Notes under the pieces: generated by a model
Database searches by the model: none
What the model saw: the letters and a program-made list of their open reading frames with translations, nothing else
Told to the model about the DNA's origin: nothing
Part shown: positions 1 to 64,000 of the stretch, one piece after another
How the letters are laid out: each line of letters opens with the position of its first letter
Position numbering within the stretch: the first letter of the stretch is position 1
Program-made: the position numbers and the translations under genes
Assembly (NCBI GenBank): GCA_963755915.1
Contig: CAVWLP010000002.1
Location: forward strand, 4,000,001 to 4,064,000
Source: an uncultured Phycisphaerales bacterium
Lineage (GTDB): Bacteria > Planctomycetota > Phycisphaerae > Tepidisphaerales > Tepidisphaeraceae
Length of the DNA stretch: 64,000 nucleotides
Reading direction: 5' to 3'

Positions 1-163
1 TGTTTTGGGTGGTATTTCGCGCCGTGATATCTATTTATTTTTCACGCAACTGACAAAAGCATTTGGGTGACTTAGCGAACGTCTAGGCCCTATGCGACAA
101 TGTCTAACAAGAGATAGGTGACTGTCCAGGATAGCTCAATTTGGATCGAAGGATGGACCCCTC

Positions 164-604
164 ATGGCGATCGATACGTCCGGTGATTGGTGGGTCGGAA
201 GCGACGCTGAGGACATTGCCGGCTTCCTGGAAAACTATTCTGCCGACACCTACAAGATAGACGAATTCCGTCTTGCCAGGTGCCGATGTTGCTCGGTGAA
301 CTTTCGTCTTGAGGCGGATGACAACGAAGGTGTGGCCCGGCGAACCTGCTTGCAGTGCGGCCGACAGAATTTTATCTGCGATAGCGGCGAGTATTGGGAA
401 GACGCTGAGCCAGAGGTCTGCCGTTGTGTGAAGTGTGATTCCGATCGGTTCAACATCGGAATTGGCTTTTCGCTTTACGAAAATAAGCAGGCGATCAAAT
501 GGCTATACGTCGGAGTTCGCTGCGCGATGTGCGGTGTTTTGGGCTGCTTTGCTGGCTGGAAAATAGGTTACGAGCCATCGCTGCAACTGATGGATCAGGT
601 TTAG
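164..604 (+). CDS. Cys-rich hypothetical protein, probable Zn-ribbon pair
   Basis: 146-aa ORF with CRC, CLQC, CVKC and CAMC motifs; GGA-containing SD-like sequence upstream. Confidence 0.7.
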   Translation: MAIDTSGDWWVGSDAEDIAGFLENYSADTYKIDEFRLARCRCCSVNFRLEADDNEGVARRTCLQCGRQNFICDSGEYWEDAEPEVCRCVKCDSDRFNIGIGFSLYENKQAIKWLYVGVRCAMCGVLGCFAGWKIGYEPSLQLMDQV

Positions 605-702
605 CGGCTTTCAAGCACAAAACAGCGTGAAAATCCACAGAAATGGGTCAGTTCGGTGCCTTTGGCCTTGGACGGTTAGGGGAAAAGGAGAGGGAGTGGG
701 GG

Positions 703-758
703 TGCGGGGGCGAGGGAGAAACTGTTGGGGCATTATCTGGTTCTCCCTCGCCCCCGCA
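703..758. repeat. Perfect 18-bp inverted repeat (hairpin) between convergent genes
   Basis: tgcgggggcgagggagaa (703-720) and ttctccctcgcccccgca (741-758), 20-nt loop. Confidence 0.75.
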
Positions 759-1000
759 TTGCATTTGCGTTTTGCATTCAAAAAAAGCGGCCATTTTGTC
801 CACGAAAACAAAAAGTGTCGGGTGGTCATGTATTCCGGCGGGGGGTTGGGGGAGGGGGTTTTCGTCTTAGGGTAACAGAAAATCCCGTTGCTTTGTATGT
901 GTGCCCCAACTCTGTAAACACCAGCGCACTCGAGGCTATGTAGTCTACTACGCCATTTCCATCCACTGTTTCCCAGAGACACAATTGGATGCAAAATGCT

Positions 1001-2857
1001 CTAATGCTTCTCGCGTGGCCCCTCGGCGGTGACATGCTGGAGCAGAAATGTCGTGACCGACTGAGCCGGAACCGTTGAAATGAATTGCCGGCCAGTCACG
1101 TCGATCGGGCTGATCTGCTTCAGACTCTCGCTCGCAGACGTGCGATAACATTGCACGGTATCCCCCACGGCCGAAAATCCACGCAGGTCAAAGGTTACTG
1201 TGAAATCGGCCACATTGTCGTTGACAGTGACGATCGCCAGACTACCCGTTAGAGGGTCATACCCCGCGATGGAGTTGGCATCGCCACAATCAACGATTTC
1301 ACACCCCGGACGAAGGAACCTGGTGAACTGGCCAATTGCGTAAAACTTCCGGTTGATCGTGTAACTGAAGTCCCCTTTTTCGTCCAATGGGTTATAGAGC
1401 ATTCCCCAACCGCCGGCGTAGTCCACCACCTGCCAATAGCACCACGCGAGGGGACGCAACCACCTCAGATCGTCGCGAATGCGGCGGGCGGTTCGCATGC
1501 CGGTCGCGTCGTCGTCCCCGTATTCCGTGTGCCAAAGCGGCTTGCCAAGCGAGCCCGCAAGGGTGTTCAGTTCGACCCCATCATTGGCCCAGTAAGTGTG
1601 GGTTGAGATTTGTCCGACATTGTTGCGTGTGCCCTGCGCAAACGAGTTAAGAGTATTGACTCCCGATCGCTCGTCCCAATCTTCCGGGGCATCGATGGCA
1701 AGCTTGAGACCGCGGCGATCCAATTCAGTCCGAAGCAGGTTAATCACCCGCTCCTGCTGATCCACGCTCATATGGCACCCCTCCGAAATCCGCCCGAAAT
1801 TCCACCACCCTCCGGCCGGCTCGTTCATCGGGGCAATCGAATGAAATGTGACACCATCCAATCGGCCGATATTGCTGACTGCCTCCGCAAGATAGATCGC
1901 GTAGTCTTTTTCGCAATCGACTAGCAGGTTGTTACCACCGCCCTTCGCCCCCGTCACGCTGCCGCTCACCGTCATCCAGTAGGGCGGCGAATTGGCAAAA
2001 GCTTCTACCCGGTTAACGCCGCGGGCGATCGCGGCTTTGAGCATCCAGCGCTGATTTAGGTCCGCATCCCATGTCCACATGCCGCGACGCGGCTCAAATC
2101 CCGGCATTCTCGCTCTGAACTCCAGCGTACCTGGGCCTTGCGGATTCTCGCCGCCACCTATGTTGTAGCGAACGATGTTCAATTTCAGAAAGTTAAACGC
2201 GAGATTCGCATAGGCGTCTCGGTTGGGGTACCTCGCCACAACATTCGCCCACCAGCAAAGCGATGTACCCCAGCCTTGAAAACCCTCCACCAGAATATCC
2301 GTGGGATCAACACGGGCAACATAATCCAGCGGCGTTAAGAAGTTGCCAACCCAGGCACTTCCATTCCAACGGCCGCCGTAGGCATTGAGGGCAATCGCCA
2401 CATTTTTCGAAAACTCCGCAACATTGTAATCCACCACGCATAGTGCGCCGCTTATCGTGAATCGCAGGGTGATTTGTAAATTCCGAATCGGCCGCGAGCC
2501 GGATTTCCTTATGACCAAAATCGCCGGCCCCTCCTTACGCTCCCCCATCTGGACGAGCCTTGCTCGCCTCACCGGACCATCTCCGCTGGCATCGGAGATA
2601 GTCAGAACGTCTGTCATCGATGCGTCAAATGTGCCGTGATTTATCGAAGCAGCGTAGGGCGCATCGTTAACCATGAAATTCAGGGCGACCTGAAAATCTG
2701 ATATGGTCCGGTTGTCAGTATCAACGATAGTGAGGCTCTGGGCCGGGAGGCTGGACACGCGCGAGGCAAAGCAGAGGATCGCCAAAACTCCACTGACCCA
2801 TGACAATCCAAGCACATTGCTTGATCTTGTCGCTTGGGGTTGAACCTTCAGATTCAA
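1001..2857 (-). CDS. Secreted GH30 glycoside hydrolase (GH30_5-like endo-beta-1,6-galactanase) with extra N-terminal domain
   Basis: Signal-peptide-like N-terminus; GWGTSLCWWAN, RYNIGGG, FANSPPYWMT, PMNEP and LWHTEYG motifs; C-terminal beta-sandwich. Confidence 0.8.
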   Translation of the reverse strand: MNLKVQPQATRSSNVLGLSWVSGVLAILCFASRVSSLPAQSLTIVDTDNRTISDFQVALNFMVNDAPYAASINHGTFDASMTDVLTISDASGDGPVRRARLVQMGERKEGPAILVIRKSGSRPIRNLQITLRFTISGALCVVDYNVAEFSKNVAIALNAYGGRWNGSAWVGNFLTPLDYVARVDPTDILVEGFQGWGTSLCWWANVVARYPNRDAYANLAFNFLKLNIVRYNIGGGENPQGPGTLEFRARMPGFEPRRGMWTWDADLNQRWMLKAAIARGVNRVEAFANSPPYWMTVSGSVTGAKGGGNNLLVDCEKDYAIYLAEAVSNIGRLDGVTFHSIAPMNEPAGGWWNFGRISEGCHMSVDQQERVINLLRTELDRRGLKLAIDAPEDWDERSGVNTLNSFAQGTRNNVGQISTHTYWANDGVELNTLAGSLGKPLWHTEYGDDDATGMRTARRIRDDLRWLRPLAWCYWQVVDYAGGWGMLYNPLDEKGDFSYTINRKFYAIGQFTRFLRPGCEIVDCGDANSIAGYDPLTGSLAIVTVNDNVADFTVTFDLRGFSAVGDTVQCYRTSASESLKQISPIDVTGRQFISTVPAQSVTTFLLQHVTAEGPREKH

Positions 2858-3010
2858 TTGAGATTCCCCGTCTTAGTTCTTGTCATCGACCAGTGTGCGC
2901 CGCGTAGCTATTTTTCTTCTTGCTTCATAGCTTTGCAAGTGTGTTCCAGATCGGGGAGCAAATAAACTTGAAGGGGATCAGCCCAAAATGTCTTCCCCCG
3001 CACAAAAATC

Positions 3011-4060
3011 TCACGCCACCAGCACCGATCCAATTTCTCCGGATGCACCGCATGCCCCATCGCCGTCTCCCGGCTGATATACCCATTGCGGCAAAGCTGC
3101 TGAATCGAAAAATCCAGCGACTGCATCCCAATCGCCCGGCTCGTCTCAATCACATTCGGAATCTCAAAGAGCCGATTCTCCCGAATGCAGCTCTTCACCG
3201 GCTGATTGCAGATCATGATCTCCGCCGCCGGGATCATCCCCGGCTCGTCACACCGAGGCAGCAGCGATTGGCTCACCACCGCCTGAAGCGTGCTGGCCAG
3301 CATCGAGCGAATCTGGTTCTGCTGCGTCGTCGGATAAATATCGATGATCCGCTCAATCGTCTGCGGCGCATTGTTGGTGTGCAGCGTGCTTAAAACCAGG
3401 TGCCCCGTTTCCGCGGCCGTGATCGCTGCGCTGGTCGTCTCCAGGTCGCGCATTTCTCCGAGCAGGATCACATCCGGATCCTGCCGCAGAACGTGCCGCA
3501 ATCCCGACGCAAAATCGAGCACATCCGACCCCACTTCCCGCTGCTCGATCGCGCAGTTGTTGCTCGCAAGGACATACTCGATTGGGTCTTCAAGCGTCAC
3601 GATATGCCCGCGCTCCGCCGATTGATCTCGTCGATCATCGCCGCCAGCGTTGTGCTCTTCCCGCTCCCCGTCGGCCCGGTCACCAGCACCAGCCCCCGCG
3701 GCAGCGTCGTCAGCTTGGTCACAATCTCCGGAAGGAACAGCTCCGACAATGGCCGAAGCCGATTCGAAATCGTCCGGATCGACAGGGCAATCGTCTGCCG
3801 TTGAAAGTGGGCGTTAATGCGAAACCGCGCCAGCCCCGGAATCTCATACGAAAAATCCGCGTCCCGCTTTTCGGTGAAATCGCACCACCGCTTCTGCACG
3901 AGCAGGGTCTTGGCGATGTCAAAGCAATCCTGCGCACTCAGCGACGGAAAATCCGCCGCCTGCATGACCGTGTTGATCCGCAGCATCGGCGGCGCCCCGG
4001 CATTCAGATGCACATCCAAAGCGCCGCGCTCACGGCCTGGTGAAGAATTTGATCGAGCAT
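3011..4060 (-). CDS. pilT: Type IV pilus twitching-motility ATPase PilT (frameshifted near 4025, 3600 and 3025)
   Basis: [20 protein letters not shown], Walker [47 protein letters not shown] across ORFs 3597-4019 and 2908-3600. Likely true stop at 3011-3013. Confidence 0.9.
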
Positions 4061-4132
4061 GGAACTATTGCACCAGTGGCGATACGGCGTACTGTAATTA
4101 TCGGCGCAAACCCGCCGCCTGCTGAGCGCCGA

Positions 4133-5227
4133 TCATTCTTCCGTTTCCTCCCGCCCCATGCTCAGCCCGATCGCCGCCGCCCAAGCCGGCTGTGGATAGC
4201 GCCGGTCGATCGCCGACTCAATGTCGATCCGGCTTCTCCGCGCCATCCGGCAGAGCGAATCCCCCGTTTGGCCCGGTAATTTCAGCGTCTGCGCGATGTA
4301 TTTGCACAGCGATTCCTGCCGCGCCTCCCCCCCGATAAAAATCACCCGGTGCACCGCAAGATGCGGAAAAGCAAGTTCATGCTCTCGGCGGCAGGCGTCG
4401 AGCTGTTTGATCAGTTCATCCGCCGCGCCGCGGCAGGCGTTATTCACCTGGCTCCCATCCGAAGCCGAGCCCGCCGCCAGCTTGATCCGCAGCGTGCGCG
4501 CATCGTGCAGGCTGATCGACAGTGCATCGGCGACCGCGCGCGTCATGTCATCCCCCCCGATGGTCAGATTTCGCGCGAAAAGCAGATGGGTGTTTTGCGC
4601 GATAAACGCCCGGCTGCCGCTGCTGCCGATGTCCACGTACATCCGCACCGACTGCTGCTCGGCCGTCCGCCGATAAACATTCGAAAAACAGTCCAGCAGC
4701 GCCGGCGGCTGCATGTTGAGCCCCACGATATAAAGCCCCGCCTTGCCCGCCGCGGTGATGTACCGGTTGACCCAGCGCGTGTCCGCCGACATGACGATCA
4801 CATGCAGTCGCGGGTCTTCGCTCTCGCGCGTCTGCCCCGCAACCGTGTGGCGAAAGAGCGCATGCTCGGCATCGAACGGAATCTTCTGCTTGGCGCATTC
4901 GATGACCGCGTCCTTCAGCAGCTTTTGATCCATGGGGTCGAGCGTCAGATGCTGCGTATGCACGACTGACGGCGGAAGCCCCAAAACCGCGCGATCGGGC
5001 GCGGAACTTTCCGGTGTGAAGAAGATGCGGAATCGCATGGGAAAAAAATTCGAAGCGGGCTTCGGCGTCGTCGCGGACGTTATCGGGAATTTCCGCGCTG
5101 GCGGCGGCGAAAAGCTTGTAATCGCCGTCTTCCGTCTGCACCTGCGCAAGGCGCAGCGCGTGGGTCCCGAAATCGACGCCGATTGGATGCGCCCGGGCGC
5201 GAATAAATTCTGGATCAGTCCGAACAT
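4133..5227 (-). CDS. pilM: Type IV pilus assembly protein PilM-like (actin-like ATPase; frameshifted)
   Basis: PIGVDFGTHALRLAQ in one frame; VDIGSSGS, RNLTIGGDDMT, IFIGGEA and WAAAIGLSM in ORF 4133-5275. Confidence 0.8.
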   Translation of the reverse strand: MFGLIQNLFAPGRIQSASISGPTRCALRRCRRKTAITSFSPPPARKFPITSATTPKPASNFFPMRFRIFFTPESSAPDRAVLGLPPSVVHTQHLTLDPMDQKLLKDAVIECAKQKIPFDAEHALFRHTVAGQTRESEDPRLHVIVMSADTRWVNRYITAAGKAGLYIVGLNMQPPALLDCFSNVYRRTAEQQSVRMYVDIGSSGSRAFIAQNTHLLFARNLTIGGDDMTRAVADALSISLHDARTLRIKLAAGSASDGSQVNNACRGAADELIKQLDACRREHELAFPHLAVHRVIFIGGEARQESLCKYIAQTLKLPGQTGDSLCRMARRSRIDIESAIDRRYPQPAWAAAIGLSMGREETEE

Positions 5228-5314
5228 CTTTTGGGGAGCGGCGGGTAAACGCAATTCGCCACAACTCCCACGCAACTGCTATCGACGGTTGCTCGGCGGG
5301 CGGTAAGTCGCTAA

Positions 5315-6510
5315 CTAGTCGCCCGCGACGGCGAGAAACTCCGCGGCCACGGAATCGGCGACGGATAACCCACGATCCGATAATCGAATCGAGGTTTCCG
5401 TGACGTTTACAAGGCCCAGGGGGGCAAGCCGATCGATCGCCTCGGCAAAGAGCGCAGGCGCCGCATGGCCCACACGCCCGGCAAAGGCCGCGCAATCGAT
5501 ACCGTTTGACAAACGCAGCATCAGCATCGCCAGCTCCCCGGCGGCTGGCGGGGGGTGAGGGTTTCAATGTCGGTTGCGGGAAGTTGTTCGGCGTCAACCG
5601 CGGTTTCCCATTCGCCCAGGTGGGGGCGGTTTCGCCAGCGCGTGCCCTGGACGTGAGAGGCGCCGGAAGGCCCCAGGGCCAGGTAATCGCCGCCCATCCA
5701 GTAATGGAGATTGTGCCGGCACTCCTGCCCCGGCCGGGAATAGTTGCTGATCTCGTAAGCCTGCAATCCGGCGGCGGCAAGTCGCGATCGCGTATTTTGC
5801 AGCATCTCAATTTCCAGATCGGGATCGATGGCGGATACGAGCCCGAGCCGGCGGCGAACGCCCAGCGGAGTGTTCGGCTCGAACGTGAGGCCGTAGCAGG
5901 AGAGATGATCGGTCCCCAGGGCGATCGCCGATTCAAGCGATTTCAGCCAGCGCGGAAGGGTCTGGCCGGGAATCGCGTAAATGAGATCCAGATTGATCCG
6001 GCGAAAGCCGGCGGATCTCAGCAGCTCCAGCGAGCGCGGGACATCATCGGGATCGTGATGGCGCTCCAGCAGAGAAAGCTCGGCTGGGTCGAAGCTTTGC
6101 GCACCCAGGCTCGTTCGATTCACGCCCTCATCCAGCAACATTCGGCAGAATTCATCCGAAAGGGTTGCGGGGTTGGCTTCGACAGTCCATTCGGCGCACT
6201 GCGAAAAATCGAAACGCGTTCGCAGTCCGCGGATCAGGCGGCGCATTTCGTTGGTCGGCAAAAGCGAAGGCGTGCCACCGCCGAAAAATACGGTACGCGG
6301 CTGGAGTTTGGGAGGAGCGAGTGTCCAGAAATTGGACTCTCGAAGGATCAGATCGACGAATCGGGACATTCGCTGCGGGGTCTGCCGCGTGATGGAATAG
6401 AAATCGCAATAGTGGCACTTGTGGAAACAGAAGGGGATATGCACATAAAGGGCGGGGATGGTGATCGGCGGGAAGGATGAGGGTTGCAGGTCTGGGGGCA
6501 TTCTATTCAA
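5315..6510 (-). CDS. hemW: Radical SAM heme chaperone HemW (HemN-like; frameshift near 5530)
   Basis: LYVHIPFCFHKCHYCDF, FFGGGTPS, YEISNY, CRHNLHYW; HemN C-terminal part in ORF 5315-5527. Confidence 0.9.
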
Positions 6511-6596
6511 GAATAATTACTCAAAAGTCGGGCTTGCGGCGCGGCCTTGAACCACTGGATGGCGATGCTATCATCGAAGGTGCGGTCTCGATATAC

Positions 6597-6670
6597 GGTG
6601 GTCGTAGCTCAGTTGGCAGAGCACAAGGTTGTGGTCCTTGGGGTCGCGGGTTCGAGCCCCGTCGATCACC
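6597..6670 (+). tRNA. tRNA-His (GTG) with encoded G-1; CCA not encoded
   Basis: Acceptor GTGGTCG/CGATCAC with G-1:C73, D arm agctcagttggcagagc, anticodon arm CAAGG-TTGTGGT-CCTTG, T arm gcgggttcgagccccgt. Confidence 0.95.
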
Positions 6671-6868
6671 CGTTTTAAATAACGCCAGACGTTGAAGTAA
6701 CAAAGCTGGCACGCGTGGCATAGAGCTTCCTAAGACGCCAGGAAAAACGGAATCTCCCGTTTTTGCACTTTTCGGAGGCTTGGCCATGCCCAAACTCGTC
6801 TGAAACGCAATTCCTTCTTATCGCCTCCACAAATTAAGTGGGAGAATCCAAACGACATTTGGTAGAAG

Positions 6869-7600
6869 GTGACGCGGCGGAAATCAATTATGAAACAGAA
6901 GAAATCACCGAAAGGTGGTGCCAGTCGAATTTCATCGCAGCTTTGGCGCGATGACGTCGAGCTATTTCAGCTCGTCGGCAGAGAATTATATACGCCGGTG
7001 GTGGGGGACATTCTCGACGGGCTGAAATATTACCATCAATTCCTGCCACAGCCGGTGCAGCCGATTCGTGAGGGGATGGTTGTGGTGGGGCGGGCGATGC
7101 CGGTGTTAATGATCGACGTTCATGGCCCGCAGAAAAAGCCCTTTGGTCTGATGACGCAAGCACTTGACGATCTGAAACCGGGCGAAGTCTACATCGCGGG
7201 GGGTGGCGACATGCGTTGTGCCTACTGGGGCGAATTGCTGACGGCGACGGCACGCACGCGCGGCGCAGTGGGCGCCGTGTTGGATGGTTTTCATCGGGAT
7301 ACGCCCCAGGTGCTTGGACAAAAATGGCCGGTGTTCAGCCGGGGACGGTATGCCCAGGATTCGTCGGTTCGGACGGCGGTGGCGGATTTTCGCTGTTCGA
7401 TCGAGATCGGCGGCGTCTGGATCGAGCCGGGGGATCTGGTGTTCGGCGATCTGGATGGGGTGGTGACGATTCCACGAGCGGTTGAAAAGGAGGTCATCAC
7501 CAGGGCGCTGGAAAAAGCGCGGGGCGAAAAAGTTGTCCGCAAAGCGATCGAAGGTGGGATGACCGCCACCGCGGCATTCAGGAAGTTTGGGATTCTTTGA
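6869..7600 (+). CDS. RraA/HMG-aldolase family protein
   Basis: [41 protein letters not shown]. Confidence 0.85.
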
Positions 7601-7612
7601 ACGGAAGGGCCG

Positions 7613-8740
7613 ATGAAAATCACCCGCTTTGAAACCTGGCGATGTCAGCGTAAGGAATCGTTGTTTGATTCAGCGCGGACGGGACGAAGCCCAATGAATT
7701 GGGACGTGGTGGTTTTGCAATTGAAAACGGATACGGGACTGATCGGCCACGCGACGGCGCTGGGGGCGCGCTCGAGCGTGGTAACGCAGGCATATCTTCA
7801 CGAGACGATCGCGCCGGTGGTGATGGGGCGTTCGCCGACAGAGCGCGAGGCGATTTGGCACGAGCTGTGGACGATCGACCGGCATCTGACCTTCTTCCCG
7901 GTTTATCTGCCGGGACCGGTCGATGTGGCATTGTGGGATATCGCGGCCAAGGATGCGGGATTGCCGCTCTATCAGTTCATCGGGGAATGCCGGACGAGCC
8001 TGCCGACGTACGCCAGCAGTTTGTTCATGCCTAGGACCGAGGATTATGTGAAGGAGATGCGAGCTTATCGGGAGCGTGGTTTCCCGGCATACAAGACGCA
8101 TCCCCCGGGTCCGTGGCGGAAAGACATGGAGATTCATCGCGCGCTGCGTGAAGCCTCGGGCGCCGATTATGTGCTGATGTCTGATCCGGTGGGGGAGTAT
8201 TCGCTGGAGGAAGCGATCCGCGTGGGGCGCGATCTGGAGAAGCTCGATTATCTCTGGTTTGAAGAACCCTTTCGCGATTTCGAATTGGCGAAATATGCCA
8301 AGCTTTGCGCGGCGCTCGATATTCCGATCGCGGGAACGGAAACGACGCGCGGGGGGCCGTGGGGCGTCGCGCAGGCCATTGCTTTCAACGCGGTCGATAT
8401 CGTTCGCGCGGATGTTTCGTGGAAGCCGGGCGTGACCGGCGCTTTGAAGATCGCCCATCTGGCCGAGGCAAACGGGATGCGCTGCGAGATCCATTGCACG
8501 ACGATGGGTTTCATGGACATGGCGAATTTGCACGTCAGTTGCGCGATCAAGAATTGCGAATATTTCGAGTTGCTGGTGCCGGAAGAACCGTTTCGGTTTC
8601 CGATGAAGGACAAATATCCGATTGACGCCGCCGGGATGGCGCATGTCCCGCAAAAACCTGGAATTGGCGTAGAACTGGACTGGGATGCGATCGATAAGAC
8701 CTGTGTTGAACATAAGGTCACTGAGCTGAAGTCAGTGTAA
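7613..8740 (+). CDS. Enolase superfamily (mandelate racemase-like) acid-sugar dehydratase
   Basis: VDVALWDIAAK, YKTH, MSD, WFEEP, AGTE, CEIH, PGIGVELD. Confidence 0.85.
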   Translation: MKITRFETWRCQRKESLFDSARTGRSPMNWDVVVLQLKTDTGLIGHATALGARSSVVTQAYLHETIAPVVMGRSPTEREAIWHELWTIDRHLTFFPVYLPGPVDVALWDIAAKDAGLPLYQFIGECRTSLPTYASSLFMPRTEDYVKEMRAYRERGFPAYKTHPPGPWRKDMEIHRALREASGADYVLMSDPVGEYSLEEAIRVGRDLEKLDYLWFEEPFRDFELAKYAKLCAALDIPIAGTETTRGGPWGVAQAIAFNAVDIVRADVSWKPGVTGALKIAHLAEANGMRCEIHCTTMGFMDMANLHVSCAIKNCEYFELLVPEEPFRFPMKDKYPIDAAGMAHVPQKPGIGVELDWDAIDKTCVEHKVTELKSV

Positions 8741-8768
8741 TCGCATATAGCCTGAAAAATGCGGAAGA

Positions 8769-8808
8769 CCCCCACCCTAACCCTCCCCCGGAGTACCAGG
8801 GGAGGGGA
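8769..8808. repeat. Palindromic REP-like element, family E (CCCTCACCC..CCCTCTCCC..GGGAGAGGG type)
   Basis: cccccaccctaaccctcccccggagtaccaggggagggga; related copies at 27358, 34813 and 42331. Confidence 0.75.
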
Positions 8809-8841
8809 AAAAGGGTGAGACGCGATTGACTTGGAGATGAA

Positions 8842-9168
8842 ATGAAGCCGCGCTGTTTTCAAATCCATGAGCGGGACAATGTTGCTACAATGATTGGGGA
8901 TGCCATGAATGGCGCGATCGAAGTGATTGGCAAAGACGCCGGAGAGATTGTTGCGGTGGAAAGAATTGCATCCGGGCAGAAGATCGCGCTGCGCGACATC
9001 GCCAAGGACGAGGCGATCGTGAAATTCGGCGTGCGCATCGGTCATGCGACAGCGCCCATCCGCCGTGGGGCATGGGTGCATTTGCACAACCTGGCCAGCG
9101 ATATTGACGAACGTTCCGGGACGCTGGATCTGCATTCCGGAGCGCCAACAGACACGCGATATGAATGA
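8842..9168 (+). CDS. SAF-domain small subunit of UxaA/GarD-type dehydratase
   Basis: [37 protein letters not shown]. Confidence 0.85.
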
Positions 9169-10367
9169 AGCGGTTTCAGTCTGGGAGGGATATGCACGGG
9201 CCGACGGCCGCAAGGGCATTCGCAACCTCGTGCTGATCGTTTACACGGTGGAGTGCGCAGTTTGTGGCCCATGCGATCGCGCAGGGGGAGAGCGACGTGC
9301 ACGTGATCGGGTTTTCGGGTTGCTACGACAATCAGTATGCGATTCGTCTGCTGCTTGCACTGGCGCGGCATCCAAATGTGGGGGCGGTTCTGTCGGTGGG
9401 GCTGGGATGTGAATACACGCAGCCGGAAAAGATCGCCGGGACGGTTCTCGAATCCGGCCGGCCAGCGGAGTGGTTCTTTATTCAAGAGGCGGGGGGGACG
9501 ACGAAGAGCATTGAGCGCGGAAAACAGGCGCTGGCGCGGTTGCGAAATCAGATTGCCACTGTGAAACGCGTGCCGATGACGCTAAGCGATTTAACGGTGG
9601 GATGTGAATGCGGCGGATCGGATGCCACTTCGGGATTGGCCGGTAATCCGGTGGTCGGCGTGTTTTTTGACAAGCTCGTTGATGCGGGTGGACGGGCGGT
9701 GTTCGAAGAGATTGTGGAGATGATCGGATTACGCGATATCCTCGCGGTCCGCGCGGCCAGCGAAGAGGCCCGGGCGCAGTTGACGGCGGCGTATGACAAG
9801 GCGGTGGCCTATTGCCAATCGGTGCGGCAGTTTTCCGCGTCGCCGGGCAATTTCGCGGGGGGGCTGACGACCATCGAGGAAAAGAGCATGGGTGCGTTCG
9901 CCAAGAGCGGCAGCCGGCCGATCCAGGGGGTGATAAAGGTCGGCGAACCTCCGCGAGGGCCGGGTCTTTGGATTATGGACAGCGTGCCCGATCCGCATTT
10001 CATGCAGTTTGGATATACCAATCCGAATGACACGGAAGGGATCATGGACCTGATCTCGTCGGGGGCGCAGATTGTTTTGTTCGTTACCGGGCGGGGGAGC
10101 GTTATCGGGAGCCCGATTGCGCCGTTGATCAAAATTACCGGCAACGACCAAACCTATCGGCGGATGATCGAGGACATGGATTTCAACGCCGGGCCTGTGC
10201 TGAATGGCGAATCTTCGCTGGAGAAAGCGGGTGCGGATTTGCTGTCGTTGGTTACGCGGGTGGCCGCAGGGCAGCCGACCAAACCGGAATCGTTGGGGCA
10301 TCGTGAATATTTTGTGATGTATAAGCATCAGGACACGCCGTCTCTTTTGGCGGGTTGTCGCGCGTAG
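9161..10367 (+). CDS. UxaA/GarD family acid-sugar dehydratase large subunit (frameshift near 9263)
   Basis: [68 protein letters not shown]. Confidence 0.85.
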
Positions 10368-10386
10368 GGAGATCAACCATTTCCAT

Positions 10387-11155
10387 ATGAATCCAAGCAA
10401 AAGCAGCTTTCGACTGGACGGACAGACAGCGCTGATTACCGGCGGCGGGACGGGATTGGGACTGGGCATCGCGCCTGCCTTGCGGCGCGGGCGCCAAAGT
10501 CGTATTGGTGGGGCGCAGGGAAAAGGAATTAACGCAGGCGGCGTCGAGCATCGGGTCGCAGGCGGCGTTCGTGGCACATGACATCACGCAACTGAATCGT
10601 GCGGGTGAATTGATTTCAGCGGCTGAAGAGGCCGCGGGCGCACCCGTGAACATCCTCATCAACAATGCGGGCATTCATCTGAAGAAATCGGCGACTGAAA
10701 CCAAGCCCGACGAATTCCAGGCGATATTGACCACGCACGTATGTGCCGCCCAGGCGCTGGTGGCGGCGGCATTGCCGGGCATGCTGGAGCGCGGGGAGGG
10801 AAACATCCTGTTTACCGCTTCGATGTCGGCGCTGATCGGCATGCCTTTGCTGGTGGCCTATTCGGCGGCCAAGAGTGCGTACCTTGGGATGGTTCGGGCC
10901 CTGTCGACGGAAGTGGCGGGGCGGGGCGTGCGCGTGAACGCGATCGCACCCGGCTGGATTGAATCGGCGATGCTGCGGCAGGCGCTCAGCGGGGATGCGG
11001 CGCGGATGAATCGGATCCTGCAACGCACGCCGATGGGGCGATTCGGCGAGCCGGAAGATATCGGGAACGCCGCCGTTTTTCTCTGCTCTCCCGCGGCGAA
11101 GTTCATCACGGGGGTGCTGCTTCCGGTGGATGGGGGCGCTAGCGTCGGATTTTGA
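10387..11155 (+). CDS. SDR family oxidoreductase (gluconate 5-dehydrogenase-like; frameshift near 10475)
   Basis: [31 protein letters not shown]. Confidence 0.85.
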
Positions 11156-12022
11156 CCGAATGAAGCGCCGTTTCCATGCACTCGCCGGCGATCCGAGCAT
11201 AGATAATTGCTTCGGCGTAGCGGTCGGATTCTTCGACGAGATCTCCGTCGGCAGCAGGAAATTGGCGGGCGTAATAGTGGGTGCTGGGGAGTAATTCCGG
11301 GGCGAAAATCAGGACGTCGCCGGGGGAAGCGTTTTTGAGGAATCCCTGAATTGATCGAGTCCAGAGTGTGCGGAAATGCTGGACGTAATCGACGGCTCCG
11401 CAGGCGCCGACGGCGACCTGTATCGAGCCTGGGTTTGCGATCCGGCCATGGATGAAACCGATGCGATCGAAAATGGGTTGCATAAATGCGAGCTTGCTTT
11501 CCCAATCGCCGTAGACCAATTCCTGTCCGCAATAGTAATGGCTGAAATCGCCGTTGAAGCGAATATCGAGAAATCGGCGGGTTATTTGGACAGTGCGCCA
11601 GAGGTCTTGGGTGATGGTGGCCCGGTGGGTTTCGATGAAGATGGGAAGCCGATGGCGATCAGAGCGCGCAAGACGGCGTCGATAAGGCGATCGACTTCGT
11701 CATCGTTCTCGAGGCCCCAGCCGACGTGGAGCGTGAGGCATTTATCGCCGCGGTCGGCGTGCTTGGCGGCGATGATATCGGCCTGGGCGGGTGTGCTGAC
11801 GCGATCTAAGCCGCAATACGGCAACGACAGCCCGCCGGCGGGAAGGGCGTCGCTGATCAGTTGCACGCCTTCAAATCCGTCGGCGGTGAGGCGCTGGTCC
11901 CGCTGGGGCCCCTCCAGACCGGGCCAGGTCGAATCCTCGCACAGGTCGACGAGGGTGCCGAGATTCAGATAGATGCGCAGCTTGGGCGGGTCATTTGAGC
12001 CGTCGTTCATGAGGCGAGACAT
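11139..12022 (-). CDS. Xylose-isomerase-like TIM-barrel protein (frameshifted)
   Basis: Fragments 11582-12094 and 11139-11519 join via [20 protein letters not shown] and FAPELL. Confidence 0.65.
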
Positions 12023-12030
12023 CGATTCTC

Positions 12031-12850
12031 CTAATCGCGAAGCCCGACCTGGCGCATCAAGCGATCGGTGGATTGATACGCCTCCTCGACCCATTCCACG
12101 ATCTTCTTTGGATCGGGCGAATATTCCAGTTCGATGGAGACCGAACCTTTAATTCCCAGTTCTTTGATTGCCTGGAGGTAGGGGGCGAATTTCACGACCC
12201 CTCGTCCGGGCGGAAGATCGCCGTGGACCTTGCCGTTGCAGTCGCTGATGTGAACGTGAATCGCCTTGCCTTTGAGTTTAACCAGTTCTTCCGGGCCGGC
12301 GTCGGCGAGCACGAGATGGCTTACGTCGATGTTGGCGCAGGCGCGGATGGTTGCACTCATTGACGAACCGCTCCATCTCGCCCACGCTGTTGAGAAGGCT
12401 GAGGCGGAAGGGTTCGAGTTCCAGGGCGATATCGATTCCTTTCCCGTCGGCGTAATCGCCGATGCGGCGGCAAGTCTCGATCGCCCAGCCCCATTGCGCT
12501 TCCGGGGGGATTACTTCGCGCTGCCAGATGTATTCTCCCAATACGAGCAGCACATTCCGGGCTTGCAGATCGGCGGCGAGATCGACGTGGCGCTTGACGC
12601 GATCGACGTGATACGCGCGCACCGGATCGTTGAAATCCACCAGTCCCGTGGAGACGACGACGCAGGAAACGATGGGGAGACCGGCTTTGCCGCACGTGTC
12701 GGCGATCAGCCGTTTTTCTTCCGGCGAAATCGTGGTCGCTTCGGCGAAAATATCGACGGTGTCGAACCCGATGCGGGCAATGTGCCGCAGCCCCGTCGCG
12801 GTGTCGACGCCGGCCTGGCCGAATGCGCTATTGATGATTCCAAGTTTCAC
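12031..12850 (-). CDS. Sugar phosphate isomerase/epimerase (AP endonuclease 2 TIM barrel; frameshift near 12335)
   Basis: GTG start after AGGAGG; IALELEPF, ANIDVSH, HVHISD, HGDLPPGRG, SIELE. Confidence 0.8.
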
Positions 12851-12873
12851 GGAATGCCTCCTGAAGAAAGGGG

Positions 12874-13956
12874 TTAAACGTCGAACTCGCTGAGCACGAC
12901 GAGGCGTCCCTCGGCGGCGCTGCGGTAGGCGGCTTCGACCAGGGCCATGGTTTGCAAGTTGTCGCGTCCGCTGACGGCCGGCTCGTCTTTGGTCTCCAGC
13001 GCGATGAGCAATTGGGCCATGGTGCCGGCGAAGGCGTCGGGAAACCAACTTCCGTGCAGGTTGGCCGTGGTGAAGGCGGTGTCGCCTCGCTTGGCGTAAC
13101 GAAGCGTGCTCGGCGAGGTGTAGGGGTCTTTGCACCAGCCGATGTCACCCATGGCCAGGCCGTCGGTTCCTTCGACGCGGTATCGAATGCCGATGTCGGC
13201 GGGACATCCTTCGCGTGCGGGACCGGTCCAGATGTCGTCGATGCCGATGCAGCGCATGCCGTCTTGATACTCGAGCGTGTAGACGCAGAGGCCGTCGCTA
13301 TGCGGGAATTTTGTTCGCGGATCGGGCCGGGTGCTGCAGAAAATCCGCGCGGGGTCGCCGAACCAGTAGCGCAGGCAATCGAGATGGTGTATGGACATGA
13401 TTCGCAGCGTCACCCAGCCCAGCTCCCTTTGCCAGTCCTGAAAGTGGGGAATGGCCCGCATGTCGATGGATGCGAAAACCGGCTTGCCGAGCACACCGGA
13501 CTTGATGAGCCGATTGGTTTCGCGCACGGACGGGTCGTAGCGCATGTTCTGGTTGACGGCCAGGACAATTCCCGCATCGCGGCAAAGATCGACGGCGCGT
13601 TGCGCTTCATCAAAATTCACGCCGAGCGGCTTCTGGGCGAGAATTCCTTTGGCAGTCCGTTTCTGGCAGGCCGTGCGGATCAAGGCAAATTGGGCCTGGG
13701 GCGGCACGGCGATGTCCAGCACTTCGATGGAAGCGTCGTTCAGCAATTGCTCATAGGTGTCGTGGACGGTGGCAATCTGGTGGCGCTGGGCGGCGCGAGT
13801 GGCGTTGGCCCGCGTGCGCGAGGCGATGACCACGGGATTCAGCCCCGCCTTCCGATAGGAACTGAGGTGACACTCGTTGACGATAAACCCGCTGCCGAGA
13901 ACGCCGATTCGGAAATCGCGTCGGTTCGGCATCGGCCAGTGAGTTGCGTCTTGCAT
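12874..13956 (-). CDS. Gfo/Idh/MocA family oxidoreductase
   Basis: IGVLGSGFI, AQKPL, NQNMRY, SIHHLD, ALVEAAYRS. Confidence 0.9.
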   Translation of the reverse strand: MQDATHWPMPNRRDFRIGVLGSGFIVNECHLSSYRKAGLNPVVIASRTRANATRAAQRHQIATVHDTYEQLLNDASIEVLDIAVPPQAQFALIRTACQKRTAKGILAQKPLGVNFDEAQRAVDLCRDAGIVLAVNQNMRYDPSVRETNRLIKSGVLGKPVFASIDMRAIPHFQDWQRELGWVTLRIMSIHHLDCLRYWFGDPARIFCSTRPDPRTKFPHSDGLCVYTLEYQDGMRCIGIDDIWTGPAREGCPADIGIRYRVEGTDGLAMGDIGWCKDPYTSPSTLRYAKRGDTAFTTANLHGSWFPDAFAGTMAQLLIALETKDEPAVSGRDNLQTMALVEAAYRSAAEGRLVVLSEFDV

Positions 13957-13964
13957 TGGGTCGC

Positions 13965-16267
13965 TCAGAATTCGTCAAACGCGATGCGACTGTCGGGCAC
14001 GCCCAGTCCTGCGAGCATCCGCATGCAGGCCTTGACCATCATGGGAGGGCCGCACAAGTAATATTCGATCCGGGTTGGATCAGCGTGTTGCTTCAGATAT
14101 TCGGTCTCCACAACCTCGTGAATGAAGCCGGCGTGGCCTGTCCAACGATCTTCGGGCAGCGGCGACGACAGGGCGAGATGGAATGTGAAGTTCGAGTGTG
14201 CCGCGGCGAGGGCCGCAAAGTAGTCATCGTAAAAGATTTCCTGGCGAGAGCGGGCTCCATACCAGAAGCCGATCCGACGCGCGGTGCCCTCGGTTTCGAG
14301 GTGATGGGAAAGATGTGCCCGCAGGGCGCCATGCCGGAGCCGCCGCCGATATAGATCATTTCGCGCTGCGTGGGCTTCACGTGGAAGTCGCCGAACGGAC
14401 CGATGGCAGTCACGATATCGCCGGGCTGAAGGCTGAACATATAGGCGGAACCGATGCCGGGCGGACAGTCCTGCCCAGGCGGAGGCGTGGCGATGCGGAC
14501 GTTGAATCGGAGGAGATTCGGCTCTGTCCTTGCGTTGCTGGCCAGCGAGTAGTTGTTGCGGCGCGGCGCACCGCCGGGATTGCGGGCGACGAGATCAAAT
14601 ACGTGCTGGCGTTCCCATACGTCCGCGTAGGGCTGCGGAATATCGAAACTTCGGAAAGGGATTTGTTCATACCCTGGAATATCGAACTGAAGATAATCGC
14701 CGGGCTGAAAATCGAGGGCATCGCAACCTGGAGCGGGCTCGAGGACCAGCTCGCGGATGAAAGTGGAGACGCTGCGGGTGCTGACGACCCGGAGGTTAAG
14801 AGTTTGTGACTGCCGGGCGGCGGCCGCGCCACCAGCACGAATAAGATTGATCCACACACGGCCGCCGCGTTCTTCGACCGGATAAGTGGCCAGTCCGCGG
14901 CAAACAGGCGGGCGGGCAGGCGAGCCGTCGGCAAGATTGAATCGCCCGTTATGCTTGGCGCATTCGATCTGAGTGCCTTTGACCAGCCCGGCGGACAGAT
15001 GCGTATTGCCGTGCGTGCACATGCCGTCCGTCGCATAGAGCTTGCCCTCGGCGTCGCGATAGAGGGCGTAGGTCTTTCGGGCATGGTCGAAGCGGATGAC
15101 ATCGGCGCGGTTCAGTTGGAGGGCGGGACAGACTTCCAACCATCCATCAGCGTCGGCCTGCTGCTCGGACGCCAAGCCGGGTTCGGCCGACCTTGACTTG
15201 GGTTCAGCCAGCTTGCGCTTGACGTAATAGGCGGGATCCCTGGTCTGCCGAAGCACCGCGGAAATGATTTCCCGCCAGGCCTGCAGGAGACCGTTGTATG
15301 GAGTCGGCATGTCGTCCTTTACGGCCTCGTGCAGTGCGGGCAGCGCATGGTAGGGGACCAGCGGGAACATGTGGTGCTCAACATGGTAGTTCATGTTCCA
15401 GTACAGATACCGGTGAATCGGGTTCATGTAGACGGTTCGACAGTTCAGCCGATGGTCGAGCACGTTTTCGGCCAGCCCGGCGTGCTGGGTAAGACCGTAG
15501 GTCATCAGGAGCCAAGTGCCGAACAGGGTGGGCAGGCCGATGAACATCAAGGGCAAAATGCTGCGCGTAACAACTGCAAGCACGATTACCGAAATGTAAA
15601 TTGCCAGATAAAGGCGTGCCCGCCAGAAAACCTTGTGGAACTCGCTGGCGGGGATGAAAGTTTTTTCAGCCGGGGACATCCTGCCGAACGTGTGCCGAAA
15701 GATGGCCGTGAAGTAGGGCGGGTAAAGCTTGACGCCGAGAAAGGTGAGAATAATTCCGCGCAAATTCGGCGGGCGTGGGACCGCGATCTCCGGGTCGCGC
15801 CCGACGATGATCGTATCGCTGTGGTGACGGGTATGACTCCAGCGCCAGACCGTCGATTCGCGAAGCACCATGAACGACGCGATCTCGTAGAGCGTGTTGT
15901 TCATCCAATCGGTCTTGAAAGCGGTGCCGTGACCGGATTCGTGCCATCGCGAATCGCTGGTCGATGCGTAGAGCACCGCGTACACCAGGTAGGGGAGCGC
16001 CGCCCAGGGTCTTGGCCAAAGCCGATACGTTAGCCAGCCGAAGCCGAAGATCAGCGCGAACCAGATGATCGTGTCGCGGATGGCGGGCCCGTCGCGGCGC
16101 TGGAGCAGCTTGCGCATGGTCGCGCGCGGTACGGGAGTTTGATACCAGTCTGCCTCTGCGAGTCCGCGCTCGATGGCGTGGGCCGTGGTCTCGCCGGTGA
16201 GGCTGTAGTCGAGTTTTTCCGGCGGACGAGTCAGTACGGCGACGCCGTGTTCCTGGTCAAGATCCAT
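13965..16267 (-). CDS. Fusion of MocD-like membrane di-iron desaturase/oxygenase, MocE-like Rieske ferredoxin and NqrF-like FAD/NAD reductase (frameshift near 14325)
   Basis: His boxes WHESGH, SHTRHH, YHVEHH; Rieske CTH..CAKH; reductase YSLAS, NVRIATPP, GPFGDF, IGGGSGMAP and, after the shift, YYLCGPPMM..IAFDEF stop. Confidence 0.85.
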
Positions 16268-16282
16268 TACGCACTCCCGCGC

Positions 16283-17338
16283 TCAGAAAGTGGTAAACGC
16301 GTATTCGGTAACCTGCCTGCGGTTTTGGCCGGGGCGGAGAATAATGTTCCCAAGCTCGGGCACGTTTGCGCCGTCGGGATACCCCTCGCATTCCAGGCAT
16401 AGCCCGGCGAATTGTCCATAAGGCCGGCCCGATTTTCCAATCAACGTGCCGTCCAGGCGCACGCCGGTATAAAACTGGAGGCAATCCTCGGTGGTGCTTA
16501 CGGTCAATCTCCGGCCGCTAAGCGGCTCGGAGAGCCGGGCGCAGGTTCTTAATCTTGAATTGGGTGAAGGCTCGACGAAATAGAGGTCGCCGTGCCGGTC
16601 ATATAAGCTCGGAACGACATCGCCAAGCCGCCTGGGCTGGCGCAGGTCGGCGGGCCGGCCCGCGACCGATGTTTTGTCTCCAAGCAGCGTAAAGGCCGAG
16701 TCCACCGCGGCGGTATGGCTGGAGAATATCTGCAGCTCATGTCCGTCGATTGTGCCGGATCCCTCGCCGGCGAGATTGAAATAAGAATGCTGCGTAAGGC
16801 TGAAAGGGGTGGCGCGGTCGGCCGTGGCTTCGACTTCGACGACCAGGCGATTGCCCGGGGTGACGGTATACGTCACGGACACGGAGAGGTTGCCGGGATA
16901 GCCGGCCTCGCCATCGGGGCTGACGCGGAAAAGACGGAGGGAGGCGGCGCCGTCCGTCCGACGGACCGGGGCTGCGTTCCAGACTTGTTTGTCGAATCCC
17001 CTGCTTCCGCCATGCAAATGATTCGGGGGATCGTTGCGCTCAAGGTTGTAGGTGGTACCGTCGATCTCGAATCGTGCCCGCGAAATCCTGCCGGCGACGC
17101 GCCCCGCCATGGCGCCGAAAAACGGGTGCGGCTCGAGGTAACTGCTCAACCGCTCGAACCCCAGCACGACGTCATCCAACTGGCCATGGCGATCGGGCGC
17201 GAACAGGTGCGTGATGATGCCCCCCAGGGTGATTACTCGCGCACGGAGGCCGCCCGCACTCTGCAAGGTGAAAGAATCAATTTGCTCTCCCGTGGGCAAA
17301 GACCCCAACTCACATTTGTCGAGCAATTCCGCGGGCAT
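16283..17338 (-). CDS. galM: Aldose 1-epimerase (mutarotase)
   Basis: GRVAGRI, NHLHGG, GYPG, LTQHSYFNL, LQFYTG, GLCLECE. Confidence 0.9.
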   Translation of the reverse strand: MPAELLDKCELGSLPTGEQIDSFTLQSAGGLRARVITLGGIITHLFAPDRHGQLDDVVLGFERLSSYLEPHPFFGAMAGRVAGRISRARFEIDGTTYNLERNDPPNHLHGGSRGFDKQVWNAAPVRRTDGAASLRLFRVSPDGEAGYPGNLSVSVTYTVTPGNRLVVEVEATADRATPFSLTQHSYFNLAGEGSGTIDGHELQIFSSHTAAVDSAFTLLGDKTSVAGRPADLRQPRRLGDVVPSLYDRHGDLYFVEPSPNSRLRTCARLSEPLSGRRLTVSTTEDCLQFYTGVRLDGTLIGKSGRPYGQFAGLCLECEGYPDGANVPELGNIILRPGQNRRQVTEYAFTTF

Positions 17339-17429
17339 CTTGTCGTTTTCGCGCCGCCGGCGCGGGCCGCCTGCGCGACCGCCTCGGTCGCCGGGGCGCT
17401 AAGTAATGAATCTCCCAACCAGAAACAAC

Positions 17430-20400
17430 TCACCGGCAATTCGTCGAGTGTTTCCTGCGCTGCCGGCGTGACAACGCGGTGACAGTGCCCAGAGCGAGCA
17501 GTCCGATGGATGCCGGTTCCGGCACCGCGGCGATCGTCGGCGCTGGCAGGCCGTTGGCCGCCGCGAAGGCATCCAGCGCGGCCACGTCTGCGGGCGTAAC
17601 CGTCACGGCAGCGCCGCTATCGCCCTGGCCGAAGTTCGCCGCCAAGGCGCTGAAGTCGGAGCCGTTGACCGAACTGCCATACAGGAAGTTCCCCTGGTCC
17701 CAGTTGGTGACGCCGAGGCCGAAGTTGGCGGCCAGGATCGAGAAGTCGGAGCCGTTGACGGTGCCGTCGAGATTGGCGTCGCCGACCAGCGTGTACTTCA
17801 ATTCGATTTCGCCACTGGTGAGGTTTTTCACGGCCCCGGTTTTGTCGTTTCCGTCGGCCCAGCCGATGCTGTAGGTCAAGCCGTTGGTTTTGGTCTGGGC
17901 GGCGGACGAGATGATTCCAGAGGTCCCGTTCCAGGCGCCGTTGTTGAAGCCGGATTTGAGGTAACCCAGGATGGTGGAGACCGGGTCGGTGGCGCCGTAG
18001 TCGATGATCACGTGGTTATTGGAGATGTCCAGAACGCTGTTGGCGGCAATGGTCAGCGAGGAGACGTTGATATTGCTGACGGGATTGGTGGCGGTCCAGC
18101 CGCTGCTGGCAGTCGTGTTGCTCGCAAGCACGACGTTTCCACCGTTGATGGCCAGGCTGCTGGCGGTCAGACCGACGCCGAGGGTCAGGGTGCTGGTGCC
18201 GGTCTTGGTGAATCCGCCGGTGGCGACGATGAGCCCGCCGCCGGTGATGGAGTAATTGCCCGAGCTGTTCACCAGCACTGAGGCGGGGCTGACGGTGCTG
18301 CTGAGGGTCACAAAGTAGTGACCGGCGTTGGTGTCGTTGAAGGTGACGGCATCGCCGTTTGCATAGGTTGTGGCGGCGGAGCCGCTGTTCCAGTTCTTAT
18401 TGTTGTTGATGTCCCAGGTTTGGCCATCATCCGGCGTGCTGGAACCGAGGTTGTCCCAGTAGACCGAGGCCGGTCCGGTGGCGACAACCACCAAGTCGAT
18501 GAATCCGATCTGGGCGGTGGTGCTGAGGGAGTAAGTATCGCCGGCCTGGGTGGGGAGGACGAAATTGGCGAGGGTGGGCGTTCCAAAGGAACCTTCGAAG
18601 AGCTCGTAGTCGCCGGAGGCAGTGGGATTGGTTCCGAAGGCGAGGTGGGTGCCGGAGGCGACGGAGAGGGTTCCACCGCCAAGGATGTCGATGAGATCGC
18701 CGGTGTAAGAGTTGGAGACGACGGGAGCGCCGAGGTCGAAGTCGAAAGTGGTGTTGCTGGTGGTGGTGATGGCGCCGGCGTTGAGGAGGCCGATGGATCC
18801 AACCCCGCCGGGGGCGATGGCGTTAGCGCCGGAGCCGGCGACGACAGTGCCCGTGACGGTTCCGGCCGCGGTGCTGGCGAGCGTTCCGCCGTTGAGGGCG
18901 ACGTTGCCGGTTCCGGTGGCGGAGCCGACGGAGCCATTGCCGGCGGAGAGGGTGCCAGCGTTGACAGTGGTGCCGCCGGAATAGGTGTTGTTACCAGCGA
19001 GGACCCAGGTTCCCGGTCCGGTTTTGTTGACGCTGAGCTTTCCGGTGGCGGAGTCGGTGAGTTGGGCGGAGAGGGTGTTCAGGCCGGTGTTGGTGCCGGT
19101 GAGGGTGAGGGTGCGGTTTTGATTGGTGAAGGTGAGGTTGTCGCCAATGCTGGTGGTGCTGATGTTGTTGTTGATGTAGAAGCCGTTGCTGGAGACGCCG
19201 ACGATCGTTGAATTTGCGGGGAAGGCGCCTAGGGAATCGTTGACGGTCATGCCGATCGCCAGAAGATTCGAGTTGAAACCCGAGGGCAGCGGGATGAAGT
19301 TGAATGGAGGGCCGTTGTCGGGATCCTCCGCGATCGTATCGTTGGTCATCTGCCCCTGCTCGACCTGAGCGATCGCGCCGGTGTTGGTGAAATCAACAGC
19401 GCCGGTGCCGGAGGCGTCGAGCGTGGCGCCAACGGGAGTCATGGTGAAAAGGCGATCGGTGGTAGATCCGGCGCCGGTGTATTGGAGGACACCCCCGCTG
19501 ATGACGAGGTTGGCGGCGGAGTTTGAGGCGGAGCCGATTCCGCTGCCGGTCATGGCGCCGCCGTTGGCCAGTTGGTTGACGGAGAGGGTCGTGGTTTCAA
19601 AAGCGCCCTGGGGCGCGGTGAAATCGTTGTTGGCGGCGCGGGTTTGATCGGTGAGGACGTAAACACCCTGGATGGTGGTGACGCCGCCGTAATTGTTGGA
19701 GCCCTCAAGCTGGACGGCTCCGCCGTTGGTGACGACCAGTGCGTTGCCGGCGCCCGCGATCGCATTGCCACCGGAATTGGGGATCGTGAGTGTGCCACCG
19801 CCGCCAAGGCGATAGGTGCTGTTGGCGGGGGTAATGGTTCCGGTGTAAGTGACGCCGGCATTGTCGGAGCCGACGCTCATGCTGGCGAGATTGGCAAGGG
19901 TGCCGGCGGTGAAATTGAGAGTCGCGGCGGCGTCGAGAGTTCCCAGAGCGAGGGCGCCGGTGTTGGCGGTGCTGGAGGCGGCTATGAGTCCGAGGAAGGT
20001 GGAGTCGGTGGTGCCCGCGGTTGCAGCCGCATTTGAGTCGAGTGCGACGGCGCCGCCGGCGTTGACGGTGATAGAGGAGGTTCCCGCGCTGCCGCCGGTC
20101 TGTTTGCCATAGGAGCCGGGGGCGGCGAATTCGAGCAAACCACCGTCGACGGTGGTCGCGCCGTTGAAGGTGCTGGTGGTTCCGTCTAGGAGAACGACGC
20201 CGGTGCCGTTTTTGGTTAACGGCGCGCTGACGGAAGTATCATCGCTGTAGCTGTTGAAGATGCCCCCGTTGACGACGGTCATGCCGGAACCGTCAAACAC
20301 CCACGTTCTGCTGGGACTGTTAGTGGTAGGTTGGGCATAGATATTTCCGTTGATGGTGAGGGTCTTGCCAGCGGGAAGGAGATTGACGATCTCGCGGTTG

Positions 20401-21539
20401 GTGGTTTGATACACGTACCCGTTGATGGCGAGGGAGTGCTGCCCCTCGATGGTAAGGAACTGTGTGACATCGATGCCGTTGTTGATTTCGATGGAATCGT
20501 TGGCGGATTCGAGGTTATAGCCGAATTCATTGGCCGAGCCACCGAGGCGGACTTCGCCCTGTGATTGGACGGCGGAGCCCGCGGGCTGGATTCCGAAGGC
20601 CTGGTCGTTACCGACGATGACGGTGGCCATGTTGAGCGTGGTGATTCCGGTGTAGGTGCTGGCGCCGTTGAGCTCGATGGTCGGGGTGATGGCCGGATAG
20701 ACGCTGGTCTTGGTGGGGTTGCTGTAACCAAGAGAGACATCGCTGTCGCCGACGGCGCCGTCGGCGATGGCGCCGTTGATGATGGTGGTGCTGCCGGTTA
20801 CGCCGTCGATCGTGAAGGACTGAGCGGTTGCAGAGGCGGCATTGGTAATGGTGATGGGGCCGTTGATCGTCAACGTATTGCTGCCGGACATGAGGTTGGC
20901 GATGGCGGCCGAGATGCCGCTGGCTTGCGAGATGGGGCCATTGAGAATGACGCTGTTGGTGCTGGAGGGGTCGATGGCGAGGCTGGTGAATATTGCGGTT
21001 TGCACAGGGCCGATAGGAGGAACGCTGTTGACAACGCCGGTGGAGTTGAGGTCGTAGTTGCCATCGGACCCGCTACGGCTGTTCAGAGTTTGAGTCGAAA
21101 AGCTGTTTTGATCGAGTTCGATGGGAGCGCTGACGATGTTGGTGCTGCCTGGCGCGCCAAGACTAAAGATGTCGGCATAGGCGCCGGCGGCTGGAGTACC
21201 GCCGTCGAAGACGATTAATCCCCCGCCGCTGTTGCTGTTGCCCACGTCGGTGGTGACCGGACTGCTGGTGGAACCCAGTTTCATGTCGTTCACGTAGTAC
21301 GTGCCGGTGGGGATATCAATCGAAAGATTGGAAGAGAGCGCGACGTTGAGATTGGCGGAATCTCCAGCTCCGACGGCGCCGCTTGGGGAGCCTGTAGGGC
21401 TCCAATCGGCCGTGTTGGTCCAAGTCTGAACTCCACCGCTGAGATCCGTCCAGGTATAGCTGGTGGCAGCGTGAACGGCAGGACCGACAAAAGAGACAGC
21501 CGCGGCGGCGGCTAATACGACTCGCTTCGACTTCCGCAT
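17430..21539 (-). CDS. Large secreted PEP-CTERM protein with autotransporter-associated beta-strand repeats and dockerin-like domain
   Basis: Signal peptide; LTKNGTGVVLL, VNKTGPGTWVLAGNNTYSGGTTVNAGTL; GDANLDGTVNGSDF; VPEP + TM + RRQRRK. Confidence 0.9.
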   Translation of the reverse strand: MRKSKRVVLAAAAAVSFVGPAVHAATSYTWTDLSGGVQTWTNTADWSPTGSPSGAVGAGDSANLNVALSSNLSIDIPTGTYYVNDMKLGSTSSPVTTDVGNSNSGGGLIVFDGGTPAAGAYADIFSLGAPGSTNIVSAPIELDQNSFSTQTLNSRSGSDGNYDLNSTGVVNSVPPIGPVQTAIFTSLAIDPSSTNSVILNGPISQASGISAAIANLMSGSNTLTINGPITITNAASATAQSFTIDGVTGSTTIINGAIADGAVGDSDVSLGYSNPTKTSVYPAITPTIELNGASTYTGITTLNMATVIVGNDQAFGIQPAGSAVQSQGEVRLGGSANEFGYNLESANDSIEINNGIDVTQFLTIEGQHSLAINGYVYQTTNREIVNLLPAGKTLTINGNIYAQPTTNSPSRTWVFDGSGMTVVNGGIFNSYSDDTSVSAPLTKNGTGVVLLDGTTSTFNGATTVDGGLLEFAAPGSYGKQTGGSAGTSSITVNAGGAVALDSNAAATAGTTDSTFLGLIAASSTANTGALALGTLDAAATLNFTAGTLANLASMSVGSDNAGVTYTGTITPANSTYRLGGGGTLTIPNSGGNAIAGAGNALVVTNGGAVQLEGSNNYGGVTTIQGVYVLTDQTRAANNDFTAPQGAFETTTLSVNQLANGGAMTGSGIGSASNSAANLVISGGVLQYTGAGSTTDRLFTMTPVGATLDASGTGAVDFTNTGAIAQVEQGQMTNDTIAEDPDNGPPFNFIPLPSGFNSNLLAIGMTVNDSLGAFPANSTIVGVSSNGFYINNNISTTSIGDNLTFTNQNRTLTLTGTNTGLNTLSAQLTDSATGKLSVNKTGPGTWVLAGNNTYSGGTTVNAGTLSAGNGSVGSATGTGNVALNGGTLASTAAGTVTGTVVAGSGANAIAPGGVGSIGLLNAGAITTTSNTTFDFDLGAPVVSNSYTGDLIDILGGGTLSVASGTHLAFGTNPTASGDYELFEGSFGTPTLANFVLPTQAGDTYSLSTTAQIGFIDLVVVATGPASVYWDNLGSSTPDDGQTWDINNNKNWNSGSAATTYANGDAVTFNDTNAGHYFVTLSSTVSPASVLVNSSGNYSITGGGLIVATGGFTKTGTSTLTLGVGLTASSLAINGGNVVLASNTTASSGWTATNPVSNINVSSLTIAANSVLDISNNHVIIDYGATDPVSTILGYLKSGFNNGAWNGTSGIISSAAQTKTNGLTYSIGWADGNDKTGAVKNLTSGEIELKYTLVGDANLDGTVNGSDFSILAANFGLGVTNWDQGNFLYGSSVNGSDFSALAANFGQGDSGAAVTVTPADVAALDAFAAANGLPAPTIAAVPEPASIGLLALGTVTALSRRQRRKHSTNCR

Positions 21540-21880
21540 GAGAACACCCTCCGGTGAGAAATATTAAATTGGTACAGACTCGATTTAATGGAAACGACAA
21601 CTTTGAATCTCGATTGGAACGCGCAAACGCGAGATGACTGGCACCCCACGTGGTTTGGCAGCGCCCTGAGATGAGAACAAATTGCCCTCTCCACCATCTC
21701 CCGCCTCTCGGATCGATATGCCACACAACTGGCGAACCTGACTCAGTCTGAGTCAAATTGCACGTCGCGTGCACGCCTGTAAATTACCAGATAAACTGAC
21801 GCAGGCGCAATGCGTTTTTGCGTCATACTTTTGCAATTATGCGCAGGGTGGGGAATTGGGTCGTGCTAAACTGTTGATCC

Positions 21881-23861
21881 ATGGACTTATCGGACAATAA
21901 TTCAGGCAAAAATGGGGCACTTAGGCAAAGTGTTCGGGATCTCGCCGGTCACGTTCAAGCGGGGCGGCTGAGCGAGGCGGAGGCGCTTTGCCGCAAGATT
22001 CTTCGCGACTCGCCCCGCGAGGCCGGAATTCATCATCTGCTGGGCGTGCTCAATCACCAGTTGGGCAAAAACGAGGAGGCCCGCAAAGAGTTCGAGAGTG
22101 CGATCGCGCTCAACCCGAATGACGCGGAATACCACAATAATCTGGGCGTGGTGCTGCTGGGGATGGGGAAGGCCCCGCAGGCATTGGCGGCGTGCGCGGG
22201 CGGTAGAGCTTCGAGCGCAGTACCCGGAGGCGTGGAACAACCTTGGCAATGCGATGGCGGCTGCGGGACAGTTGAACGAGGCGATCAGCGCATATGACCG
22301 CGCGATCGAGCAGAGTCCGAAACTGGTGCAGGCGTTCAACAACCGGGGCAACGCGCTCAAGCAAATCGGAAGGCTGGATGATGCGATCGCGGCGTATGGG
22401 CGAGCGACCGCTCAGCAACCGAATTATGCCGAGGCGCACGCGAATCTTGGGATCGCGCTGCAAATGGCGGGACGGCGCGAGGAGGCGATCGCAAGTTATC
22501 GCGCGGCCGTTGCCCTGCGGCCCGGCGATGGGCGCGGGTGGATCCGGCTGGGCAGCGTTTTTTTTGACGCCGGAAAGTTTGCGGACGCGCTGGAGTGCTA
22601 CGGCAAGGCGACTGCGGTTCCCGAAGTGCAGGCGGAAGCTTTTAACGACATCGGACTTGCTCTGCAGAAGATGGGCCGGTTCGCGGAGGCGGTCGAAAGA
22701 CATCGGCATGCTTTGTCGCTGAAGGCGGATTTTCCTGAAGCGCTGACTGGGCTGGGCGCGGCGCTGAGACAGACTGGGCAACTGGATGAAGCCATCGCGT
22801 GTTTTGAGCGGGCCGTGTCGTCGCAGCCACGGAATGCGGACGCGCTGGCTTTCCTTGGGGCGGCAATGCAGGAAAAAGGGAAGCTGGAAGAAGCGACGGC
22901 GCTGCAGCGCCGGGCGATTGCGATACGGCCGGACCATCCGGAGGCGCATCTCAATCTCGCTTTCGTGCTGCTGGCGCAGGGGAAATTCACGGAAGGCTGG
23001 CGGGAATACGAATGGCGCCGGCGGCAAGAGCCCGGCGAGCGGAAATTTCCGTGCCCACAGTGGCAGGGCGAGGACCTGGCGGGGAAGCGAATCCTGATCC
23101 ATGCGGAGCAGGGATTGGGAGATGCGTTGCAGTTTGTGCGATATGTGCCGAGGGTGCGCGAACGTGGCGGGAAGGTAATCCTGGAATGCTACGGGGAATT
23201 AGAGAGATTGTTCGTGCAGGTTCCGGGAGTGGAGGAACGGGTGAAGGCGGGGAGTGCGCTGCCGGAGTTCGATTTGCATTGTCCGATGCTCAGTTTGCCG
23301 CTGGCATTCGGGACAACGGCTGAATCGATTCCATCTGACGTGCCCTATTTGAAAGCGGATCCGGAGTTGTCGCGGCAATGGGCGGCGAAATTGCCGGCGA
23401 TGAAGTCGGTGAAGGTAGGGTTGGCCTGGGCGGGGAGGCGATCGCATTTCAACGACCGGAATCGATCCATTCCAGGGGCGCTTTTCAATCGGCTGGCTGA
23501 CGTCGAGGGGGCGACGTATTTCAGTCTGCAAAAGCGGGAATCAGCGGCAAGCTTTTCGAGCCCGGATTTGCCGATGACCGATTGGACAGGGGAGTTGAAC
23601 GACATGGCTGATACAGCGGCGCTGATGGCGAACCTGGACCTGGTGATCTGCGTGGATACGGCGGTGGCGCACTTGGCGGGGGCGATGGGAAAGCCGTGCT
23701 GGGTGCTCTTGCCGCATCCGGCGGATTTTCGGTGGCTGCTGGATCGGGAAGACAGCCCATGGTATCCGACGCTGCGGCTGTTTCGACAAAGGCGGGCGCG
23801 GGATTGGGAAGAGCCGTTGGGTCGGGTGGTGGAGGAGCTTAGGCTATTTGCGAAGAAATAG
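21881..23861 (+). CDS. TPR-repeat glycosyltransferase (GT9-like C-terminus; frameshift near 22190)
   Basis: Many TPRs (AWNNLGNA, AHANLGIA); EQGLGDALQF, VGLAWAG, LDLVICVDTAVAHLAGAMG, SPWYP. Confidence 0.85.
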
Positions 23862-25175
23862 AGAGTCGCGCCGGATTGTCAGCAGGGGGATGAGCAGAAG
23901 CAGAATGGCGCTGAGAATATAGACGATTCCGGTGGCGGCGATGGCGTGGCTCATGTTCTGGACGTCGGTGCCGCGGCCGTACTTGGCGATGTAGCCGACG
24001 ACGATGGGGCCTAGGGCGCCGCCGGTCCATCCGATGGTGTTCATGAGGCCCGCGGCCGTGGCGCGGGCGCGGGGGTCTACGACATCGTAGATCGAGGCGA
24101 AGATGTTGGAATCGTACATTCCCTTGCCGAATCCGAAGCAGATCATTGACGTGAGAAGGGTGGCGACATGGGTGGTGATGCCGATGCGGAAGACGAAGAT
24201 GGAGCCGAAGAGCAAACCCAGGGCCTGGACGATCATTCGGCCGGCGAGGAATCGGTGTGAAAGTCGATCGGCGAGGATTCCGCCGATGGGGCAGCCGACG
24301 GCGCAGGCGACGAGGATGAATGCGGTGCCGGAGAGTCCGGCGCTGGCGAGAGTGAAATGGAATTTTTCGACGAGGAAGGTGGGGGTCCAGGCGGCGAAGG
24401 TAGTAGAGACGAAATTGGCGCCGAGGAACGCCAACATCAGCAGGATTGCGGTGGGCTTGGAGAAGATGGTGGCGGCGATTTCGCGGGCCTCGAAGCGAGT
24501 AAGTTCTTTTTCGGCCGGATGGGAGCGGTCCATCTGCCCGCGCTTCGGCTCGCGGAGCCAGGCAAAGAGGACGAAGGAGAGGACGATGCCGGCTCCGCCG
24601 AAGAGGTAGAAGCCCAGTTGCCAGCGATGGTGCTCGGCGATGAGGGCGGTGATCCAGCTTCCCATGATGCTGCCGGCGTAGACGCTGGATTGGTGAAACG
24701 ACATCGCCCGGGAGCGGGTTTTGGCGCCGTGATAGTCGCTGATCATGGACATCGAGGCGGGGAAATAGAACATTTCGCCGAATCCGACGAGGGCGCGGAC
24801 GGTGATGAATTGCCACAGGCGGGAACAAAGCCCGGTGGTCATGGTGACAACGCTCCAGAAGAAGCATCCGCCGAGGATGAGATTTTTTCGCTTGAGCCTG
24901 TCGCCGACAAACCCGGCGACGGGGGAACCTATCGCGTAAACCCACATGAATGCCGAGCCGATGAGGCCGAGCTGGACTTTATCGAAGCCGTAGATCGAGC
25001 TGAGTTTCGGGAAGATCGAAAAAATGGCCTGGCGATCGCCGTTGTTGAGGAAACAGACGAACCAGAGCATGAAGACGACGAGCCATTTGAAGTAACCGGC
25101 GTCGGCGCGGTCGGGCCCAGCGCCGGAAGGTGCTGGGCTGGTGGTTGGGATTGCATCGAGACCTTGAGAAGCCAT
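23844..25175 (-). CDS. MFS transporter (ACS/sugar-acid type)
   Basis: DRQAIFSIFP, GFVGDRLKR, GGILADRL; about 12 hydrophobic segments. Confidence 0.9.
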   Translation of the reverse strand: MASQGLDAIPTTSPAPSGAGPDRADAGYFKWLVVFMLWFVCFLNNGDRQAIFSIFPKLSSIYGFDKVQLGLIGSAFMWVYAIGSPVAGFVGDRLKRKNLILGGCFFWSVVTMTTGLCSRLWQFITVRALVGFGEMFYFPASMSMISDYHGAKTRSRAMSFHQSSVYAGSIMGSWITALIAEHHRWQLGFYLFGGAGIVLSFVLFAWLREPKRGQMDRSHPAEKELTRFEAREIAATIFSKPTAILLMLAFLGANFVSTTFAAWTPTFLVEKFHFTLASAGLSGTAFILVACAVGCPIGGILADRLSHRFLAGRMIVQALGLLFGSIFVFRIGITTHVATLLTSMICFGFGKGMYDSNIFASIYDVVDPRARATAAGLMNTIGWTGGALGPIVVGYIAKYGRGTDVQNMSHAIAATGIVYILSAILLLLIPLLTIRRDSLFLRK

Positions 25176-25183
25176 GGGATCTC

Positions 25184-26274
25184 TCAGTTGATGCGCGTCG
25201 GATCAATGACGACGTGGGCGATGCTTTTGCGTTTCCAGGTGTAGGTGATGTGGACGAGGCCATCGGAGGTTTGGATGACGGCGGGATAGGAAAACTGGGC
25301 ATCTTCATTTTCGAGAACGATGACGGGCTTCCAGGTTTTGCCGTCGGGGGAGATGGCGATGTTGAGAGGGGAGCGTTTTGATGAGGAATGGTTGTAGACG
25401 AGGAGGGATCGGCCATCTTTGAGCTGAACGGCGTCGATGCCGCTGTTGGGGTTTGGGAGATCGGTGGGGCTGGGGTCGTCCCAGGTTTTGCCGTTGTCGG
25501 TGGACCAGCCCTGGTAGATGTTTCCCTCGCGGTTTCGGCAGAGGTATTGGATGACGCCCTTGCCGTGATCGAGAAGGGTGGGCTGAATGAGGCGGACGTC
25601 TTTTCCATCGTTGAGGGAATCGGTTTTTGTCCAGGATTGGCCGTTGTCGGTGGAGGTTTCGAAGTGGATTTGAGCGCCGTTGTCTTCGGTGCTGGAGGGG
25701 GAGAGGATTGAGCCGTCGGAGAGGAGGATGGGTTTGTCCTTGGCGGGGCCGATGATTCCATCGGGGAGACGCTTCGGCGCAGACCAGGTGACGCCGTCAT
25801 CGGCGGAGGTGGTCAACATTCCCCACCATTTTCCGGGCTGGGGCCGACTTTGTAGAAAAGGAGGAGGAGGCCGTCTTTGGGCTGGAAGAGGACGGGGTTC
25901 CAGCAGGGAAGGCGGGGAGCGTCTGGTTGAATGCCGGTGGCGACTTCGACGAGGGGGGACCAATGCGAGCCGACAAGGCGGGAGACCCAGATGCCGACAT
26001 CGGGCGCGCGTTCGTGAGTGCCGCCGAAAAATGCGGCGACGAGTTCAGATTTTGGACCGGATTTTGTTTCGACGATCGTGGAGGCGTGGCAGGAGGGGAA
26101 GGGGGCGGTCTTGAAAATGAACTCGGAGAGAAGAACCGCGCTGGACGGCTGCGGAGAAATGCCTGGAGCATCGGGCAGGGTTGTGGGCGGTATTGCTGGC
26201 TTGGTTGTTTGCGCAAAGGCGCAGACTGCGGCCAAGAGTGAAAGAGAGGCGAAGGTAATCAGCAGGTATTTCAT
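25184..26274 (-). CDS. Secreted BNR/sialidase-like (GH33-like) hydrolase (frameshift near 25835)
   Basis: Signal peptide MKYLLITF; CHASTIVE, FFGGTHE, CWNPVL, Asp-boxes SxDxGxTW, IQP, PNPNSG, RSPL, FSYP. Resembles the KDO-hydrolase domain of B. thetaiotaomicron BT1013 (from recall). Confidence 0.8.
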
Positions 26275-26485
26275 GTGCGATCCGCGGTGGTTAATGATCG
26301 GGGAGGATGATGTCGGACTCAACTCATTGGGGGGGAGGCGAAATCCTGGTCGAGATTGTCGGCGCGGAGGGTGATCGCTGAAAAGAGAAGAAGGGCGAGT
26401 GCGATAAATCCGGCGTATCTCACGTTTGCCATCCGCCACACTTGAGGGGCCAAGCTGGCTGCAGTGTAACGGGCGGCAAAGGGGG

Positions 26486-26534
26486 ATTCGTTGGCGTTTA
26501 GCGTAATAGTGTTGCGATGTGGCGCAAGCGGGGC
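26486..26534. repeat. Dispersed repeat family D, short copy
   Basis: attcgttggcgtttagcgtaatagtgttgcgatgtggcgca; near-identical starts at 29766 and 31055. Confidence 0.8.
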
Positions 26535-26536
26535 AT

Positions 26537-26574
26537 CCCCACGGCAGCGCCGTGGGCGTTCAGGGAGCAAACTA
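26537..26574. repeat. REP-like palindrome family A (CCCACGG-N5-CCGTGGGCGTTC)
   Basis: ccccacggcagcgccgtgggcgttcagggagcaaact; copies at 32538 (interrupted), 47021 and 58950. Confidence 0.85.
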
Positions 26575-27093
26575 ACGGACTGGGTCTGGGATTAGATCGA
26601 GCCAGCGGAGTGCGAGGTCCTGGTCGTGATGATCGGGTTTGGGAGGCTGGTTCGGGACGAAGCGGGCGGCGGCTTGGAGGAGAAGCTGGGCGGCGCGCAT
26701 GCGGTTTTTGTCGGCGGGGTCCTGGAGGAAATCGGCGAGGACGGAGGCGGCCCTGGTGGCGATGGTCTGGCAGCGTTCGACGGCGAAGTCATGGCGATCG
26801 GCGCGGGCGTCGGCGAGAGCCTTCTGGAAAGCGTCGTCCTGAGTTTTCCATCGCCAAAGGGTTTTGCGGTTGAGATCGAGGGCTTTGGCGATCTGCGACC
26901 AACGGGCGCCGGAAAGGGCGAGCTCGATGGCGCGGCACTGGGTGTTGGAGAGCTGGTAATTGGGGTCGATGTCCCCGAATGTCCCGTTTTCCCCCGATTC
27001 TGCGAAATTTTTCGTCTCTTCCGGGGCGGGCTCCCGGGGGGCAGAAGGAATGGGATCATGATCGGGCGAGGTGGGTGCGGGATCCGGGGTCAT
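26572..27093 (-). CDS. Helix-turn-helix protein (phage small-terminase-like HTH)
   Basis: LSNTQCRAIELALSG..WSQIAKALDLNRKTLWRWK..FQKAL. Confidence 0.6.
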   Translation of the reverse strand: MTPDPAPTSPDHDPIPSAPREPAPEETKNFAESGENGTFGDIDPNYQLSNTQCRAIELALSGARWSQIAKALDLNRKTLWRWKTQDDAFQKALADARADRHDFAVERCQTIATRAASVLADFLQDPADKNRMRAAQLLLQAAARFVPNQPPKPDHHDQDLALRWLDLIPDPVR

Positions 27094-27122
27094 GGGAACT
27101 CCGTGGGGAAGATTGCCGATTG

Positions 27123-27146
27123 CGGTTCGACTGCGCTCACCGAAGT
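27123..27146. repeat. 24-bp micro-element B inserted in a degenerate ATTGCCG heptamer array
   Basis: cggttcgactgcgctcaccgaagt flanked by gattgccgattg and ccgatttccaattgccgaatt. Confidence 0.75.
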
Positions 27147-27357
27147 CCGATTTCCAATTGCCGAATTGGAAGAGGCGCGGGGAAAAAATAGTACGCGTCT
27201 ATATACAGGTCCAAAGGGTGTACGTTTTGTACCTATTTTTGGGAAATCTGGAGATTTTTGGGTTGAGATTTTTGAAGTTCGAAAGAATTTGTAAGGCAGT
27301 GTGGTGGGAGATGACGCGCCGGGCATATCGGGGGTTATGTTATCGCGCGCAGGCCTT

Positions 27358-27397
27358 CCCCTCTCCCGGCGGAGCGGGGGAGGGGAAGAGGTGAGGG
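27358..27397. repeat. REP-like element family E (reverse orientation)
   Basis: ccctctcccggcggagcgggggaggggaagaggtgaggg. Confidence 0.65.
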
Positions 27398-27432
27398 TGC
27401 GGGTGCCCTGGTGGGTGGTTCCGGAGGTTGTT

Positions 27433-29436
27433 TCAAACGGTTGACGTAACCGCCAGTTTATGCCGCCTCCGTCGCAGGATCGTGATAGAGCCGGTTGCGA
27501 GCAAAGTTGCCGTGCCGGGTTCTGGTACGGCAGCGATCGTGGGCAACGGGAGGTTGTTCGCGACGGCGAAGGCGTTGAGGGCGGCGATGTCGGCTGATGT
27601 GACGACCACGTCGGCGCCACTGTCGCTGTAGCCGTAGTTTGCTGAAAGGGCGCTCCAGTCGCTGCCGTTGACGGAGGAGGTGTAAAGGAAATTGCCCTGG
27701 TCCCAGTTGGTATCGCCCAAGCCGAAGTCGGCGGCGAGGATGGAGAAGTCGGATCCGTTGACGGTGCCGTCGAGGTTGGCGTCACCAAGCAGCGTGTATT
27801 TTAATTCGATTTGACCGGAGGTCAGGCCGGAGACAATGCCGTCGGTGCCGTCGGAGAAGCCGATGCCGTAGTAGTGGCCGCTGGTGGGGGACTGGGCGGC
27901 GGAGGAGATGATGCCTGGGCCGTTCCATTGGCCGTTGTTATAGCCGTTCTTGAGGTAGGTATAGATTGTAGACATCGGGTCGCTGCCGGAACCGTAATCA
28001 ATGAAGACGTGATTGTTGGCGATGTCGAACGTGGAATTGGCTTCGACAGTCAGGGAGTTGACTGTGCTGGCACCGCTGTTTGTGGAAAGGGCGAGAGTCG
28101 TGGCGTGGGTGCCGTCGCCGACGACAAGCGTGCCGCTGGTGATAGCGCCGCCACTTGAGATGGTGGCCGAGCTTGAGCTGGAGATGGTGAGGGTTCCGTT
28201 GGGATCCGTGGAAGAATAGGAGATTGAGCTTCCACCGGGGCCGGCGCTCGCGCTGGCCGTGGCGGTCCCACTGCCGCCGGCGGAGTCTTCGACGCTTATG
28301 CCGTTGGCAGTTGCCAGGGCGTCGGCCCCTCCACCGGGGGCTTCCGTGCCAGAGCCGCCTGTCGCTGAGGCGGAGGCGTAGGCGGTTCCGGTCGCGCTGG
28401 TTGCGGTTGCGGTTGCGGTTGCGCCTCCGGCAAAACCACCAACCCCGCCGGTGGCGGTGGCGCTCGCCGAAGCGTTGCCGGAATTCGCGACTGCGGTCGC
28501 GTCGGATGTCGCATTGCCCCCGGTGCCCGCGCTGGGGCCGCCGGTTAAACCACCGTAGGAAGTGGCGTTGGCGCTTGCGCTCCCAGTGCCATTTGTTTCC
28601 GCGTCGGCCGAAGCGGTCCCAGAGCCCGCCTCACCGGAGTCGGCATTTGCGGGCAATTCATACCCGTCAACATCCGTATCATTCGCGATGGCATTCGCCG
28701 TTACGTTGGTGGACGAGGCGTTCGTCGAAATGACCTGCGTGGAGGCTGATCCGTTGCCGGCGTTGTAGGTATCTACGCCATAACCCCCGTAGCCGTAGGT
28801 TGTTGCCGTAAAGCCTGACTCCCCGTCATTTGCCGTCACCTCGAGGCTTGCGCTTCCACTGCTCCCCGGGGAAAGGTCCCAATCGTCTCCGTTATTTCCG
28901 CCGACCGCGGTTTCGACGAGGGTTACGCTTCCGCCATCGGACGAGCCGCTGACGCAGTTCGACAGGGTGATGTCAGCGTTTACGCTGCTTGAAGCGCTTG
29001 CCACCGCCCCAAAGTCTGCAGTGGCGCTTCCGCTACCATAGGCCGTTGCGGTTGCCGACCCACCAGCGTTGCCACCCGTAGCGCCAGATCCGCCCTGAGC
29101 ATATCCCGTTGCAGTTGCATTTGGGGAATCGGGCTGACCGGAGGCAGTTGCATTGGCTGTCGCGTTCCCGCCGTTTCCACCGTTCAGGCCTTCTCCACCA
29201 AAAGCGTTCGCCGATTGGGCCATGTCAGACCCGGAAGCAATCGCCGTTGCGCTTCCGCCGTTTCCGGAGGCCCCCGAAGCGTTACCGCCATAGGCATAAA
29301 CGCTTCCGTCGCCCGTTTCCGTGTCGTCCGTTCCGTCGGTCGCCTGAGCAGAACGGACCGCTAAATGGGAAAAAGCTGCGAGGTATCCAATTGCGGCGGC
29401 TGCGGTGACGATTGCAACTCGATTCTGTTTAGGCAT
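27433..29436 (-). CDS. Ala/Gly/Ser/Thr-rich PEP-CTERM surface protein with dockerin-like domain
   Basis: Signal peptide; GGxGGxATA repeats; GDANLDGTVNGSDF; VPEP + TM + RRRRHK. Confidence 0.9.
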   Translation of the reverse strand: MPKQNRVAIVTAAAAIGYLAAFSHLAVRSAQATDGTDDTETGDGSVYAYGGNASGASGNGGSATAIASGSDMAQSANAFGGEGLNGGNGGNATANATASGQPDSPNATATGYAQGGSGATGGNAGGSATATAYGSGSATADFGAVASASSSVNADITLSNCVSGSSDGGSVTLVETAVGGNNGDDWDLSPGSSGSASLEVTANDGESGFTATTYGYGGYGVDTYNAGNGSASTQVISTNASSTNVTANAIANDTDVDGYELPANADSGEAGSGTASADAETNGTGSASANATSYGGLTGGPSAGTGGNATSDATAVANSGNASASATATGGVGGFAGGATATATATSATGTAYASASATGGSGTEAPGGGADALATANGISVEDSAGGSGTATASASAGPGGSSISYSSTDPNGTLTISSSSSATISSGGAITSGTLVVGDGTHATTLALSTNSGASTVNSLTVEANSTFDIANNHVFIDYGSGSDPMSTIYTYLKNGYNNGQWNGPGIISSAAQSPTSGHYYGIGFSDGTDGIVSGLTSGQIELKYTLLGDANLDGTVNGSDFSILAADFGLGDTNWDQGNFLYTSSVNGSDWSALSANYGYSDSGADVVVTSADIAALNAFAVANNLPLPTIAAVPEPGTATLLATGSITILRRRRHKLAVTSTV

Positions 29437-29765
29437 TTGAGTCTCCTTCCAGGATAAAATTTGGGGCGGTGCAATTATCTAGCGTATTGTGGCCACAACT
29501 GGGAATAATAAGTGCCAATTGTAATCAAACGAATAGAAGTGTAATAAAAAATCGATAGTTTTGAACAAGCCCTAAAAATTGCAAAGTTCTGCGAGCATGT
29601 CTGGTGTCGGTGCGGCATATTGGCGTTTGGGGGGGCGATATGGGGCGCGTGGCCGTGTTAGAACTGGGCGCAGCTAGAGGGCGGGAGAGGAAAATTTGGA
29701 TTGAGGGTACTCGTTCGGTGGGTGATCGCTGGGAAAGGAGGGAGCAAAACGAATCCGAGACGGGC

Positions 29766-29858
29766 ATTCGTTGGCGTCTAGCGTAATAGTGTTGCGATGG
29801 AGCGCATGGCGGGTGAAGACGCGCCCGAATGACGCGCCCCGCAAGCGGGGCCGCTAAA
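29766..29858. repeat. Dispersed repeat family D, long copy
   Basis: attcgttggcgtctagcgtaatagtgttgcgatg..gggtgaagacgcgc..gccccgcaagcggggccgctaaa. Confidence 0.8.
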
Positions 29859-29910
29859 TCTGGCGATGGATGCCTGCTTGAGATATCCGCAAGCTTATTC
29901 GGGATGGAGG

Positions 29911-30927
29911 TCAGAATCCTGCTGGGTCGGGGTAGGGGTTGCCTGAATGGACCTGGCGGAGCACATCCTTGCGTGTAGTGAGTTCGGCGTGTCCGTCACA
30001 GAAGGATGCGTTTCCATACCCGTCCTGATTGACGGCTTTTATGGCAGTCGAATTGGAAGTTGCATTGGAGGAGTGGCGGGGGGAAACGGTGTTTACGCTG
30101 CCAAGGAGCCACTTAGTGGGATCAAATTTCGCGGCGGCGTCGTCGAGGGTTTGGGAGTCCTCGCAAATGAACAACACAATGTTGCTGCTGTTCTTGATGG
30201 AGGAAATTTTGCCGTTGTAGATCCATCCATTTCGAAGGCCCTGCGGGAAATTTGAGAAATTAGTTACCTGGATTGTGGGCGGATTGCTAACAAAATCGTT
30301 CATGCTGTAGCTATACCGAAATGGATTGGTGGGATCGCCGTTGGGTCGTTGGAGCCGGTCATCGCCGGGACAGATAAAAACATGGTCGTAGTTGGCGGAG
30401 ACGACGTTGGAAACAGGCAGGCCGCCGGCGCCGGTACTACTGCTCAGGATAAATGGAATGCCCAGATATTTCGCAAGGCCGGAATAGGTAATATTCTGAT
30501 CGATGACCTTGTTGCTGGTATCTGCAAGGCCTGTCATCGGATCGACGGATCGTTCCCAGGCGATCCAGTTTGCGGTGGCGGTGGGATCCACCGTTCCCGA
30601 GCCGTAGGGAGTAAATCCGCCGCCGGTCCCTTGCGGTTCTCCGTTATTCCATATCGTCTGGCTCGTGCCGGCACCGCAAGGCATCCAGAGTTGGTTTTCA
30701 TCAGTGTACATCAGCACCGCGTTGCTGAGTTGGCGCAAATTGCTGAGACACGCAGCACCCTGGGCAGAACGGCGCGCTTTTGTGAGGGCGGGCAGAAGTA
30801 CAGCAACCAGAATGGCAATGATGCCGATGACAACCAGCAATTCGACGAGGGTGAATGCGACGCTGCGGGGACGGAGGAGTGAGCTATCGTTGGAATTGAA
30901 TTGGCGATGGTTTGAAGAAGTGGTCAT
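29911..30927 (-). CDS. DUF1559 family prepilin-type N-terminal cleavage / H-X9-DG protein
   Basis: ATG after [63 protein letters not shown]. Confidence 0.9.
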
Positions 30928-31054
30928 TCTCACCTCGTATTGGCGCAGCGGATGTGGAATGGTGATACCGAGCGGCTTCCGCACACTTGAAGTGGCAAGG
31001 TATCGGGTAGGCCGCCTTTTGAACCTCCGATAGGATAACGAGCCGCTAATCGGT

Positions 31055-31160
31055 ATTCGTTCCCGTTTAGCGAAATAGTCTTGCGATGTGGCGCACAGGG
31101 GAGGGTGAAGAGGCGCACTGCGGTTCGACACAGCTCACCGAAGTCGAGCGGGGCGGCTAT
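31055..31160. repeat. Repeat family D copy carrying an inserted element B (31121-31144)
   Basis: attcgttcccgtttagcgaaatagtcttgcgatgtggcgca..gcactg[cggttcgacacagctcaccgaagt]cgagcggggcggcta. Confidence 0.75.
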
Positions 31161-31380
31161 ACGAGAAGAGAGGATGACTTTGAGTCTTGGTCTGGGGTGG
31201 GGCGGGATCTTAGCGGAAAATCGCAAAAGTATTGCGCAATTTTGCAACTCTCTTCTGAGCGGACGTAAGTTAGAATCCCGCCCGTGGAGCGAAAGTGCGA
31301 CTTTGACTCATTTCCGTAAAGCGTTGAAGTGTAAAGCGAAGCACGACTCCATTGCCCGGTCTTTGTAAAAGGAGGCAGTT

Positions 31381-32415
31381 ACGAGGCTCACATCTGAAAG
31401 AATCGTCGCCGGCGACTTAAATTACGTCTCCCGCAGGGGTTTCACGCTGGTCGAACTGCTAGTGGTTATTGGTATTATTGCGATACTTATAGGCATTCTC
31501 CTGCCAGCACTCACCAAGGCGCGGAGGCAGGCGCAGGCGACTCAGTGTATGAGTAATCTGCGGCAGCTCGCGACCGCGGTTGTGAGTTACACAGAGGACA
31601 ACGACAGTTGGATGCCTTGCCGTGCGGGAGACACTAATACGGGATGGAGTAATGGCATAGCGACTACATCTGATCCTACCACCATCAATGGTGTGGGAGC
31701 GCCGGATAACACGGGGATGTGGATCGCTTGGCACTATATCAACGATCCTTATACAGGACTTACAAGCCAATTCGGAATACCGAGCGGCACATCGGACAAC
31801 GACCAGAATCTGAGCTATTCGTCGTTGGCGAAATATCTTGGAATTCCGTATACCAAAAGTGTCTATGCGGCAAGCGCCGGCACTCCCGGTGTTCCCCTCT
31901 CGAATGACGTTAACGCTCAGTTTGCCAATGTTTTTCGCTGTCCGGGCGATGATGTCCAGTCCCGGCCGAAAACGCAGGCTAACGCGGCAAATAACCAGGA
32001 GGATTACTATTACAGCTACAGTATGAATGACTTCGTGGGGAATCCGATCGAGAATCCGTCGAATTATGGTTCGAATGTCAATGCCAGGGCGTGGGGAGTG
32101 TTTACCGGGAAAATTACGTCGATTAAGAACTCGGCGAATATCGTCTTATTCGTTTGTGAAGATAACCGAACGCTCGATGACGGCTGTTTCTCAATCAATA
32201 TCAACAACTGGATTCTGAATAAGCCGGTGAACACGCTCTCGACCCGTCACTACGTGAATAAATTGACGGTGATCACTTCGCTTGGGCAGAATGTGAACCA
32301 GGACGGCTATGGGAACGCCTCGTTCTGTGATGGGCACGCAGAGGTGATTTCACGGAAGGATGTCTTCCGGCAGGCGCATTCCGGAAGCCCGCAGCCGGAT
32401 CCGGCGGGATTCTGA
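31381..32415 (+). CDS. DUF1559 family prepilin-type protein, paralog of 29911-30927
   Basis: [51 protein letters not shown]. Start placed at ACG after AAGGAGG. Confidence 0.88.
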
Positions 32416-32452
32416 TTCCGGCGCGGTTAGACATTTTTTTTTGAACATTGAT

Positions 32453-32486
32453 CGCCTCCGTTTCGAAAGACGGAGGCGTTTTTTTT
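32453..32486 (+). terminator. Rho-independent terminator
   Basis: cgcctccgt-ttcgaaag-acggaggcg followed by T8, just downstream of the DUF1559 stop. Confidence 0.85.
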
Positions 32487-32537
32487 GGGGGGATGGGCAG
32501 TGGATTCGTTTGTGCGAAGTGAGCGGTTTTTGGAAGA

Positions 32538-32616
32538 CCCACGGCGGCGCGGTTCGGCTGCCTTCGGCTCTGAGGCTTAGGCTCGAAGAGAGCTCACCGA
32601 AGTCCGTGGGCGTTCA
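32538..32616. repeat. Triple-nested repeat: element C inside element B inside element A
   Basis: cccacggcggcg[cggttcggctg[ccttcggctctgaggcttaggctcgaagag]agctcaccgaagt]ccgtgggcgttca. Confidence 0.85.
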
Positions 32617-32647
32617 GGGATCAAACTGACCGAGTACCGGGGATGGA

Positions 32648-34729
32648 TCAGGGGTTGACTGTCCAGAGACATTCGTCGGTGAATTGCTGTCCGTTTTTCT
32701 CGGCTGATGCAGTTAACTCGCACTTTCCCGGTGCGAGGGGAACCTGATTCCAGACGAAGATGTGGTCGGCACTGGAACGGGTGCCGAGCAACCGGTCGTT
32801 GAGAAAGAGGCGGACCGTCTCGCAATTGGAATAGACCTTCAGGTCGGCGAGTCCGGCGGGGCGGGGGTTGTAGCGCTGGTCGGTGATGTGGACGAAGGGT
32901 TTTTCGGACCAGTTTGCCTTGTAGAAATAGAAGGCGTCTTTTCTGGTTTGGCGGTTGGCGGTGACGAGGCCCTTGTCGTTGCGGCCGGGGGTGTCGCCTT
33001 CATTGCGGGCGTCGGAGGCGAAATCGAACATGCACCAGACGTAGGTGCCCCACAGCCAGGGGCGCTGATTGATGGTGCGCCAGGCGGTTTCGTGGACGAG
33101 GGATTGCCATTCTTCGGGGTGCCAGTGGCCTTTGGTGGAGGGTTGGGTGGTGGGCTGCTCATGTTGCGCGATGCTGGCGCCGGCGCCGTATTCGCTGATG
33201 CCGATGGCGCGGTTGGGGAGGGTGGCGTGGAGTTTATCGAGTTCGGTAGGCCAATCCGAAACGGTTCCGGTGTACCAGCCGAAGTAGCGGTTGAAGCCGA
33301 TGATGTCGGGGTAGCCGTTGAGGGGGATTTCGGCGGGGAGATGGGAGGCGGCGACGGTGAGGCGCGTGGGATCTAGATGGTGGGCGATATCGTTGAGGTC
33401 GTGGACGAGACGCCAATCGGTGCGGGTATGGGGGCCGAGCTCGTTGAAGAGGCTCCAGAAGCAGATGGAGGGGTGATTATAGTTTTGCTTGATGAGCTCG
33501 CGGACCTGCTCCTGCGCGGCGGCGTAGAAGGCGGGGGTGTCGCTGATGCGATTGACGAGGCAGGCTTCGGCCCAGACGACGATGCCGGCGCGGTCGCAGA
33601 GGGAGTATTCGTATTCGGGGTGCTGGTAATGGGCGAGGCGGACGGTGTTGCAGCCCATTTCTTCGATCAGGGCGTAGCTTTGTTCGATATCGGCGGGGGT
33701 GACGGCCCAGCCTTTGTTGAAGAAGTCCTGGTGGACGGCTACGCCGTGGAGGGGGTAGGGATTGTTGTTGAGGAAAAAACCTTTTTGGGCGTCGACGCGG
33801 AAGGTTCTAAGGCCGAGGGGTTGGATGACGCGGTCTACGATCGTTCCGTTTTGGATGAGTTCGACGGTGGCTTGGTAGAGGTAGGGATCGGCTAGGCCGT
33901 TCCAGAGGTGGGGGGAGGGGATGGTTAGATTCTGGGTGACGTTGGCAGTGGAGTTGGCGGAGATATTTTGCGGGATTTGGGCGGAGCAGATTTGGTGATT
34001 TTCCGCGTCGGTGATGGTGCAGCGGACGTTGATGGCGGCGTCGGATGGGGAATCATTTTTCAGGAGGGTTAGGGCGGTGATTGAGGCGGAGTCGGGGGTG
34101 ATGCGGAAGGGCTGGAGGTAGAGGCCGGGGGAGGCGTCGTCCAGGGGGGAGATGTGGATTTTATTGAGGGTGAGGAGATGGACATTGCGATAGAGGCCGC
34201 CGCAGATGGTGAAGTCGCCGGAGAGAGGGGGGACGTCCTGGGTGGGGGAGTTGTCGACGCGGACGGCGAGGAGATTAACGCCGGGGTGGATGAGGGGGGT
34301 GATGTCGAAGCAGAAGGCGGCGAAGGCGCCGGCGTGATGGCCGGCGGGGTGGCCGTTGAGATAGACGTCGGCGACCATCGAGGCGGCTTCGAAGCGGAGG
34401 AAGAATTGTTTGCCGGTGTCGGCGGGGTCGATGTGGAGGGTGCGGCGATACCAGCAGGGGCCGCGGAAATAGTCGTTGCGGCCGTCCTGGCCGTCGAGGG
34501 CGTTCCAGGTGTGGGGGAGGGTGATGGATTGCCAGGCGGTGTCGTTGAAATCGGGGGATTGGGCGGAGGGGATGTCGCGGCGGAGGAAGCGCCAGCCGGT
34601 GGTGAGGAGGGTGTCTTGGTGGATGTCTTGGCGGGGGGATTGGGAGTTGGGGGTGGTGGCGCAGGCGGTGGAGAGGAGAGATAAGAGCGCGGTGAGGAGG
34701 ATGGTGCGGGAGAATGCGGGCGGGGGCAT
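32648..34729 (-). CDS. GH2 glycoside hydrolase, beta-glucuronidase/galacturonidase-like, probable lipoprotein
   Basis: Lipobox-like LSTAC; LPHTWN, VRLAHYQH, WSLFNE, ISEYGAG, NDKGLVT (N-K motif of uronidases). Confidence 0.85.
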   Translation of the reverse strand: MPPPAFSRTILLTALLSLLSTACATTPNSQSPRQDIHQDTLLTTGWRFLRRDIPSAQSPDFNDTAWQSITLPHTWNALDGQDGRNDYFRGPCWYRRTLHIDPADTGKQFFLRFEAASMVADVYLNGHPAGHHAGAFAAFCFDITPLIHPGVNLLAVRVDNSPTQDVPPLSGDFTICGGLYRNVHLLTLNKIHISPLDDASPGLYLQPFRITPDSASITALTLLKNDSPSDAAINVRCTITDAENHQICSAQIPQNISANSTANVTQNLTIPSPHLWNGLADPYLYQATVELIQNGTIVDRVIQPLGLRTFRVDAQKGFFLNNNPYPLHGVAVHQDFFNKGWAVTPADIEQSYALIEEMGCNTVRLAHYQHPEYEYSLCDRAGIVVWAEACLVNRISDTPAFYAAAQEQVRELIKQNYNHPSICFWSLFNELGPHTRTDWRLVHDLNDIAHHLDPTRLTVAASHLPAEIPLNGYPDIIGFNRYFGWYTGTVSDWPTELDKLHATLPNRAIGISEYGAGASIAQHEQPTTQPSTKGHWHPEEWQSLVHETAWRTINQRPWLWGTYVWCMFDFASDARNEGDTPGRNDKGLVTANRQTRKDAFYFYKANWSEKPFVHITDQRYNPRPAGLADLKVYSNCETVRLFLNDRLLGTRSSADHIFVWNQVPLAPGKCELTASAEKNGQQFTDECLWTVNP

Positions 34730-34812
34730 GTGAGGGGGAAATATAGCAGACGTGGCAGTTGAGGGCGCGAGCCTGCGCGGGCAAGAGCCGTTGGTCGGGC
34801 AGATTTTTTTTA

Positions 34813-34880
34813 GGCCCTCACCCCAACCCTCTCCCGGGGTACCGGGCGAGGGGGTAAGAGGGGGTCAGAGGGGATAAGAG
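34813..34880. repeat. REP-like element family E followed by three 10-bp tandem units
   Basis: ggccctcaccccaaccctctcccggggtaccgggcgaggggg, then ggggtaagag/ggggtcagag/gggataagag. Confidence 0.8.
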
Positions 34881-34910
34881 GGGCGGACGCAAATGTGTAA
34901 TTGATTGGAG

Positions 34911-37900
34911 ATGGAACGGAATTGCGAAAAAGGGGTGAATCGGCCAGACTATTTGATCGTGATTCGAGTGCGCATTTCTGGCTGGATTTGGGTGCTGATT
35001 ATCTTGGGCTTGGGGGTTTGGCCGGAGGGCGCGAGGGGGGAAATCGATTCGCGGCAGTTTGGGGCGGACTTGAGCGCGATCTGTGCGTGCGGGTCGAGGG
35101 TGGTGGGGTCGGCGGGGTATTATGAGGCGGGGAAATATCTTGAGCGGGAGATCGGGAAACTTCCTGGGGTGCAGCTTCAGAAGCATGAGTTTGCGGTGAT
35201 GACGCCGGTGACGGAGTGGGCGACGCTGACGATGGAAGGGGGGCGGGTGGAGAATGTTTATCCGTTTTGGCCGGCGCAGATTCGGACGTGCTCTACGCCG
35301 GAGGGGGGAATTTCCGGGAAGGTGGTTTATGCGGGGGAGTGCCGGTACGACGAACTGAAGCCGGCTTCTTTGAATGGGCAGATAGCGGTGATTGAGGCGT
35401 CGGCGGGGGGGCGATGGCCGGAGGTTTTTTATCAGGGGGCGCGGGCGGCGCTGGTACTGGGGAGTGCGGAGACGAGTTGGGTGGATCTGAAGGACGACGA
35501 TCTTCGGATTCCGGTGAATTTTCCGAGGTTTTATGTGCCGCCGGGGAAGCTTGCGGATGATCTGCGGGCGGGGCGAATTGGGCAGGCGACGCTGAGGGCG
35601 AGTGTGAAATGGGAGAGGAGGGTGGGGGTGAATTATTATGCGCTGGTCGATGGAGCAAAGGGGGGAAGAAGAAGGGGGCGGCGCTGATGTTCAGCGTGCC
35701 GCTGGATTCTACCTCGCTGGTTCCGGATTTGTCGCCGGGGGCGAGCCAGGCGGTGCAGGCGGCGGCCGGGCTGGGGCTGGTTCGCGATCTGGCGAAGCAT
35801 CCGTGGGGACGGCCGGTGGTGGTGTTTTTTTCCGGGGCGGATGGGATTCAGTTTTTGGGGACGCGGAATATGCTGATGGCGCTGGGGTCGGGGGCGGAGA
35901 CGTGGGGGGGGCAGATGGGGGAGATGGATGGAGGCATTGCGGAGGCGAGAGGCGAGATTGAAGAGGCGGTTGCGGTGCGCAAATCTTTGCAGGAGTTGGC
36001 GGAGGGTGGGGATCGGGGGCTGGTGCAGAGAATTTTGGAGATCGTGGATGCGGATGCGCTGGGGGTGCAGGATCGGCTGTTTCGGCTTCGCAATGACGGG
36101 GCGGGGGAAGGGGAGATTGCGAAATTGGCGGATGAGCAGCAGGAGTTGAACCGGGTGCGGGCGATGTTTCGGGATCGTCCGGGGGAATTGAGCCAGGCGG
36201 GGTATTCCGCGGAGGCGAGAGATTATATCGATCGGACTATTGCGCGGCTGGGGGGGCTGGTTCAGGAATATAGCGCGCGGAAGGGGGAGTTGCGGAGGCG
36301 AATTGAATTGCATGGTTGGCTGGCGAGCGCGGAGGGTGCGAAGCAGCAGGGGGGGCTGATTGAATTGCTGGTGGGGCTGGATTTAACGGATCGGGGGTAT
36401 CGGGTGGGGCCGTTGTCGTTTGGATATTTCCAGCGGGCAGCCAATGGGGCGATGGGGGAAGTGAGTCCGTTTACGCAATGGATGCTGGAGCGGGGGGAGG
36501 ATTTCGCGAATCATGTTGCGGGGAGCGGGTGGTGGGGGAAGGTGAGTGGGGAGATCGATCTGGGGCCGTTGCGGGGGTTGCGGTCGGCGAATAGTTTTCT
36601 GGCGGGGCCTTTGCCGGTGGGATCGGAGATGGCGTTTGGATGGGGGGTGCCGGGGTTGTCGATGGTGACGCTGGACGATCTTCGGCTGAGGCGGGATACG
36701 CCGACGGACACGGTGGATCGGATTGATGTGGGGGTGGTGGTGGGGGAGTTGAATGGGGTGCGGGATTTGTTTGCGAATGCGTGGAGCGATCCGGCGTTTC
36801 GTGGGCAGGGGCGGGTGAGGCAATTGAACGCGGGGTTTACGGGGCAGGTGGTGAGCGCGTCGGCGGGGAGGCCGGTTCCGGATTTGCCGCGGGAGGGTTT
36901 TCTGGCGACGTATTCGTATATTTTGAACGGGGCCGTGGATCAGAAGATTCCACCGCTGGGGGCGATGCCTTGGGTGCTGGGGATTCGACGGACGGAGGTT
37001 CAGGCGTGTGATTCGTTGGGGGAGTATCGGTTTGAAGGGTTGCCGCAGTTTCCGAGTGACGTGCTGGTGGGGCCGTTCAATGCGACGAACGATATGCAGA
37101 CGTTTGCGGTGAATGTTTATCGGGTTGATCCTTCGAGCGGGGAGATCACGGCGACGACGGATTATGGGAGGCAGGCGGAGGATATTAAATGGTCGGCGGA
37201 TATCAAGCAGGAGGTTCCGCCGCTGCGGAGTTTGCCGTTTGATTGCGAGGAGTATTCGCTGAGCGGGTTATACGATCCGCGATTTTTGCAGACGCTGGGG
37301 GCGGTTTCGGTTCTGGACGCGCGGCGGGGAGCGGAGGCGGAGCATTATTCGGTGTGGCTGGATAATAAGATGCTGGCGGGTTTTGCGGAGCCGGGGGCGC
37401 GGAGCGATCTGCTGATCCGGTATGGGGCGATTGGGAATCGGTTGATTCTGGTCAACGTCCCACCGAGCGGGGAGGGGGAGGGGCGCGGATATACGGCGGG
37501 GGAGTTGAATGGGCTGGGGCCGTTGGCGCTGGCGACAGCGCGGGATTTTTATCGGTTGGATGATGCGAGGCTGGAGAATTATCGGCGGGCGGGAGTGTCG
37601 AGCGGGTTGGTGGATGAATTGCATCGGGAAGCGGGCGAGGAGATTGGGGAGGCAGAGGAGGCGCAGCGCGGGGATGACGGGGTGGCGCTGATGCGCAGCG
37701 CGACGGGGGCTTGGGCGAATGAGGCGCGGGTGTATGACGCGGCGCAGGCGATGGCGCGGGACGTGGTGCGGGCGGCGATTTTTCTGCTGATGATCTGTGT
37801 GCCGTTTTCGTTTTGCATGGAGAGGCTGCTGATCGCTTCGCCGAATGTGTACCGGCAACTCGGCGGGATGGGAGGCATTTTTGCGGTGATGACGGGGGCG

Positions 37901-39889
37901 CTGTGGACGTTTCATCCGGCATTTAAGATCAGCGCGAGTCCGCTGATGATTGTTCTGGCGTTTGCGATCATTTTCATGTCGGGGCTGGTGATTGTGGTGC
38001 TGTATCAGAAGTTTGACGCGGAACTGAAGCGAATGCGGACGGGGAGGGTGGCGGCGAACGGGGCGTCGTTTGGGAGGATGAGCGTACTGATGAGCGCTGT
38101 GCTGCTGGGGATCGCGAATATGCGCCGGCGGAAGTTTCGGACGCTGCTGACCAGTGTGACGATCGTGCTGATCACGTTCGTTGTTTTGTGGTTTACGAGC
38201 ACGAGCCGGTTTCTGGGGACGACGACGGTGGCGACGGGGGTTGCGAGTTCGCATCGGGGAATCATGCTGAGGCAGCGGGGGTTCAGGCCGATTCCGGAAA
38301 TGATGGCGGAGCAATTGCGGGCGGTGCTGGCGGATCCGGCGCTGAAGCTGGGGAAGGCGCGGGTGGTGGAGCGGTGGTGGGCGGTTTCGGCGGATCCGCA
38401 GGATGAATATGACATTGTGGTTGGTACGGGGGGAGGAAAATCGAGGGAGTTTGCGGTGCCGGGGATACTGGGGCTTTCGCCGGGGGAGGGGGAGGTTTCG
38501 CGAGCGGCGGAGGTGATTGGGGCGGATAAATTTGCGCGGCTGGAGAGGGGTGAACAGAACATTGTGTACCTGAGCGGGGCGACGGCGGCGAACATGGGGG
38601 TGCGCGAAGGGGACAGGATTCGGCTGGGGGGGATTGAACTCCAAGTCGCGGGGATATTTTCGGCGGATGCTTTCGATCAGGAGGTTTTATCGCTGGATGG
38701 GCAGGGGATTTCGCCGCTGAAATATAGCGCGGGGGAGCTGGATCCGGGGGGGCAGTCGATGGACGATGCGAGCATGCAGTCGCTGGAGCTTTCGGGAAGC
38801 TCGGCGGCGGCGGAGGCGGGGGTGGTTTATGAGCATCTGTCGGCGACGGATTTTGTGATCGTGCCGTCGGGACTTTGCCGGAGGCTGATGAACAGCTCGC
38901 TGCGGACGGTAGCGGTTCGGCTCGGGAGCGAAGAGGAAGTGAAGACGGTGAGCGATGAAGTGGCGCGGCGTTTTGTGCTGGCGACGTACGCGGGATATGA
39001 CGACGGGGTGAAGATGGTGGCGGCGGGAAATCTGATGAGCATCAGCGGAACAACGCAGGTGGCGATTCCGCTGCTGATCGCGGCGCTGATTGTTTTCAAC
39101 ACGATGATGGGGGCGACGGCGGAGCGGAAGAGGGAGATTCACGTGTATACGTCGCTGGGGCTGGCGCCGATGCACGTGGGGGCGCTGTTTGTGGCAGAGG
39201 CGATGACGTATGGGTTGATTGGGACGGTGTTTGGGTATGTGATCGGGCAGGGGATCGGGAGCGCGCTGCTGAAGCTGGGATGGCTGGGGAGCATCACGCT
39301 GAATTATTCGGGGAGCAGCGCGATCATGACCATGGGATTGATCCTGGCGGTCGTGTTTGTGAGCGCGCTGGTGCCGGCGCGGGTGGCGAGCAAGATCGCG
39401 GCGCCGAGTATTGATCGGACATGGAAGGTGCCGGCGGCGATGAATGATGAGATCCGGGCGGTGCTACCGTTTACGATCAACCGGACGGCGGCGGAGGGGG
39501 CGCTGGCGTATATCGCGGAGTATCTGGAGCTGCATCGGGAGGGGAGTATCGGGAAATTCGCATCCGATCGGGTCGATCCGGTGGCATATGAGGAGACGGG
39601 GGGGTCGTCGCGGGCATTAAAGACGACGGTGTGGCTGACGCCTTATGACCTGGGGATAAGGCAGCAGATGCTGCTGCTGATTCATCCGGGTGTGGATAAG
39701 GATATTTATGAGGTTGAAGTTCGGCTGCGGCGTCAGAGCGGGGATGACGGGAGCTGGCACCGGATGAACAAGACGTTTTTGACGGAATTGCGGAAGCAGT
39801 TTTTGCAATGGCGATCGCTGACGCCGGCGCGGATGCTGGAATATGTGGAGCAGAGCAAGCGGCTGTTTGCGGCGCCGGCAGGTGTTTAA
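34911..39889 (+). CDS. Giant (about 1650 aa) membrane protein: PA + degenerate M28 peptidase-like ectodomain, beta-sandwich, TM block, MacB/FtsX-like permease (frameshift near 35665; start approximate)
   Basis: RVVGSAG; PA-like GISGKVVYAG; M28-like PLDS..PGAS..RPVVVFFSGA; GIANMRRRKFRTLLT; ERKREIHVYTSLGLAP..LFVAEA; VPARVASK. Confidence 0.8.
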
Positions 39890-39894
39890 CGCGG

Positions 39895-41902
39895 ATGAAA
39901 GAAGATCTTGAACTGAAAGCATTTCGGGAGCTGATGGAGCCGCCCGATACGTGGGAGGACGGTTTTGGCCTGAAGGCCATGATCGGGGGGGTGTTCGTCG
40001 GCGTGATTATGACGCCGGCGAGCATGTATATGCAGCTTGTGGCGGGATCGGAGGTGGGGACGGCGGCGCAGTGGGTGACGATCATTTTGTTCCTGGAGCT
40101 GGCGCGGCGGAGTTTTACGGTTTTGAAGCGGCCGGAGATTTTTGTGCTTTATTACATGGCGGGGGCGTGCCTGGTGAACACGACTTCGGCCAATGGGGGG
40201 CCGGGGCATGGGTTGCTGTGGCAGCAGTTCATTGTGCAGAGCGATTCGTTTCGGCAGTTTGGGCTGGCGGGAAAGATACCGTCGTGGGTGGCGCCGTCTT
40301 CGCCGACGGTGTTGGGGGCGAGGAGCTTTTTCAATTCAGAATGGATCGCGCCGGTGGGGCTGCTGATTCTGGGGCAGTTTTTGGCGCGGGTGGATAATTT
40401 TTGTTTGGGATACGTGATGTACCGGGTGACGAGCGACGTGGAGAAGCTGCCGTTTCCGCTGGCGCCGGTGGGGCGCAGGGGGTGACGGCACTGGCGGATG
40501 CGTCGAAGGGGGATGACACGTGGCGGTGGCGGGTGTTCAGTTTTGGGGCGATGCTGGGGATTGGGTTTGCGGCGATTTACATCGCGCTACCGTCGATAAC
40601 GGGATCATTTTTGCCGCAGCCGATCAGCATTATTTCGTTTCCGTTCAAGGATTTCACGAGCAACACGGAGGATTTTCTGCCGGCGGTGCCGATGATCGTG
40701 GCGTTTGATTTGGGGCTGGTGATTTTGGGGATGGTGCTGCCGTACTGGGCGATGGTGGGGAGTTTGATCGGGCTGATTGGGTCGATGGTTATGAATCCGG
40801 TGCTGTTTCATTTTGGGATATTGAAGAGTTGGGGGCCGGGGCTGGGGGCGGTGCGGACGATGGAAGCGAACACGCTGGATTTTTACTTTTCATTTGGGCT
40901 GGGACTGACGGGAGCGATCGCGGTGATTGGGATTTGGCACGTGGTGAGCCGGTTGTTTGGCGGGCGTGAAGGCCCCGGGCAAAGCGATTGGCGGTCGCTG
41001 CTGAAGCCACCGCCGGGGAGGGGGGATTTTTCGGTGTGGCTGGCGCTGTTTCTATATTTCGCGGCGGCGTTTTCGACGATTGGGGTTGCGTGGTGGCTGC
41101 TGCGTATGGCGCACCTGGAGGGGATGGGAAGCGCGGTGACGGCGCGGTTGCTGGGGGTGCTGATTTTTTATGGGTTGTTTTATTCGCCGATCATTGGATA
41201 TGTGAGCGCACGGATGGAGGGAATCGTGGGGCAGAATGTTGAGCTGCCGTACGTGCGCGAGGCGGCGCGGATATTGACGGGATATCGCGGGGCGGCGATC
41301 TGGTTCATTCCGATGCCGAGCAACAATTATGGAAATCAGGCGCTTTATTTCCGCAAGACGGAACTTACGGGAACGAAGATCAGCTCGATGGTGAAGGCGG
41401 AATTGTTTGTGTTTCCGGTGACCGTGCTGGCGATGGTGGTGTTCAGCAATTTGATCTGGAAGATTGCGCCCGTGCCGAGCGGGGCGTTTCCGTATGCGCA
41501 GCAGTGGTGGGAATTGGCGGCGTATCGGCAGGGGCTGCTCTATTCGAGCACGCTGGCGGGGGGGAATTCAGTCCCTTTTCGCAGGCGTTTCATCCGGGTT
41601 ATCTGCTGGGTGGATTGGGGGGATCGGTGGTGTTGTATGTATTGTTGTCGGCGCTGGGAATGCCGGTGCTGCTCTTTTATGGGATTGTGCGGGGGATGGA
41701 TCAGAGCGCGCCGCAGGTGATCCTGCCGGAATTTTTCGGGGCGCTTTTGGGGCGGTATTATTTCGAGAAAAAGATCGGTCCGAAGTGGAAACAGTACATC
41801 GTGGTTTTCTTTGCGGGGTATAGCTGCGGGGTTGGATTGATCATGATGTTCAGCCTTGGGCTGGTGTTTATAAGTAAGAGCGTTTTTCAGAGGCCTTATT
41901 GA
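39895..41902 (+). CDS. OPT-superfamily-like multipass transporter (frameshifts near 40470 and 41578)
   Basis: EDGFGLKAMIGGVFVG..PASMYM, SDVEKLPFPLAPV; many TM segments across ORFs 39808-40485, 40401-41720 and 41504-41902. Confidence 0.7.
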
Positions 41903-42882
41903 TGATTTTCGCGTGGCAAGGTTGGCAACTTCAGATGCCGGATGAATGGAATCCGGTGAATCTCCATGGGACGTTCGAGGCGGGTTATGCGCTGCTGTCG
42001 GATATTCATCGGCCGCGGCTGGGAATTCGGTGGGGGACGCCTGGGAGGGGATTCGATTGCAAGCGATGGGCGCGGGAGGCGCTGGTGGCGGAGATTGGGG
42101 AGCTTGCGGCGAAGGAAGGGGAAGAGTGCGGGGATGAGCGATTTGGGGAGGCGATTTTGTATTTGGAGGCGGAGCCGCCGGGACGGGACGTTTGGGTGGG
42201 GTTCAGCAAGGTTTTGGGGCGAACATTTGAGATGGTTCATCACGTTTACACAGGCGAAACTTCGAAGATGAGAAAGTTGGGAAAGGGATTTTCGGACGGG
42301 GCGATTGGATGTGGCTCAAAATTCTTTCACGGCCCTCACCCCCTCCCTCTCCTCTTCGAGCCTGAGCCTCAGAGCCGAAGGCCAGAGTACCGGGCGAGGG
42401 GGAAAGAAGCGCGTGGGGGAGAAATGGCTTGGGCGGCGTTTGATTTGAGTTGCGTGACTGGCGGTGGGTGGCGGCTGGCTTCGCATAAGATGAATGCGGG
42501 GGATTTGAGTTTGGAATTCGCGCGGAAATCGGAGCGGATGAGCGTGCGGCAGATCGCGGTGGCGCATTTGGCGTTGAAGCGGATGCTGCTGGAGAAGTGG
42601 ATAGAGGAGCAAAGTCGGCCGTGGATGAAACGGTATCGCCGGGTCGGCGACGTTGCGGCGGTTTCGATGGCGACGAGCGACGGGCGCGGGTTGGAAGGTG
42701 TTTCGTGCCGGCTGGAGCGCCGGAAGTTGATGATCTGGGGGCCCGGGATGGGGGCGATGTATCTGGCGGTGCTGCATGATGCAAGGAGGGACCGGCTGAT
42801 ATTCGTGGAGGCGAAGGACGAATCGCAGGCGGAGGAGTTGGTGCGTTCGGTTGGTTGGGCGGCGCAGGAGGTTTTGTGTTGA
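41899..42882 (+). CDS. Hypothetical protein of the FtsX/OPT operon, carrying an in-frame repeat insertion
   Basis: Overlaps both neighbours (TTGA couplings); two similar halves (FAWQGWQLQMPDEW / WAAFDLSCVTGGGW). Confidence 0.7.
   Translation: MMIFAWQGWQLQMPDEWNPVNLHGTFEAGYALLSDIHRPRLGIRWGTPGRGFDCKRWAREALVAEIGELAAKEGEECGDERFGEAILYLEAEPPGRDVWVGFSKVLGRTFEMVHHVYTGETSKMRKLGKGFSDGAIGCGSKFFHGPHPLPLLFEPEPQSRRPEYRARGKEARGGEMAWAAFDLSCVTGGGWRLASHKMNAGDLSLEFARKSERMSVRQIAVAHLALKRMLLEKWIEEQSRPWMKRYRRVGDVAAVSMATSDGRGLEGVSCRLERRKLMIWGPGMGAMYLAVLHDARRDRLIFVEAKDESQAEELVRSVGWAAQEVLC
42331..42409. repeat. Element E with nested 30-bp element C (42352-42381), inside a CDS
   Basis: ggccctcaccccctccctctc[ctcttcgagcctgagcctcagagccgaagg]ccagagtaccgggcgagggggaaagaag. 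Confidence 0.85.
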
Positions 42883-43203
42883 CGCGTGAGGATATTCTGA
42901 CGGCGAAGCCGCTGCGCGGCGGACGCGGTGGTGGAGCGGCGGGAAGACGGCGGTGCGCACGTGAAGATTCCGGTGAGCGGGCGGTGGCCGTTTCGGATGC
43001 CGGCAGGGGCGGTGAAAACGTTCGAGCTTGACGAGATGGGATTGTGGGTTTGGGATGCGTGCGACGGGAAGAGGACGCTGCTGGAGGTGATTACGAAGTT
43101 TGCCGAAAATTACCGGCTGAGCGTGCGGGAGGCGGAAGTGGCGACGACGAAGTTTTTGCAGACGCTGGGATCGCGGCGGCTGATGAGGTTGGAACCGAAA
43201 TAG
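42879..43203 (+). CDS. PqqD/RRE-like winged-helix protein (frameshift near 42920)
   Basis: MTREDILTAKPLR, then FELDEMGLWVWDACDGKRTLLEVITKFAENYRLSVREAEVATTKFLQTLGSRRLM. Confidence 0.75.
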
Positions 43204-43216
43204 GATGTGAGCGGCA

Positions 43217-43915
43217 ATGGACGCGCAGAGATTAGACGGCAAGAAAGCGCCCGGGCGGCAGATTGTACTGCCGCTGGGGGTGGCGCTGCGGATCGCGTAT
43301 GAGAATATCCGGATGCGACTGGGGCGAAGTTTGCTGACGACGAGCGGGATTGTTCTGGGCATCGCGTTTTTGACGTCGATCCTGGTGATGAACGTGATGA
43401 TGCGCGGCATGCGGGAGTGGGCTGTGAGTTCGGCGGGCCAGGTTGCCAAGCTGCAGGAACTGATGAATAAAAACGGCGTGCCGGTGACGCGGGAGGAGAT
43501 TGCCAACGATGCGATTCAGACGCGGTGGCTGCTTGGGCTGGCGATGCTGGTGGCGTTTATCGGGATATTGAATTCGACTCTGATGAGCGTGACGGAGCGA
43601 TTCCGGGAAATCGGGACGATGAAATGCCTGGGGGCGCTGGATGGGTTTATCCTGCGGCTGGTTTTTCTGGAGAATTTGTTTCAAGGGGTGGCGGGGACGA
43701 CGATCGGTATTTTGCTTGGGGCGGGCCTGGCGATGGTGGCGCAGACGGTGAGTTACGGGGCGTTCGCGTGGAAGAATATTCCGGTGGCGGAGCTGATTGA
43801 ATCCATGGGATTCTGTTTCATCGTGGGGTTGGCGCTCACGCTGGGAGGGGCGATTTGCCCAGCGTGGCAGGCGGCGCGGATGCAGCCGATCGCGGCGATG
43901 CGAGTGGAGCCATGA
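43217..43915 (+). CDS. Small FtsX-like ABC permease
   Basis: ENIRMRLGRSLLT, GILNSTLMSVTERFREIGTMKCLGA, PAWQAARMQPIAAMR. Confidence 0.88.
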   Translation: MDAQRLDGKKAPGRQIVLPLGVALRIAYENIRMRLGRSLLTTSGIVLGIAFLTSILVMNVMMRGMREWAVSSAGQVAKLQELMNKNGVPVTREEIANDAIQTRWLLGLAMLVAFIGILNSTLMSVTERFREIGTMKCLGALDGFILRLVFLENLFQGVAGTTIGILLGAGLAMVAQTVSYGAFAWKNIPVAELIESMGFCFIVGLALTLGGAICPAWQAARMQPIAAMRVEP

Positions 43916-44640
43916 ACGAATTTACGGTGCGGACGATCGATGTGAAGCGCAGCTACCCGATGGGGGGCGAAGTGTTGCATGCGCTGAAGGGGGTGAGTTT
44001 GTCGATCGGGCGGGGGGAATATATTTCGATCATGGGGCCGTCGGGGTCGGGGAAGAGTACCTTGTTCAATATGATTGGGGGGCTGGACAAGCCGTCGGAG
44101 GGGAAGGTTTATATTGACGAAGTGGATATCGCGCAGCTCGATAGCTATGAGCTGGCTTGGATGCGTTGCCATAAGATCGGGTACATTTTTCAGACGTTTA
44201 ATTTGATTCCGGTGATGACGGCGCTGGAGAACGTGATGATGCCGATGATTTTTGCGGGTCTGAATGCGGCGGATGCGCAGGACAAGGCGGCGGAAATTTT
44301 GAAGCGGGTGGAACTGGGGCATCGGCTGATGAACCGGCCGAGCGAGATGTCGGGGGGGCAGCAGCAGCGGGTGGCGATAGCGCGGGCGTTTGCGAATGAT
44401 CCGACCATTATTCTGGCGGATGAGCCGACGGGGAATTTGGATCTGCAGACGGGTAAGTTGATCATTGAGCTGCTGCGGCAACTGAACAAAGAACGGGGGG
44501 TGACGATCATTAGCGCGACGCACGATCATAAGATGCTGGCGGTGAGCGATCGGATTATGTGGATCAGCGATGGGAAGCTGGAGCGGATTCAGAATCGGGA
44601 GGATGTGAAGATTGAGGTGGGGAAGATCGAAGGGGCTTGA
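43912..44640 (+). CDS. ABC transporter ATP-binding protein (LolD/MacB type)
   Basis: GPSGSGKST, IFQTFNL, MSGGQQQRVAIARA, ILADEPTGNLD, ATHD. Confidence 0.93.
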   Translation: MNEFTVRTIDVKRSYPMGGEVLHALKGVSLSIGRGEYISIMGPSGSGKSTLFNMIGGLDKPSEGKVYIDEVDIAQLDSYELAWMRCHKIGYIFQTFNLIPVMTALENVMMPMIFAGLNAADAQDKAAEILKRVELGHRLMNRPSEMSGGQQQRVAIARAFANDPTIILADEPTGNLDLQTGKLIIELLRQLNKERGVTIISATHDHKMLAVSDRIMWISDGKLERIQNREDVKIEVGKIEGA

Positions 44641-44820
44641 TAGATTTTTATTGAGTGGGGCTTCCCGGGTTTGGGGAGAATAAAGAGGAAGATTTTTATC
44701 GGTTGCGGTTTGTGTGACGAGAAGAGGCGGTCACTCGTATAGGGGACCGCGGTTCCGCCGCGGGAGCACATGGCTGGCCGGGTGACGTTCGGGGCGACCT
44801 TGGGGTGTTGATCGGGGAGG

Positions 44821-45939
44821 TTACCGAAGTCCCTGCGTGAAGGCGGTGGAGAGGTTGGACGGCCAGGAGTAGGTGCCGGGTTTTAAAATGAGAAGGGGGG
44901 CGGTTCTGCCGGCGGGCAGGAGGGCGACGACGCCGGGGGCGATTGTGGATTTGACTTGGAGGGTGGACCACTGGAGACGCTCGATGACGGCGGAGGCGGT
45001 GGCGCCGCCTTCGATGATGAGAGTTTGGACTGGATGGGCGGAGAGGAGCGGGGGGATGAGATCGGCGATGGCGGTGCGGATTTGGTCGGTGCGGGCGGAT
45101 GTGACGGGGGAGCGGGCGGCGATGAAGGCGTAGCCGGTGGTGCGAAGTTGGAGAAGGGCCTTGGGGGCGTCGAAGGGGAGGTCGCAGATGACGGCGCCGG
45201 CGGCGAGTTGTGCGACAAACTCGCGGCTGGGGGTGGAGGCGCTGCCGAAGATGACGATTGCGTTGAGCGGTGATGCGAAGGGTTCGGTGGGGATGGGTTG
45301 GAGGGCGAGGGATTGGAGCAGGGCGGCGAAGAAATCTGCGCCGCCGGCGAAAAGGGTTTGGGAATCTCGTTGGGTGGACCAGTGGCGGATTTCGGATGCG
45401 GTGGCGGCGGCGCCGATGGTGATTCCGCGCGGCAGGGGGGGCTGACCTGGAGGGAGGCATTCGACATCGAGCGTTTGTGCGGGGTCGAGGAGGCGGCAGA
45501 CTTCGGATGTCGGTGGTGGGTTTTCGAGATCGACGGCCACCGGGGAATGGTGCAGGGGGATGTGGTCGATCAGGTATTGGCCATTTTCGATGATGCGGTT
45601 GCGAGAGGGATTCTGGGGGACGAGCAGGGCGCGAGGGAATTTAAGCGATGCGATGGCGGCGAGGAGTTCGGCGGCGACGCAGCCACGGAGCATGGAGTCG
45701 GTTTTTTTATAGATGAGGCTGAAATCGGCGGGATCGACGGTGTTGAGAATCGATTTGATCCGCTCGGCGGCCGCGTGCGGCGGGAGAAGGCGTGAGTCGG
45801 TGTCGAAGATGAGAACGTCGGCGGGGGTTTGGGGGAATTCGCCGCGGTGGATTATCGCGGAGAGGCCGTGGGCGGTTGCGAGGCCACCGATTTCAGCGGC
45901 GCCGGTGAGGTCGTCGGCGATGACAAGGAGGGGTTTCAA
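44821..45939 (-). CDS. Four-carbon acid sugar kinase family (DUF1537, DtnK-like)
   Basis: VIADDLTGAAE, DTDSR, IYKKTDSMLRG, IEGGATA, ILKPG. Confidence 0.85.
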   Translation of the reverse strand: MKPLLVIADDLTGAAEIGGLATAHGLSAIIHRGEFPQTPADVLIFDTDSRLLPPHAAAERIKSILNTVDPADFSLIYKKTDSMLRGCVAAELLAAIASLKFPRALLVPQNPSRNRIIENGQYLIDHIPLHHSPVAVDLENPPPTSEVCRLLDPAQTLDVECLPPGQPPLPRGITIGAAATASEIRHWSTQRDSQTLFAGGADFFAALLQSLALQPIPTEPFASPLNAIVIFGSASTPSREFVAQLAAGAVICDLPFDAPKALLQLRTTGYAFIAARSPVTSARTDQIRTAIADLIPPLLSAHPVQTLIIEGGATASAVIERLQWSTLQVKSTIAPGVVALLPAGRTAPLLILKPGTYSWPSNLSTAFTQGLR

Positions 45940-46964
45940 CGGTTGGCGGCCATTTTCGCCGCATATTGAATGGCATCAAGGAGGCTGGCGTCGCTGGCGG
46001 TGCCTTTGCCGGCCTGGTCGAAGGCGGTGCCGTGATCGACAGAAACGCGGATGATGGGCAGGCCGAGGGAAACATTGACGCCGTTGACGCGTGCCCAGTG
46101 TGCGGCGGCGGGATCGAAGAGGAAGCCGCGGATTTTCGCGGGGATGTGGCCCTGGTCGTGATACATGGCGACGCAGATGTCGTAGAAGCCGGTGACGGCC
46201 TTGGCGAAAAATGTGTCGGGGGGCTCGGGGCCTTCGACTTTGATTCCGGCGGCCCGCGCGGCATCGATGGCGGGAATGATGTGCTCGCGTTCTTCGGTTC
46301 CGAAAAGGCCGCCGTCGCCGGCGTGGGGGTTGAGGCCGGCTACGCCGATGCGGGGGCTCTTGATGCCGAGGCGCAGACAGGCTTCGTGGGCGAGCTTGAT
46401 GACGCTGAGGACGCGCTCCTTGGTGATGGCGTTGCAGGCGTCGCGAAGCGAGACGTGGGTGGAGACGTGGACGACGCGAAAATTGTCGGCCGCGAGCATC
46501 ATGGTGAAATTTTGGGTCTTGGTGAAATGGGCGAAGATTTCGGTGTGGCCTGGAAAGTCGTGGCCGGCGAGGACGAGGGATTCTTTGTGAATCGGCGCGG
46601 TAACGGTGGCGTCGATATCGCCGGCGAGTGCGAGGGTGATCATCGTCTTGACGGCGCGGAAGGCGGCGTCGCCGGCCATCGCGGAAATTTCGCCGAGGCG
46701 AAGAGCGGATAAATCCGGGCCATCGATGGCGAGGACATCGATCACATCCGGTTTGAAATGGGTTTCGGATGGTTTGGCGATGGGGTTGATTGTTAGGTTG
46801 ACGCCCGCATAGGCGACAGCGTGTTTCATGATGGCGGGATCGCCGATGACGATCGGGCGGCAGAGCTGGTGCGTTGGCTGGCGCGAAAGAGCCATGGCGA
46901 TGATTTCCGGACCGATGCCGGCGGGATCGCCCATGCTAATTCCGATTTTGGGTGGTTGATTCAT
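45936..46964 (-). CDS. pdxA: PdxA family dehydrogenase (PdxA2, D-threonate-4-phosphate dehydrogenase-like)
   Basis: MGDPAGIGPE, TAPIHK, GHTE, GLNPHAGD, AMYHDQGHIP, RVSVDHGTAFD. Confidence 0.9.
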   Translation of the reverse strand: MNQPPKIGISMGDPAGIGPEIIAMALSRQPTHQLCRPIVIGDPAIMKHAVAYAGVNLTINPIAKPSETHFKPDVIDVLAIDGPDLSALRLGEISAMAGDAAFRAVKTMITLALAGDIDATVTAPIHKESLVLAGHDFPGHTEIFAHFTKTQNFTMMLAADNFRVVHVSTHVSLRDACNAITKERVLSVIKLAHEACLRLGIKSPRIGVAGLNPHAGDGGLFGTEEREHIIPAIDAARAAGIKVEGPEPPDTFFAKAVTGFYDICVAMYHDQGHIPAKIRGFLFDPAAAHWARVNGVNVSLGLPIIRVSVDHGTAFDQAGKGTASDASLLDAIQYAAKMAANR

Positions 46965-47929
46965 TTCAAAGGGCGCTGTTTTGGTGGGTTTGTTTGGAGG
47001 GCATCGGCGGAATTTGAATTCCCCACGGCAGCGCCGTGGGCGTTCACAGAGGAAACTGGGCCGGGAGCGTCGCCGTTTTGGTTGGTTAGAGGGGGGAGCA
47101 TGGTGCGGCCGCAGAGGCCGCGCTCTTCGAGCATTGCTTTGAGGGAAGCTAATCCGAGGCCCAGGGTGCGGCATTTGAGATATCGAGAGCAGAGGGCATC
47201 CGTTTGATTTTGCAGCTCTTCGACGGCGTCCCAGCGCTCTTCGGAGGCGGCGTCGAACAGGGCGCGATAGAGTTCCGGGGCGAGATTGGCGCCGCTGGGA
47301 ACGATGCCCGCGCCGCCGCGTTTGAGGCCGAGGAGGAACTGGGGGCTGTTGCCGATGAGGATGGGAAAACCGTCGCGACCACCGGTGAGGCGGAGGAGAT
47401 CGACGACGCGGGTGGGGTCGCCGGCGGACTCTTTCAGGGCGACGATGTTTTCGTGGCGGCGGAGGCGGTCGATTGCGGTGAGGGGAATGGTTTGATGCGT
47501 GGTGGACGGGATGTTGTAGAGAACCAGGGGAAGGGGAAGATCGTCGGCGAGGCGGACAAAGTAAGATTCGATCTGCTCGTTGGTGAGGGGAAAGTAACTG
47601 GGCACATGGGCGACAAGGACGTCGGCGCCGATTTGGGCGTAGGCTTTGGCGGCTTCGAGGGATTCCTGAAAGCAGTTGGCGGCGATGCCGGCGTAGACGG
47701 TGGCTTTTTTGTCGGCGGCGCGAACCGTGAACTCGACCAGACGCCGTTTTTCGGTGGGATGGATTGAGGCGGACTCGCCGGTGGTACCGAGGGCGAAGAT
47801 TCCGTGGACACCGCCGTTCACGAGGTGGGCGACGAGACGGTCAACCGCGGGTTTGTCGATGCGGCCGTCGGTGGTGAAGGGGCTGACCATGGGAACGACC
47901 AGTCCGTGGAGGGAAAGAGAAACGGGCAT
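46961..47929 (-). CDS. DHDPS/N-acetylneuraminate lyase family aldolase
   Basis: GIFALGTTGE, LVLYNIP, ALKES (Schiff-base Lys). Confidence 0.88.
   Translation of the reverse strand: MPVSLSLHGLVVPMVSPFTTDGRIDKPAVDRLVAHLVNGGVHGIFALGTTGESASIHPTEKRRLVEFTVRAADKKATVYAGIAANCFQESLEAAKAYAQIGADVLVAHVPSYFPLTNEQIESYFVRLADDLPLPLVLYNIPSTTHQTIPLTAIDRLRRHENIVALKESAGDPTRVVDLLRLTGGRDGFPILIGNSPQFLLGLKRGGAGIVPSGANLAPELYRALFDAASEERWDAVEELQNQTDALCSRYLKCRTLGLGLASLKAMLEERGLCGRTMLPPLTNQNGDAPGPVSSVNAHGAAVGNSNSADALQTNPPKQRPLK
47011..47046. repeat. REP-like palindrome family A inside the 3' end of the aldolase CDS
   Basis: aatttgaattccccacggcagcgccgtgggcgttca. Confidence 0.8.
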
Positions 47930-49962
47930 TACAGTGGGCTCCTTGAAAAGTCATAGTGGGTTTTAGAGGTTGCTTCATTCTGCTCTTGCTCGGTGGCGAT
48001 GATGCGCTCGGCGATGGCTTCCATCGCTGAAGCGGCGGCCCAGGCGTTGTAGCTCCACCAGGTGCTGGAGGCGGAGTTGTCGTCATGGTATCGCTCGACG
48101 AGAAGTCCGTCGCTGGGGCAGGTGCGCTCGGAAAGAACGCCGTAGGCGCCGTAGCCGGTGACGCGGGGGTAGAGTTCCATCGTGTTCATAAGCCAGGCGA
48201 TGCCGTCTTCGGCACGGTTGGCGTGATAGGCGTCGGCGGTTTTTCGGGCGAGGTAGTGAAGGTCTTCGGTGACGACGGTGCTCATGGGATGGATGTGGGG
48301 GTTGGAGACGGAAGTGATCGAGCCGCCGCAGGAATTCCAATCGCTGGCTTTGAGGGGCGGCGATTGGGGGCGGGTGCGGAATCCGTAGCGCCAGAGGTAT
48401 TCGTAGTGGGCGCCGTCCTGGAGCATGTCGAGATAGAGCGGATCGGCGGTGTGCGTGTGCATGAGGCGGGCGGCGCGGATGAAGGCGAGGTTTCCTTCGG
48501 AATCGACGCTTTTGAAAGTGTCCATCGGCGATCCCCAGCAGGCGAGATTTGTCACGAAGTGACGGTAGTAGTGTAGTGCGCGGGCGGCGGCGTCGCGATA
48601 GCGGGTGTTGCTGGTGAGCTTCCAGGCGTGAATGAGCGCGGGGGCGAACCAGCAACCGGCGAAGCCGTCCCAGTCGACGACCTTTTTTTCTGAGCTGCTG
48701 AAGATGTAACCGAAGGCGCCGTCGTCGCGCTGTAATTCGACGGCGGTGTCGAGTACGCGGAGGGCGACGTCAACCCAGCGGCGGCAGTGGGGGGTGTCCG
48801 CGGGGAAGGGGTTTGAAGCGGCGCGAAGAAGATAATAGGCGGCGTGGGCGTTGGTGTAGGCGCAATGGTTGCCCTGGGTTTGAGGTAAGAAACCTGACCA
48901 CCAGCCGTTGATTTCGGATGCGTTCCAATCTTTGGGGCGGTTGTGGGTGAAGCGATTGAGAGTGGTGTCGTTGAGGAAGCCGGAGGACTCGTTGAAGCCG
49001 GTTGCGATCTCGTTGAAGATTTGGGCTGAATCTTTGGGAAGTTTTAGATCGGGGAAGAGGCGCTCGGCGAGCTGGAAGGGGTAGGCGAGGACGGTGCCTC
49101 CGGTCCAGCCGATTTCGACGATGGCGCGCCAGGGTTCGAGATTGAGGTCAACCGGGACGCGGCATTTTCGGTTGGTGTACTGCTGAAGCTCGGGGGAAAA
49201 GTTGATTTTTGCGAAGGCGTCGGCGAGGGCGCGCAGGGCGTCGCGAAACGAGCGGGAGAATTGCGGAATGCTGCGCATCTCCTCGTAGATGGCGCGGATG
49301 ATTCGGTGGGCGGCGAGGCGCCCGGCGCCGGGCACGGCGAATATTTTTCCTGTTGCACCGGCGCGATGGGTAAGATCGGCCGTGGCGGGGGCGAAATGCG
49401 TTTTTTCGACAAAGGTTAGCGGGTCATTTCCGTAGCCCAGGGCGACGCCGAAGCGATCGGGGAGGGCGGCGAAGAGGCCGTTGCGGATGAAGCCGTCGTC
49501 GGCGTTGCCGGAGGGGGAATAGGGGTCGATGGAAATTCCAACCGCTCCGCGCTGGCAGCAGAGGATTGAGACGGGATGAGAAGCGCGATCGGCGCGGAAT
49601 TCCCAGAGGGGGGCGCAATTTCGCTCGGCGGGGCGGGCGCCGGTGAGGCAGGGGAATTCGCCGGGACGGACGAAGGGGGCGTTGTTGTCGCCGTGGATGT
49701 TTCCGGGGATGAGATGGAAGAGGTCGGATTCATCCAGCAGCCGGGCTTGGAGGCGGATGCGGGTTTTGAAGTGGGATTTGAAGTTGAGGGAGTATTCCAA
49801 ATGGTCGTGTTCGCGATCGACGTGGAACCGGCCCTCGATGCCTTTGTGGTTGAAAACGTCTCCATCGGCGCCGGGCGCAGGGGGAGATCCATCCAACTTC
49901 CCTGCTGGAAGGCGGTGAGCGACAGTTGGAGCGCGAAATCGTTCAGGTGGACGACCATACAA
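47929..49962 (-). CDS. Hypothetical protein, possible (alpha/alpha)-barrel glycosidase-like (5' end probably frameshifted)
   Basis: Long ORF translationally coupled to the aldolase; Trp/Asp/Glu-rich helical C-terminal half (EIGWTGG, DTFKSVDSEG, WWSYNAW). Confidence 0.6.
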   Translation of the reverse strand: MYGRPPERFRAPTVAHRLPAGKLDGSPPAPGADGDVFNHKGIEGRFHVDREHDHLEYSLNFKSHFKTRIRLQARLLDESDLFHLIPGNIHGDNNAPFVRPGEFPCLTGARPAERNCAPLWEFRADRASHPVSILCCQRGAVGISIDPYSPSGNADDGFIRNGLFAALPDRFGVALGYGNDPLTFVEKTHFAPATADLTHRAGATGKIFAVPGAGRLAAHRIIRAIYEEMRSIPQFSRSFRDALRALADAFAKINFSPELQQYTNRKCRVPVDLNLEPWRAIVEIGWTGGTVLAYPFQLAERLFPDLKLPKDSAQIFNEIATGFNESSGFLNDTTLNRFTHNRPKDWNASEINGWWSGFLPQTQGNHCAYTNAHAAYYLLRAASNPFPADTPHCRRWVDVALRVLDTAVELQRDDGAFGYIFSSSEKKVVDWDGFAGCWFAPALIHAWKLTSNTRYRDAAARALHYYRHFVTNLACWGSPMDTFKSVDSEGNLAFIRAARLMHTHTADPLYLDMLQDGAHYEYLWRYGFRTRPQSPPLKASDWNSCGGSITSVSNPHIHPMSTVVTEDLHYLARKTADAYHANRAEDGIAWLMNTMELYPRVTGYGAYGVLSERTCPSDGLLVERYHDDNSASSTWWSYNAWAAASAMEAIAERIIATEQEQNEATSKTHYDFSRSPL

Positions 49963-50121
49963 CTAATTGATAGCGGGATGAATCGCGACGCCCAAAAGTT
50001 AATCTGCGGGTGGCGAAGGGCCTAGAACAATCTAGCGTAATTGTTTTGCAGATTTGCGCACTTGCGGATATAGGGTAAGAAAGTGGGCCGATAAGGGCCG
50101 AAATCGCGGAAATAAGGGAAT

Positions 50122-50145
50122 GGTGGGCGAATTCGCCCACCCTAC
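50122..50145 (-). repeat. GTAG-type REP palindrome
   Basis: Reverse complement GTAG-GGTGGGCGAATTCGCCCACC, perfect hairpin. Confidence 0.75.
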
Positions 50146-50152
50146 GTTGGGT

Positions 50153-52503
50153 ATGCGAGAGCGTCTATCTCTGGACCACAATTGGAGGTTTGCGTTGGGG
50201 CATGCGGGTTGCGCGGCGCGGGACTTTGGGTTTGCGGCCAGCCGGTGCCTGGTCAAAGCGGGCGAGGCTCGTGGTGCCGCCGGACGGGAATTCGATGACT
50301 CGCGCTGGCGGCGGGTGGATGTGCCGCATGATTGGGCGATCGAGTTGCCGTTCGATTCTAAGGGAGATAAGGAGCTGGCGGAGCATGGATTTCGGGCTAT
50401 CGGGCCGGCGCATCCTGAGAATAGCGTGGGATGGTATCGCCGGAAATTCCCGGTTCCGAAAGGCGACCTCGGGCGGCGCATCGGGATTGAATTTGATGGA
50501 GTGTTTCGAAATAGCATTGTGTGGGTGAACGGATTCCGGCTGGGACGCCACGAGAGCGGATATACGAGCTTTCGATATGACGTGACGGATGTAGTGGAAT
50601 ATGGGGGCGAAAATGTTGTTGCCGTTCGCGTCGATGCGACCGACTGGGAGGGGTGGTGGTATGAGGGGGCGGGGATTTATCGTCATGTCTGGCTGGTTAA
50701 AACCGATCCGCTTCATGTTGCGCCGAGTGGAACTTTTGTGAGCAGCAAAATTGTCCGGGGGGCCGCGACGGTTACGGTGCGAACGCGGGTGGTTAACGAT
50801 GGGGAGGAGAGTGCAAAGTTCGACTTAACGTCGCGCATCCGCGATGCCGGCGGGGCGGTAGTCAAAGTCGGCAAAGGCCGGGGCGTACGGCTCGCGCCTG
50901 GGGACGGTGCGGAATTGGTGCATCAATTGCGAATCGATAATCCGCGGCTTTGGTCGTGCGATGCTCCGAATTTGTATGAACTGGAAAGCGTGATAAGCGA
51001 CGGGCGGCGGACGCGGGATTCATACGTGACGACGTTTGGGATTCGGACGCTGCGATGGGATGCCAAGCGCGGATTTTTCCTCAACGGGAAGGGGCTGAAG
51101 ATCAAAGGGACGTGCAATCACCAGCAATATGCCGGAGTGGGGATCGCCGTGCCGGACCGGGTTCATGAGCTGCGGGTTGAAAAGCTGAAGGAAATGGGGT
51201 CGAACGCGTATCGCTGCTCGCATTATGCGGCGACGCGGGAACTGCTCGATTTTTGCGATCGTAACGGGTTGCTGGTGATGGCGGAAAACCGCCTGGCGGG
51301 TGGGGGGCAGGAGGCGCTGGGGGAATTCGAGAGCATGATTCTGCGGGACCGAAATCATCCCAGCATTATTTTGTGGTCGATCGCAAACGAGGAGCACACG
51401 ATTCAGTGGTCGGCCAGGGGGGAGCGAATCGCCCGGGCGATGGTGAAATTGGCGCACCGCCTGGATCCGACGCGGAAGGTTACGGCGGCGATGCACGACA
51501 GGGGGCTTGGGGAGGGATTTGCGAATGTCGTGGACGTTCATGGATGGAACTACATCAACGTGGGGAATATTGAGGCGTTCCACCGCCGGCGGCCGGAGCA
51601 GCCGATCGTCGGCAGCGAAGAGGGAAGCACTGTATGCACGCGGGGGATTTATGCCGACGATCCGGGCGCGGTTATGTGAGCGCCTACGATGTTCGCGCTC
51701 CGAAATGGGGTTCGACGGCGGAGAACTGGTGGACGTTTGTGGCAAAACGTCCGTGGATCGCAGGGGGGTTCGTGTGGACGGGGTTCGATTATTTTGGCGA
51801 ACCGATTCCCTACCAATGGCCATGCACGGGCTCGCATTTCGGGCTGATGGACATGTGCGGATTTCCGAAAGACAATTATTATTACTTCAAGTCCTGGTGG
51901 AGCCGGGAGACGGTTTTGCATCTTTTTCCGCACTGGAACTGGCGAGGGAAAGAGAAGCGGATGATCGACGTACGGTGTTTCAGCAACTGTGATGAGGTGG
52001 AATTGCTACTCAATGGCACGAGTCTGGGAAGAAAGCGGATGGGGCGAAACTCTCATCTGGTTTGGCCCGTGGCTTATGCGCCTGGGGTGCTGGAGGCGCG
52101 AGGCTTTCGCGATGGAAAGCGTGTTGCCACGACGAGAAATGAGACCAGCGGTGCCGCGGCGAGGATCGTGCTTGAGGCTGATCGCCACGCGATTCGCGCC
52201 GATGGGGAGGATGTCGTGGCAGTGACGGCAGCAGCGGTCGATGCGAAGGGACGAACGGTTCCAACCGCTCAAAACCTGGTTCGATTTGATATTTCGGGGG
52301 CGGGGCGGTTGCTGGGCGTGGGCAATGGGGATCCGAGCAATCACGAATCGGTTAAGGAGCCACAGTGCCGATTGTTCAATGGCCGATGTATGGCATTGAT
52401 CGGCGCGGAAACGAAGGCGGGGAGGCTGCGCGTGCGCGGCCAGTCGGTCGGGCTGGAAGAATCGGTTGTGGAAGTGCAATTGGCGCCGGGCGCAGGAAAG
52501 TGA
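50153..52503 (+). CDS. GH2 beta-galactosidase (GalA-like; frameshift near 51668)
   Basis: VPHDWAIE, GWYRRKF, WWYEGAGIYR, RDRNHPSIILWSIANEE, FVWTGFDYFGEP, GVGNGDP. Confidence 0.88.
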
Positions 52504-52507
52504 TTCT

Positions 52508-53740
52508 ATGACGGCGAAGCCGAGTCGAACGCGCAAGGAAGGCCAGGCAAAGACAGGATTAACGGCGAAACTGCCGCGGCGGTTTCCAAGCGTCGCCCTG
52601 CTGGTGGAAACGACGCGGTCCTACGGGCGGGATTTGTTGCGCGGCATCAATGATTACGCGCAAATCCGGGGTCCGTGGCTGTTTCATTTGCCGAACGACA
52701 TACCGATTCTGGGGATACCACCGGCGGACGAATGGCGGGGCGACGGGATCATCGCGCAGCCGAGGCAGAACAAGGAATTCGTCCGGCAATTGGTTGAAGT
52801 GGGGATTCCGGTGGTGACGCTGTCGGGTCCGCCGGGGACGGGCGGGCTGCCGGCCGTGCGGGGAAATCACAACGCGGTGGCGGACCTGGCAATGGCGCAT
52901 TTCCGCGACCGGGGATTCGTGCGCTTTGCATATTGCGGAGCGCCGAACGAATGGGATTGGCCCCCGACGGGGAAGAATTTTCAGCGTCTGGCCGAAGAGG
53001 TGGGGATGCAATGCGAGATTTACCATCCACGGGAAGATCCCGGGAGCCATACGCTGCAAATCGCTTCGCTTGGCGAGTGGCTGAAATCGCTGCGGAAGCC
53101 GGTGGGGCTGCTGGCGTCGAACGATAACCGGGCGCGGGAAGTTTTGGACGCGTGCAGATCGGAGGGGATTTTCGTGCCCGAAGAGGTGGCGGTGCTGGGC
53201 GTGAATGACGACGAATTGATTTGCGAGCTTGCCAACCCGCCGCTGTCGAGCGTGATCCATAATGCGCGGCGGATTGGGTACGAGGCGGCGGCGATGCTCG
53301 ACCAGCTTATGTCTGGCAAGACGGTGACGAACGATGTGATTATGGATCCGCTGGGCGTACATGCGAGAAAATCGACCGATTTGCTGGCGATCGAAGATCC
53401 GGAAGTCGCCAAAGCGGTGCGGTTTATCCGCGAGCATGCTTGCGACGGGATTCGCGTTGAGAATGTTCTGGAAGAAGTGGCGATGTCGCGGCGATCGTTT
53501 GAGAAGCGGTTCCGGCAGGCGCTGGGACGGCCGCCGCACATGGAGATTCGGCGGGTGCAGTTGGAAAGGGTGAGGCAACTGCTGGTGGGAAGCGATTTTA
53601 AGCTGCAAAAAATCGCGGAAGCGGCGGGATTTTCGTCGGCGCAATATCTGGCCGGGCTTTTTCATCAAACGATGGGGATGACGCCGGGGGCGTGGCGGCA
53701 GGCGGGGCGGTCGAGTGGGTCGAAGAGCGGCGAGAAATAA
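52508..53740 (+). CDS. XylR-type regulator (periplasmic-binding-protein fold + AraC HTH)
   Basis: VALLVETTRSYGRDLLRGI, VPEEVAVLGVNDD, PPLSSV, ARKSTD, SRRSFEKRF, GFSSAQY. Confidence 0.9.
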   Translation: MTAKPSRTRKEGQAKTGLTAKLPRRFPSVALLVETTRSYGRDLLRGINDYAQIRGPWLFHLPNDIPILGIPPADEWRGDGIIAQPRQNKEFVRQLVEVGIPVVTLSGPPGTGGLPAVRGNHNAVADLAMAHFRDRGFVRFAYCGAPNEWDWPPTGKNFQRLAEEVGMQCEIYHPREDPGSHTLQIASLGEWLKSLRKPVGLLASNDNRAREVLDACRSEGIFVPEEVAVLGVNDDELICELANPPLSSVIHNARRIGYEAAAMLDQLMSGKTVTNDVIMDPLGVHARKSTDLLAIEDPEVAKAVRFIREHACDGIRVENVLEEVAMSRRSFEKRFRQALGRPPHMEIRRVQLERVRQLLVGSDFKLQKIAEAAGFSSAQYLAGLFHQTMGMTPGAWRQAGRSSGSKSGEK

Positions 53741-53766
53741 AACGAAATGGGCCATAGAGCAGACTG

Positions 53767-55794
53767 ATGCTAGATCTGGATGAATCCCCCGTATCGATTG
53801 AAGAGCAGAAACCCGCCGTCACGCTGCGCAGCGTGTTGCTGGGGTTGATCGCGGTGGTGGTGGTATGCGCGGTCACCCCGTTCAACGATTACGTGCTTTC
53901 GAATACCAGCCTGAGCGCGGGGTTTATGCCGCTGGGGATGGTGCTGATTCTGTTTGTGCTGGTGGTGGGGATAAACGGGACGCTGCACCGCTGGTTTCCG
54001 CGGCGGGCGCTGGGTACGGGAGAACTGGCGATCATCGTGCTGATGACGCTGGTCGCGTGCAGTTTGCCGAATTGGGGAATGATGCGGTTTCTGGTGCCGA
54101 TGCCGGTGACGGCGTTTCACATGGGTGCGCGGGACGAGCTTTTCTGGAACGCGTTTACGGGGATGAATCTGCCGAAATGGTTGTTTCCGGTGGCGGACAT
54201 CCAAAGCGGGCGTACGAGTCCGATCGTTCAGTGGTTCTTTAATCGGGTGCCGGCGGGGTCGGCGATTCCGTATCGGGCGTGGTTGATTCCGCTGGCGGGG
54301 TGGGGTGTGTTTGCGGGGGCGATGATGTTGACGCTGGGATCGCTGGCGCGGCTGGTGCTCGACCAGTGGGCCCTGAATGAACGATTGCCGTTTCCGATCG
54401 CCCAGGTGCAGACGGCGCTGATCGAGGCTCCCGAACCGGGATTTGCGCTCAACAGGCTGTTTCGCGATCCCGTCCTCTGGATCGGGCTGTGCGGGGTGCT
54501 CGGGATTCAACTGCTTTCGATCCTCAACACTTATTTTCCCAGGCATGTTCCGGTGGTGTCGCTGAAGTTTGACCTCAGCGGGATTCTGTCGGAAGAGCCG
54601 TTTATTTATTTACGGCCGCGGCTGAAAAAATCGTTCCTGTCGTTCACGGTGGTGGGAATGACGTATTTTATCCGGTCGCGGGCGGCGTTCAGCTTGTGGG
54701 CGACGTTTGTGGTGCTGAACCTCATCGATATGGAACAGGGGATGAGACAGGCGGATATTTCGCCGGCGGCTTACGCGGACCAGCATCTGGGCGCGTGCGT
54801 GGCGTTCGTTCTGGGGATCGCATGGGTGGGCAGGCATTACTGGCTGCGCGTGCTGCGAAATGCGTTTGGCGGCGGGGGTAATCGGGGGGGTGATCGAAGC
54901 GGGCGGGCTTCGTTCTGGCTGGCGTGTATTGGGATTGCAACGATGCTGGGGTGGTTGTCGATTGTGGGGACGCATTTTTTTATGGCAGTGATGATCGTTG
55001 GTTTTATTGTCATGGGGCAATTGGTTGTGGCCCGGGTGGTGGCGGAGACGGGGATGACGTTTTTCCGGACCAGCGCGGTATCGTCGCAGATTTACACGAA
55101 TACGCCGGCCAAGTGGTATAACACGAACGACATTTATTTTGGGGGCGTTTTCACGCTGCTTGGGGCTTATGCGACGCGCGAGGGGCTGACGACGTTGGCG
55201 ACGACCGGTCTTGTGGTCTGCAAGAACGCGGGCGTGGGGGTGCGAAATCCACGGCGGATTGGGTGGGTGATTGCGCTGGCGCTGGGGGTGGGGTTTGCGG
55301 TGGCGGCTTGTACCACGCTCTGGTGCCAGTATTCGTATCCGACGCCGGCGGCGCAAACGGCGATACCGCAGCGGAATTATTTTGGGGCCGAGGCGTTTCC
55401 GCAGCGGGAGATTGGGGCGGGGGTCGATCAGTTCGGCAAGGGGCGTTTCGCGCCGAAGGAATATAATTCGCCGCTGCATATGGGGATTGGGTTTGGGGTG
55501 ACGGCGCTGCTGGAGGGGGCATCACTGCGATGGGCGAGTTGGCCGTTTTTGCCGGTGGGGTTTGTGGCGAGCTATGGGACGCCCATTGGGGATGCTTGGT
55601 TCAGCATTTTCGTGGGTTGGCTGGCGCAGTTGCTGATCGTGCGTTTCGGCGGTGCCCGCTTCTATCAACGGGCGAAGCCATTTTTCATTGGACTTATTTT
55701 TGGGGAGGGTTTGGCGGCGGGAATCTGGATCATCGTGAATGCTTTGATTGTGCTCAACGGCGGGGCGTCGCAAAGCGTGAAGTTTATTATGTAG
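53767..55794 (+). CDS. DUF6785/DUF6784 family multipass membrane protein (OPT-related)
   Basis: VTLRSVLLG, QWALNERLPFPIAQV, ARVVAETG, KPFFIGLIFGE; many TM segments. Confidence 0.75.
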   Translation: MLDLDESPVSIEEQKPAVTLRSVLLGLIAVVVVCAVTPFNDYVLSNTSLSAGFMPLGMVLILFVLVVGINGTLHRWFPRRALGTGELAIIVLMTLVACSLPNWGMMRFLVPMPVTAFHMGARDELFWNAFTGMNLPKWLFPVADIQSGRTSPIVQWFFNRVPAGSAIPYRAWLIPLAGWGVFAGAMMLTLGSLARLVLDQWALNERLPFPIAQVQTALIEAPEPGFALNRLFRDPVLWIGLCGVLGIQLLSILNTYFPRHVPVVSLKFDLSGILSEEPFIYLRPRLKKSFLSFTVVGMTYFIRSRAAFSLWATFVVLNLIDMEQGMRQADISPAAYADQHLGACVAFVLGIAWVGRHYWLRVLRNAFGGGGNRGGDRSGRASFWLACIGIATMLGWLSIVGTHFFMAVMIVGFIVMGQLVVARVVAETGMTFFRTSAVSSQIYTNTPAKWYNTNDIYFGGVFTLLGAYATREGLTTLATTGLVVCKNAGVGVRNPRRIGWVIALALGVGFAVAACTTLWCQYSYPTPAAQTAIPQRNYFGAEAFPQREIGAGVDQFGKGRFAPKEYNSPLHMGIGFGVTALLEGASLRWASWPFLPVGFVASYGTPIGDAWFSIFVGWLAQLLIVRFGGARFYQRAKPFFIGLIFGEGLAAGIWIIVNALIVLNGGASQSVKFIM

Positions 55795-56776
55795 AGCGAA
55801 GGTCGGCGCTGGTGGCGAGGGCAATGGCGCGGCCGCGATTTCCGACCGCGCAGTAGAAGTGATAGACAATCCCCTTCCAATGGACGAGCCAGGGTTTATG
55901 AGCGAAGGTGGCGTCCCACGGCTCCGACGGCTCGACGAGATGGGGGCCATGCCATCGGGTCCAGTTCACCAGATCGTGGGAGCAGGCGAACGTGTCGAAA
56001 GCTTTGGGCTTCCAGACATGGCCGAAATAGAACATGACCCAGAGGTCGCCGATGCGGACGACCTGGGGATCGCCGGAGATTCCGCGTGGGCCGTTGTCGA
56101 TGACGGGGCCGGGGCCGTGGCGCTTCCAGTGGGTCATGTCGTCGGAGAGGGCCATGCCGATGCGCTCCGTGCCGGGTCCCTGCTGTTTTGCGTTGTAGAA
56201 CATCACGAAAGGGGAGCCCAGGGATTTGGAGGGGTCCTGGATGATGTTGCTTTTGTAGAGGGTGGCTTTTTCGAAGGGGCGGGCGTCGGGATCGCCGGGG
56301 CCGAGGACGGGGTTATTGCTTAAGCGCGTGCATTCCTGCGCCGCCGAGGGATCTTGCGTCCAGGCGATGCCGATGGAGAGGGGATCGGGTTCATAGCCTG
56401 GCAGAGCGCCGCCGATGTAACTGAGCCAATATCTGCCGTCGAATTGGTGTAGAGCATGGTCGCCGTCCCATTGAACATCGGCCAGGGCGATGCCGCCGTC
56501 GGCCTGGCAATGGTCCCAGCCGTCCTCGCGGAAGGAGAGGATTTTTCCCAGCGGCTGCCAATTCAGGAGATTGTCGCTGACGGCAAGGTGGGTCTCGTAG
56601 CCGATTTTGTCGGTGTTGGCGACGTAAACCATAAACCAGCGGTTTTCAAAACGAAAAACGCTGGGGCAGTCGTAGAGGGATCCTTGCGGGGGCTGGAGGA
56701 CGATTCCATATTTGAACGGGGTTTTTGTTTGATCGTATATGACCTGCATCAAATCGGGGGCGACTTCGTTTTGCAT
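55787..56776 (-). CDS. GH137-like beta-L-arabinofuranosidase (5-bladed propeller)
   Basis: KTPFKYG..DCPSVFR..GYETH..YKS..PFVMFYNA..ERIG..GD..VMFYF..AHK..VYHFYCAV; matches the BT0996 N-terminal domain as recalled. Confidence 0.8.
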   Translation of the reverse strand: MQNEVAPDLMQVIYDQTKTPFKYGIVLQPPQGSLYDCPSVFRFENRWFMVYVANTDKIGYETHLAVSDNLLNWQPLGKILSFREDGWDHCQADGGIALADVQWDGDHALHQFDGRYWLSYIGGALPGYEPDPLSIGIAWTQDPSAAQECTRLSNNPVLGPGDPDARPFEKATLYKSNIIQDPSKSLGSPFVMFYNAKQQGPGTERIGMALSDDMTHWKRHGPGPVIDNGPRGISGDPQVVRIGDLWVMFYFGHVWKPKAFDTFACSHDLVNWTRWHGPHLVEPSEPWDATFAHKPWLVHWKGIVYHFYCAVGNRGRAIALATSADLRST

Positions 56777-56788
56777 GGGTGAGCCTTC

Positions 56789-58825
56789 TTACAGCTTTTT
56801 ATCGAGCGCCGGAGTTCGCGCCGGTTCGTCGGCTAGATTGTGATGAGCGATGACGCGGCCGTCGTCGCGGCTGTCGCGGCGGACGTCTCGCAGCGCGGTG
56901 AAAAACAAACGCATGTCGCGAATTCCGCCGAAGGTGAACCAGACCAGGGTTACGAGCGATACGCCAAAGGGAACGACGATCGCGAGGATCAGCCAGTAGT
57001 CGGCCCACCAGCGCGCGGGCCACCAATGCCAGAGAAAATTCCAGGCCATGATCACGAGGTTGACGGCGACCAATGCCATCGCCCACCAGAATATGGAACT
57101 GGAAAGAATCTTGTCGCCAAGGGTGAAGTTTTCATCGAAGCGAAAGACGCTGCCCAGGCGGAAGCGCTCACGGAGGGGCCTGGTTTTCGGCGCTTCGCCC
57201 GAAACGGCGTATTGGCCGCGGTGGAGCATTCGGTCGAGATTGAATCCGTCGCGGCAGGTAATCAGGGAGACGATCACGTAAACCGAGGCGGCGACGACTT
57301 GGGCGATGAAGCTGGAGACCTGGTAGTTAAACCAGAACTTGTCGGGGAGGTGGATCCCGAGATGAATGAGGGGCGGGCGGAGGATCCGCAACATTGCCGG
57401 CCAGAAGCTGCCGAAGAGAATGCCGAGGAGGCAGAGGACTGAGCCTGAAATCGCGGCGGCCCAGGCGGCGGAGGCGGTTCCTTTTTTCCAGTAGAGTCCA
57501 CCGATGATCGCCGCGCCGGCGCCTGCTGAAAAGACCGCGCCGGTGAGCAGCCACCAGAGGAAGATATATTCCGTCTGCGGGAAAAACGTGCTGAAGACAA
57601 AGGCGAAGCAGGCGACGCCGATGATCGCGGCGCGGATTGCCCAGATGTGCGCGCGGCGACAGGGCCTCCTTTCTGAGCGGTAAGATGAAATCCTGCACGA
57701 GAATGCTGCCCCAGGAGTGCAGATGGCCGCCGTCGGAGGAGAGCAGGCCCATTACCATGAGGCGCAGAAGAGGCCCTTGATTCCGGTTGGGAGCAGGAAT
57801 CGCAGGGAAATGGGGACTGTCAACTGCTGCTGGAGATAACCGGCGTCAACGGAGTTGATAGCATTTTGGATGGGCACAGCCTGCTTAGCGAACGCCGGAT
57901 CGCGCAGATAGGTGATGGCGCAGATGCTGAGCACCAGGATCATGAGGGTGCCGGCGTAGCCGCGCCATTCGCCCAGGACATTAGCCATGCGCGATTCGTG
58001 GGCGGTTCGGGCGGCGCTGTTGAAACCCTGGCGCTGCTGGAAGGTCATGGTTCCGTAGATGCGCGTGAAGGTGCCCATGAGGATGAACCAGAGGTTGAAA
58101 TCCTGTACCTTGGAAGCGTCGAAGGGATTCAGGGGGGAATGGCCCGCGGGGGCTGCGGCCATCATATCGACGATGCGATGCCAGCGGACGATATAAAGCA
58201 CCACGATGGCGATGATGATGTAGATAAGCTGCGAAAAGATTCCCTCGAGGCAGCAGGCGATCATGATCGTCGCCTGGCCGCCGATGAGAACGATGGTAAC
58301 GGTGCAGGCGAGATAGATGAGCATGATGAGGGAAAAAGTGGAGATGTGGATCGGGCCGATCTCGGCTGTGGGGGGCAGATCGAGGAAGTAGATGAAGAAG
58401 CGGGCATTGATTGCCGGGAAGACGCCGTAGTTGAGGATTCCGCCGATGAAGGCGAGCATTCCCATGAAGAGGCGGAAACCGCGGGTGTAGCGGATTTCGA
58501 GGAATTGCGCCAGCGTGAGGGCGCGGGTTTCGCGAAAACGGTAGTAGACGAAACCGGAGATGGCGATGGCCAGGACGACCGGATAGGTGAGGTTATTCCA
58601 ATAGCTGAGGACGAAGCCGGAGACGAGAAAGATTTCGAAGCGGGACATTGTGCTGGCGAGGCCGGAATCGGCTTCGCCCTTGGCATTGGCGAGGAGGTAT
58701 CGTCCGGCGCAGCGCCCGCCGGAGAGGAAATCGGCGACGCCTTTGACAAATTGGTTGGTGTAGAGCGCGAACGCGAAAATCACGAGCAGGGGGACGAAGA
58801 CGAAAATCCAGTCGATGAGATGCAT
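56789..58825 (-). CDS. Sodium:solute symporter (SSS) family (multiple frameshifts)
   Basis: MHLIDW, DFLSGGRCAGRYL, YRFRETRALTLAQFLEIRY, HSWGSILVQD, FNLDRMLHRGQY. Confidence 0.85.
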
Positions 58826-58939
58826 TCAGGCGGTTGAAGAGTAACGGGCTGTCACGGCCGCACATATTACGATATCGCGCATTTGTTTTGCAGGAAGACG
58901 CTGTGGGAAGCCCTGTGTAAATTTTGATCGCGGCATTGA

Positions 58940-58975
58940 AATTCGAATTCCCCACGGCGGCGCCGTGGGCGTTCC
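58940..58975. repeat. REP-like palindrome family A
   Basis: aattcgaattccccacggcggcgccgtgggcgttcc. Confidence 0.8.
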
Positions 58976-58979
58976 CAGA

Positions 58980-60725
58980 TCATGGTGACCCACGATTGCC
59001 AGAGGCTTGATCGGGGCCAGCTGGAATGATGCTGAGGTTGGAAATACGGAAGGAGAATCTGCGGGCGGGGTGGTCGGTACCGGGTGGAACGGGTTTGGCG
59101 CCGCCGATGCCGCGCCAGGTCCCGGTGCGGAAGGAAAGGCGGTGCAGGGGGGCGGGGGATTCGGCGAAGGGGGCATCGGGCAGGATGGTGGCGCCGTTGA
59201 TTGAAACCGAGAAACGGCCGCGATCGGCGTCGGCCTCGATTTGAAAATGGGCGAACTTTGCGCCGAGGAGTGAGGGGTTGATGTTTCCGTCATTGGCGAT
59301 TCTGAGCCGGACCAATCGTCGGGAACCAAACTTGCTGAGCAGATCGATTTCGAGGGCGCCGTCGTCAGTGCGATCAATTTCAAGATCGAAAGTGACGGTG
59401 ATTCTTGCCGACTCGGCAAACACGCGGGTCGCCTGGGCGTAGTCGTAAGGATCTTCATTCGTCAGTCGCAGGACGCCTGCGGCGATTTCGACGGAGGACC
59501 AGTTTGGCCGGTAGATATTCCAGCCGGGAATAAATGGGCCCGGGGGGAAGCTGCTGAAATCGTCGTTGACGGTTGCCGTTTCCTGGGAGTTTAGGGGCAG
59601 AGGAACCCGGCTTACCCAGATGTCCTCCTTATTCATGCTGTAGGTCAGCCACATCGCGTTGTCATTGCGCGAGCCGTCGTCGGCCCAGTGTGAAATGCCG
59701 CGGACGTATTGGGGGCCGATGCTGCGGTGCAGGCCGGCGTAGCGCTGGATGGGGAGTTCGCCCTGGATGATGCGCATGTCGGCGAAGTTGACGCCGTCGG
59801 AGCTGGTGACGGCTACAAGGGGGTATCGGCTCGATTTCGACGGGTTAAAGACCAACACGTAGCGGCCGTCGCGGGTGCGCTGGGACCAGACTTTGGCTTT
59901 GCCGGTGATGAGCGACGCCGGGACGCTGGGCTGCGACCAGGTTTTTCCGTCGTCCGTGGAGGCCGTGACCCAGCCCATCTTGCTGATGCCGACCCAGGCG
60001 TTGTCGGCGCGGCGGAAGAAGGAGAAGGCTTTGCCGCAGACCCATTTTTCGTTTTCGCCCGGGACCGCGCCACCGGGCCAGGCGGCGGGGTCGTGCCACT
60101 TCATGCGGCGTGGGCCTAGCAAGCGGCCGCGATCCTGTTGTTCTAAGAACATGCGGTCGGCCAGAAGTTCCCGGCAGGCTTGTTTGAAGGCGTCGTCGCT
60201 GGAGGTGTCGAAGCGCGGGGCGGGCAGTTTGATGGACTGCGAGGCCTGGAGGGTGAAGACGTCGGCGAGGGAATGATCGGGCCGGATTTCGCGGACGACC
60301 AGGGCGCTTTTGCGGTCTTCGCTGGTTTCCTGCTGGTCCGTGCGCAGGCCGGCGATTGCCAGCATGCGGTCGTTGGATGCGCGGTAGAAATACATGCGCA
60401 GGCAGGTCGAGATGCCCTGGGGAAAAAGTTCCACTGGGTCGGTCCAGCCGGAGCCGTCCGTGGAGGTGCTATATAGTTCACGCGAAGGCCAGACATCTTC
60501 ATCGCGCTGGCAGGAGTTCCACCCGACGTAGAGGCGGCCTTTCCAGCAGGCCATGTCGACGTGATGGTGATAGGTCCAGCCGAGTTGGTCGGTTAGGTCG
60601 GGAACGTCGGAGGAGGCGCGGAAGATCTGGAAGGAATGGACGCCGGGCATTGGGGGAAGGCCGCCGTCGGGGAGGGTTGGATTGAGGAGCGATTGCTCGC
60701 GGCCGTGAATCTGCAGAACGTCCAT
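58980..60725 (-). CDS. GH143-like DHA (3-deoxy-D-lyxo-heptulosaric acid) hydrolase
   Basis: GWTYHH, VVREI, AKVWSQRT.DG, RYPL, GPQYVRGI, YSMNKEDIWVSRVP, WNIY, DPYDYA, FRTG; matches the BT1020 N-terminal domain as recalled. Confidence 0.8.
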   Translation of the reverse strand: MDVLQIHGREQSLLNPTLPDGGLPPMPGVHSFQIFRASSDVPDLTDQLGWTYHHHVDMACWKGRLYVGWNSCQRDEDVWPSRELYSTSTDGSGWTDPVELFPQGISTCLRMYFYRASNDRMLAIAGLRTDQQETSEDRKSALVVREIRPDHSLADVFTLQASQSIKLPAPRFDTSSDDAFKQACRELLADRMFLEQQDRGRLLGPRRMKWHDPAAWPGGAVPGENEKWVCGKAFSFFRRADNAWVGISKMGWVTASTDDGKTWSQPSVPASLITGKAKVWSQRTRDGRYVLVFNPSKSSRYPLVAVTSSDGVNFADMRIIQGELPIQRYAGLHRSIGPQYVRGISHWADDGSRNDNAMWLTYSMNKEDIWVSRVPLPLNSQETATVNDDFSSFPPGPFIPGWNIYRPNWSSVEIAAGVLRLTNEDPYDYAQATRVFAESARITVTFDLEIDRTDDGALEIDLLSKFGSRRLVRLRIANDGNINPSLLGAKFAHFQIEADADRGRFSVSINGATILPDAPFAESPAPLHRLSFRTGTWRGIGGAKPVPPGTDHPARRFSFRISNLSIIPAGPDQASGNRGSP

Positions 60726-60728
60726 GGT

Positions 60729-63113
60729 TTATCCCTGAAGATGAAGCTGGCCGTCAATTTTGTAGGAATTGCCGGGGGTGGTTTGCAGCGACAGTTCATG
60801 CCCGGCGCTGCGAATCAGGCAGGGGGTTCCGAACTTTGAGCGGACGACGGCCGAAACAAGTTTTCCATCGCTCCAGGTCATATCAACTTCAAAACCTCCG
60901 CGGGCACAAAGCCCGGTGACGGAACCGGAAGGCCAGGCCTTGGGCAGGGCCGGAAGGAGGTCGATTTGAATGACATTCGGCTGGCCGGGGGGGTGCAGGT
61001 GGCTTTGGATAAGCATTTCGGCGATGCCGGCGGTGGCGCCGAAATTTCCGTCGACCTGGAAGGGGCCGCACTTGTCGAATAAATCGGAGAATGTTCGCTT
61101 GGCCAACTGAAGCGAGAGCTGGCGATAGGACATCTCGCCGTCATCGACGCGCGCCCAGAGGGGAATTCGCCAGGCGTAGGACCAGCCGGTGCTGCCGTCG
61201 CCGCGCCATTTTAAAAGGACCTTGGCGGCATCAAGAACGGTGGAATTTTCCGGCGTAAATTCGGAGCCTGGATAGAGGCCCCACAGGGGGGACATGTGGC
61301 GATGATTGTTGTTGGGCTTGTCGATGTCGTCCTGCCATTCCTGGAGCTGGCCATATTTGCCGATTTTGTCGGGGGCTAATTTCTCGCGAATGGATGCGAG
61401 TTGCTCGGCGAAGTCTTGATCGACGTTCAAAATATTTGAAGCTGCGATGGTGGAACCGAACAGGGCGCGGATCAACTGCATGTCCATCGCGGGGCCGGCG
61501 CAAAGGGTGCCTTCTTCGGGTGAAAACGATGGGCAGGTGACGAGGTAGCCGGTGGTCGGGTCTTTCACGAGTGAATCGACAAAAAACAGGGCGGCGCCCT
61601 TCATGGATGGATAAGCCACGGTTGCGAGGAATTTGGCGTCGCCGGTGAAGAGATAGTGTTGCCAGAGATGGCTGCAAAGCCAGGCGCCGCCGGTGGGCCA
61701 GATTCCGTCGATGTTGTTGATGGGGGCGGCGCCGCGCCAGATGTCGGTGTTGTGGTGAACGACCCAGCCGCGGGCGTGATAGAGATCGTGGGCGGTGCGG
61801 GCGCCGCTGATGGATAGATCGTTGATCATGTCGAAAAGCGGGCTCGCGCACTCGCTTAGGTTGGTCACTTCCGCGGGCCAGTAATTCATCTCGACGTTGA
61901 TGTTGGTGGTGTACTTGCTTTCCCATGGGGGATTGAGCAGTTCGTTCCAGACGCCTTGCAGATTCGCCGGCTGGGTTCCCGGGCGGCTGCTGGAAATGAG
62001 CATGTAGCGGCCAAACTGGAAGAAGAGTGCCGCCAGGGCGGGGTCGCGATCCAGCCCGGAGCTGCCGAGATGCTCGGGGGCTGGCGCATCCTTGGATTCG
62101 TTGCCGGTGTCGGCGGAAGCAACGACGCGCTTCAGGCGCTGATCGGTTGGGAGGTCGGCGATATCCGTATGACCAAGATCGAACGTGACACGGTCGAACA
62201 GCGACCTGAAGTCCGCGACGTGAGCGTCGCGCAGACTTTCGTACGATCTGCCCTGAAGTTTGGCGAGCATCTCATCGCAACGCTGCGCGGGATCGGCGCT
62301 GATGTCCTGGAAATTCCTGAAGCTGGTCGCGGCCACGAGTAAAAGTGTCGCGGTATCGGCGTTTTGAATGAGAATGCTGTTTCCCGCGACGGTGAGGCGG
62401 CCGCCGGTGTTTATCACCCGCAGGCGAGACTCGAAGCGCAGGCCCAATTCGAAGGGGGCTACGAGGTCGCGAACTTGGCCGGTCATTTTCAGCGTGCCTG
62501 GGGAGATGGCCGTCGTTTGGGAGATCTTGTGGGGGCTATCCATCGTCGCCGTGAAATTCAGGGTTCCGGGCTGGTTGGTGGAGAGATGAATGACGATGAC
62601 GTTGTCGGGATAGCTGGCGAAAACCGCGCGTTGAAAAAAAATGCCCGCGGCGCGATAGGAGGTGCGGGCGATGGCGGTATCGAGATCGAGTTGGCGGCGA
62701 TAGCCGGTGACTGCGGTCTGGCCCGGGAAATGCAGGTGAATATCGCCGAAGGGTTGATAGGCTTTTTGGCGGACGGGATCGCTGAGGAATTTCTTGCGGG
62801 CCAGGTCGGCGGCCTCGTTGACCTTGCCGGTGAAGACCAGTTGGCGAATCTCGGGAAGCACGTCGCCTGCGCCGGCGCGGTCGTAATTGTGGGGCTGGCC
62901 GGTCCAGAGGGTGTCTTCGTTGAACTGGATTCGTTCATCGGGGACGCCGCCGAAGACCATTGCGCCGAGGCGTCCGCTGCCGATGGGGAGGGCATCTTCC
63001 CAGGCGACGGCGGGCTGCTGATACCAGAGAGAGAGCGAATCACAGGAAGCGGCAAACAGCGGGGCCGTGGCCAGCAGGAAAACGATCGCGGCAAAGTGGA
63101 GGCTTCTGCTCAT
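60729..63113 (-). CDS. GH95 alpha-L-fucosidase/alpha-L-galactosidase
   Basis: ALPIGSGRLGAM, FNEDTLW, GRYMLISSSR, NINVEMNYW, HHNTDIW, HRHMSPL, FQVDGNFG. Confidence 0.92.
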   Translation of the reverse strand: MSRSLHFAAIVFLLATAPLFAASCDSLSLWYQQPAVAWEDALPIGSGRLGAMVFGGVPDERIQFNEDTLWTGQPHNYDRAGAGDVLPEIRQLVFTGKVNEAADLARKKFLSDPVRQKAYQPFGDIHLHFPGQTAVTGYRRQLDLDTAIARTSYRAAGIFFQRAVFASYPDNVIVIHLSTNQPGTLNFTATMDSPHKISQTTAISPGTLKMTGQVRDLVAPFELGLRFESRLRVINTGGRLTVAGNSILIQNADTATLLLVAATSFRNFQDISADPAQRCDEMLAKLQGRSYESLRDAHVADFRSLFDRVTFDLGHTDIADLPTDQRLKRVVASADTGNESKDAPAPEHLGSSGLDRDPALAALFFQFGRYMLISSSRPGTQPANLQGVWNELLNPPWESKYTTNINVEMNYWPAEVTNLSECASPLFDMINDLSISGARTAHDLYHARGWVVHHNTDIWRGAAPINNIDGIWPTGGAWLCSHLWQHYLFTGDAKFLATVAYPSMKGAALFFVDSLVKDPTTGYLVTCPSFSPEEGTLCAGPAMDMQLIRALFGSTIAASNILNVDQDFAEQLASIREKLAPDKIGKYGQLQEWQDDIDKPNNNHRHMSPLWGLYPGSEFTPENSTVLDAAKVLLKWRGDGSTGWSYAWRIPLWARVDDGEMSYRQLSLQLAKRTFSDLFDKCGPFQVDGNFGATAGIAEMLIQSHLHPPGQPNVIQIDLLPALPKAWPSGSVTGLCARGGFEVDMTWSDGKLVSAVVRSKFGTPCLIRSAGHELSLQTTPGNSYKIDGQLHLQG

Positions 63114-63121
63114 GGACCCTT

Positions 63122-64000
63122 TCAGTTTTGGCGGGGAAGCCAGACGGTCATTTCCGATTCGCCTCGATTGTCCCAGGCGAAATAGGGGATCAGTTGAAGG
63201 TCGATTTTGCGGAAGTGATGCACAGCCGCATCGCGATAGAGCTCATCAAACCAGGGGTCGCGAGGGATGAGCGTGGCGCGGCCTTTCAGGACGGTGATTC
63301 CCGGGAGCTGGGGGTCGGTTGCCGGGACCAGATCGGCATCGGAACCGAGATGCACGTCCAGCATCCCGGCGTCGGGCGGGAGATCGATCGATTCGAGGCA
63401 ATAAACGATCGGCCCGCGCACGACGGCAAGCTGGTTGCGGGTTTCCTCGATGTAGGGATGCGATTCGACCAGGCGCACCGGCATCGGAAGATTCAACTCA
63501 ACGACGTCGTCCGTTGACCATTTGCGATTAAGGGGATGAAATGTGCCGGGGCGGATTGAATCATTGACGCGTATGCCGTTGACTGTGATGGTCGCGTTGT
63601 TTGCCCACGCGGGAATGCGAAGGTTAAGCGTAAATGATTCGGCGGGCGCGGTTTCGAACGTGAAGCGGATGCCGCCGTCCCAGGGATAGTCTGTTTGCTG
63701 CCGCAGCTTCAGCGCACCGCCTGCCAATTTAGTTTCGATGGTATTTCCACCATAGAGCGTAACCCACAGTTCGCGATCGGATTTCAGATAGGCGTAATTT
63801 GCCGACTGCGCGACGGTGCGGACGACGTTGGGCGGGCAGCAGAAGCAGGGGGGAAATTTCACACGCCGGCGATCCCAGCGGAGGTCGACCGGCATCGGGC
63901 TGAGCTGCCGAAGGGTGTTGGTATAGAAAAACTTCGTGCCGTCGAGGCTGACGCCGGCCAGGACGCTGTTGAAGAGGGTTTGTTCGACGAGGTCGGCGAA
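63122..64000 (-). CDS. GH127 family glycosidase (beta-L-arabinofuranosidase / aceric acid hydrolase); partial, 5' end outside window
   Basis: LFNSVLAG..FFYTNTL, CFCCPPN, TDYPWDG, RGPIVYCLE, IPYFAWDNRG. Confidence 0.88.
   Translation of the reverse strand, partial: FADLVEQTLFNSVLAGVSLDGTKFFYTNTLRQLSPMPVDLRWDRRRVKFPPCFCCPPNVVRTVAQSANYAYLKSDRELWVTLYGGNTIETKLAGGALKLRQQTDYPWDGGIRFTFETAPAESFTLNLRIPAWANNATITVNGIRVNDSIRPGTFHPLNRKWSTDDVVELNLPMPVRLVESHPYIEETRNQLAVVRGPIVYCLESIDLPPDAGMLDVHLGSDADLVPATDPQLPGITVLKGRATLIPRDPWFDELYRDAAVHHFRKIDLQLIPYFAWDNRGESEMTVWLPRQN

Follow-up and report, generated by a model that had tools for sequence, protein, structure and literature searches.

The window analyzed here, a stretch of 64,000 nucleotides from an uncultured Phycisphaerales bacterium, carries on its minus strand a gene for a single-chain oxygenase (13965–16267, exactly the span that the first-pass annotation had given it). 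The gene is 2303 nt long as assembled and 2304 nt (767 codons plus stop) with one base supplied by read-derived contigs; in the uncorrected assembly, its open reading frame runs from 14093 to 16267 and encodes 724 aa. The chain opens with an FA_desaturase-type membrane di-iron domain (15299–16006; aa 88–323), which the Pfam scan matched to PF00487 at E 2e-32 and 113.4 bits against a cut-off of 29.7. This is followed by a MocE-like Rieske [2Fe-2S] domain (14879–15142; aa 376–463; PF00355, E 5.8e-16, 58.6 bits against 20.3) and by an NqrF-type reductase module. The module consists of an FAD-binding part (14324–14794; about aa 492–648) and an NADH-binding tail (13965–14323; aa 649–767 of the restored protein) that contains CGPPMM, ends in ...DEF and the stop, and lies out of frame in the assembly. 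In the 724-aa frame, the same scan matched FAD_binding_6 weakly (E 0.0084, under the cut-off) and found no cytochrome P450 haem domain.

The motifs expected of each part are present. The three His boxes are HESGH (aa 109–113, nt 15929–15943), HTRHH (aa 145–149, nt 15821–15835), and HVEHH (aa 295–299, nt 15371–15385). The Rieske ligands C417, H419, C436, and H439 sit in CTH (aa 417–419) and CAKH (aa 436–439), at nt 14951–15019, and the FNR motifs are RNNYS (aa 570–574, nt 14546–14560) and GGGSGMAP (aa 641–648, nt 14324–14347). Across 12 of 12 full-length homologs, none of these motif residues varied. The two domain junctions (about aa 355–375 and 474–492) both lie in the unbroken stretch upstream of the frame break, so the earlier claim that the frameshift did not create them holds. 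The reductase module is specifically NqrF-type, with E 5e-80 to solved NqrF FAD domains versus about 1e-14 for other FNR-family proteins, which upholds the NqrF-like flavin module first proposed for this fusion. Its best structure matches were 7qty_A, the NqrF FAD domain that gave the former value, and full-length NqrF (7xk3_F, 8e-72, residues 136–406). For residues 1–370, a profile search returned no sequence match among solved structures. Hydrophobic hairpins occur at about aa 62–104 and 213–257, with hydropathy peaks near aa 75, 181, and 234. An AlphaFold2 model of a 767-aa homolog, made from a 12-row alignment, reached pLDDT 53 and pTM 0.39, with low-confidence helices at 60–104 and 207–274.

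The fusion is not peculiar to this genome. All of the 120 best homologs are 757–799 aa long and have the same three domains, and the read-derived contigs agree; together with the Pfam domains and the motifs, this confirms the single three-part chain that was originally described and answers the domain-architecture search suggested as its check. Hosts of the fused family are Verrucomicrobiota, Acidobacteriota, and Phycisphaerae, in hundreds of genomes, and the best 80 of 551 genomic matches are 66–74% identical and span three phyla. One sister record names its copy mocD. No account of the fused enzyme, or of a sugar O-demethylase other than a P450, turned up in the literature searched, and the accessible portion of a paper on pinitol (PMC9788770) has no bearing on the fused oxygenase.

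Among systems in which the parts are separate proteins, the rhizobial mocDE(F)-like operons are closest, and they provide the precedent for the function proposed below. The O-demethylation role of MocDEF in rhizopine catabolism is a genetic model; MocD has been studied genetically in R. leguminosarum and S. meliloti L5-30. A desaturase and a MocE-family ferredoxin encoded on R. etli p42e are, respectively, 56.8% identical over 338 aa and 50% identical over 98 aa to the fused protein, which supports the MocD and MocE likeness (57% and 50%) remarked on at the outset, as measured on this pair. Relatives occur in 288 plasmid records at identities up to 58%, and a tree of desaturase domains places the fused clade and the rhizobial clade within one larger clade (98/92). 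Against the MocE-family model TIGR02377, the 767-aa homolog P0001 scored 112.5 bits, below the cut-off of 136.15. The setting of the rhizobial operons is also of the sugar or cyclitol type, as it is here: a LacI regulator precedes the R. etli p42e pair, a paralogous locus lies beside sugar ABC transporters, and a gene annotated as "TIM barrel protein" is found beside the R. etli split relatives. However, the rhizobial parts are separate proteins in hosts of another kind, and the reductase after MocE is an HcaD/AndAa-type flavoprotein, non-homologous to the NqrF-type FNR module that stands in its stead in the fused chain; none of the 80 fused loci contains a relative of that flavoprotein. Partners differ as well. 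In three of three rhizobial loci viewed, a PanB-like hydroxymethyltransferase gene comes after the desaturase–ferredoxin pair, where it would fit a released C1 unit, whereas a mutarotase and a TIM barrel (the c3 family described below) are the partners of the fused gene. A class II aldolase partner was considered for the fused form and rejected, since PanB-like and HpcH-like genes are absent from all 80 fused loci. In the available part of a study of P. syringae, xylA2 is placed beside mocDEF (PMC5132102).

In the window, the neighbors on the same strand are an aldose 1-epimerase (a GalM-like mutarotase; 16283–17338), 15 nt upstream of the oxygenase, and a Gfo/Idh/MocA-family oxidoreductase (12874–13956), 8 nt downstream. 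Further downstream are a xylose-isomerase-like TIM barrel (PF01261; 12031–12850, in two frames in the assembly and with its start near 12850 estimated) and a protein of about 300 aa (11139–12094, with one frame break near nt 11650) from a family without a Pfam assignment, here called c3. No MocR- or MocB-like gene was seen around the oxygenase, nor was a formaldehyde-detoxifying gene seen next to the fused gene. We surveyed the genes within 8 kb in 80 related loci. Aldose 1-epimerase was the most conserved same-strand neighbor (31 of 80 loci), and among the 76 loci whose upstream DNA was long enough, 26 have it as the immediately preceding open reading frame on the same strand, across three phyla. 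Downstream, the partner that recurred most constantly was a xylose-isomerase-like TIM barrel (c3 in 16 of 80 loci, in each directly downstream of the oxygenase; c16 in 4; PF01261 in 6). The c3 family was modeled with a xylose-isomerase-like TIM-barrel fold, and its profile matched AsbF alone among solved structures (E 0.092); NCBIfam and Pfam gave no match for c3, c16, or an 836-aa neighbor. An AraC regulator was present in 33 of 80 loci and an MFS sugar transporter in 10, while alpha- and beta-galactosidases, an RG-I lyase, and a RhaT-type transporter each occurred in single loci. Nine Acidobacteriaceae loci have instead a TPR protein and a multi-pass membrane protein beside the oxygenase and no sugar genes in view.

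From this neighborhood, which in 13 of 80 loci also includes corrinoid methyltransferase genes and so a methyl-group context, and from the MocDEF precedent, we infer a sugar or cyclitol O-demethylase. That the substrate is soluble and sugar-like is quite probable, and O-demethylation of any regiochemistry is rather likely, while hydroxylation of the methyl group with release of formaldehyde could go either way. Taken as a whole, the reading of the protein as an intact, self-sufficient MocD-type membrane monooxygenase that acts as an NADH/O2-driven sugar methyl-ether demethylase is, in our judgment, an even bet. NADH would reduce the FAD of the C-terminal NqrF-type module, and electrons would move singly via the fused Rieske [2Fe-2S] cluster to the N-terminal His-box di-iron center, which is expected to activate O2 in the membrane domain. 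The desaturase His boxes, the Rieske domain, and the reductase would all face the cytoplasm. The substrate would most likely be an imported O-methylated aldose; once its methyl ether is hydroxylated, the unstable hemiacetal so formed would collapse to formaldehyde and the free sugar. The latter could then be processed by enzymes co-transcribed with the oxygenase, namely the mutarotase, the Gfo/Idh/MocA dehydrogenase, and the TIM-barrel proteins. Several points count against this reading: this class of His-box di-iron enzymes usually takes lipophilic substrates, the nine Acidobacteriaceae loci show no sugar genes, formaldehyde-detoxifying, PanB-like, and HpcH-like genes were not seen beside the fused gene, and the MtaB-type neighbors of some loci suggest that the C1 product is methanol, not formaldehyde.

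The first-pass annotation had pointed to 2-O-methyl-fucose and 2-O-methyl-xylose of RG-II as substrates, and the survey did not support this. RG-II-type hydrolases (GH95, GH127, and BT_1020-like) do occur in the window, 9 to 47 kb from the oxygenase. However, relatives of RG-II hydrolases were found within 8 kb in none of the 80 loci, and we rejected the link given that relatives of the window's GH95, GH127, BT_1020-like, BNR_2, and GH2 genes are missing from all 80. Relatives of its RraA, MR_MLE, and UxaA genes were likewise absent from 80 of 80. The mutarotase beside the oxygenase belongs to the GalM (Aldose_epim) family, which presumably fits sugars of the Gal/Glc/Xyl/Ara type better than L-fucose.

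The alternative that fares best keeps the enzyme and substrate class and changes the regiochemistry. The di-iron center would hydroxylate the methoxy-bearing ring carbon. The resulting hemiketal would break down to a keto-sugar and methanol; the keto-sugar would then go to the TIM-barrel and Gfo/Idh/MocA partners for reworking, and an MtaB/MtaC/MtaA-like corrinoid set, where present, would capture the methanol. We consider this unlikely, although several observations speak for it. Corrinoid methyltransferase genes occur within 8 kb in 13 of 80 loci (URO-D/MtaA-like in 13, RACo in 7, B12-binding in 6, DUF1638 in 6), and MtaB-family genes, with Pfam matches as strong as E 4e-167 and 6e-158, share the array or locus in 5 of 80. 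In one locus, a single co-directional array comprises B12-binding, MtaB, URO-D, DUF1638, RACo, epimerase, oxygenase, and c3 genes. The TIM barrel that is so constant downstream recurs beside split relatives, and Gfo/Idh/MocA enzymes often act on keto-sugars. Yet corrinoid genes are lacking within 8 kb in 67 of 80 loci, MtaB is absent from the organism's own genome (81% complete), pectin methyl esters could be an alternative source of methanol, and the rhizobial PanB-like partner suits formaldehyde better. To our knowledge, all oxidative O-demethylases attack the methyl group. It is a doubtful, if broader, proposition that the fused family is a general aerobic sugar methyl-ether demethylase of soil and freshwater Verrucomicrobiota, Acidobacteriota, and Planctomycetota that works by ring-carbon hydroxylation, with methanol passing to co-encoded MtaB-type methyltransferases and the TIM barrel repairing the keto-sugar.

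It is also improbable that the enzyme carries out another sugar or cyclitol oxidation, such as C6-methyl hydroxylation of a 6-deoxyhexose, cleavage of a lactyl, carboxyethyl, or glyceryl ether, or attack on a methyl glycoside with release of one anomer. The sugar gene context would be the same as for a demethylase; in one locus, the RhaT-family transporter adjoins the epimerase, and if the product leaves as a single anomer, close coupling to a mutarotase would make sense. On the other hand, the methyl-transfer neighbors and the MocDEF precedent favor a methyl ether, and we know of no pathway that requires such alternative steps. It is very unlikely that the protein desaturates or hydroxylates lipids, supplying its own electrons, and lies beside sugar genes by coincidence. 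Pfam membership in FA_desaturase and the hydrophobic hairpins are compatible with it, and the 49 of 80 loci without an epimerase within 8 kb speak for it as they count against the demethylase. However, a same-strand epimerase directly upstream in three phyla, at the frequency given above, is far above chance for a gene with one or a few copies per genome. In addition, the nearest relatives lie in sugar-type operons under LacI or AraC control, and two other FA_desaturase genes in the genome could serve lipids.

The frame break raises a different question, namely whether a genuine 1-nt deletion has made the gene a pseudogene in this organism. The assembly as given does contain the frameshift. 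One base is missing from the G run at plus-strand 14324–14326, and the reading frame decays past GGGSGMAP, while another minus-strand frame, 13968–14357, carries on (LRAHLSHHLETEG...CGPPMM...IAFDEF*) and matches PF00175 NAD_binding_1 at E 4.8e-10. Two read-derived contigs span the break (runs X1 and X3; X2 and X4 do not cover the site, and X5–X14 contain just small shares of the window), and in both an extra G stands between plus-strand A14323 and GGG 14324–14326 (CCCC on the coding strand), with no other differences. The restored protein of 767 aa is colinear with P0001, which is of the same length, 93% identical, and reads straight across the break, and the two gene pieces abut at profile positions 647/646. 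A pseudogene is therefore highly improbable: two runs supply the base, the break sits in a homopolymer run, neither half shows any further damage, and the window contains at least four more genes that appear split in the same manner. The break is most likely an assembly error.

Finally, many sources name relatives of this protein as subunit F of Na+-NQR, a name explained by the equivalog model TIGR01941, on which the last 277 aa of P0001 reach 310.4 bits, over the cut-off of 295. The assignment is almost certainly wrong and was ruled out by the absence of the parts that define NqrF at its N-terminus: the match spans profile positions 131–403 only, positions 1–130 (the membrane helix and plant-type [2Fe-2S] domain) are unmatched and replaced by desaturase and Rieske domains, neither nqrA nor a full nqrF (or any second match above the TIGR01941 cut-off) was found in the organism's own genome (81% complete), and no nqr genes occur among the neighbors in the window or in the 80 related loci. 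Given that the model names an oxygenase above its cut-off, metabolic reconstructions can wrongly infer a Na+-pumping NADH:quinone reductase.

If the demethylase reading is correct, its significance lies in the fact that methyl ethers block the catabolism of sugars. A second, non-haem, membrane-bound carbohydrate O-demethylase would fill a gap in the mineralization of methylated plant, algal, and microbial glycans in soil and freshwater. A single chain that needs NADH and O2 alone would also be an attractive biocatalyst and could be used as a model of how electrons reach His-box di-iron enzymes.

Several known systems share individual features with this oxygenase. NqrF has the same order of membrane part, Fe-S domain, FAD, and NADH modules, but it carries an N-terminal helix and a plant-type [2Fe-2S] domain that the present protein lacks, and the latter has its module joined to an oxygenase instead. 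AlkB–rubredoxin fusions and the xylene monooxygenase XylM/XylA fall in the same Pfam superfamily: they are membrane-bound di-iron hydroxylases with His boxes, and their electron carrier is either fused to them or dedicated to them; however, their carriers are rubredoxin or a plant-type ferredoxin–FNR, and their substrates are hydrocarbons. Alkylglycerol monooxygenase, a membrane di-iron enzyme that cleaves ethers via hydroxylation of the carbon beside the oxygen, provides a precedent for O-dealkylation by this class, although it differs in family (fatty-acid hydroxylase), substrate (lipid), and cofactor (tetrahydrobiopterin) and is eukaryotic. In the literature searched, the sole carbohydrate O-demethylase is a P450 system of marine bacteria, which acts on 6-O-methyl-D-galactose (PMC6292453). 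As far as the accessible text of that report describes it, the system removes a sugar methyl ether oxidatively with NAD(P)H electrons delivered via an Fe-S carrier, as proposed here, but it does so with a soluble haem enzyme that has separate redox partners and is unrelated in fold and sequence to the fused oxygenase (PMC6292453).

The oxygenase is encoded on the minus strand at 13965-16267, with a main open reading frame (14093..16267, minus strand) of 724 aa. In a Pfam scan, this frame matched FA_desaturase at residues 88-323 (E 2e-32) and Rieske at 376-463 (E 5.8e-16), along with a weak FAD_binding_6 match under the cut-off (E 0.0084). The three His boxes (residues 109-113, 145-149, and 295-299), the Rieske ligands (CxH at 417-419, CxxH at 436-439), and the FNR motif GGGSGMAP (641-648) were found where the first-pass annotation had located them, and a further FNR motif, RNNYS, lies at 570-574. 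Immediately past GGGSGMAP the reading frame becomes meaningless, and the NADH-binding tail, ending ...CGPPMM...IAFDEF, is read from a second minus-strand frame at 13968-14357, with a stop at 13965. Because both domain junctions precede this break by a clear distance, it did not create the fusion, as had been argued earlier. When the whole source genome was searched by profile, the two gene pieces met at profile positions 647/646, and no second fused copy was found.

Whether the break marks a pseudogene or an assembly error was addressed by comparison with homologs and reads. On the plus strand, it falls between A14323 and GGG at 14324-14326, and one extra C in the coding-strand CCC run would restore a frame like that of the closest homolog (P0001; 767 aa, 93% identical), which is uninterrupted across the site (GGGSGMAP-LRAHLSHHLE). 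Contigs from four public soil-metagenome runs of one study (X1-X4) were aligned to 13900-14800; X2 and X4 had no coverage of the site. Both bridging contigs (X1 record 2, 653 nt; X3 record 9, 247 nt) differ from the window solely by a G inserted after 14323. Only X3 is partly independent, since X1 may be the sample from which the window came. At least five other genes of the window likewise appear split over two frames, including a short-chain dehydrogenase (SDR; 10387-11155, plus strand), two TIM-barrel genes (11139-12094 and 12031-12850, both minus), a BNR_2 sialidase-like gene (25187-26559, minus), and a GH2 gene (50036-52500, plus); the oxygenase site is the one among them compared with reads. 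In a genome of 3 contigs and 81% completeness, such split genes suggest an error-prone consensus. We therefore regard the oxygenase break as very probably a consensus error rather than the mark of a pseudogene, and the gene as most likely intact.

The fusion is not peculiar to this genome. A word-indexed protein search scored 8000 sequences, 3675 of them at E <= 0.001; the best 120 were all 757-799 aa long and 70-93% identical. All 120 combine PF00487, PF00355, and PF00175, so that a domain-architecture check bears out the fusion, which is also backed by the colinearity of P0001 through the break. Database names for these 120 are "NqrF" or "MocE subfamily Rieske protein". Species-representative genomes yielded at least 551 relatives among at least 596 pattern matches. 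The best 80 of these were 66-74% identical, and by record title 42 were from Verrucomicrobiota, 33 from Acidobacteriota, and 4 from Phycisphaerae or Tepidisphaeraceae; 76 of the 80 align through residue 767, and the other four end at contig edges. At 50% clustering, a single three-domain representative (760 aa) appeared among the 150 best listed, beside two-domain desaturase–Rieske forms (~456-522 aa) and single-domain forms (~320-370 aa). In a tree of the desaturase domain (42 hand-picked rows, fragments excluded), three-domain forms made up one clade (99/94) that also took in a row of 389 aa and another on a long branch. Its sister was a two-domain form (98/99), and rhizobial MocD-like proteins fell within the same larger clade (98/92). 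This tree is compatible with what may have been one origin of the full fusion. A literature search, in which subscription journals were mostly not covered, turned up nothing published on the fused enzyme or on any sugar demethylase other than a P450. A P450 carbohydrate demethylase is described in PMC6292453. The family is widespread, unstudied, and systematically misnamed.

The surrounding genes bear on what the enzyme acts upon. In the window, a minus-strand array runs from an aldose 1-epimerase (16283-17338, minus; 15-nt gap) through the oxygenase to a Gfo/Idh/MocA oxidoreductase (12874-13956, minus; 8-nt gap), a PF01261 TIM barrel (12031-12850, minus), and a member (11139-12094, minus) of c3, a Pfam-less family of ~300 aa. 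Directly upstream of the epimerase is a 1369-aa protein (17430-21539, minus) that carries passenger-associated-transport repeats (PATR) and, at its C terminus, a PEP-CTERM sorting signal. The predicted c3 model (pLDDT 89, pTM 0.90) has a xylose-isomerase-like TIM-barrel fold; by structure it comes nearest to ketose 3-epimerases, IolE, the isomerase Art22, and a C-glycoside deglycosidase (TM 0.52-0.60, 9-14% identity). We surveyed the best 80 of at least 551 related loci over +/- 8 kb with crude ORF calling. Within four ORFs of the fused gene, these 80 loci carried an AraC regulator in 33, an epimerase in 30 (31 by tblastn), c3 in 16, an MFS sugar transporter in 10, a URO-D-like gene in 9, an unnamed multi-pass membrane protein in 9, and a PF01261 TIM barrel in 6. 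Over the whole +/- 8 kb, relatives of the window's Gfo-type gene occurred in 4 of the 80. Among the 76 loci with sufficient upstream DNA, 26 have the epimerase as the immediate same-strand upstream ORF, and 49 of the 80 loci had no epimerase within +/- 8 kb. The sugar context is thus not universal. For example, nine Acidobacteriaceae loci (L041, L045, L050-L052, L057, L058, L062, and L083) have a conserved, Pfam-less, opposite-strand multi-pass membrane protein (~330 aa) 3' of the fused gene and often a TPR protein 5' of it, with no sugar genes in view. Divergent from the window's operon is a plus-strand sugar-acid set (6866-11155) of an RraA-like aldolase, an enolase-superfamily dehydratase, a UxaA/GD_AH-type dehydratase, and an SDR. 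This set may process the demethylated aldose further by an oxidative, non-phosphorylative route, and is not conserved in the best 80 of at least 551 loci.

Substrates from RG-II, such as 2-O-methyl-fucose, had been proposed in the first-pass annotation. RG-II-type genes do occur at 25187-34864 and 50036-64000, namely GH95 (60732-63242), GH127 (63125-64000), a BT_1020-like propeller with a sialidase-like CBM (58983-60728), two GH2, BNR_2, and a GH43-like gene; interspersed with these are an XylR/AraC-type regulator and a DUF6785/DUF6784 membrane protein. The RG-II-type enzymes are 9-47 kb from the oxygenase gene, and relatives of them were found in none of the best 80 of at least 551 loci. The link is local to the window and no property of the family. 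The earlier interpretation is partly supported, for the architecture and the reductase exchange but not for RG-II. Since the adjacent mutarotase is GalM-type, 2-O-methyl-fucose is also less apt than methylated Gal, Glc, Xyl, or Ara; fucose mutarotases belong to a different family.

The close coupling to a mutarotase of the GalM type, the neighbouring sugar regulators and transporters, the galactosidases in a few loci, and the nearby methyl-transfer systems point to a soluble, imported aldose with a removable methyl group, and O-demethylation of a sugar is plausible. By ordinary chemistry, the methyl group would be hydroxylated to give formaldehyde and the free sugar. In the chief rival reading, hydroxylation would fall on the ring carbon and yield methanol plus a keto-sugar; the MtaB-type genes among the neighbours and the constant TIM-barrel partner leave room for it. 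Genes of corrinoid methyltransferase sets occur within +/- 8 kb in 13 of the best 80 of at least 551 loci (URO-D/MtaA-like in 13, RACo in 7, B12-binding in 6, DUF1638 in 6, MtaB-like in 5, homocysteine-S-methyltransferase-like in 2). One locus (L009) has a co-directional array of B12-binding, MtaB (E 4e-167), URO-D, DUF1638, RACo, epimerase, oxygenase, and c3. MtaB was found neither in the window nor in the 81%-complete source genome. MtaB/MtaC/MtaA-type systems have chiefly been described in methanogens and acetogens; here, full MtaB/MtaC/MtaA-like sets with RACo and DUF1638 were seen in Verrucomicrobial and Acidobacteriaceae genomes (L009 900-6763; L078 12661-18285; also L036, L046, L048, and L079). 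Their methyl donor may be methanol or a methyl ether. On the side of formaldehyde release, aldolases of the HpcH/HpaI type can accept formaldehyde. Elsewhere in the source genome is another MocD-like gene, of one domain only and with 35% identity to the fused gene (G000:C3 ~1509000-1511200; L096 6121-9208). The assembly splits this gene too, and a divergent AraC regulator precedes it. An HpcH/HpaI aldolase follows it, with a D-lyxose isomerase farther along; this aldolase would suit a formaldehyde-type C1 unit, as would the PanB-like partner of rhizobial loci.

Methyl removal by MocDEF was reportedly described by Bahar and colleagues. According to PMC10107442, rhizopine catabolism requires mocC and mocDEF, the mocD promoter is rhizopine-inducible, and Bahar et al. 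1998 is cited with "ferredoxin oxygenase complex" in its title; the word "demethyl" is absent from the paper. Elsewhere, mocDEF of woody-host Pseudomonas syringae adjoins a second xylose isomerase gene without mocCABR, its function being called unclear (PMC5132102), and mocDEF homologs are induced by root exudates (PMC5789663). Among families, the Rieske part of the fused protein comes nearest to MocE, whose cut-off of 136 it misses with 112.5 bits, and a sequence search found no solved structure matching residues 1-370. Relatives of the desaturase domain occur on 288 plasmid records, mostly Rhizobium and Sinorhizobium, at up to 58% identity. In the three inspected, a LacI regulator is followed by a divergent "fatty acid desaturase family protein" and a "MocE family 2Fe-2S ferredoxin", then in two by an FAD-dependent reductase; sugar ABC transporters adjoin one. 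Compared with an R. etli pair, the window's domains show 56.8% (338 aa) and 50% (98 aa) identity, and in one R. etli record the copy is annotated "mocD". All three loci have a divergent PanB-like gene (ketopantoate hydroxymethyltransferase family; L084 11713-12528, L085 12054-12854, L091 10454-11281) 3' of the oxygenase genes. It scores below panB cut-offs, is absent from the best 80 of at least 551 fused loci, and is possibly a sink for the released C1 unit.

The C-terminal module belongs specifically with NqrF (E 5e-80 to a solved NqrF FAD domain; next FNR-family proteins ~1e-14), and the name "NqrF" arises because the TIGR01941 score (310.4 bits) exceeds its cut-off of 295. That match begins only at profile position 131, so the membrane helix and plant-type ferredoxin domain of NqrF are missing; with no nqrA and no other nqrF match over cut-off in the 81%-complete source genome, we reject identity as NqrF. 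NqrF is ordered membrane helix, Fe-S, FAD, NADH, and the oxygenase is ordered membrane di-iron, Rieske, FAD, NADH. As this order mirrors that of NqrF, electrons would pass from NADH through FAD, [2Fe-2S], and di-iron to O2, all on the cytoplasmic face, with the topology predicted from hydropathy. Rhizobial mocDEF-like systems use an AndAa/HcaD-type reductase, while the fused oxygenase has an NqrF-type module. Because relatives of the rhizobial reductase are absent from all of the best 80 of at least 551 fused loci, the fusion is more than a joining of MocD, MocE, and MocF. The reductase was exchanged for an NqrF-type module, in keeping with the recruitment of the NqrF flavin domain supposed earlier, and the gene represents a fused form of an already known type of three-component oxygenase.

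Follow-up and report, generated by a model that had tools for sequence, protein, structure and literature searches.

The window analyzed here, a stretch of 64,000 nucleotides of the 6.63-Mb genome under study (G000), contains a three-deep nest of small elements at positions 32538-32615, arranged on the forward strand as A (12 nt), B (11 nt), C (30 nt), B (13 nt), and A (12 nt). The left and right halves of A (CCCACGGCGGCG, 32538-32549, and CCGTGGGCGTTC, 32604-32615) enclose those of B (CGGTTCGGCTG, 32550-32560, and AGCTCACCGAAGT, 32591-32603; 33 nt apart), and the innermost position is taken by C (32561-32590), which is 1 base off its family consensus. When C is excised in silico, B is restored, and when B is excised as well, the joined halves of A form a 24-mer identical at all 24 positions to the intact A at 58951-58974, as an earlier note on this DNA had stated. 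Re-derivation of the A, B, and C boundaries confirmed the coordinates, sequences, and three-deep nesting given in that note. Its matches of B to two intact copies are both present, with 2 mismatches between the joined B halves and 27123-27146 and 3 mismatches in the case of 31121-31144, and the reverse-orientation C that it placed at 42352 with one mismatch was found exactly so (the reverse complement of 42352-42381 differs from 32561-32590 at 1 position).

The nest lies within a larger host, A-long (32500-32638, forward strand; ~87 nt without its guests), whose ends (GTGGATTCGTTTG... and ...CAAACTGACCGAGTACC) are approximate and which was recognized from flanks similar to those of other A copies (GGTGGGTCAGTTTG ... 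CAAACTGACCCA). Intact copies of A on the forward strand of the window include two within A-long units that are present in G000 only when compared with the congener G001, namely 58951-58974 (a 99-nt insertion) and 47022-47045 (1 mismatch; 97 nt), and a third at 26538-26561 (1 mismatch). Two intact B copies, also on the forward strand, are located in a GCCGATT-type heptamer array (host F; 27123-27146) and in a GTAG-type REP (host I, ...gcgcactg / cgagcggggcggctat...; 31121-31144), and the C copy on the reverse strand (42352-42381) has the consensus sequence and splits host D (42332-42402, reverse strand), the intact form of which reads CC.GGTA.TCCGG/G.GAGGG.

The nest is independent of any one assembly, as judged from contigs rather than raw reads. 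The earlier note had proposed confirming the junctions in raw reads; they are bridged here by Logan contigs of two runs, which span the entire composite (X1 record 3 corresponds to 32500-32815 without gaps and with 1 differing letter, and X4 record 22 to 32492-32642 with zero differences), both runs belonging to one study that may include the source sample. The same architecture was also observed at other G000 loci and in assemblies with differing record naming schemes.

Genome-wide, A is present in 17 exact and 17 one-mismatch copies, B in 65 copies at ≤4 mismatches, and C in 17 copies at ≤1 mismatch; these numbers are above chance because reversed (read backwards) A, B, and C patterns gave 0 matches across 41 genomes. 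G000 holds 76 intact and 9 C-interrupted copies of B, together with 32 C-like copies. The description of these units as palindromic applies to A, a strong palindrome and the only one of the three with a marked DNA fold (-9.5 kcal/mol, z -2.9), but not to B and C, which fold no better than shuffled sequence and form thermodynamically weak hairpins. B is not a real palindrome; it combines a conserved 12-nt loop with a 4-bp covarying stem that is fully complementary in 67 of the 76 intact copies and occurs in four versions (37 CGGT/ACCG, 24 CGGC/GCCG, 5 CGAC/GTCG, and 1 CGTC/GACG). Read on its other strand (B*), B is A-CTTCGG-TGAG-CTCAG-TCGAA-CCG, which aligns with C (C-CTTCGG-CTC-TGAG-G-CTCAG-GC-TCGAA-GAG) and with the C variant C' (C-CTTCGG-GTC-TGAG-C-CTCAG-GG-TCGAA-GAC) over a shared pattern, CTTCGG..TGAG.CTCAG..TCGAA, and hence B, C, and C' form one superfamily. 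A scan with the loop motif TCGA[CG]..GCTC was discarded as too unspecific (810 matches vs 425 for the reversed control). B is depleted from long open frames, with 39 of 95 B rows in frames of ≥600 nt vs 85% of 1000 random places, a test that shows only this depletion and from which translation of the copies is not discernible.

At least 10 host families of B were recognized in G000, including GTAG-type REPs, palindromes, and heptamer arrays. By loci, its hosts are A (21), I (21), H (10), F (8), N (5), K (5), J (4), reverse-complemented C' (rcC', 3), M (3), and L (2), followed by 12 other rows, one of which is false and coding-like. GTAG/TAG tags mark hosts I (GTAGCCGCC...) and L (TTAGCCGCG...) as REPs, the latter lying on either side of a Y1 (RAYT-like) gene, so the earlier comparison of these units with parasites of REPs is apt. 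The accompanying suggestion that they enter hairpin repeats needs to be widened: small repeats are indeed entered precisely, but many hosts are heptamer arrays and not hairpins. C and C' are hosted by B, by D, and by each other, and exact C copies across genomes occupy at least 8 host classes and 32 other contexts. B inside C' and C' inside B were both seen, and nesting extends to a four-deep A[B[rcC'[B']]] at C2:700997, besides rcC'[B'[rcC']] at C2:814579 and D[C[C]] at C3:222289. Within one host family, guests always occupy the same position and orientation, and hosts are almost only repeated sequences. By strict patterns, empty and filled hosts in G000 number 34 vs 14 for A, 21 vs 7 for H, and 53 vs 4 for L; for D, 151 intact copies (strict pattern) compare with ~17 D-hosted C copies read from the copy listing, the strict pattern of D plus 30 nt having 12 matches of which only 6 are consensus C.

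Comparison with G001, whose flanks are 85-93% identical to those of G000, provides direct views of sites with and without a guest. The G001 ortholog of 32561-32590 lacks C as an exact 30-nt gap and reads cggttcgactgggctcaccgaagt, and a second exact 30-nt gap for C was found in a D repeat (G001 C3:703019 vs G000 C2:4633357). B is likewise missing as an exact 24-nt gap from REP L (C2:4142161) and from REP I (C2:4187970), all gaps being exact to within ≤1 nt of ambiguity. A D-like repeat without C is also present in G001 near the ortholog of 42352-42381, where the alignment is poor. These clean guest-only gaps are 4 among 37 B or C copies over ~840 kb compared, most of the other copies being without alignable flanks. 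The genome-wide survey of B and C that had been proposed earlier thus returned both empty and filled sites with a duplication of ≤1 nt, and the four guest-only gaps, the host families of B, and the mutual nesting of B and C' bear out the idea of units of 24-30 nt that have a mobility of their own and precise insertion. Taken together, the aligned sites support the view that B and C move on their own account into other small repeats. Whole A-long units (95-121 nt) are also present or absent between the two genomes, as are whole A-long+B, I+B, and D+C units, and part of the copy number is due to guests carried along as the host element multiplies.

The junctions follow a simple base rule. In other genomes, the base before exact C is G in 114 of 115 copies and the base after it is a purine in 105 of 115; the base 3' of B is C in 91 of 92 copies, and in 31 of 32 copies C or C' is preceded by the base with which it ends. 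Only four metagenome matches represent C copies ending in a base other than G, and all of them are still preceded by G and are probably point mutants. C has a fixed orientation in D (...ccgg[C]g.gaggg) in all D-hosted copies listed for G000, with the same reading at 13 D-host loci in other genomes, and in G000 it lies within the plus orientation of B in 5/5 cases and C' within the minus orientation of B in 4/4 cases; insertion is strand-specific. Counts of plus and minus copies per 500-kb bin reveal no orientation switch, the numbers being small and the GC skew, with its local effects, not defining replichores. Membership of B and C among MITEs, which have terminal inverted repeats, duplications of ≥2 bp, and usually >50 nt, was rejected in view of their 24-30 nt and duplication of ≤1 nt, in agreement with the earlier remark that they are far smaller than MITEs; A-long (~87-120 nt, with inverted ends), on the other hand, looks MITE-like.

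The distribution of the two elements is patchy and uncoupled among relatives. Among the 12 other genomes of the genus examined, C is present in 4 and B in 10, and copy numbers vary separately (in G006, 40 B but 0 C; in G015, 9 B against 62 C, of which 61 are exact). The exact C 30-mer was also detected in genomes labelled Patescibacteria, Zixibacteria, Gammaproteobacteria, and Binatia, including single copies in very small genomes of 0.7-1.0 Mb; the named genomes holding the element are all metagenome-assembled. A letter-perfect 30-mer across phyla is atypical of a transposase-bound end. Viral contigs contained 18 B loci but, like PLSDB plasmids, 0 matches to C, and no RNA dataset is among the sequencing runs listed as holding the element. 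Our literature search returned no description of these elements in Planctomycetota; text searches with DNA words of the elements gave a single match, an unrelated primer, and those with short peptide words gave none.

No mobilising enzyme for B or C was found by a Y1_Tnp search, adjacency and co-occurrence analyses, and two cluster surveys. Y1_Tnp (PF01797) has two matches in G000, both on contig C3 and none in the window, so the earlier statement that the window lacks a mobilising enzyme holds for this family, the sole one scanned there. Neither of the two genes has A, B, or C within 5 kb; one (C3:576227-576838) is flanked by L (C3:576175-576230 and 576798-576827) and the other (C3:1125007-1125801) by P (C3:1124983-1125025 and 1125773-1125790). 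Among 20 Y1 loci in G001, G003, G006, G015, and G017, 0 are accompanied by B and 1 by C. Y1_Tnp is present in all 24 genomes of the family that were compared, including those without B or C, as two extremes illustrate (17 matches in G023, which has 0 B or C; a single weak match in G011, which has 19 B and 4 C); across 41 genomes, Y1 counts do not track B or C, although kin are non-independent and subfamilies are pooled in this comparison. Two repeat-rich clusters (C3:214-225 kb and C1:30-39 kb) contain no nuclease or transposase, their genes being housekeeping ones (aquaporin, GidA, catalase, sigma factor, and similar). The search for RAYT genes flanked by these repeats that the earlier note had recommended therefore gained no support from the adjacency and co-occurrence tests, and a RAYT or small endonuclease acting on B and C in trans is only a candidate.

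Considering that the elements are nested, have exact empty sites, occupy many host families, obey a base rule at the junction, and spread patchily and separately among relatives, and that the stem of B covaries, we propose that B (24 nt), C (30 nt), and C' are probably non-autonomous, independently mobile micro-elements of one superfamily. Each element would enter an asymmetric target as a complete unit that always faces the same way, after a single base (G for B* and C, C for C') that is the same as its own last base, with ≤1 nt duplicated per insertion. Favoured targets would be heptamer arrays, at their joints, and small hairpin repeats, at their tips (REPs, palindromes, and the CTGAG/CTCAG core within B and C); as such targets are repeats, some of them mobile, nests up to four deep would arise and guests would be copied with their hosts. 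Cleavage and joining of the elements may take place in single-stranded form and be carried out by a trans-acting protein, for which an HUH/Y1-type nuclease-ligase (RAYT or IS200/IS605-like) that cleaves at the same base in the target and at the 3' end of the element is the leading, though tentative, candidate. Counting against the proposal, no enzyme is tied to B or C, both are weak hairpins, the clean guest-only gaps are only 4, the identity of the 30-mer across phyla is unusual for a transposase-bound end, and many of the copies may stem from few insertions followed by joint spread of host and guest.

These micro-elements may be compared with several known systems. Cyanobacterial small dispersed repeats (SDRs) are 21-27 nt long, dispersed, precisely inserted, and found within other small repeats, and we know of no enzyme encoded by them; SDR4-6 of heterocystous cyanobacteria were reportedly described by Elhai and colleagues in 2008. 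They are the closest precedent known to us, the likeness being one of kind (tiny dispersed units inserted precisely into other short repeats) and drawn from descriptions rather than sequences. In one article SDR5 is placed inside the HIP1 octamer, where it separates base 3 from base 4 (PMC4390886). Unlike SDRs, B and C belong to another phylum and have other sequences, guests and some hosts form one superfamily with mutual insertion in as many as four layers, and several phyla share one member without a single differing letter.

REP, BIME, and REPIN sequences, which a Y1 HUH protein (RAYT, TnpA-REP) is believed to mobilise in trans, share with B and C a length of 20-40 nt, high copy number, mostly intergenic location, hairpin formation, and the lack of target duplication. 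B and C are indeed short, high-copy, and mainly intergenic, and the stem of B covaries, though B and C have fold energies no better than those of shuffles, but membership in a REP-RAYT system was rejected: B, C, and C' carry no GTAG/CGTC tag, B and C are not beside a cognate Y1 gene and flank no Y1 gene examined, and the REPs of this genome are different repeats (I and L), which B and C enter. REPs inside small palindromes are on record (GTAG-23 of Thermomicrobium roseum and GTAG-15 of Anabaena variabilis; PMC3733652). Inverted doublets of B, 43-46 nt apart in G006, resemble REPINs.

IS200/IS605 elements have no inverted terminal repeats, cause no target duplication, insert strand-specifically 3' of a short sequence, carry a hairpin near their ends, and use single-stranded DNA. 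With this group and with REP-RAYT systems, B and C share the lack of inverted terminal repeats and of target duplication, hairpin-bearing ends, one-strand insertion 3' of a fixed short sequence, and a preference for DNA turning single-stranded, but TnpA copies show no correspondence in number with B or C. The known miniature derivatives of this group (PATEs) have at least ~100 nt and separate left and right ends, whereas here a single 24-30-nt unit would need to act as both ends and the target is about one base plus context.

Yeast mitochondrial GC clusters duplicate a short target, and pneumococcal BOX, RUP, and SPRITE repeats are MITE-like units of ~100-200 nt, unlike the 24-30 nt of B and C. 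Insertion of BOX, RUP, and SPRITE into one another has been reported (PMC3049150). Organelle GC clusters and hairpin elements (yeast mitochondria, Allomyces double hairpins, sponge RHEs, and Volvox), for which transposition, RNA intermediates, and conversion are debated, are likewise very small, GC-rich, spread in non-coding DNA, and without a known enzyme (PMC2800124). They differ in residing in organelles rather than bacteria and in having unrelated sequences.

The absence of a detected enzyme would also agree with processes that require no dedicated one, either template switching at stalled hairpins or ectopic gene conversion between host-repeat copies, in which a filled host would act as the repair template for an empty one in a homing-like manner; the two jointly appear unlikely, yet deserve serious weight. 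Guests nearly confined to repeated hosts, at a constant position and orientation per family, are what conversion would produce, and the lone C copies in genomes of 0.7-1.0 Mb fit as well. However, conversion does not account for how B came to enter at least 10, and C at least 8, unrelated host families whose flanks have no more than one base in common, nor does it explain why the element is always copied whole with exact ends, and hosts such as I (24 nt) or D would give only 12-20 nt of homology per side.

Copying from RNA, in which hairpin tips would receive a reverse transcript of a short RNA or be repaired with that RNA as template, would account for the lack of target duplication, and the stem of B covaries as that of a structured RNA would, G-T pairs are present in the top-strand fold of C, and invariance across phyla is easier to grasp if a conserved template is copied. 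It is nevertheless improbable, as Rfam covariance models gave 0 matches at gathering score in window positions 26000-60000 (which hold copies of A, B, C, and D), none of the 32 C-like copies of G000 stands as a master in a distinct context, and C and C' face either way with respect to B. B and C could instead be selected protein-binding or terminator-like modules that were repeatedly recruited and are not selfish DNA, as their extreme conservation within and between phyla, the conserved loop and variable stem of B, and their mostly intergenic location might suggest. Such modules would leave the precise arrival of a 30-mer inside other repeats unexplained, their patchiness among congeners argues against a selected role, and copies that interrupt one another should destroy the module; as a replacement for mobility we consider this highly improbable, while a function could be compatible with mobility as an addition to it.

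That the composites are fixed units multiplying as wholes, with no mobility of B and C on their own, is hardly credible. Gains and losses of whole A-long+B, I+B, and D+C units and host-specific B variants, such as that with an ACACAG center in host I, are in keeping with it, but it is contradicted by the guest-only gaps at four orthologous sites, by one C sequence in many unrelated hosts and phyla, by the reciprocal insertion of B and C', and by intact hosts exceeding filled ones for A, D, H, and L. An assembly or sequencing artefact, conceivable because palindromic repeats are hard to assemble and the named genomes are all derived from metagenomes, has a negligible probability given that contigs of two runs span the nest, that the architecture recurs at other loci and in differently named assemblies, and that a single host repeat supplies the two flanks of each insertion, an outcome not expected of chimeric joining.

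If the proposal of independently mobile micro-elements is extended to other phyla, C, B*, and C', together with TTCGAC..GCTCAGG hairpins that are hosts of C in very small genomes, might belong to one cross-phylum class of ultra-small 'hairpin-homing' mobile DNA. It would be moved by a yet-to-be-found activity working in Planctomycetota, Patescibacteria, Zixibacteria, and others, either a conserved host function or one that crosses phyla, and the 30-mer would be a full recognition unit or the copy of a conserved template; we regard this extension as possible but speculative.

Units of 24-30 nt are about as small as anything for which movement in genomes has been shown, and how such units are cut, carried, and pasted is a question that the cyanobacterial repeats described in 2008 raise as well. 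The present lineage offers a clean handle, since congeners can be compared at sites that are exactly empty or filled, the junctions follow a simple rule, and self-nesting records the order of events, and the identity of C in distant phyla, including genomes of <1 Mb, provides gene sets small enough to search for the responsible activity. B and C give rise to long, imperfect intergenic hairpins, break up REPs, and complicate both the annotation of repeats and the assembly of metagenomes; they may also enter coding sequence, since 24 and 30 are both multiples of three. In small genomes, in a further likeness to the organelle elements, C stands as a GC-rich unit in AT-poorer flanks, with an outer-flank mean GC of 0.43.

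The composite at window positions 32538-32615 consists, in order, of the parts CCCACGGCGGCG / CGGTTCGGCTG / CCTTCGGCTCTGAGGCTTAGGCTCGAAGAG / AGCTCACCGAAGT / CCGTGGGCGTTC. Removal of the inner 30-mer (C) joins the middle halves into a 24-mer (B) with two mismatches to 27123-27146 and three to 31121-31144, and removal of B joins the outer halves into a 24-mer (A, the central palindrome of a longer host repeat, A-long) identical to 58951-58974. The three-deep nest described in the earlier note is thus borne out, as is the recurrence of C in reverse orientation, with one mismatch to the reverse complement of 42352-42381. The source genome (G000; 6.63 Mb, 59% G+C) is assembled in three contigs (C1-C3), with the window at C2:4000001-4064000. 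The nest lies between a terminator-like hairpin (gcctccgtttcgaaagacggaggc, then a T run; 32454-32486), just downstream of an open frame on the + strand (31462-32415), and the stop of a convergent frame on the - strand (32648-34729). The junctions, for which confirmation in reads had been suggested, are bridged by Logan contigs (not raw reads) from two public runs, both soil metagenomes from a single study, which may include the source sample; both contigs span the entire composite, one covering 32500-32815 with one other letter and the other 32492-32642 with zero differences.

Other nests in G000 include a second three-deep one, A[B[rcC']] (C2:1776478; C' is a variant of C, CCTTCGGGTCTGAGCCTCAGGGTCGAAGAC, and rc marks the reverse strand), the four-deep A[B[rcC'[B']]] (C2:700997), rcC'[B'[rcC']] (C2:814579), and D[C[C]] in host repeat D (C3:222289). 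Genome-wide counts gave 17 exact and 17 one-mismatch copies of A, 65 copies of B (≤4 mismatches), and 17 copies of C (≤1 mismatch), a half-site scan found 76 intact B and nine split by exactly 30 nt, and a reversed-pattern control had zero matches across 41 genomes. B occupies the central hairpin of A-long (21 loci), the GTAG-tagged REP I (21), H (ccgccggtgaggaca/ccggcgg; 10), K (5), the heptamer arrays F, N, J, and M (8, 5, 4, and 3, respectively), rcC' (3), the REP L (2), and other hosts (12 rows, one false) that include perfect palindromes cut exactly at their mid-point, e.g., ccccaggatgg/ccatcctgggg; hosts of C and C' are D, B, array E, and each other or themselves. Guest families beyond B and C probably exist. 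When hosts are counted by strict patterns, intact copies are more numerous than filled copies: A is intact in 34 copies, carrying B in 11, B and C in two, and 79 extra nt in one; H is intact in 21, carrying B in five and B and C in two; L and I are intact in 53 and 24 and have 24 extra nt in four and 13, respectively; and D is intact in 151. Heptamer-type arrays (GCCGATT/GCCAAAT, CTCTGCG, CTTGGCG, ATCCGCG, GGTTTCT), which are landing places of B and C', are plentiful in G000 intergenic DNA (window 27100-27175 and many places) and resemble the short tandem heptamers of cyanobacteria. In several D copies, a palindromic unit of ~23 nt seems to split the right arm, e.g., ...GGGAGAGGG[CAAGCGGGCGCAAGCCCGCGCGG]GTGAGGG.

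Empty and filled sites, which the earlier note had proposed to look for, were found by comparison with G001, a congener that matches G000:C2:3.84-4.28 Mb in inverted but collinear order (85-93% identity). At the 32538-32615 locus, G001 has A-long, A, and an intact B (cggttcgactgggctcaccgaagt), with C corresponding to an exact 30-nt gap, and in the reverse direction D is intact at G000 C2:4633357 and holds C at G001 C3:703019, again with an exact 30-nt gap. B in host L at C2:4142161 (gtttagccgcga/cccgcagg) and in host I at C2:4187970 (gtagccgccgtgcttg/cacggcg) each correspond to an exact 24-nt gap in G001. These are the four clean guest-only gaps among the copies compared (10 B and 4 C in 442 kb of G000; 14 B and 9 C in 800 kb of G001). 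The B pattern also picked up 24 units belonging to an unrelated tandem array, described below with an IS21-like element, and these were excluded. Four B copies are common to both genomes (C2:3917515/G001 C3:414099, one locus tallied from each side; G001 C3:680670; and B at the 32538-32615 locus), a whole host-plus-guest unit was gained or lost in six cases (G000 4122759; G001 304263, 686461, 687019, 532449, and 541530), and the remaining copies had flanks that were not alignable or no clean alignment; at window 42352, G001 shows a D-like repeat without C, in an alignment too poor for a call. Hosts, too, differ between G000 and G001: certain units of I (24 nt), H (32 nt), D (48 nt), and A-long (95-121 nt) occur in just one of the two genomes, and such A-long units include those with the A copies at 47022 and 58951 of the window. 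B* (B read on the opposite strand), C, and C' are very probably mobile as such, and hitch-hiking on mobile hosts probably inflates guest copy number.

Aligned by inspection, B* (ACTTCGGTGAGCTCAGTCGAACCG) matches C and C' at 21 of 24 positions with three short gaps (3, 1, and 2 nt), the blocks CTTCGG, TGAG, CTCAG, and TCGAA being common to all three; as judged from their sequences, B, C, and C' are one superfamily. B comprises a 4-bp stem, the loop TCGACTGAGCTC, and the tail AAGT, and its stem is fully complementary in 67 of the 76 intact copies, in four versions (CGGT/ACCG 37, CGGC/GCCG 24, CGAC/GTCG 5, and CGTC/GACG 1) that give two covarying pairs. Thermodynamic folding gave a strong hairpin in A only, B and C folding no better than shuffles, so the earlier description of palindromic units fits A and not the two guests. 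A cytosine follows B in 91 of 92 copies and is its first base in 91 of 92, and the base 5' of C or C' is the element's own last base in 31 of 32 (G/G 24, C/C 7). Read on the strand that B*, C, and C' share, every element is thus preceded by a base identical to its own last. This pattern is compatible with a 1-nt duplication or with cleavage behind that base both in the target and at the end of the element. Sites of entry are typically CTG^AG (within B, C', and C), CTC^AG (for C' within B), and CCGG^G.GAGGG (D), and B typically enters N^C at a hairpin tip or ≤2 nt away. Orientation is constant relative to asymmetric hosts, C in D always reading ...ccgg[C]g.gaggg in all listed G000 copies and in 13 D-class loci from other genomes; within G000, C lies in B(+) in five of five cases and C' in B(-) in four of four.

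The preferred reading is that B*, C, and C' are non-autonomous mobile DNA, for which a strand-specific activity supplied in trans would carry out the exact cutting and joining. Nests would form because the favoured targets are other small repeats, the elements' own CTGAG/CTCAG core included. That this activity is an HUH-type enzyme can be put forward only tentatively: the insertion style (without inverted ends or duplication, strand-specific, after a fixed base, and into readily single-stranded DNA) is what points to it, since adjacency and counts of Y1 genes do not go with B or C. G000 has two genes for RAYT-like Y1_Tnp (PF01797), both on C3 (C3:576175-576838 and C3:1124983-1125801). In the classical RAYT-REP arrangement, each is bracketed on both sides by a repeat family of its own: one by L (TTAGCCGCGACCC...), which numbers 46 copies by 16-mer count and is itself among the targets of B, and the other by P (AAAACGGGGACGCAGCTAGTTTT), with 13 copies. 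RAYT genes flanked by B or C, which the earlier note proposed to look for, were not encountered there, A, B, and C all being absent within 5 kb of either gene, and among 20 Y1 loci in five relatives B was at none and C at one. All 24 further genomes of the family that were searched have Y1_Tnp, and its number in them does not track that of B or C; the genes in two repeat-rich clusters are housekeeping ones. G001 carries an IS200/IS605-type TnpA (122 bits to PF01797) in eight identical copies (C3:454670-459492 and six other places), a type with no copy in G000, though B and C numbers are similar in both. Template switching or conversion, which would need no dedicated enzyme, appears an unlikely alternative. 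An RNA route is very improbable.

Among 40 relatives of G000, C (≤3 mismatches) occurs in eight and B (≤2 mismatches) in 15, including 10 of 12 congeners and one match from a genome flagged as unpublished (G014); every holder belongs to one family (f1), and neither was found in the 16 genomes searched from other families in the class. C numbers 62 copies (61 exact) in G015, 24 in G001, 15 in G017, 4 in G011, and 1-2 in other holders, and B and C numbers are uncoupled (40 B and no C in G006; nine B and 62 C in G015). In G006, which is of the same genus, inverted B pairs with a spacing of 43-46 nt (e.g., C1:691917/691963, C2:117014/117057, and C3:43840/43883) are arranged like REPIN doublets. 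Named records with these repeat families are, among the matches listed, mostly metagenome-assembled genomes of Tepidisphaeraceae, Phycisphaerae, or Planctomycetales.

The exact C 30-mer, searched in one genome per species, has at least 116 loci, a count of the exact word with diverged relatives of C outside it. Among the matches listed, 22 of 80 titled rows carry a label other than Planctomycetota (Curtiss-, Davies-, Wolfe-, and Jorgensenbacteria, Saccharibacteria, 'Patescibacteria group', Zixibacteria, Gammaproteobacteria, Binatia, and unclassified 'bacterium'), one Zixibacteria match being a 2.7-Mb chromosome and the Binatia match coming from a genome that is flagged as unpublished. C has another host, ..CCTTCGAC..GCTCAGG^C^GT.., in 24 of the 116 listed loci, with G+C-poorer outer flanks (mean 0.43); its motif is a low-copy repeat in four genomes with that host and in G000 (2-9 copies each vs 0-2 for the control), and five genomes with it (0.7-4.8 Mb) have 1-2 copies of C each. 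Of 115 listed matches with enough flank, 114 have G directly before exact C and 105 have a purine directly after it; at least eight C host classes can be named, 32 listed loci falling outside them. C has zero matches in IMG/VR viral contigs and in plasmids. For the B pattern, IMG/VR viral contigs hold 18 exact matches (L147-L164), and a single 68.8-kb contig accounts for three.

Very small mobile repeats are an already known kind, the nearest known precedent for B and C being the cyanobacterial SDR families, of which SDR5 is treated in part of PMC4390886. Sections of PMC3733652 describe REPs that lie within palindromes, as well as GTAG REPs from Planctomycetes, passages of PMC2670323 describe organelle palindromes 'inserted into one another', and the mechanisms of their spread are under debate in a portion of PMC2800124. 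No literature with these sequences printed, and in general searches no account of B/C-type elements in Planctomycetota, was found in searches that left subscription journals mostly outside. What is new here is the mutual multi-level nesting in one superfamily, together with a cross-phylum invariant member.

In G000, the istA frame of an IS21-like element (about 15 copies) contains a tandemly repeated 24-nt unit, CGGCTCGACGGTGCTCGCCGCAGG, located at C2:816391-816510, 1631815-1632054, and 2519797-2519988 and in other copies, with none in the window. This unit is as long as B and agrees with the B consensus at 20 of its 24 positions; its number differs from 1 to 10 between otherwise near-identical copies of the element.

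Follow-up and report, generated by a model that had tools for sequence, protein, structure and literature searches.

Coupled genes from an uncultured Phycisphaerales bacterium belong to a cassette, found in many bacterial phyla, that probably encodes the catabolism of DHA (3-deoxy-D-lyxo-heptulosarate) through an aldolase, an aldehyde reductase, an acid-sugar kinase and a PdxA2-type decarboxylase. The support for this reading comes from comparative genomics rather than from biochemistry. DHA, a rare acidic sugar of the plant cell wall, is a signature sugar of rhamnogalacturonan-II (RG-II), and also of green-algal scales, and is released from side chain D of RG-II by the enzymes of families GH143 and GH142. 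The glycosidases that dismantle RG-II are known; for the released sugar, literature searches found no described breakdown route, which agrees with the preliminary description of this DNA. If the reading is true, a four-enzyme route to pyruvate and DHAP would close the gap that follows DHA release from RG-II.

The following features lie in the window, by which we mean the whole 64-kb stretch of DNA that was analysed:

44821..45939, minus strand: DUF1537 acid-sugar kinase, short and divergent, 372 aa, TTG start (PF07005, E 2.3e-28; PF17042, E 6.9e-09)
45936..46964, minus strand: PdxA2-type NAD-dependent oxidative decarboxylase, 342 aa (PF04166, E 3.1e-105)
46961..47929, minus strand: DHDPS/NAL-family class I aldolase, 322 aa (PF00701, E 1.5e-53)
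47929..49962, minus strand: 677-aa protein, first gene of the coupled string, without sequence matches in Pfam, NCBIfam or the PDB
50054..52503, plus strand: GH2 beta-galactosidase-like gene in two ORFs (Pfam GH2 domains; NF041462 GalA, 671.6 and 391.5 bits)
52466..53740, plus strand: XylR/AraC-type regulator with a periplasmic-binding-protein-like sensor and HTH (PF13377, PF12833, PF22177)
58980..60725, minus strand: GH143-like sialidase-fold propeller, a putative hydrolase that would free DHA from RG-II side chain D (PF24067, PF22585, PF13088)

The genes of the operon run in the order 677-aa ORF, aldolase, PdxA and kinase, all on the minus strand. As read from the sequence, the 677-aa ORF and the aldolase share a TAATG overlap with AAGGAG located 9 nt upstream, the aldolase and PdxA are joined by ATGA, and PdxA and the kinase by TTGA. 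The start of PdxA is the ATG at 46964, which gives 342 aa, and not 47174, the ORF call of 45936-47174 being too long. Since all of the junctions overlap, including that with the upstream 677-aa ORF, the unit consists of four coupled genes rather than three. The preliminary description had recognized a coupled aldolase, pdxA and DUF1537 kinase at 44821-47929, and the ORFs, domains and overlaps match that account. It had also placed a GH143-like DHA hydrolase 11 kb away, which agrees with a distance of 11.05 kb from the aldolase start, and had noted that the operon lacks a reductase; none is found among the coupled genes.

In the proposed route, the aldolase would form a Schiff base at C2 of DHA and cleave the C3-C4 bond, yielding pyruvate and D-threuronate (2,3-dihydroxy-4-oxobutanoate). 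An NAD(P)H-dependent aldehyde reductase would then convert D-threuronate into D-threonate; the candidate is an iron-dependent alcohol dehydrogenase (Fe-ADH) encoded upstream of the aldolase in most genomes, with no linked counterpart in the window genome. The DUF1537 enzyme, as the proposed D-threonate 4-kinase, would produce 4-phospho-D-threonate, and the PdxA2-type enzyme would oxidize this at C3 and decarboxylate it to DHAP and CO2. Overall, DHA would be converted into pyruvate, DHAP and CO2. The stereochemistry, derived by hand, upholds the earlier claim that cleavage and reduction of DHA give the D-threonate stereoisomer, in that the D-lyxo configuration at C5/C6 becomes D-threo.

The aldolase matches PF00701 with 181.9 bits, residues 7-285 covering profile positions 2-275 of 289, a match over the whole TIM barrel. 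K166, which we take to be the Schiff-base lysine, Y138, presumably the catalytic tyrosine, and the GTTGE sequence (G48-T49-T50-G51-E52), presumably the carboxylate-binding motif, are the same in all 18 relatives that were aligned. The protein scores below the dapA equivalog cut-off (TIGR00674, 157.4 against 206.15 bits) and below those for NanA (NF003164, 109.6 against 281 bits; TIGR00683, 82.2 against 382 bits); its next-best NCBIfam matches include NanA, KDG aldolase and KdgD. In the tree it belongs to a clade of 18 rows, every one of which is a trio locus, where trio denotes aldolase, PdxA and kinase together.

The PdxA protein matches PF04166 over its full length (352.1 bits, profile positions 1-286 of 286). 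Its best solved relatives are 4jqp, 2hi1 (PdxA2) and 6e85 (a D-threonate 4-phosphate dehydrogenase), at 280-288 bits, as against 181-198 bits for PdxA1 structures, with E. coli PdxA at about 198; relative to the solved enzymes it carries an 11-residue insertion. It is below the equivalog cut-off for D-threonate-4-phosphate dehydrogenase (NF002891, 326.1 against 583 bits) and passes TIGR00557 for pdxA (349 bits, cut-off 290). This last score, together with the JGI label of the aldolase homologues, 4-hydroxy-tetrahydrodipicolinate synthase, would fit housekeeping biosynthesis, with DapA making lysine and PdxA making vitamin B6, the names that automatic annotation would assign. Such a role is extremely improbable: the aldolase fails the dapA model, a true dapA is found at C2:4588329 in the same genome (frameshifted, its two pieces scoring 227.1 and 110.7 bits), a second PdxA of the PdxA1-like housekeeping type lies at C2:2229573, and both cassette genes are located beside a DUF1537 kinase in a glycan-degradation locus.

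Both kinase domains are present in partial form, with PF07005 (SBD_N) matched at 100 bits over positions 1-166 of 230 and PF17042 (NBD_C) at 36.9 bits over profile positions 84-160 of 168. The top NCBIfam family is D-threonate kinase (NF047819), followed by 3-oxo-tetronate kinase; the score of 100.8 bits is below the NF047819 equivalog cut-off of 450, and the N-terminal domain alone aligned. D-threonate kinase is nevertheless the best NCBIfam family for all 26 members of the kinase clade, in which the motifs ADDxTGA, YKKxDS, EGGAT and KPGSY are conserved throughout. None of the 26 matches OiaK (NF042436) at E 1e-5 or better. OiaK and OiaX act in the oxidative D-apiose (D-apionate) pathway, which resembles the cassette in using a DUF1537 kinase for an RG-II-specific sugar and differs in being encoded separately in the genome. 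An OiaK-like kinase and an OiaX-like RuBisCO-like protein are found about 43 kb away (C2:4089923-4092404; NF042436, 334.6 bits; NF042437, 453.6 bits), and apiose would thus appear to be served by this pair, apart from the cassette. Among the scanned neighbor families of at least three loci there is no RuBisCO-like protein, several families being without a Pfam match or unscanned. PMC13753588 describes ApnO as a topological homologue of class I KARI, and PdxA is nowhere mentioned in its text.

Among the closest known systems is the D-threonate pathway, which the proposed route would join and in which, as Zhang et al. reportedly described in PNAS in 2016, DtnK (DUF1537) and PdxA2 lead to DHAP and CO2. 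These activities are also reflected in the names of the NCBIfam families NF047819 and NF002891 and of the PDB entries 6e85 and 2hi1. The cassette has the same two families, adjacent and coupled, and the same proposed end products. In contrast, the window proteins are far under the equivalog cut-offs, the kinase falls in a separate, shorter clade, and D-threonate would here be an internal intermediate, derived from a C7 diacid by two extra enzymes, rather than a nutrient.

Conservation of the cassette was followed in 80 aldolase loci from other genomes. The trio is kept in 59 of these, which belong to the Planctomycetota, Verrucomicrobiota, Bacteroidota, Lentisphaerota, Ignavibacteriota, Balneolota and Chloroflexota; 11 of the remaining 21 are cut by contig ends, and 10 with full flanks lack PdxA and the kinase. 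Directly upstream of the aldolase, Fe-ADH is found in 48 of the 57 trio loci with upstream sequence, always on the same strand (48/48) and within 110 nt in 47 of the 48. The nearest named families of this enzyme are lactaldehyde, sulfoacetaldehyde and 4-hydroxybutyrate-type reductases. A Na:solute symporter (SSF) accompanies 37 of the 59 trio loci and a LacI regulator 20. The expected co-occurrence of the trio with an aldehyde reductase thus holds across the comparison set and fails in the window genome, which is 81% complete and has no cassette-type Fe-ADH, the best match being 37% identical and on another contig.

This absence raises the question of whether the trio is a decaying remnant in the window lineage, left without a working DHA pathway after loss of the Fe-ADH and symporter. 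Fe-ADH accompanies the 17 other loci of the window's 18-row clade and is absent from the window and from L003, whose aldolase is 96% identical; no cassette-type SSF was found in the window genome or L003 (best, 33% identity); and no kinase of the clade is shorter than that of the window, which shares only 84% identity with its L003 counterpart. Decay is nonetheless distinctly improbable. The three ORFs are intact though many other genes are split in the assembly, they retain all the invariant residues of their clades (for the kinase, all 30 invariant columns of its 26-member clade), and translational coupling is preserved. Nine trio loci of several phyla also lack Fe-ADH, which means that an unlinked reductase may be common, and the incompleteness of the genome itself also weighs against decay.

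The link to DHA itself comes from GH143 and GH142. The GH143 protein BT1020 is identified as a DHA hydrolase in PMC13501991. Within 10 kb of the 59 trio loci, GH143 occurs at 12, GH142 at 11, and either at 15; eight Opitutales-type loci (Verrucomicrobiota) carry GH143 immediately behind the cassette. The GH143 profile PF24067 is present in 44 of 50 other cassette genomes, six having no match. For background, it is found in 9/301 genomes sampled from the phylum to which the window belongs, whose two cassette carriers (the window genome and G299) are both positive, and in 15/351 sampled from the Bacteroidota, four of whose five carriers have it (Fisher p 1e-5, or 2e-4 when the seed genome is left out). 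The predicted co-occurrence of the trio with GH143 is borne out by these figures. GH143 is also found without the cassette, in 11 of the 15 GH143-positive genomes of the Bacteroidota sample; in B. thetaiotaomicron PF24067 is present and PF07005 was not found. The window's own GH143-like gene is a divergent member of the family, matching PF24067 (BT_1020-like propeller) with 123 bits (E 1.5e-35) in two stretches, compared with 250-425 bits for members from Verrucomicrobiota and Bacteroidota. Its three-domain architecture is shared with the post-cassette GH143 of the Opitutales-type loci, and the window genome has two GH143-like loci.

Similar gene families occur together in an accessory island that adjoins glnS in E. 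coli CFT073 (NC_004431, 738713-747692); of 5426 complete E. coli genomes, 1049 carry it, about a fifth. Besides a permease of the CitMHS/SLC13 di/tricarboxylate type and a sialidase-family protein (BNR_2), it encodes YhcH, TerC, a DHDPS-family protein and an Fe-ADH, with genes named by RefSeq as dtnK and D-threonate 4-phosphate dehydrogenase on the divergent side. The DHDPS-family, Fe-ADH, DUF1537 kinase and PdxA2 families are all represented, as are a permease, a regulator and a hydrolase of the sialidase fold. The genes are, however, non-orthologous (identity to the window proteins is 29% for the aldolase, 25% for the kinase and 45% for PdxA, and that of Fe-ADH to the cassette enzyme of a relative, L015, is 36%), they form two divergent operons, the hydrolase is BNR_2 (GH33-like) and not GH143, and the permease is CitMHS/SLC13 and not SSF. 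From these gene contents, the island appears to be an independent analogue in which the same four families were assembled separately, and its di/tricarboxylate-type permease would fit a diacid substrate.

Enzymes for other RG-II chains also adjoin the cassette, with GH138-like genes at four loci, rhamnosidases at five, GH95 at four and GH137 at three, and a BT0996-like GH2 gene is a neighbor in the Opitutales-type loci; the linkage hence proves an RG-II-derived sugar better than DHA specifically. Together with GH127 genes, these neighbors would suit a cassette that acts on a different acidic sugar of RG-II (aceric acid or Kdo, for example) through chemistry new to these families. The catabolism of both sugars also seems unsettled; according to a 2026 preprint, the pathways that other gut microbes use for secreted Kdo are unconfirmed. 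We give this alternative little chance. Cleavage of Kdo would produce D-arabinose, leaving no role for a tetronate kinase and PdxA2, and aceric acid would not qualify as a 2-keto-3-deoxy acid. GH143 and GH142 are moreover the RG-II-specific families most often adjacent, and the permease of the CFT073 analogue fits a diacid.

A further explanation is that two unrelated modules share one operon, the aldolase and Fe-ADH acting on another pectin 2-keto-3-deoxy acid (Kdo, a KDG-type acid, or a fuconate or rhamnonate derivative) and the kinase and PdxA2 on imported D-threonate or D-erythronate. The DHDPS family spans many keto-deoxy acids, as the next-best matches of the aldolase reflect; one clade of the 10 full-flank loci that lack PdxA and the kinase lies beside a BNR_2 sialidase-like gene; and Fe-ADH is nearest to lactaldehyde-reductase-type models. 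We consider this arrangement unlikely, in view of the co-travel of the four families in at least seven phyla, the stop/start overlaps in the window, and the independent assembly of the same families in E. coli. A sialidase-like gene of the Kdo-hydrolase type is found beside the aldolase in one of 80 loci (tblastn), compared with 12 for GH143, and among the RG-II keto-deoxy acids considered the C7 diacid alone would give all four enzymes a role.

The DHA route would have parallels in known chemistry. In the GarL-GarR-GarK route for D-glucarate and galactarate, and with HpaI-type enzymes, which convert 4-hydroxy-2-oxoheptanedioate into pyruvate and succinic semialdehyde, a keto-deoxy diacid likewise gives pyruvate and an acid-semialdehyde, and reduction of the latter to a hydroxy acid precedes phosphorylation; an HpaI-type name, TIGR02313, is among the family matches. 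However, the cassette substrate would be one carbon longer than keto-deoxy-glucarate, its aldolase is of the class I DHDPS type and not the class II HpcH type, and its C4 product would need an extra oxidative decarboxylation, by PdxA2, to reach triose phosphate. The pairing of sialidase with NanA is similar in that a sialidase-fold hydrolase frees a 2-keto-3-deoxy acid sugar from which a DHDPS/NAL lyase forms pyruvate, and differs in the aldehyde and downstream enzymes and in the NanA models, which give 82-110 bits against cut-offs of 281-382.

The operon sits in an RG-II locus with GH143-like, GH95, GH127, GH137-like (NF049877) and GH2 genes, and a GH142-like gene lies 4.5 kb past the end of the window. 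Homologues of the 677-aa protein (59-66% identity) adjoin the cassette in seven other Phycisphaerae loci, L003, from the near-identical relative, being an eighth. The structural model of the protein (pLDDT 66.7, pTM 0.76) has a beta-sandwich ahead of an (alpha/alpha)6-type barrel. Foldseek places cellobiose 2-epimerases, GH76 and a polysaccharide lyase at the top of its matches, at a query-normalized TM of 0.38 or less, and the Atlas neighbors are mostly unnamed clusters, some labelled GH127 or GH76. The protein is probably carbohydrate-active. A wider joint reading, to which we assign even chances, is that the cassette represents the first DHA pathway, is spread over at least seven phyla, was rebuilt from non-orthologous genes in E. 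coli, supplies a natural source of D-threonate that explains the retention of DtnK and PdxA2, and includes, in the 677-aa protein, the founder of a new carbohydrate-active family whose target is a fragment that bears DHA. Were the DHA route true, there would be a physiological source of D-threonate, correct names for thousands of genes labelled 'dihydrodipicolinate synthase' and 'PdxA', and a hint as to which degraders of RG-II retain the DHA and which may pass it on to cross-feeders. Cultured carriers of the cassette include Fontivita pretiosa, Flavobacterium daejeonense, F. pokkalii and Opitutaceae EW11.

The GH2 gene is divergent from the operon, and its split is a probable assembly indel. 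It is kept beside the cassette in L003, L012, L013, L015 and L067, and the same five loci carry homologues (37-98% identity) of the XylR/AraC-type gene, a candidate local regulator.

The DHDPS-family aldolase, PdxA-family and DUF1537 kinase genes of the window are predicted to act together in the catabolism of 3-deoxy-D-lyxo-heptulosarate (DHA, or Dha), the acidic sugar of side chain D of rhamnogalacturonan-II (RG-II). This route, put forward in the preliminary description, is the reading that we regard as moderately probable, and at the level of sequence comparison it is backed by the conservation of the three genes, an adjoining reductase gene, linkage to GH143 and GH142, and a convergent set of genes in E. 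coli.

The source is a 6.6-Mb genome in three contigs with a completeness of 81%. The nearest public relative of the window is a locus (L003) in an uncultured Phycisphaerales MAG, the aldolases of the two being 96% identical. Four minus-strand ORFs lie head to tail in the window:

47929-49962, minus strand, 677-aa protein without a family match
46961-47929, minus strand, DHDPS-family aldolase (PF00701, E 1.5e-53)
ATG start at 46964, minus strand, PdxA-family protein of 342 aa (PF04166, E 3.1e-105)
44821-45939, minus strand, DUF1537 kinase (PF07005 and PF17042)

As listed, the PdxA ORF starts at 47174; alignment with the family profile and with relatives starts at the ATG at 46964. Read directly from the sequence, the 677-aa ORF and the aldolase share a TAATG overlap with AAGGAG 9 nt upstream, the aldolase and PdxA genes an ATGA overlap, and the PdxA and kinase genes a TTGA overlap. 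A consensus scan of the operon for promoters and terminators gave matches no more numerous than in shuffled sequence. The plus strand of the window has more G than C in every 2-kb bin (skew +0.03 to +0.46), independent of gene orientation; genome-wide, in 100-kb bins, the skew is patchy (-0.24 to +0.21) and has no single switch point.

Genes split into two or three adjacent ORFs are frequent in this genome, and the trio is intact. The split genes, recognized as adjacent partial ORFs, are probably indel errors of the long-read assembly, and include the following (the last four on contig C2 of the source genome, G000):

50054-52503 of the window, GH2
G000:C2:4089923-4091340, OiaK-like kinase
G000:C2:4096006-4098705, GH78
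G000:C2:2229500-2230550, second PdxA
G000:C2:4588329-4589167, dapA

Profile matches of the window genes identify the surroundings of the trio as an RG-II locus, and the trio, at 44821-47929, does lie 11 kb from the GH143-like gene, as first described:

23844-26439, BNR_2 sialidase-like gene (218 bits), with an MFS transporter directly downstream
55787-56776, GH137-like (N-terminal part of NF049877 matched)
58980-60725, GH143-like
60729-63113, GH95
63122 to the window end, GH127
within the window, two GH2 genes
4.5 kb past the window end, GH142-like

Two other parts of the window may be mentioned here. A separate putative acid-sugar module at 6869-10367 has an RraA-like aldolase, an enolase-superfamily dehydratase and an altronate/galactarate-dehydratase-like gene in a row, and a 675-aa DUF6785/DUF6784 protein (53767-55794; 94% identical to its L003 homologue) is encoded between an XylR-type regulator and the GH137-like gene.

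DHA carries a carboxylate at C1, a keto group at C2, a methylene at C3, hydroxyls in the D-lyxo arrangement at C4 to C6 and a second carboxylate at C7. Retro-aldol cleavage between C3 and C4 would give pyruvate and the acid-aldehyde OHC-CHOH-CHOH-COO-. C5 and C6 of DHA, left and right in the Fischer projection, would become a D-threo pair. Since a threo pair stays the same when the chain is turned end for end, reduction of the C4 aldehyde would yield D-threonate. A phosphate would then be added at O4, and a PdxA2-type oxidative decarboxylation would produce DHAP and CO2. A PdxA2-type enzyme is said, in work by Zhang and colleagues, to form these two products from phospho-D-threonate, and the family and PDB names matched by the PdxA-like protein agree with this conversion. 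The scheme has parallels in glucarate catabolism, which likewise employs an aldolase, then tartronate-semialdehyde reductase, then glycerate kinase, and in HpaI-type cleavage, where 4-hydroxy-2-oxoheptanedioate is likewise split to give succinic semialdehyde.

The substrate may alternatively be a different RG-II acid, which we hold to be unlikely. Among the RG-II keto-deoxy acids considered, only the seven-carbon keto-deoxy diacid would employ all four enzymes; Kdo cleavage would yield D-arabinose, and the six-carbon keto-deoxy acids would give three-carbon aldehydes. On the side of another acid stands the neighborhood of the cassette, described below, which is not exclusive to chain D.

The proteins of the trio are, as judged from profile scores, relatives of characterized enzymes outside their equivalogs, all three falling under the equivalog cut-offs. 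The aldolase retains the lysine, the tyrosine and the GTTGE motif, all invariant in its clade, and scores below the cut-offs of the NCBIfam profiles for DapA, NanA, KDG-aldolase and KdgD. A search of plasmids with this aldolase returned only paralogues, with identities of at most 33.5%. Against solved PdxA2/D-threonate-4-phosphate dehydrogenases the PdxA-like protein reaches 280-288 bits, compared with about 198 bits for E. coli PdxA; an insertion of 11 residues sets it apart from the solved enzymes, and the genome has a second, PdxA1-like gene at C2:2229573. The kinase, a short and divergent protein of 372 aa, keeps the 30 invariant columns of its 26-member aligned clade; for 26 of 26 clade kinases the best NCBIfam family is D-threonate kinase, followed by 3-oxo-tetronate kinase, and none of the 26 matches the OiaK profile.

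Three other functions for these genes were considered and rejected. For KdgD-type dehydratase/decarboxylase chemistry, the distal carboxylate of DHA would sit one carbon further from the hydroxyl that leaves than the reaction allows, and this chemistry gives neither the kinase nor PdxA2 a role. A housekeeping role is at odds with the aldolase score below the DapA cut-off and with the separate dapA elsewhere in the genome. The PdxA-like gene was also considered as D-apionate oxidoisomerase (ApnO). The accessible text of PMC13753588 calls ApnO a topological homologue of class I KARI and nowhere mentions PdxA. The apionate reading of the cassette fails because ApnO is described as KARI-like, and also because an OiaK-like/OiaX-like pair lies elsewhere, at C2:4089923-4092404, 43 kb away and some 26-28 kb beyond the window end. 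The best matches of this pair are NF042436 for the frameshifted OiaK-like kinase (334.6 bits) and NF042437 for the OiaX-like RuBisCO-like protein (453.6 bits), both below cut-off. The pair adjoins GH2, GH78 and a GFO/IDH/MocA oxidoreductase, and looks like an apionate-type module.

The 677-aa protein belongs to no sequence family, and a PDB sequence search gave no match. Its structural model (pLDDT 66.7, pTM 0.76) combines a beta-sandwich with an (alpha/alpha)6-type barrel and bears only a loose resemblance to AGE-type epimerases, GH76 and a polysaccharide lyase; it is taken as a putative carbohydrate-active enzyme. The protein adjoins the cassette in eight related loci. That the operon joins two unrelated modules we consider unlikely.

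Conservation of the cassette was followed from an alignment of 18 aldolase homologues, which led to 80 loci with flanks of up to 10 kb on each side; neighbors were surveyed by tblastn with the window and locus proteins and then by clustering of all neighboring ORFs. Aldolase, PdxA and kinase genes are found on one strand in 59 of the 80 loci. The other 21 comprise 11 that run into a contig end within 3.3 kb and 10 true exceptions. Carriers belong to the Planctomycetota, Verrucomicrobiota, Bacteroidota, Lentisphaerota, Ignavibacteriota, Balneolota and Chloroflexota, and those in culture include Fontivita pretiosa, Flavobacterium daejeonense, F. pokkalii, Opitutaceae EW11 and a Catalimonadaceae strain.

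The commonest additional neighbor of the trio is an iron-containing alcohol dehydrogenase (Fe-ADH; PF00465/PF25137), present in 48 of the 57 trio loci that have upstream sequence, always on the same strand (48/48) and, in all but one of these loci (47 of 48), ending no more than 110 nt upstream of the aldolase. It is the predicted reductase that the proposed scheme requires, and the co-occurrence of cassette and aldehyde reductase anticipated in the preliminary description is thus borne out. The Fe-ADH falls in no NCBIfam equivalog and reaches about half the cut-off of the closest profiles, those for ErcA, lactaldehyde reductase, choline dehydrogenase, 4-hydroxybutyrate dehydrogenase and sulfoacetaldehyde reductase. 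After the cassette, 37 of the 59 trio loci encode a sodium:solute symporter (SSF), and 20 of the 59 have a LacI regulator ahead of the cassette. The operon of the window holds no reductase, as had been stated, and the cassette Fe-ADH is missing from the window's genome, from L003 and from seven further trio loci. Candidates for the reductase of this lineage are an Fe-ADH paralogue at C3:310283 and the GFO/IDH/MocA oxidoreductases of the locus. Decay of the route in this lineage after loss of the Fe-ADH would match that absence and seems improbable to us, the trio itself being intact.

Variants elsewhere fit an acid-aldehyde intermediate. A gammaproteobacterial MAG (L033:229-6143) has the Fe-ADH, the aldolase, a semialdehyde-type aldehyde dehydrogenase and two enolase-superfamily dehydratases, with kinase and PdxA both absent at the locus; this single locus may, speculatively, represent an oxidative branch through tartrate. 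Two loci (L028, L040) have only the aldolase, SSF and GH142. In a quick tree search, the aldolases of L026, L037, L051, L055, L061 and L065 (Calditrichota/KSB1/Cytophagia) form a nested clade whose genes come after those for a TonB-dependent receptor and for a Por-tail protein, without kinase or PdxA; that of L026 precedes a BNR_2 sialidase-like gene. These may be lyases for another ulosonic acid.

Of the 59 trio loci, 12 have GH143 and 11 have GH142 within 10 kb of the trio; 15 have at least one of the two (12 of 40 when only full-flank loci are counted). Locus L048 has the fused GH143-GH142 form, and eight Opitutales-type (Verrucomicrobiota) loci carry, in order, GH142, LacI, SSF, Fe-ADH, aldolase, kinase, PdxA, GH143 and GH2. 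In Bacteroides thetaiotaomicron, according to the accessible text, BT1020 combines an N-terminal GH143 DHA hydrolase with a C-terminal GH142 beta-L-arabinofuranosidase, their target being L-Araf-beta-1,5-D-Dha of RG-II side chain D (PMC13501991; bioRxiv 10.64898/2026.03.13.711244).

Across genomes, the GH143 profile PF24067 is present in 44 of 50 cassette genomes searched, a count that leaves out nine trio loci, three of which carry GH143 at the locus itself. By comparison, it occurs in 9 of 301 genomes sampled from the window's phylum and 15 of 351 Bacteroidota, so that the expected co-occurrence of cassette and GH143 is upheld. The clade kinase (at least 400 bits) was found in 2 of the 301, both cassette genomes being among the 9; the second (G299) is probably one of the 50, because its GH143 match is identical in contig number, coordinates and score to that of G323, the genome of locus L029. 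The Bacteroidota sample has the kinase (at least 300 bits) in 5 genomes and both genes in 4 (Fisher p 1e-5, or 2e-4 without the seed genome; relatedness inflates such p values). The converse fails, the cassette being absent from 11 of the 15 GH143-positive Bacteroidota; B. thetaiotaomicron has PF24067 and lacks PF07005 and the cassette.

Other RG-II enzymes also stand beside the cassette, namely GH138-like proteins (4 loci), rhamnosidase (5), GH95 (4), GH137 (3) and a BT0996-like GH2. Transketolase and fucose-isomerase-like genes, which we guess to be apiose genes, occur near it in a few loci. The linkage thus points firmly to an RG-II-derived sugar and less firmly to DHA, because enzymes for other RG-II chains share the neighborhood. 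In several Bacteroidota/Ignavibacteriota loci (L031, L039, L044, L049, L053, L064 and others) the cassette is flanked by sulfatases and FGE-type sulfatase-maturing enzymes, a hint that DHA may here come from a sulfated glycan other than RG-II. DHA is also found in green-algal scale or theca polymers.

The preliminary description knew of no DHA catabolic pathway, and none was found in full-text searches of a literature with few subscription journals, most hits being judged by title and the start of the abstract. According to the accessible text of a 2026 preprint on RG-II, other gut microbes have no confirmed pathways for secreted D-Kdo, and the mentions of Dha there say nothing of its catabolism. 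The accessible literature citing Zhang et al. 2016 yielded only the L-threonate/D-erythronate branch.

An analogous set of genes occurs in E. coli CFT073 (NC_004431, 738713-747692; L115/L116), where the record shows an uncharacterized 9-kb accessory island beside glnS. It encodes a CitMHS/SLC13-type permease, YhcH, a BNR_2 sialidase-family protein, TerC, a DHDPS-family protein and an Fe-ADH and, divergently, dtnK (D-threonate kinase), D-threonate 4-phosphate dehydrogenase (RefSeq names) and a DeoR regulator. The island thus has the same four enzyme families as the cassette, built from non-orthologous genes (identity to the window 29% for the aldolase, 25% for the kinase and 45% for PdxA; its Fe-ADH is 36% identical to the cassette Fe-ADH of a relative, L015), and its kinase and dehydrogenase bear the names of characterized D-threonate enzymes. 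The permease, of a di/tricarboxylate-type family, fits a diacid substrate. By analogy, the island would corroborate the logic of the route, not its substrate. At the DNA level, the Fe-ADH and aldolase stretch of L033 had no match in E. coli genomes. Of 5426 complete E. coli genomes, 1049 carry the island, ATCC 25922 among them. Its sialidase-family protein is 30% identical to the BNR_2 protein of the window, whose gene (23844-26439) appears frameshifted in its 5' part and forms, with the MFS transporter, a candidate hydrolase and importer pair of Kdo type or DHA type.
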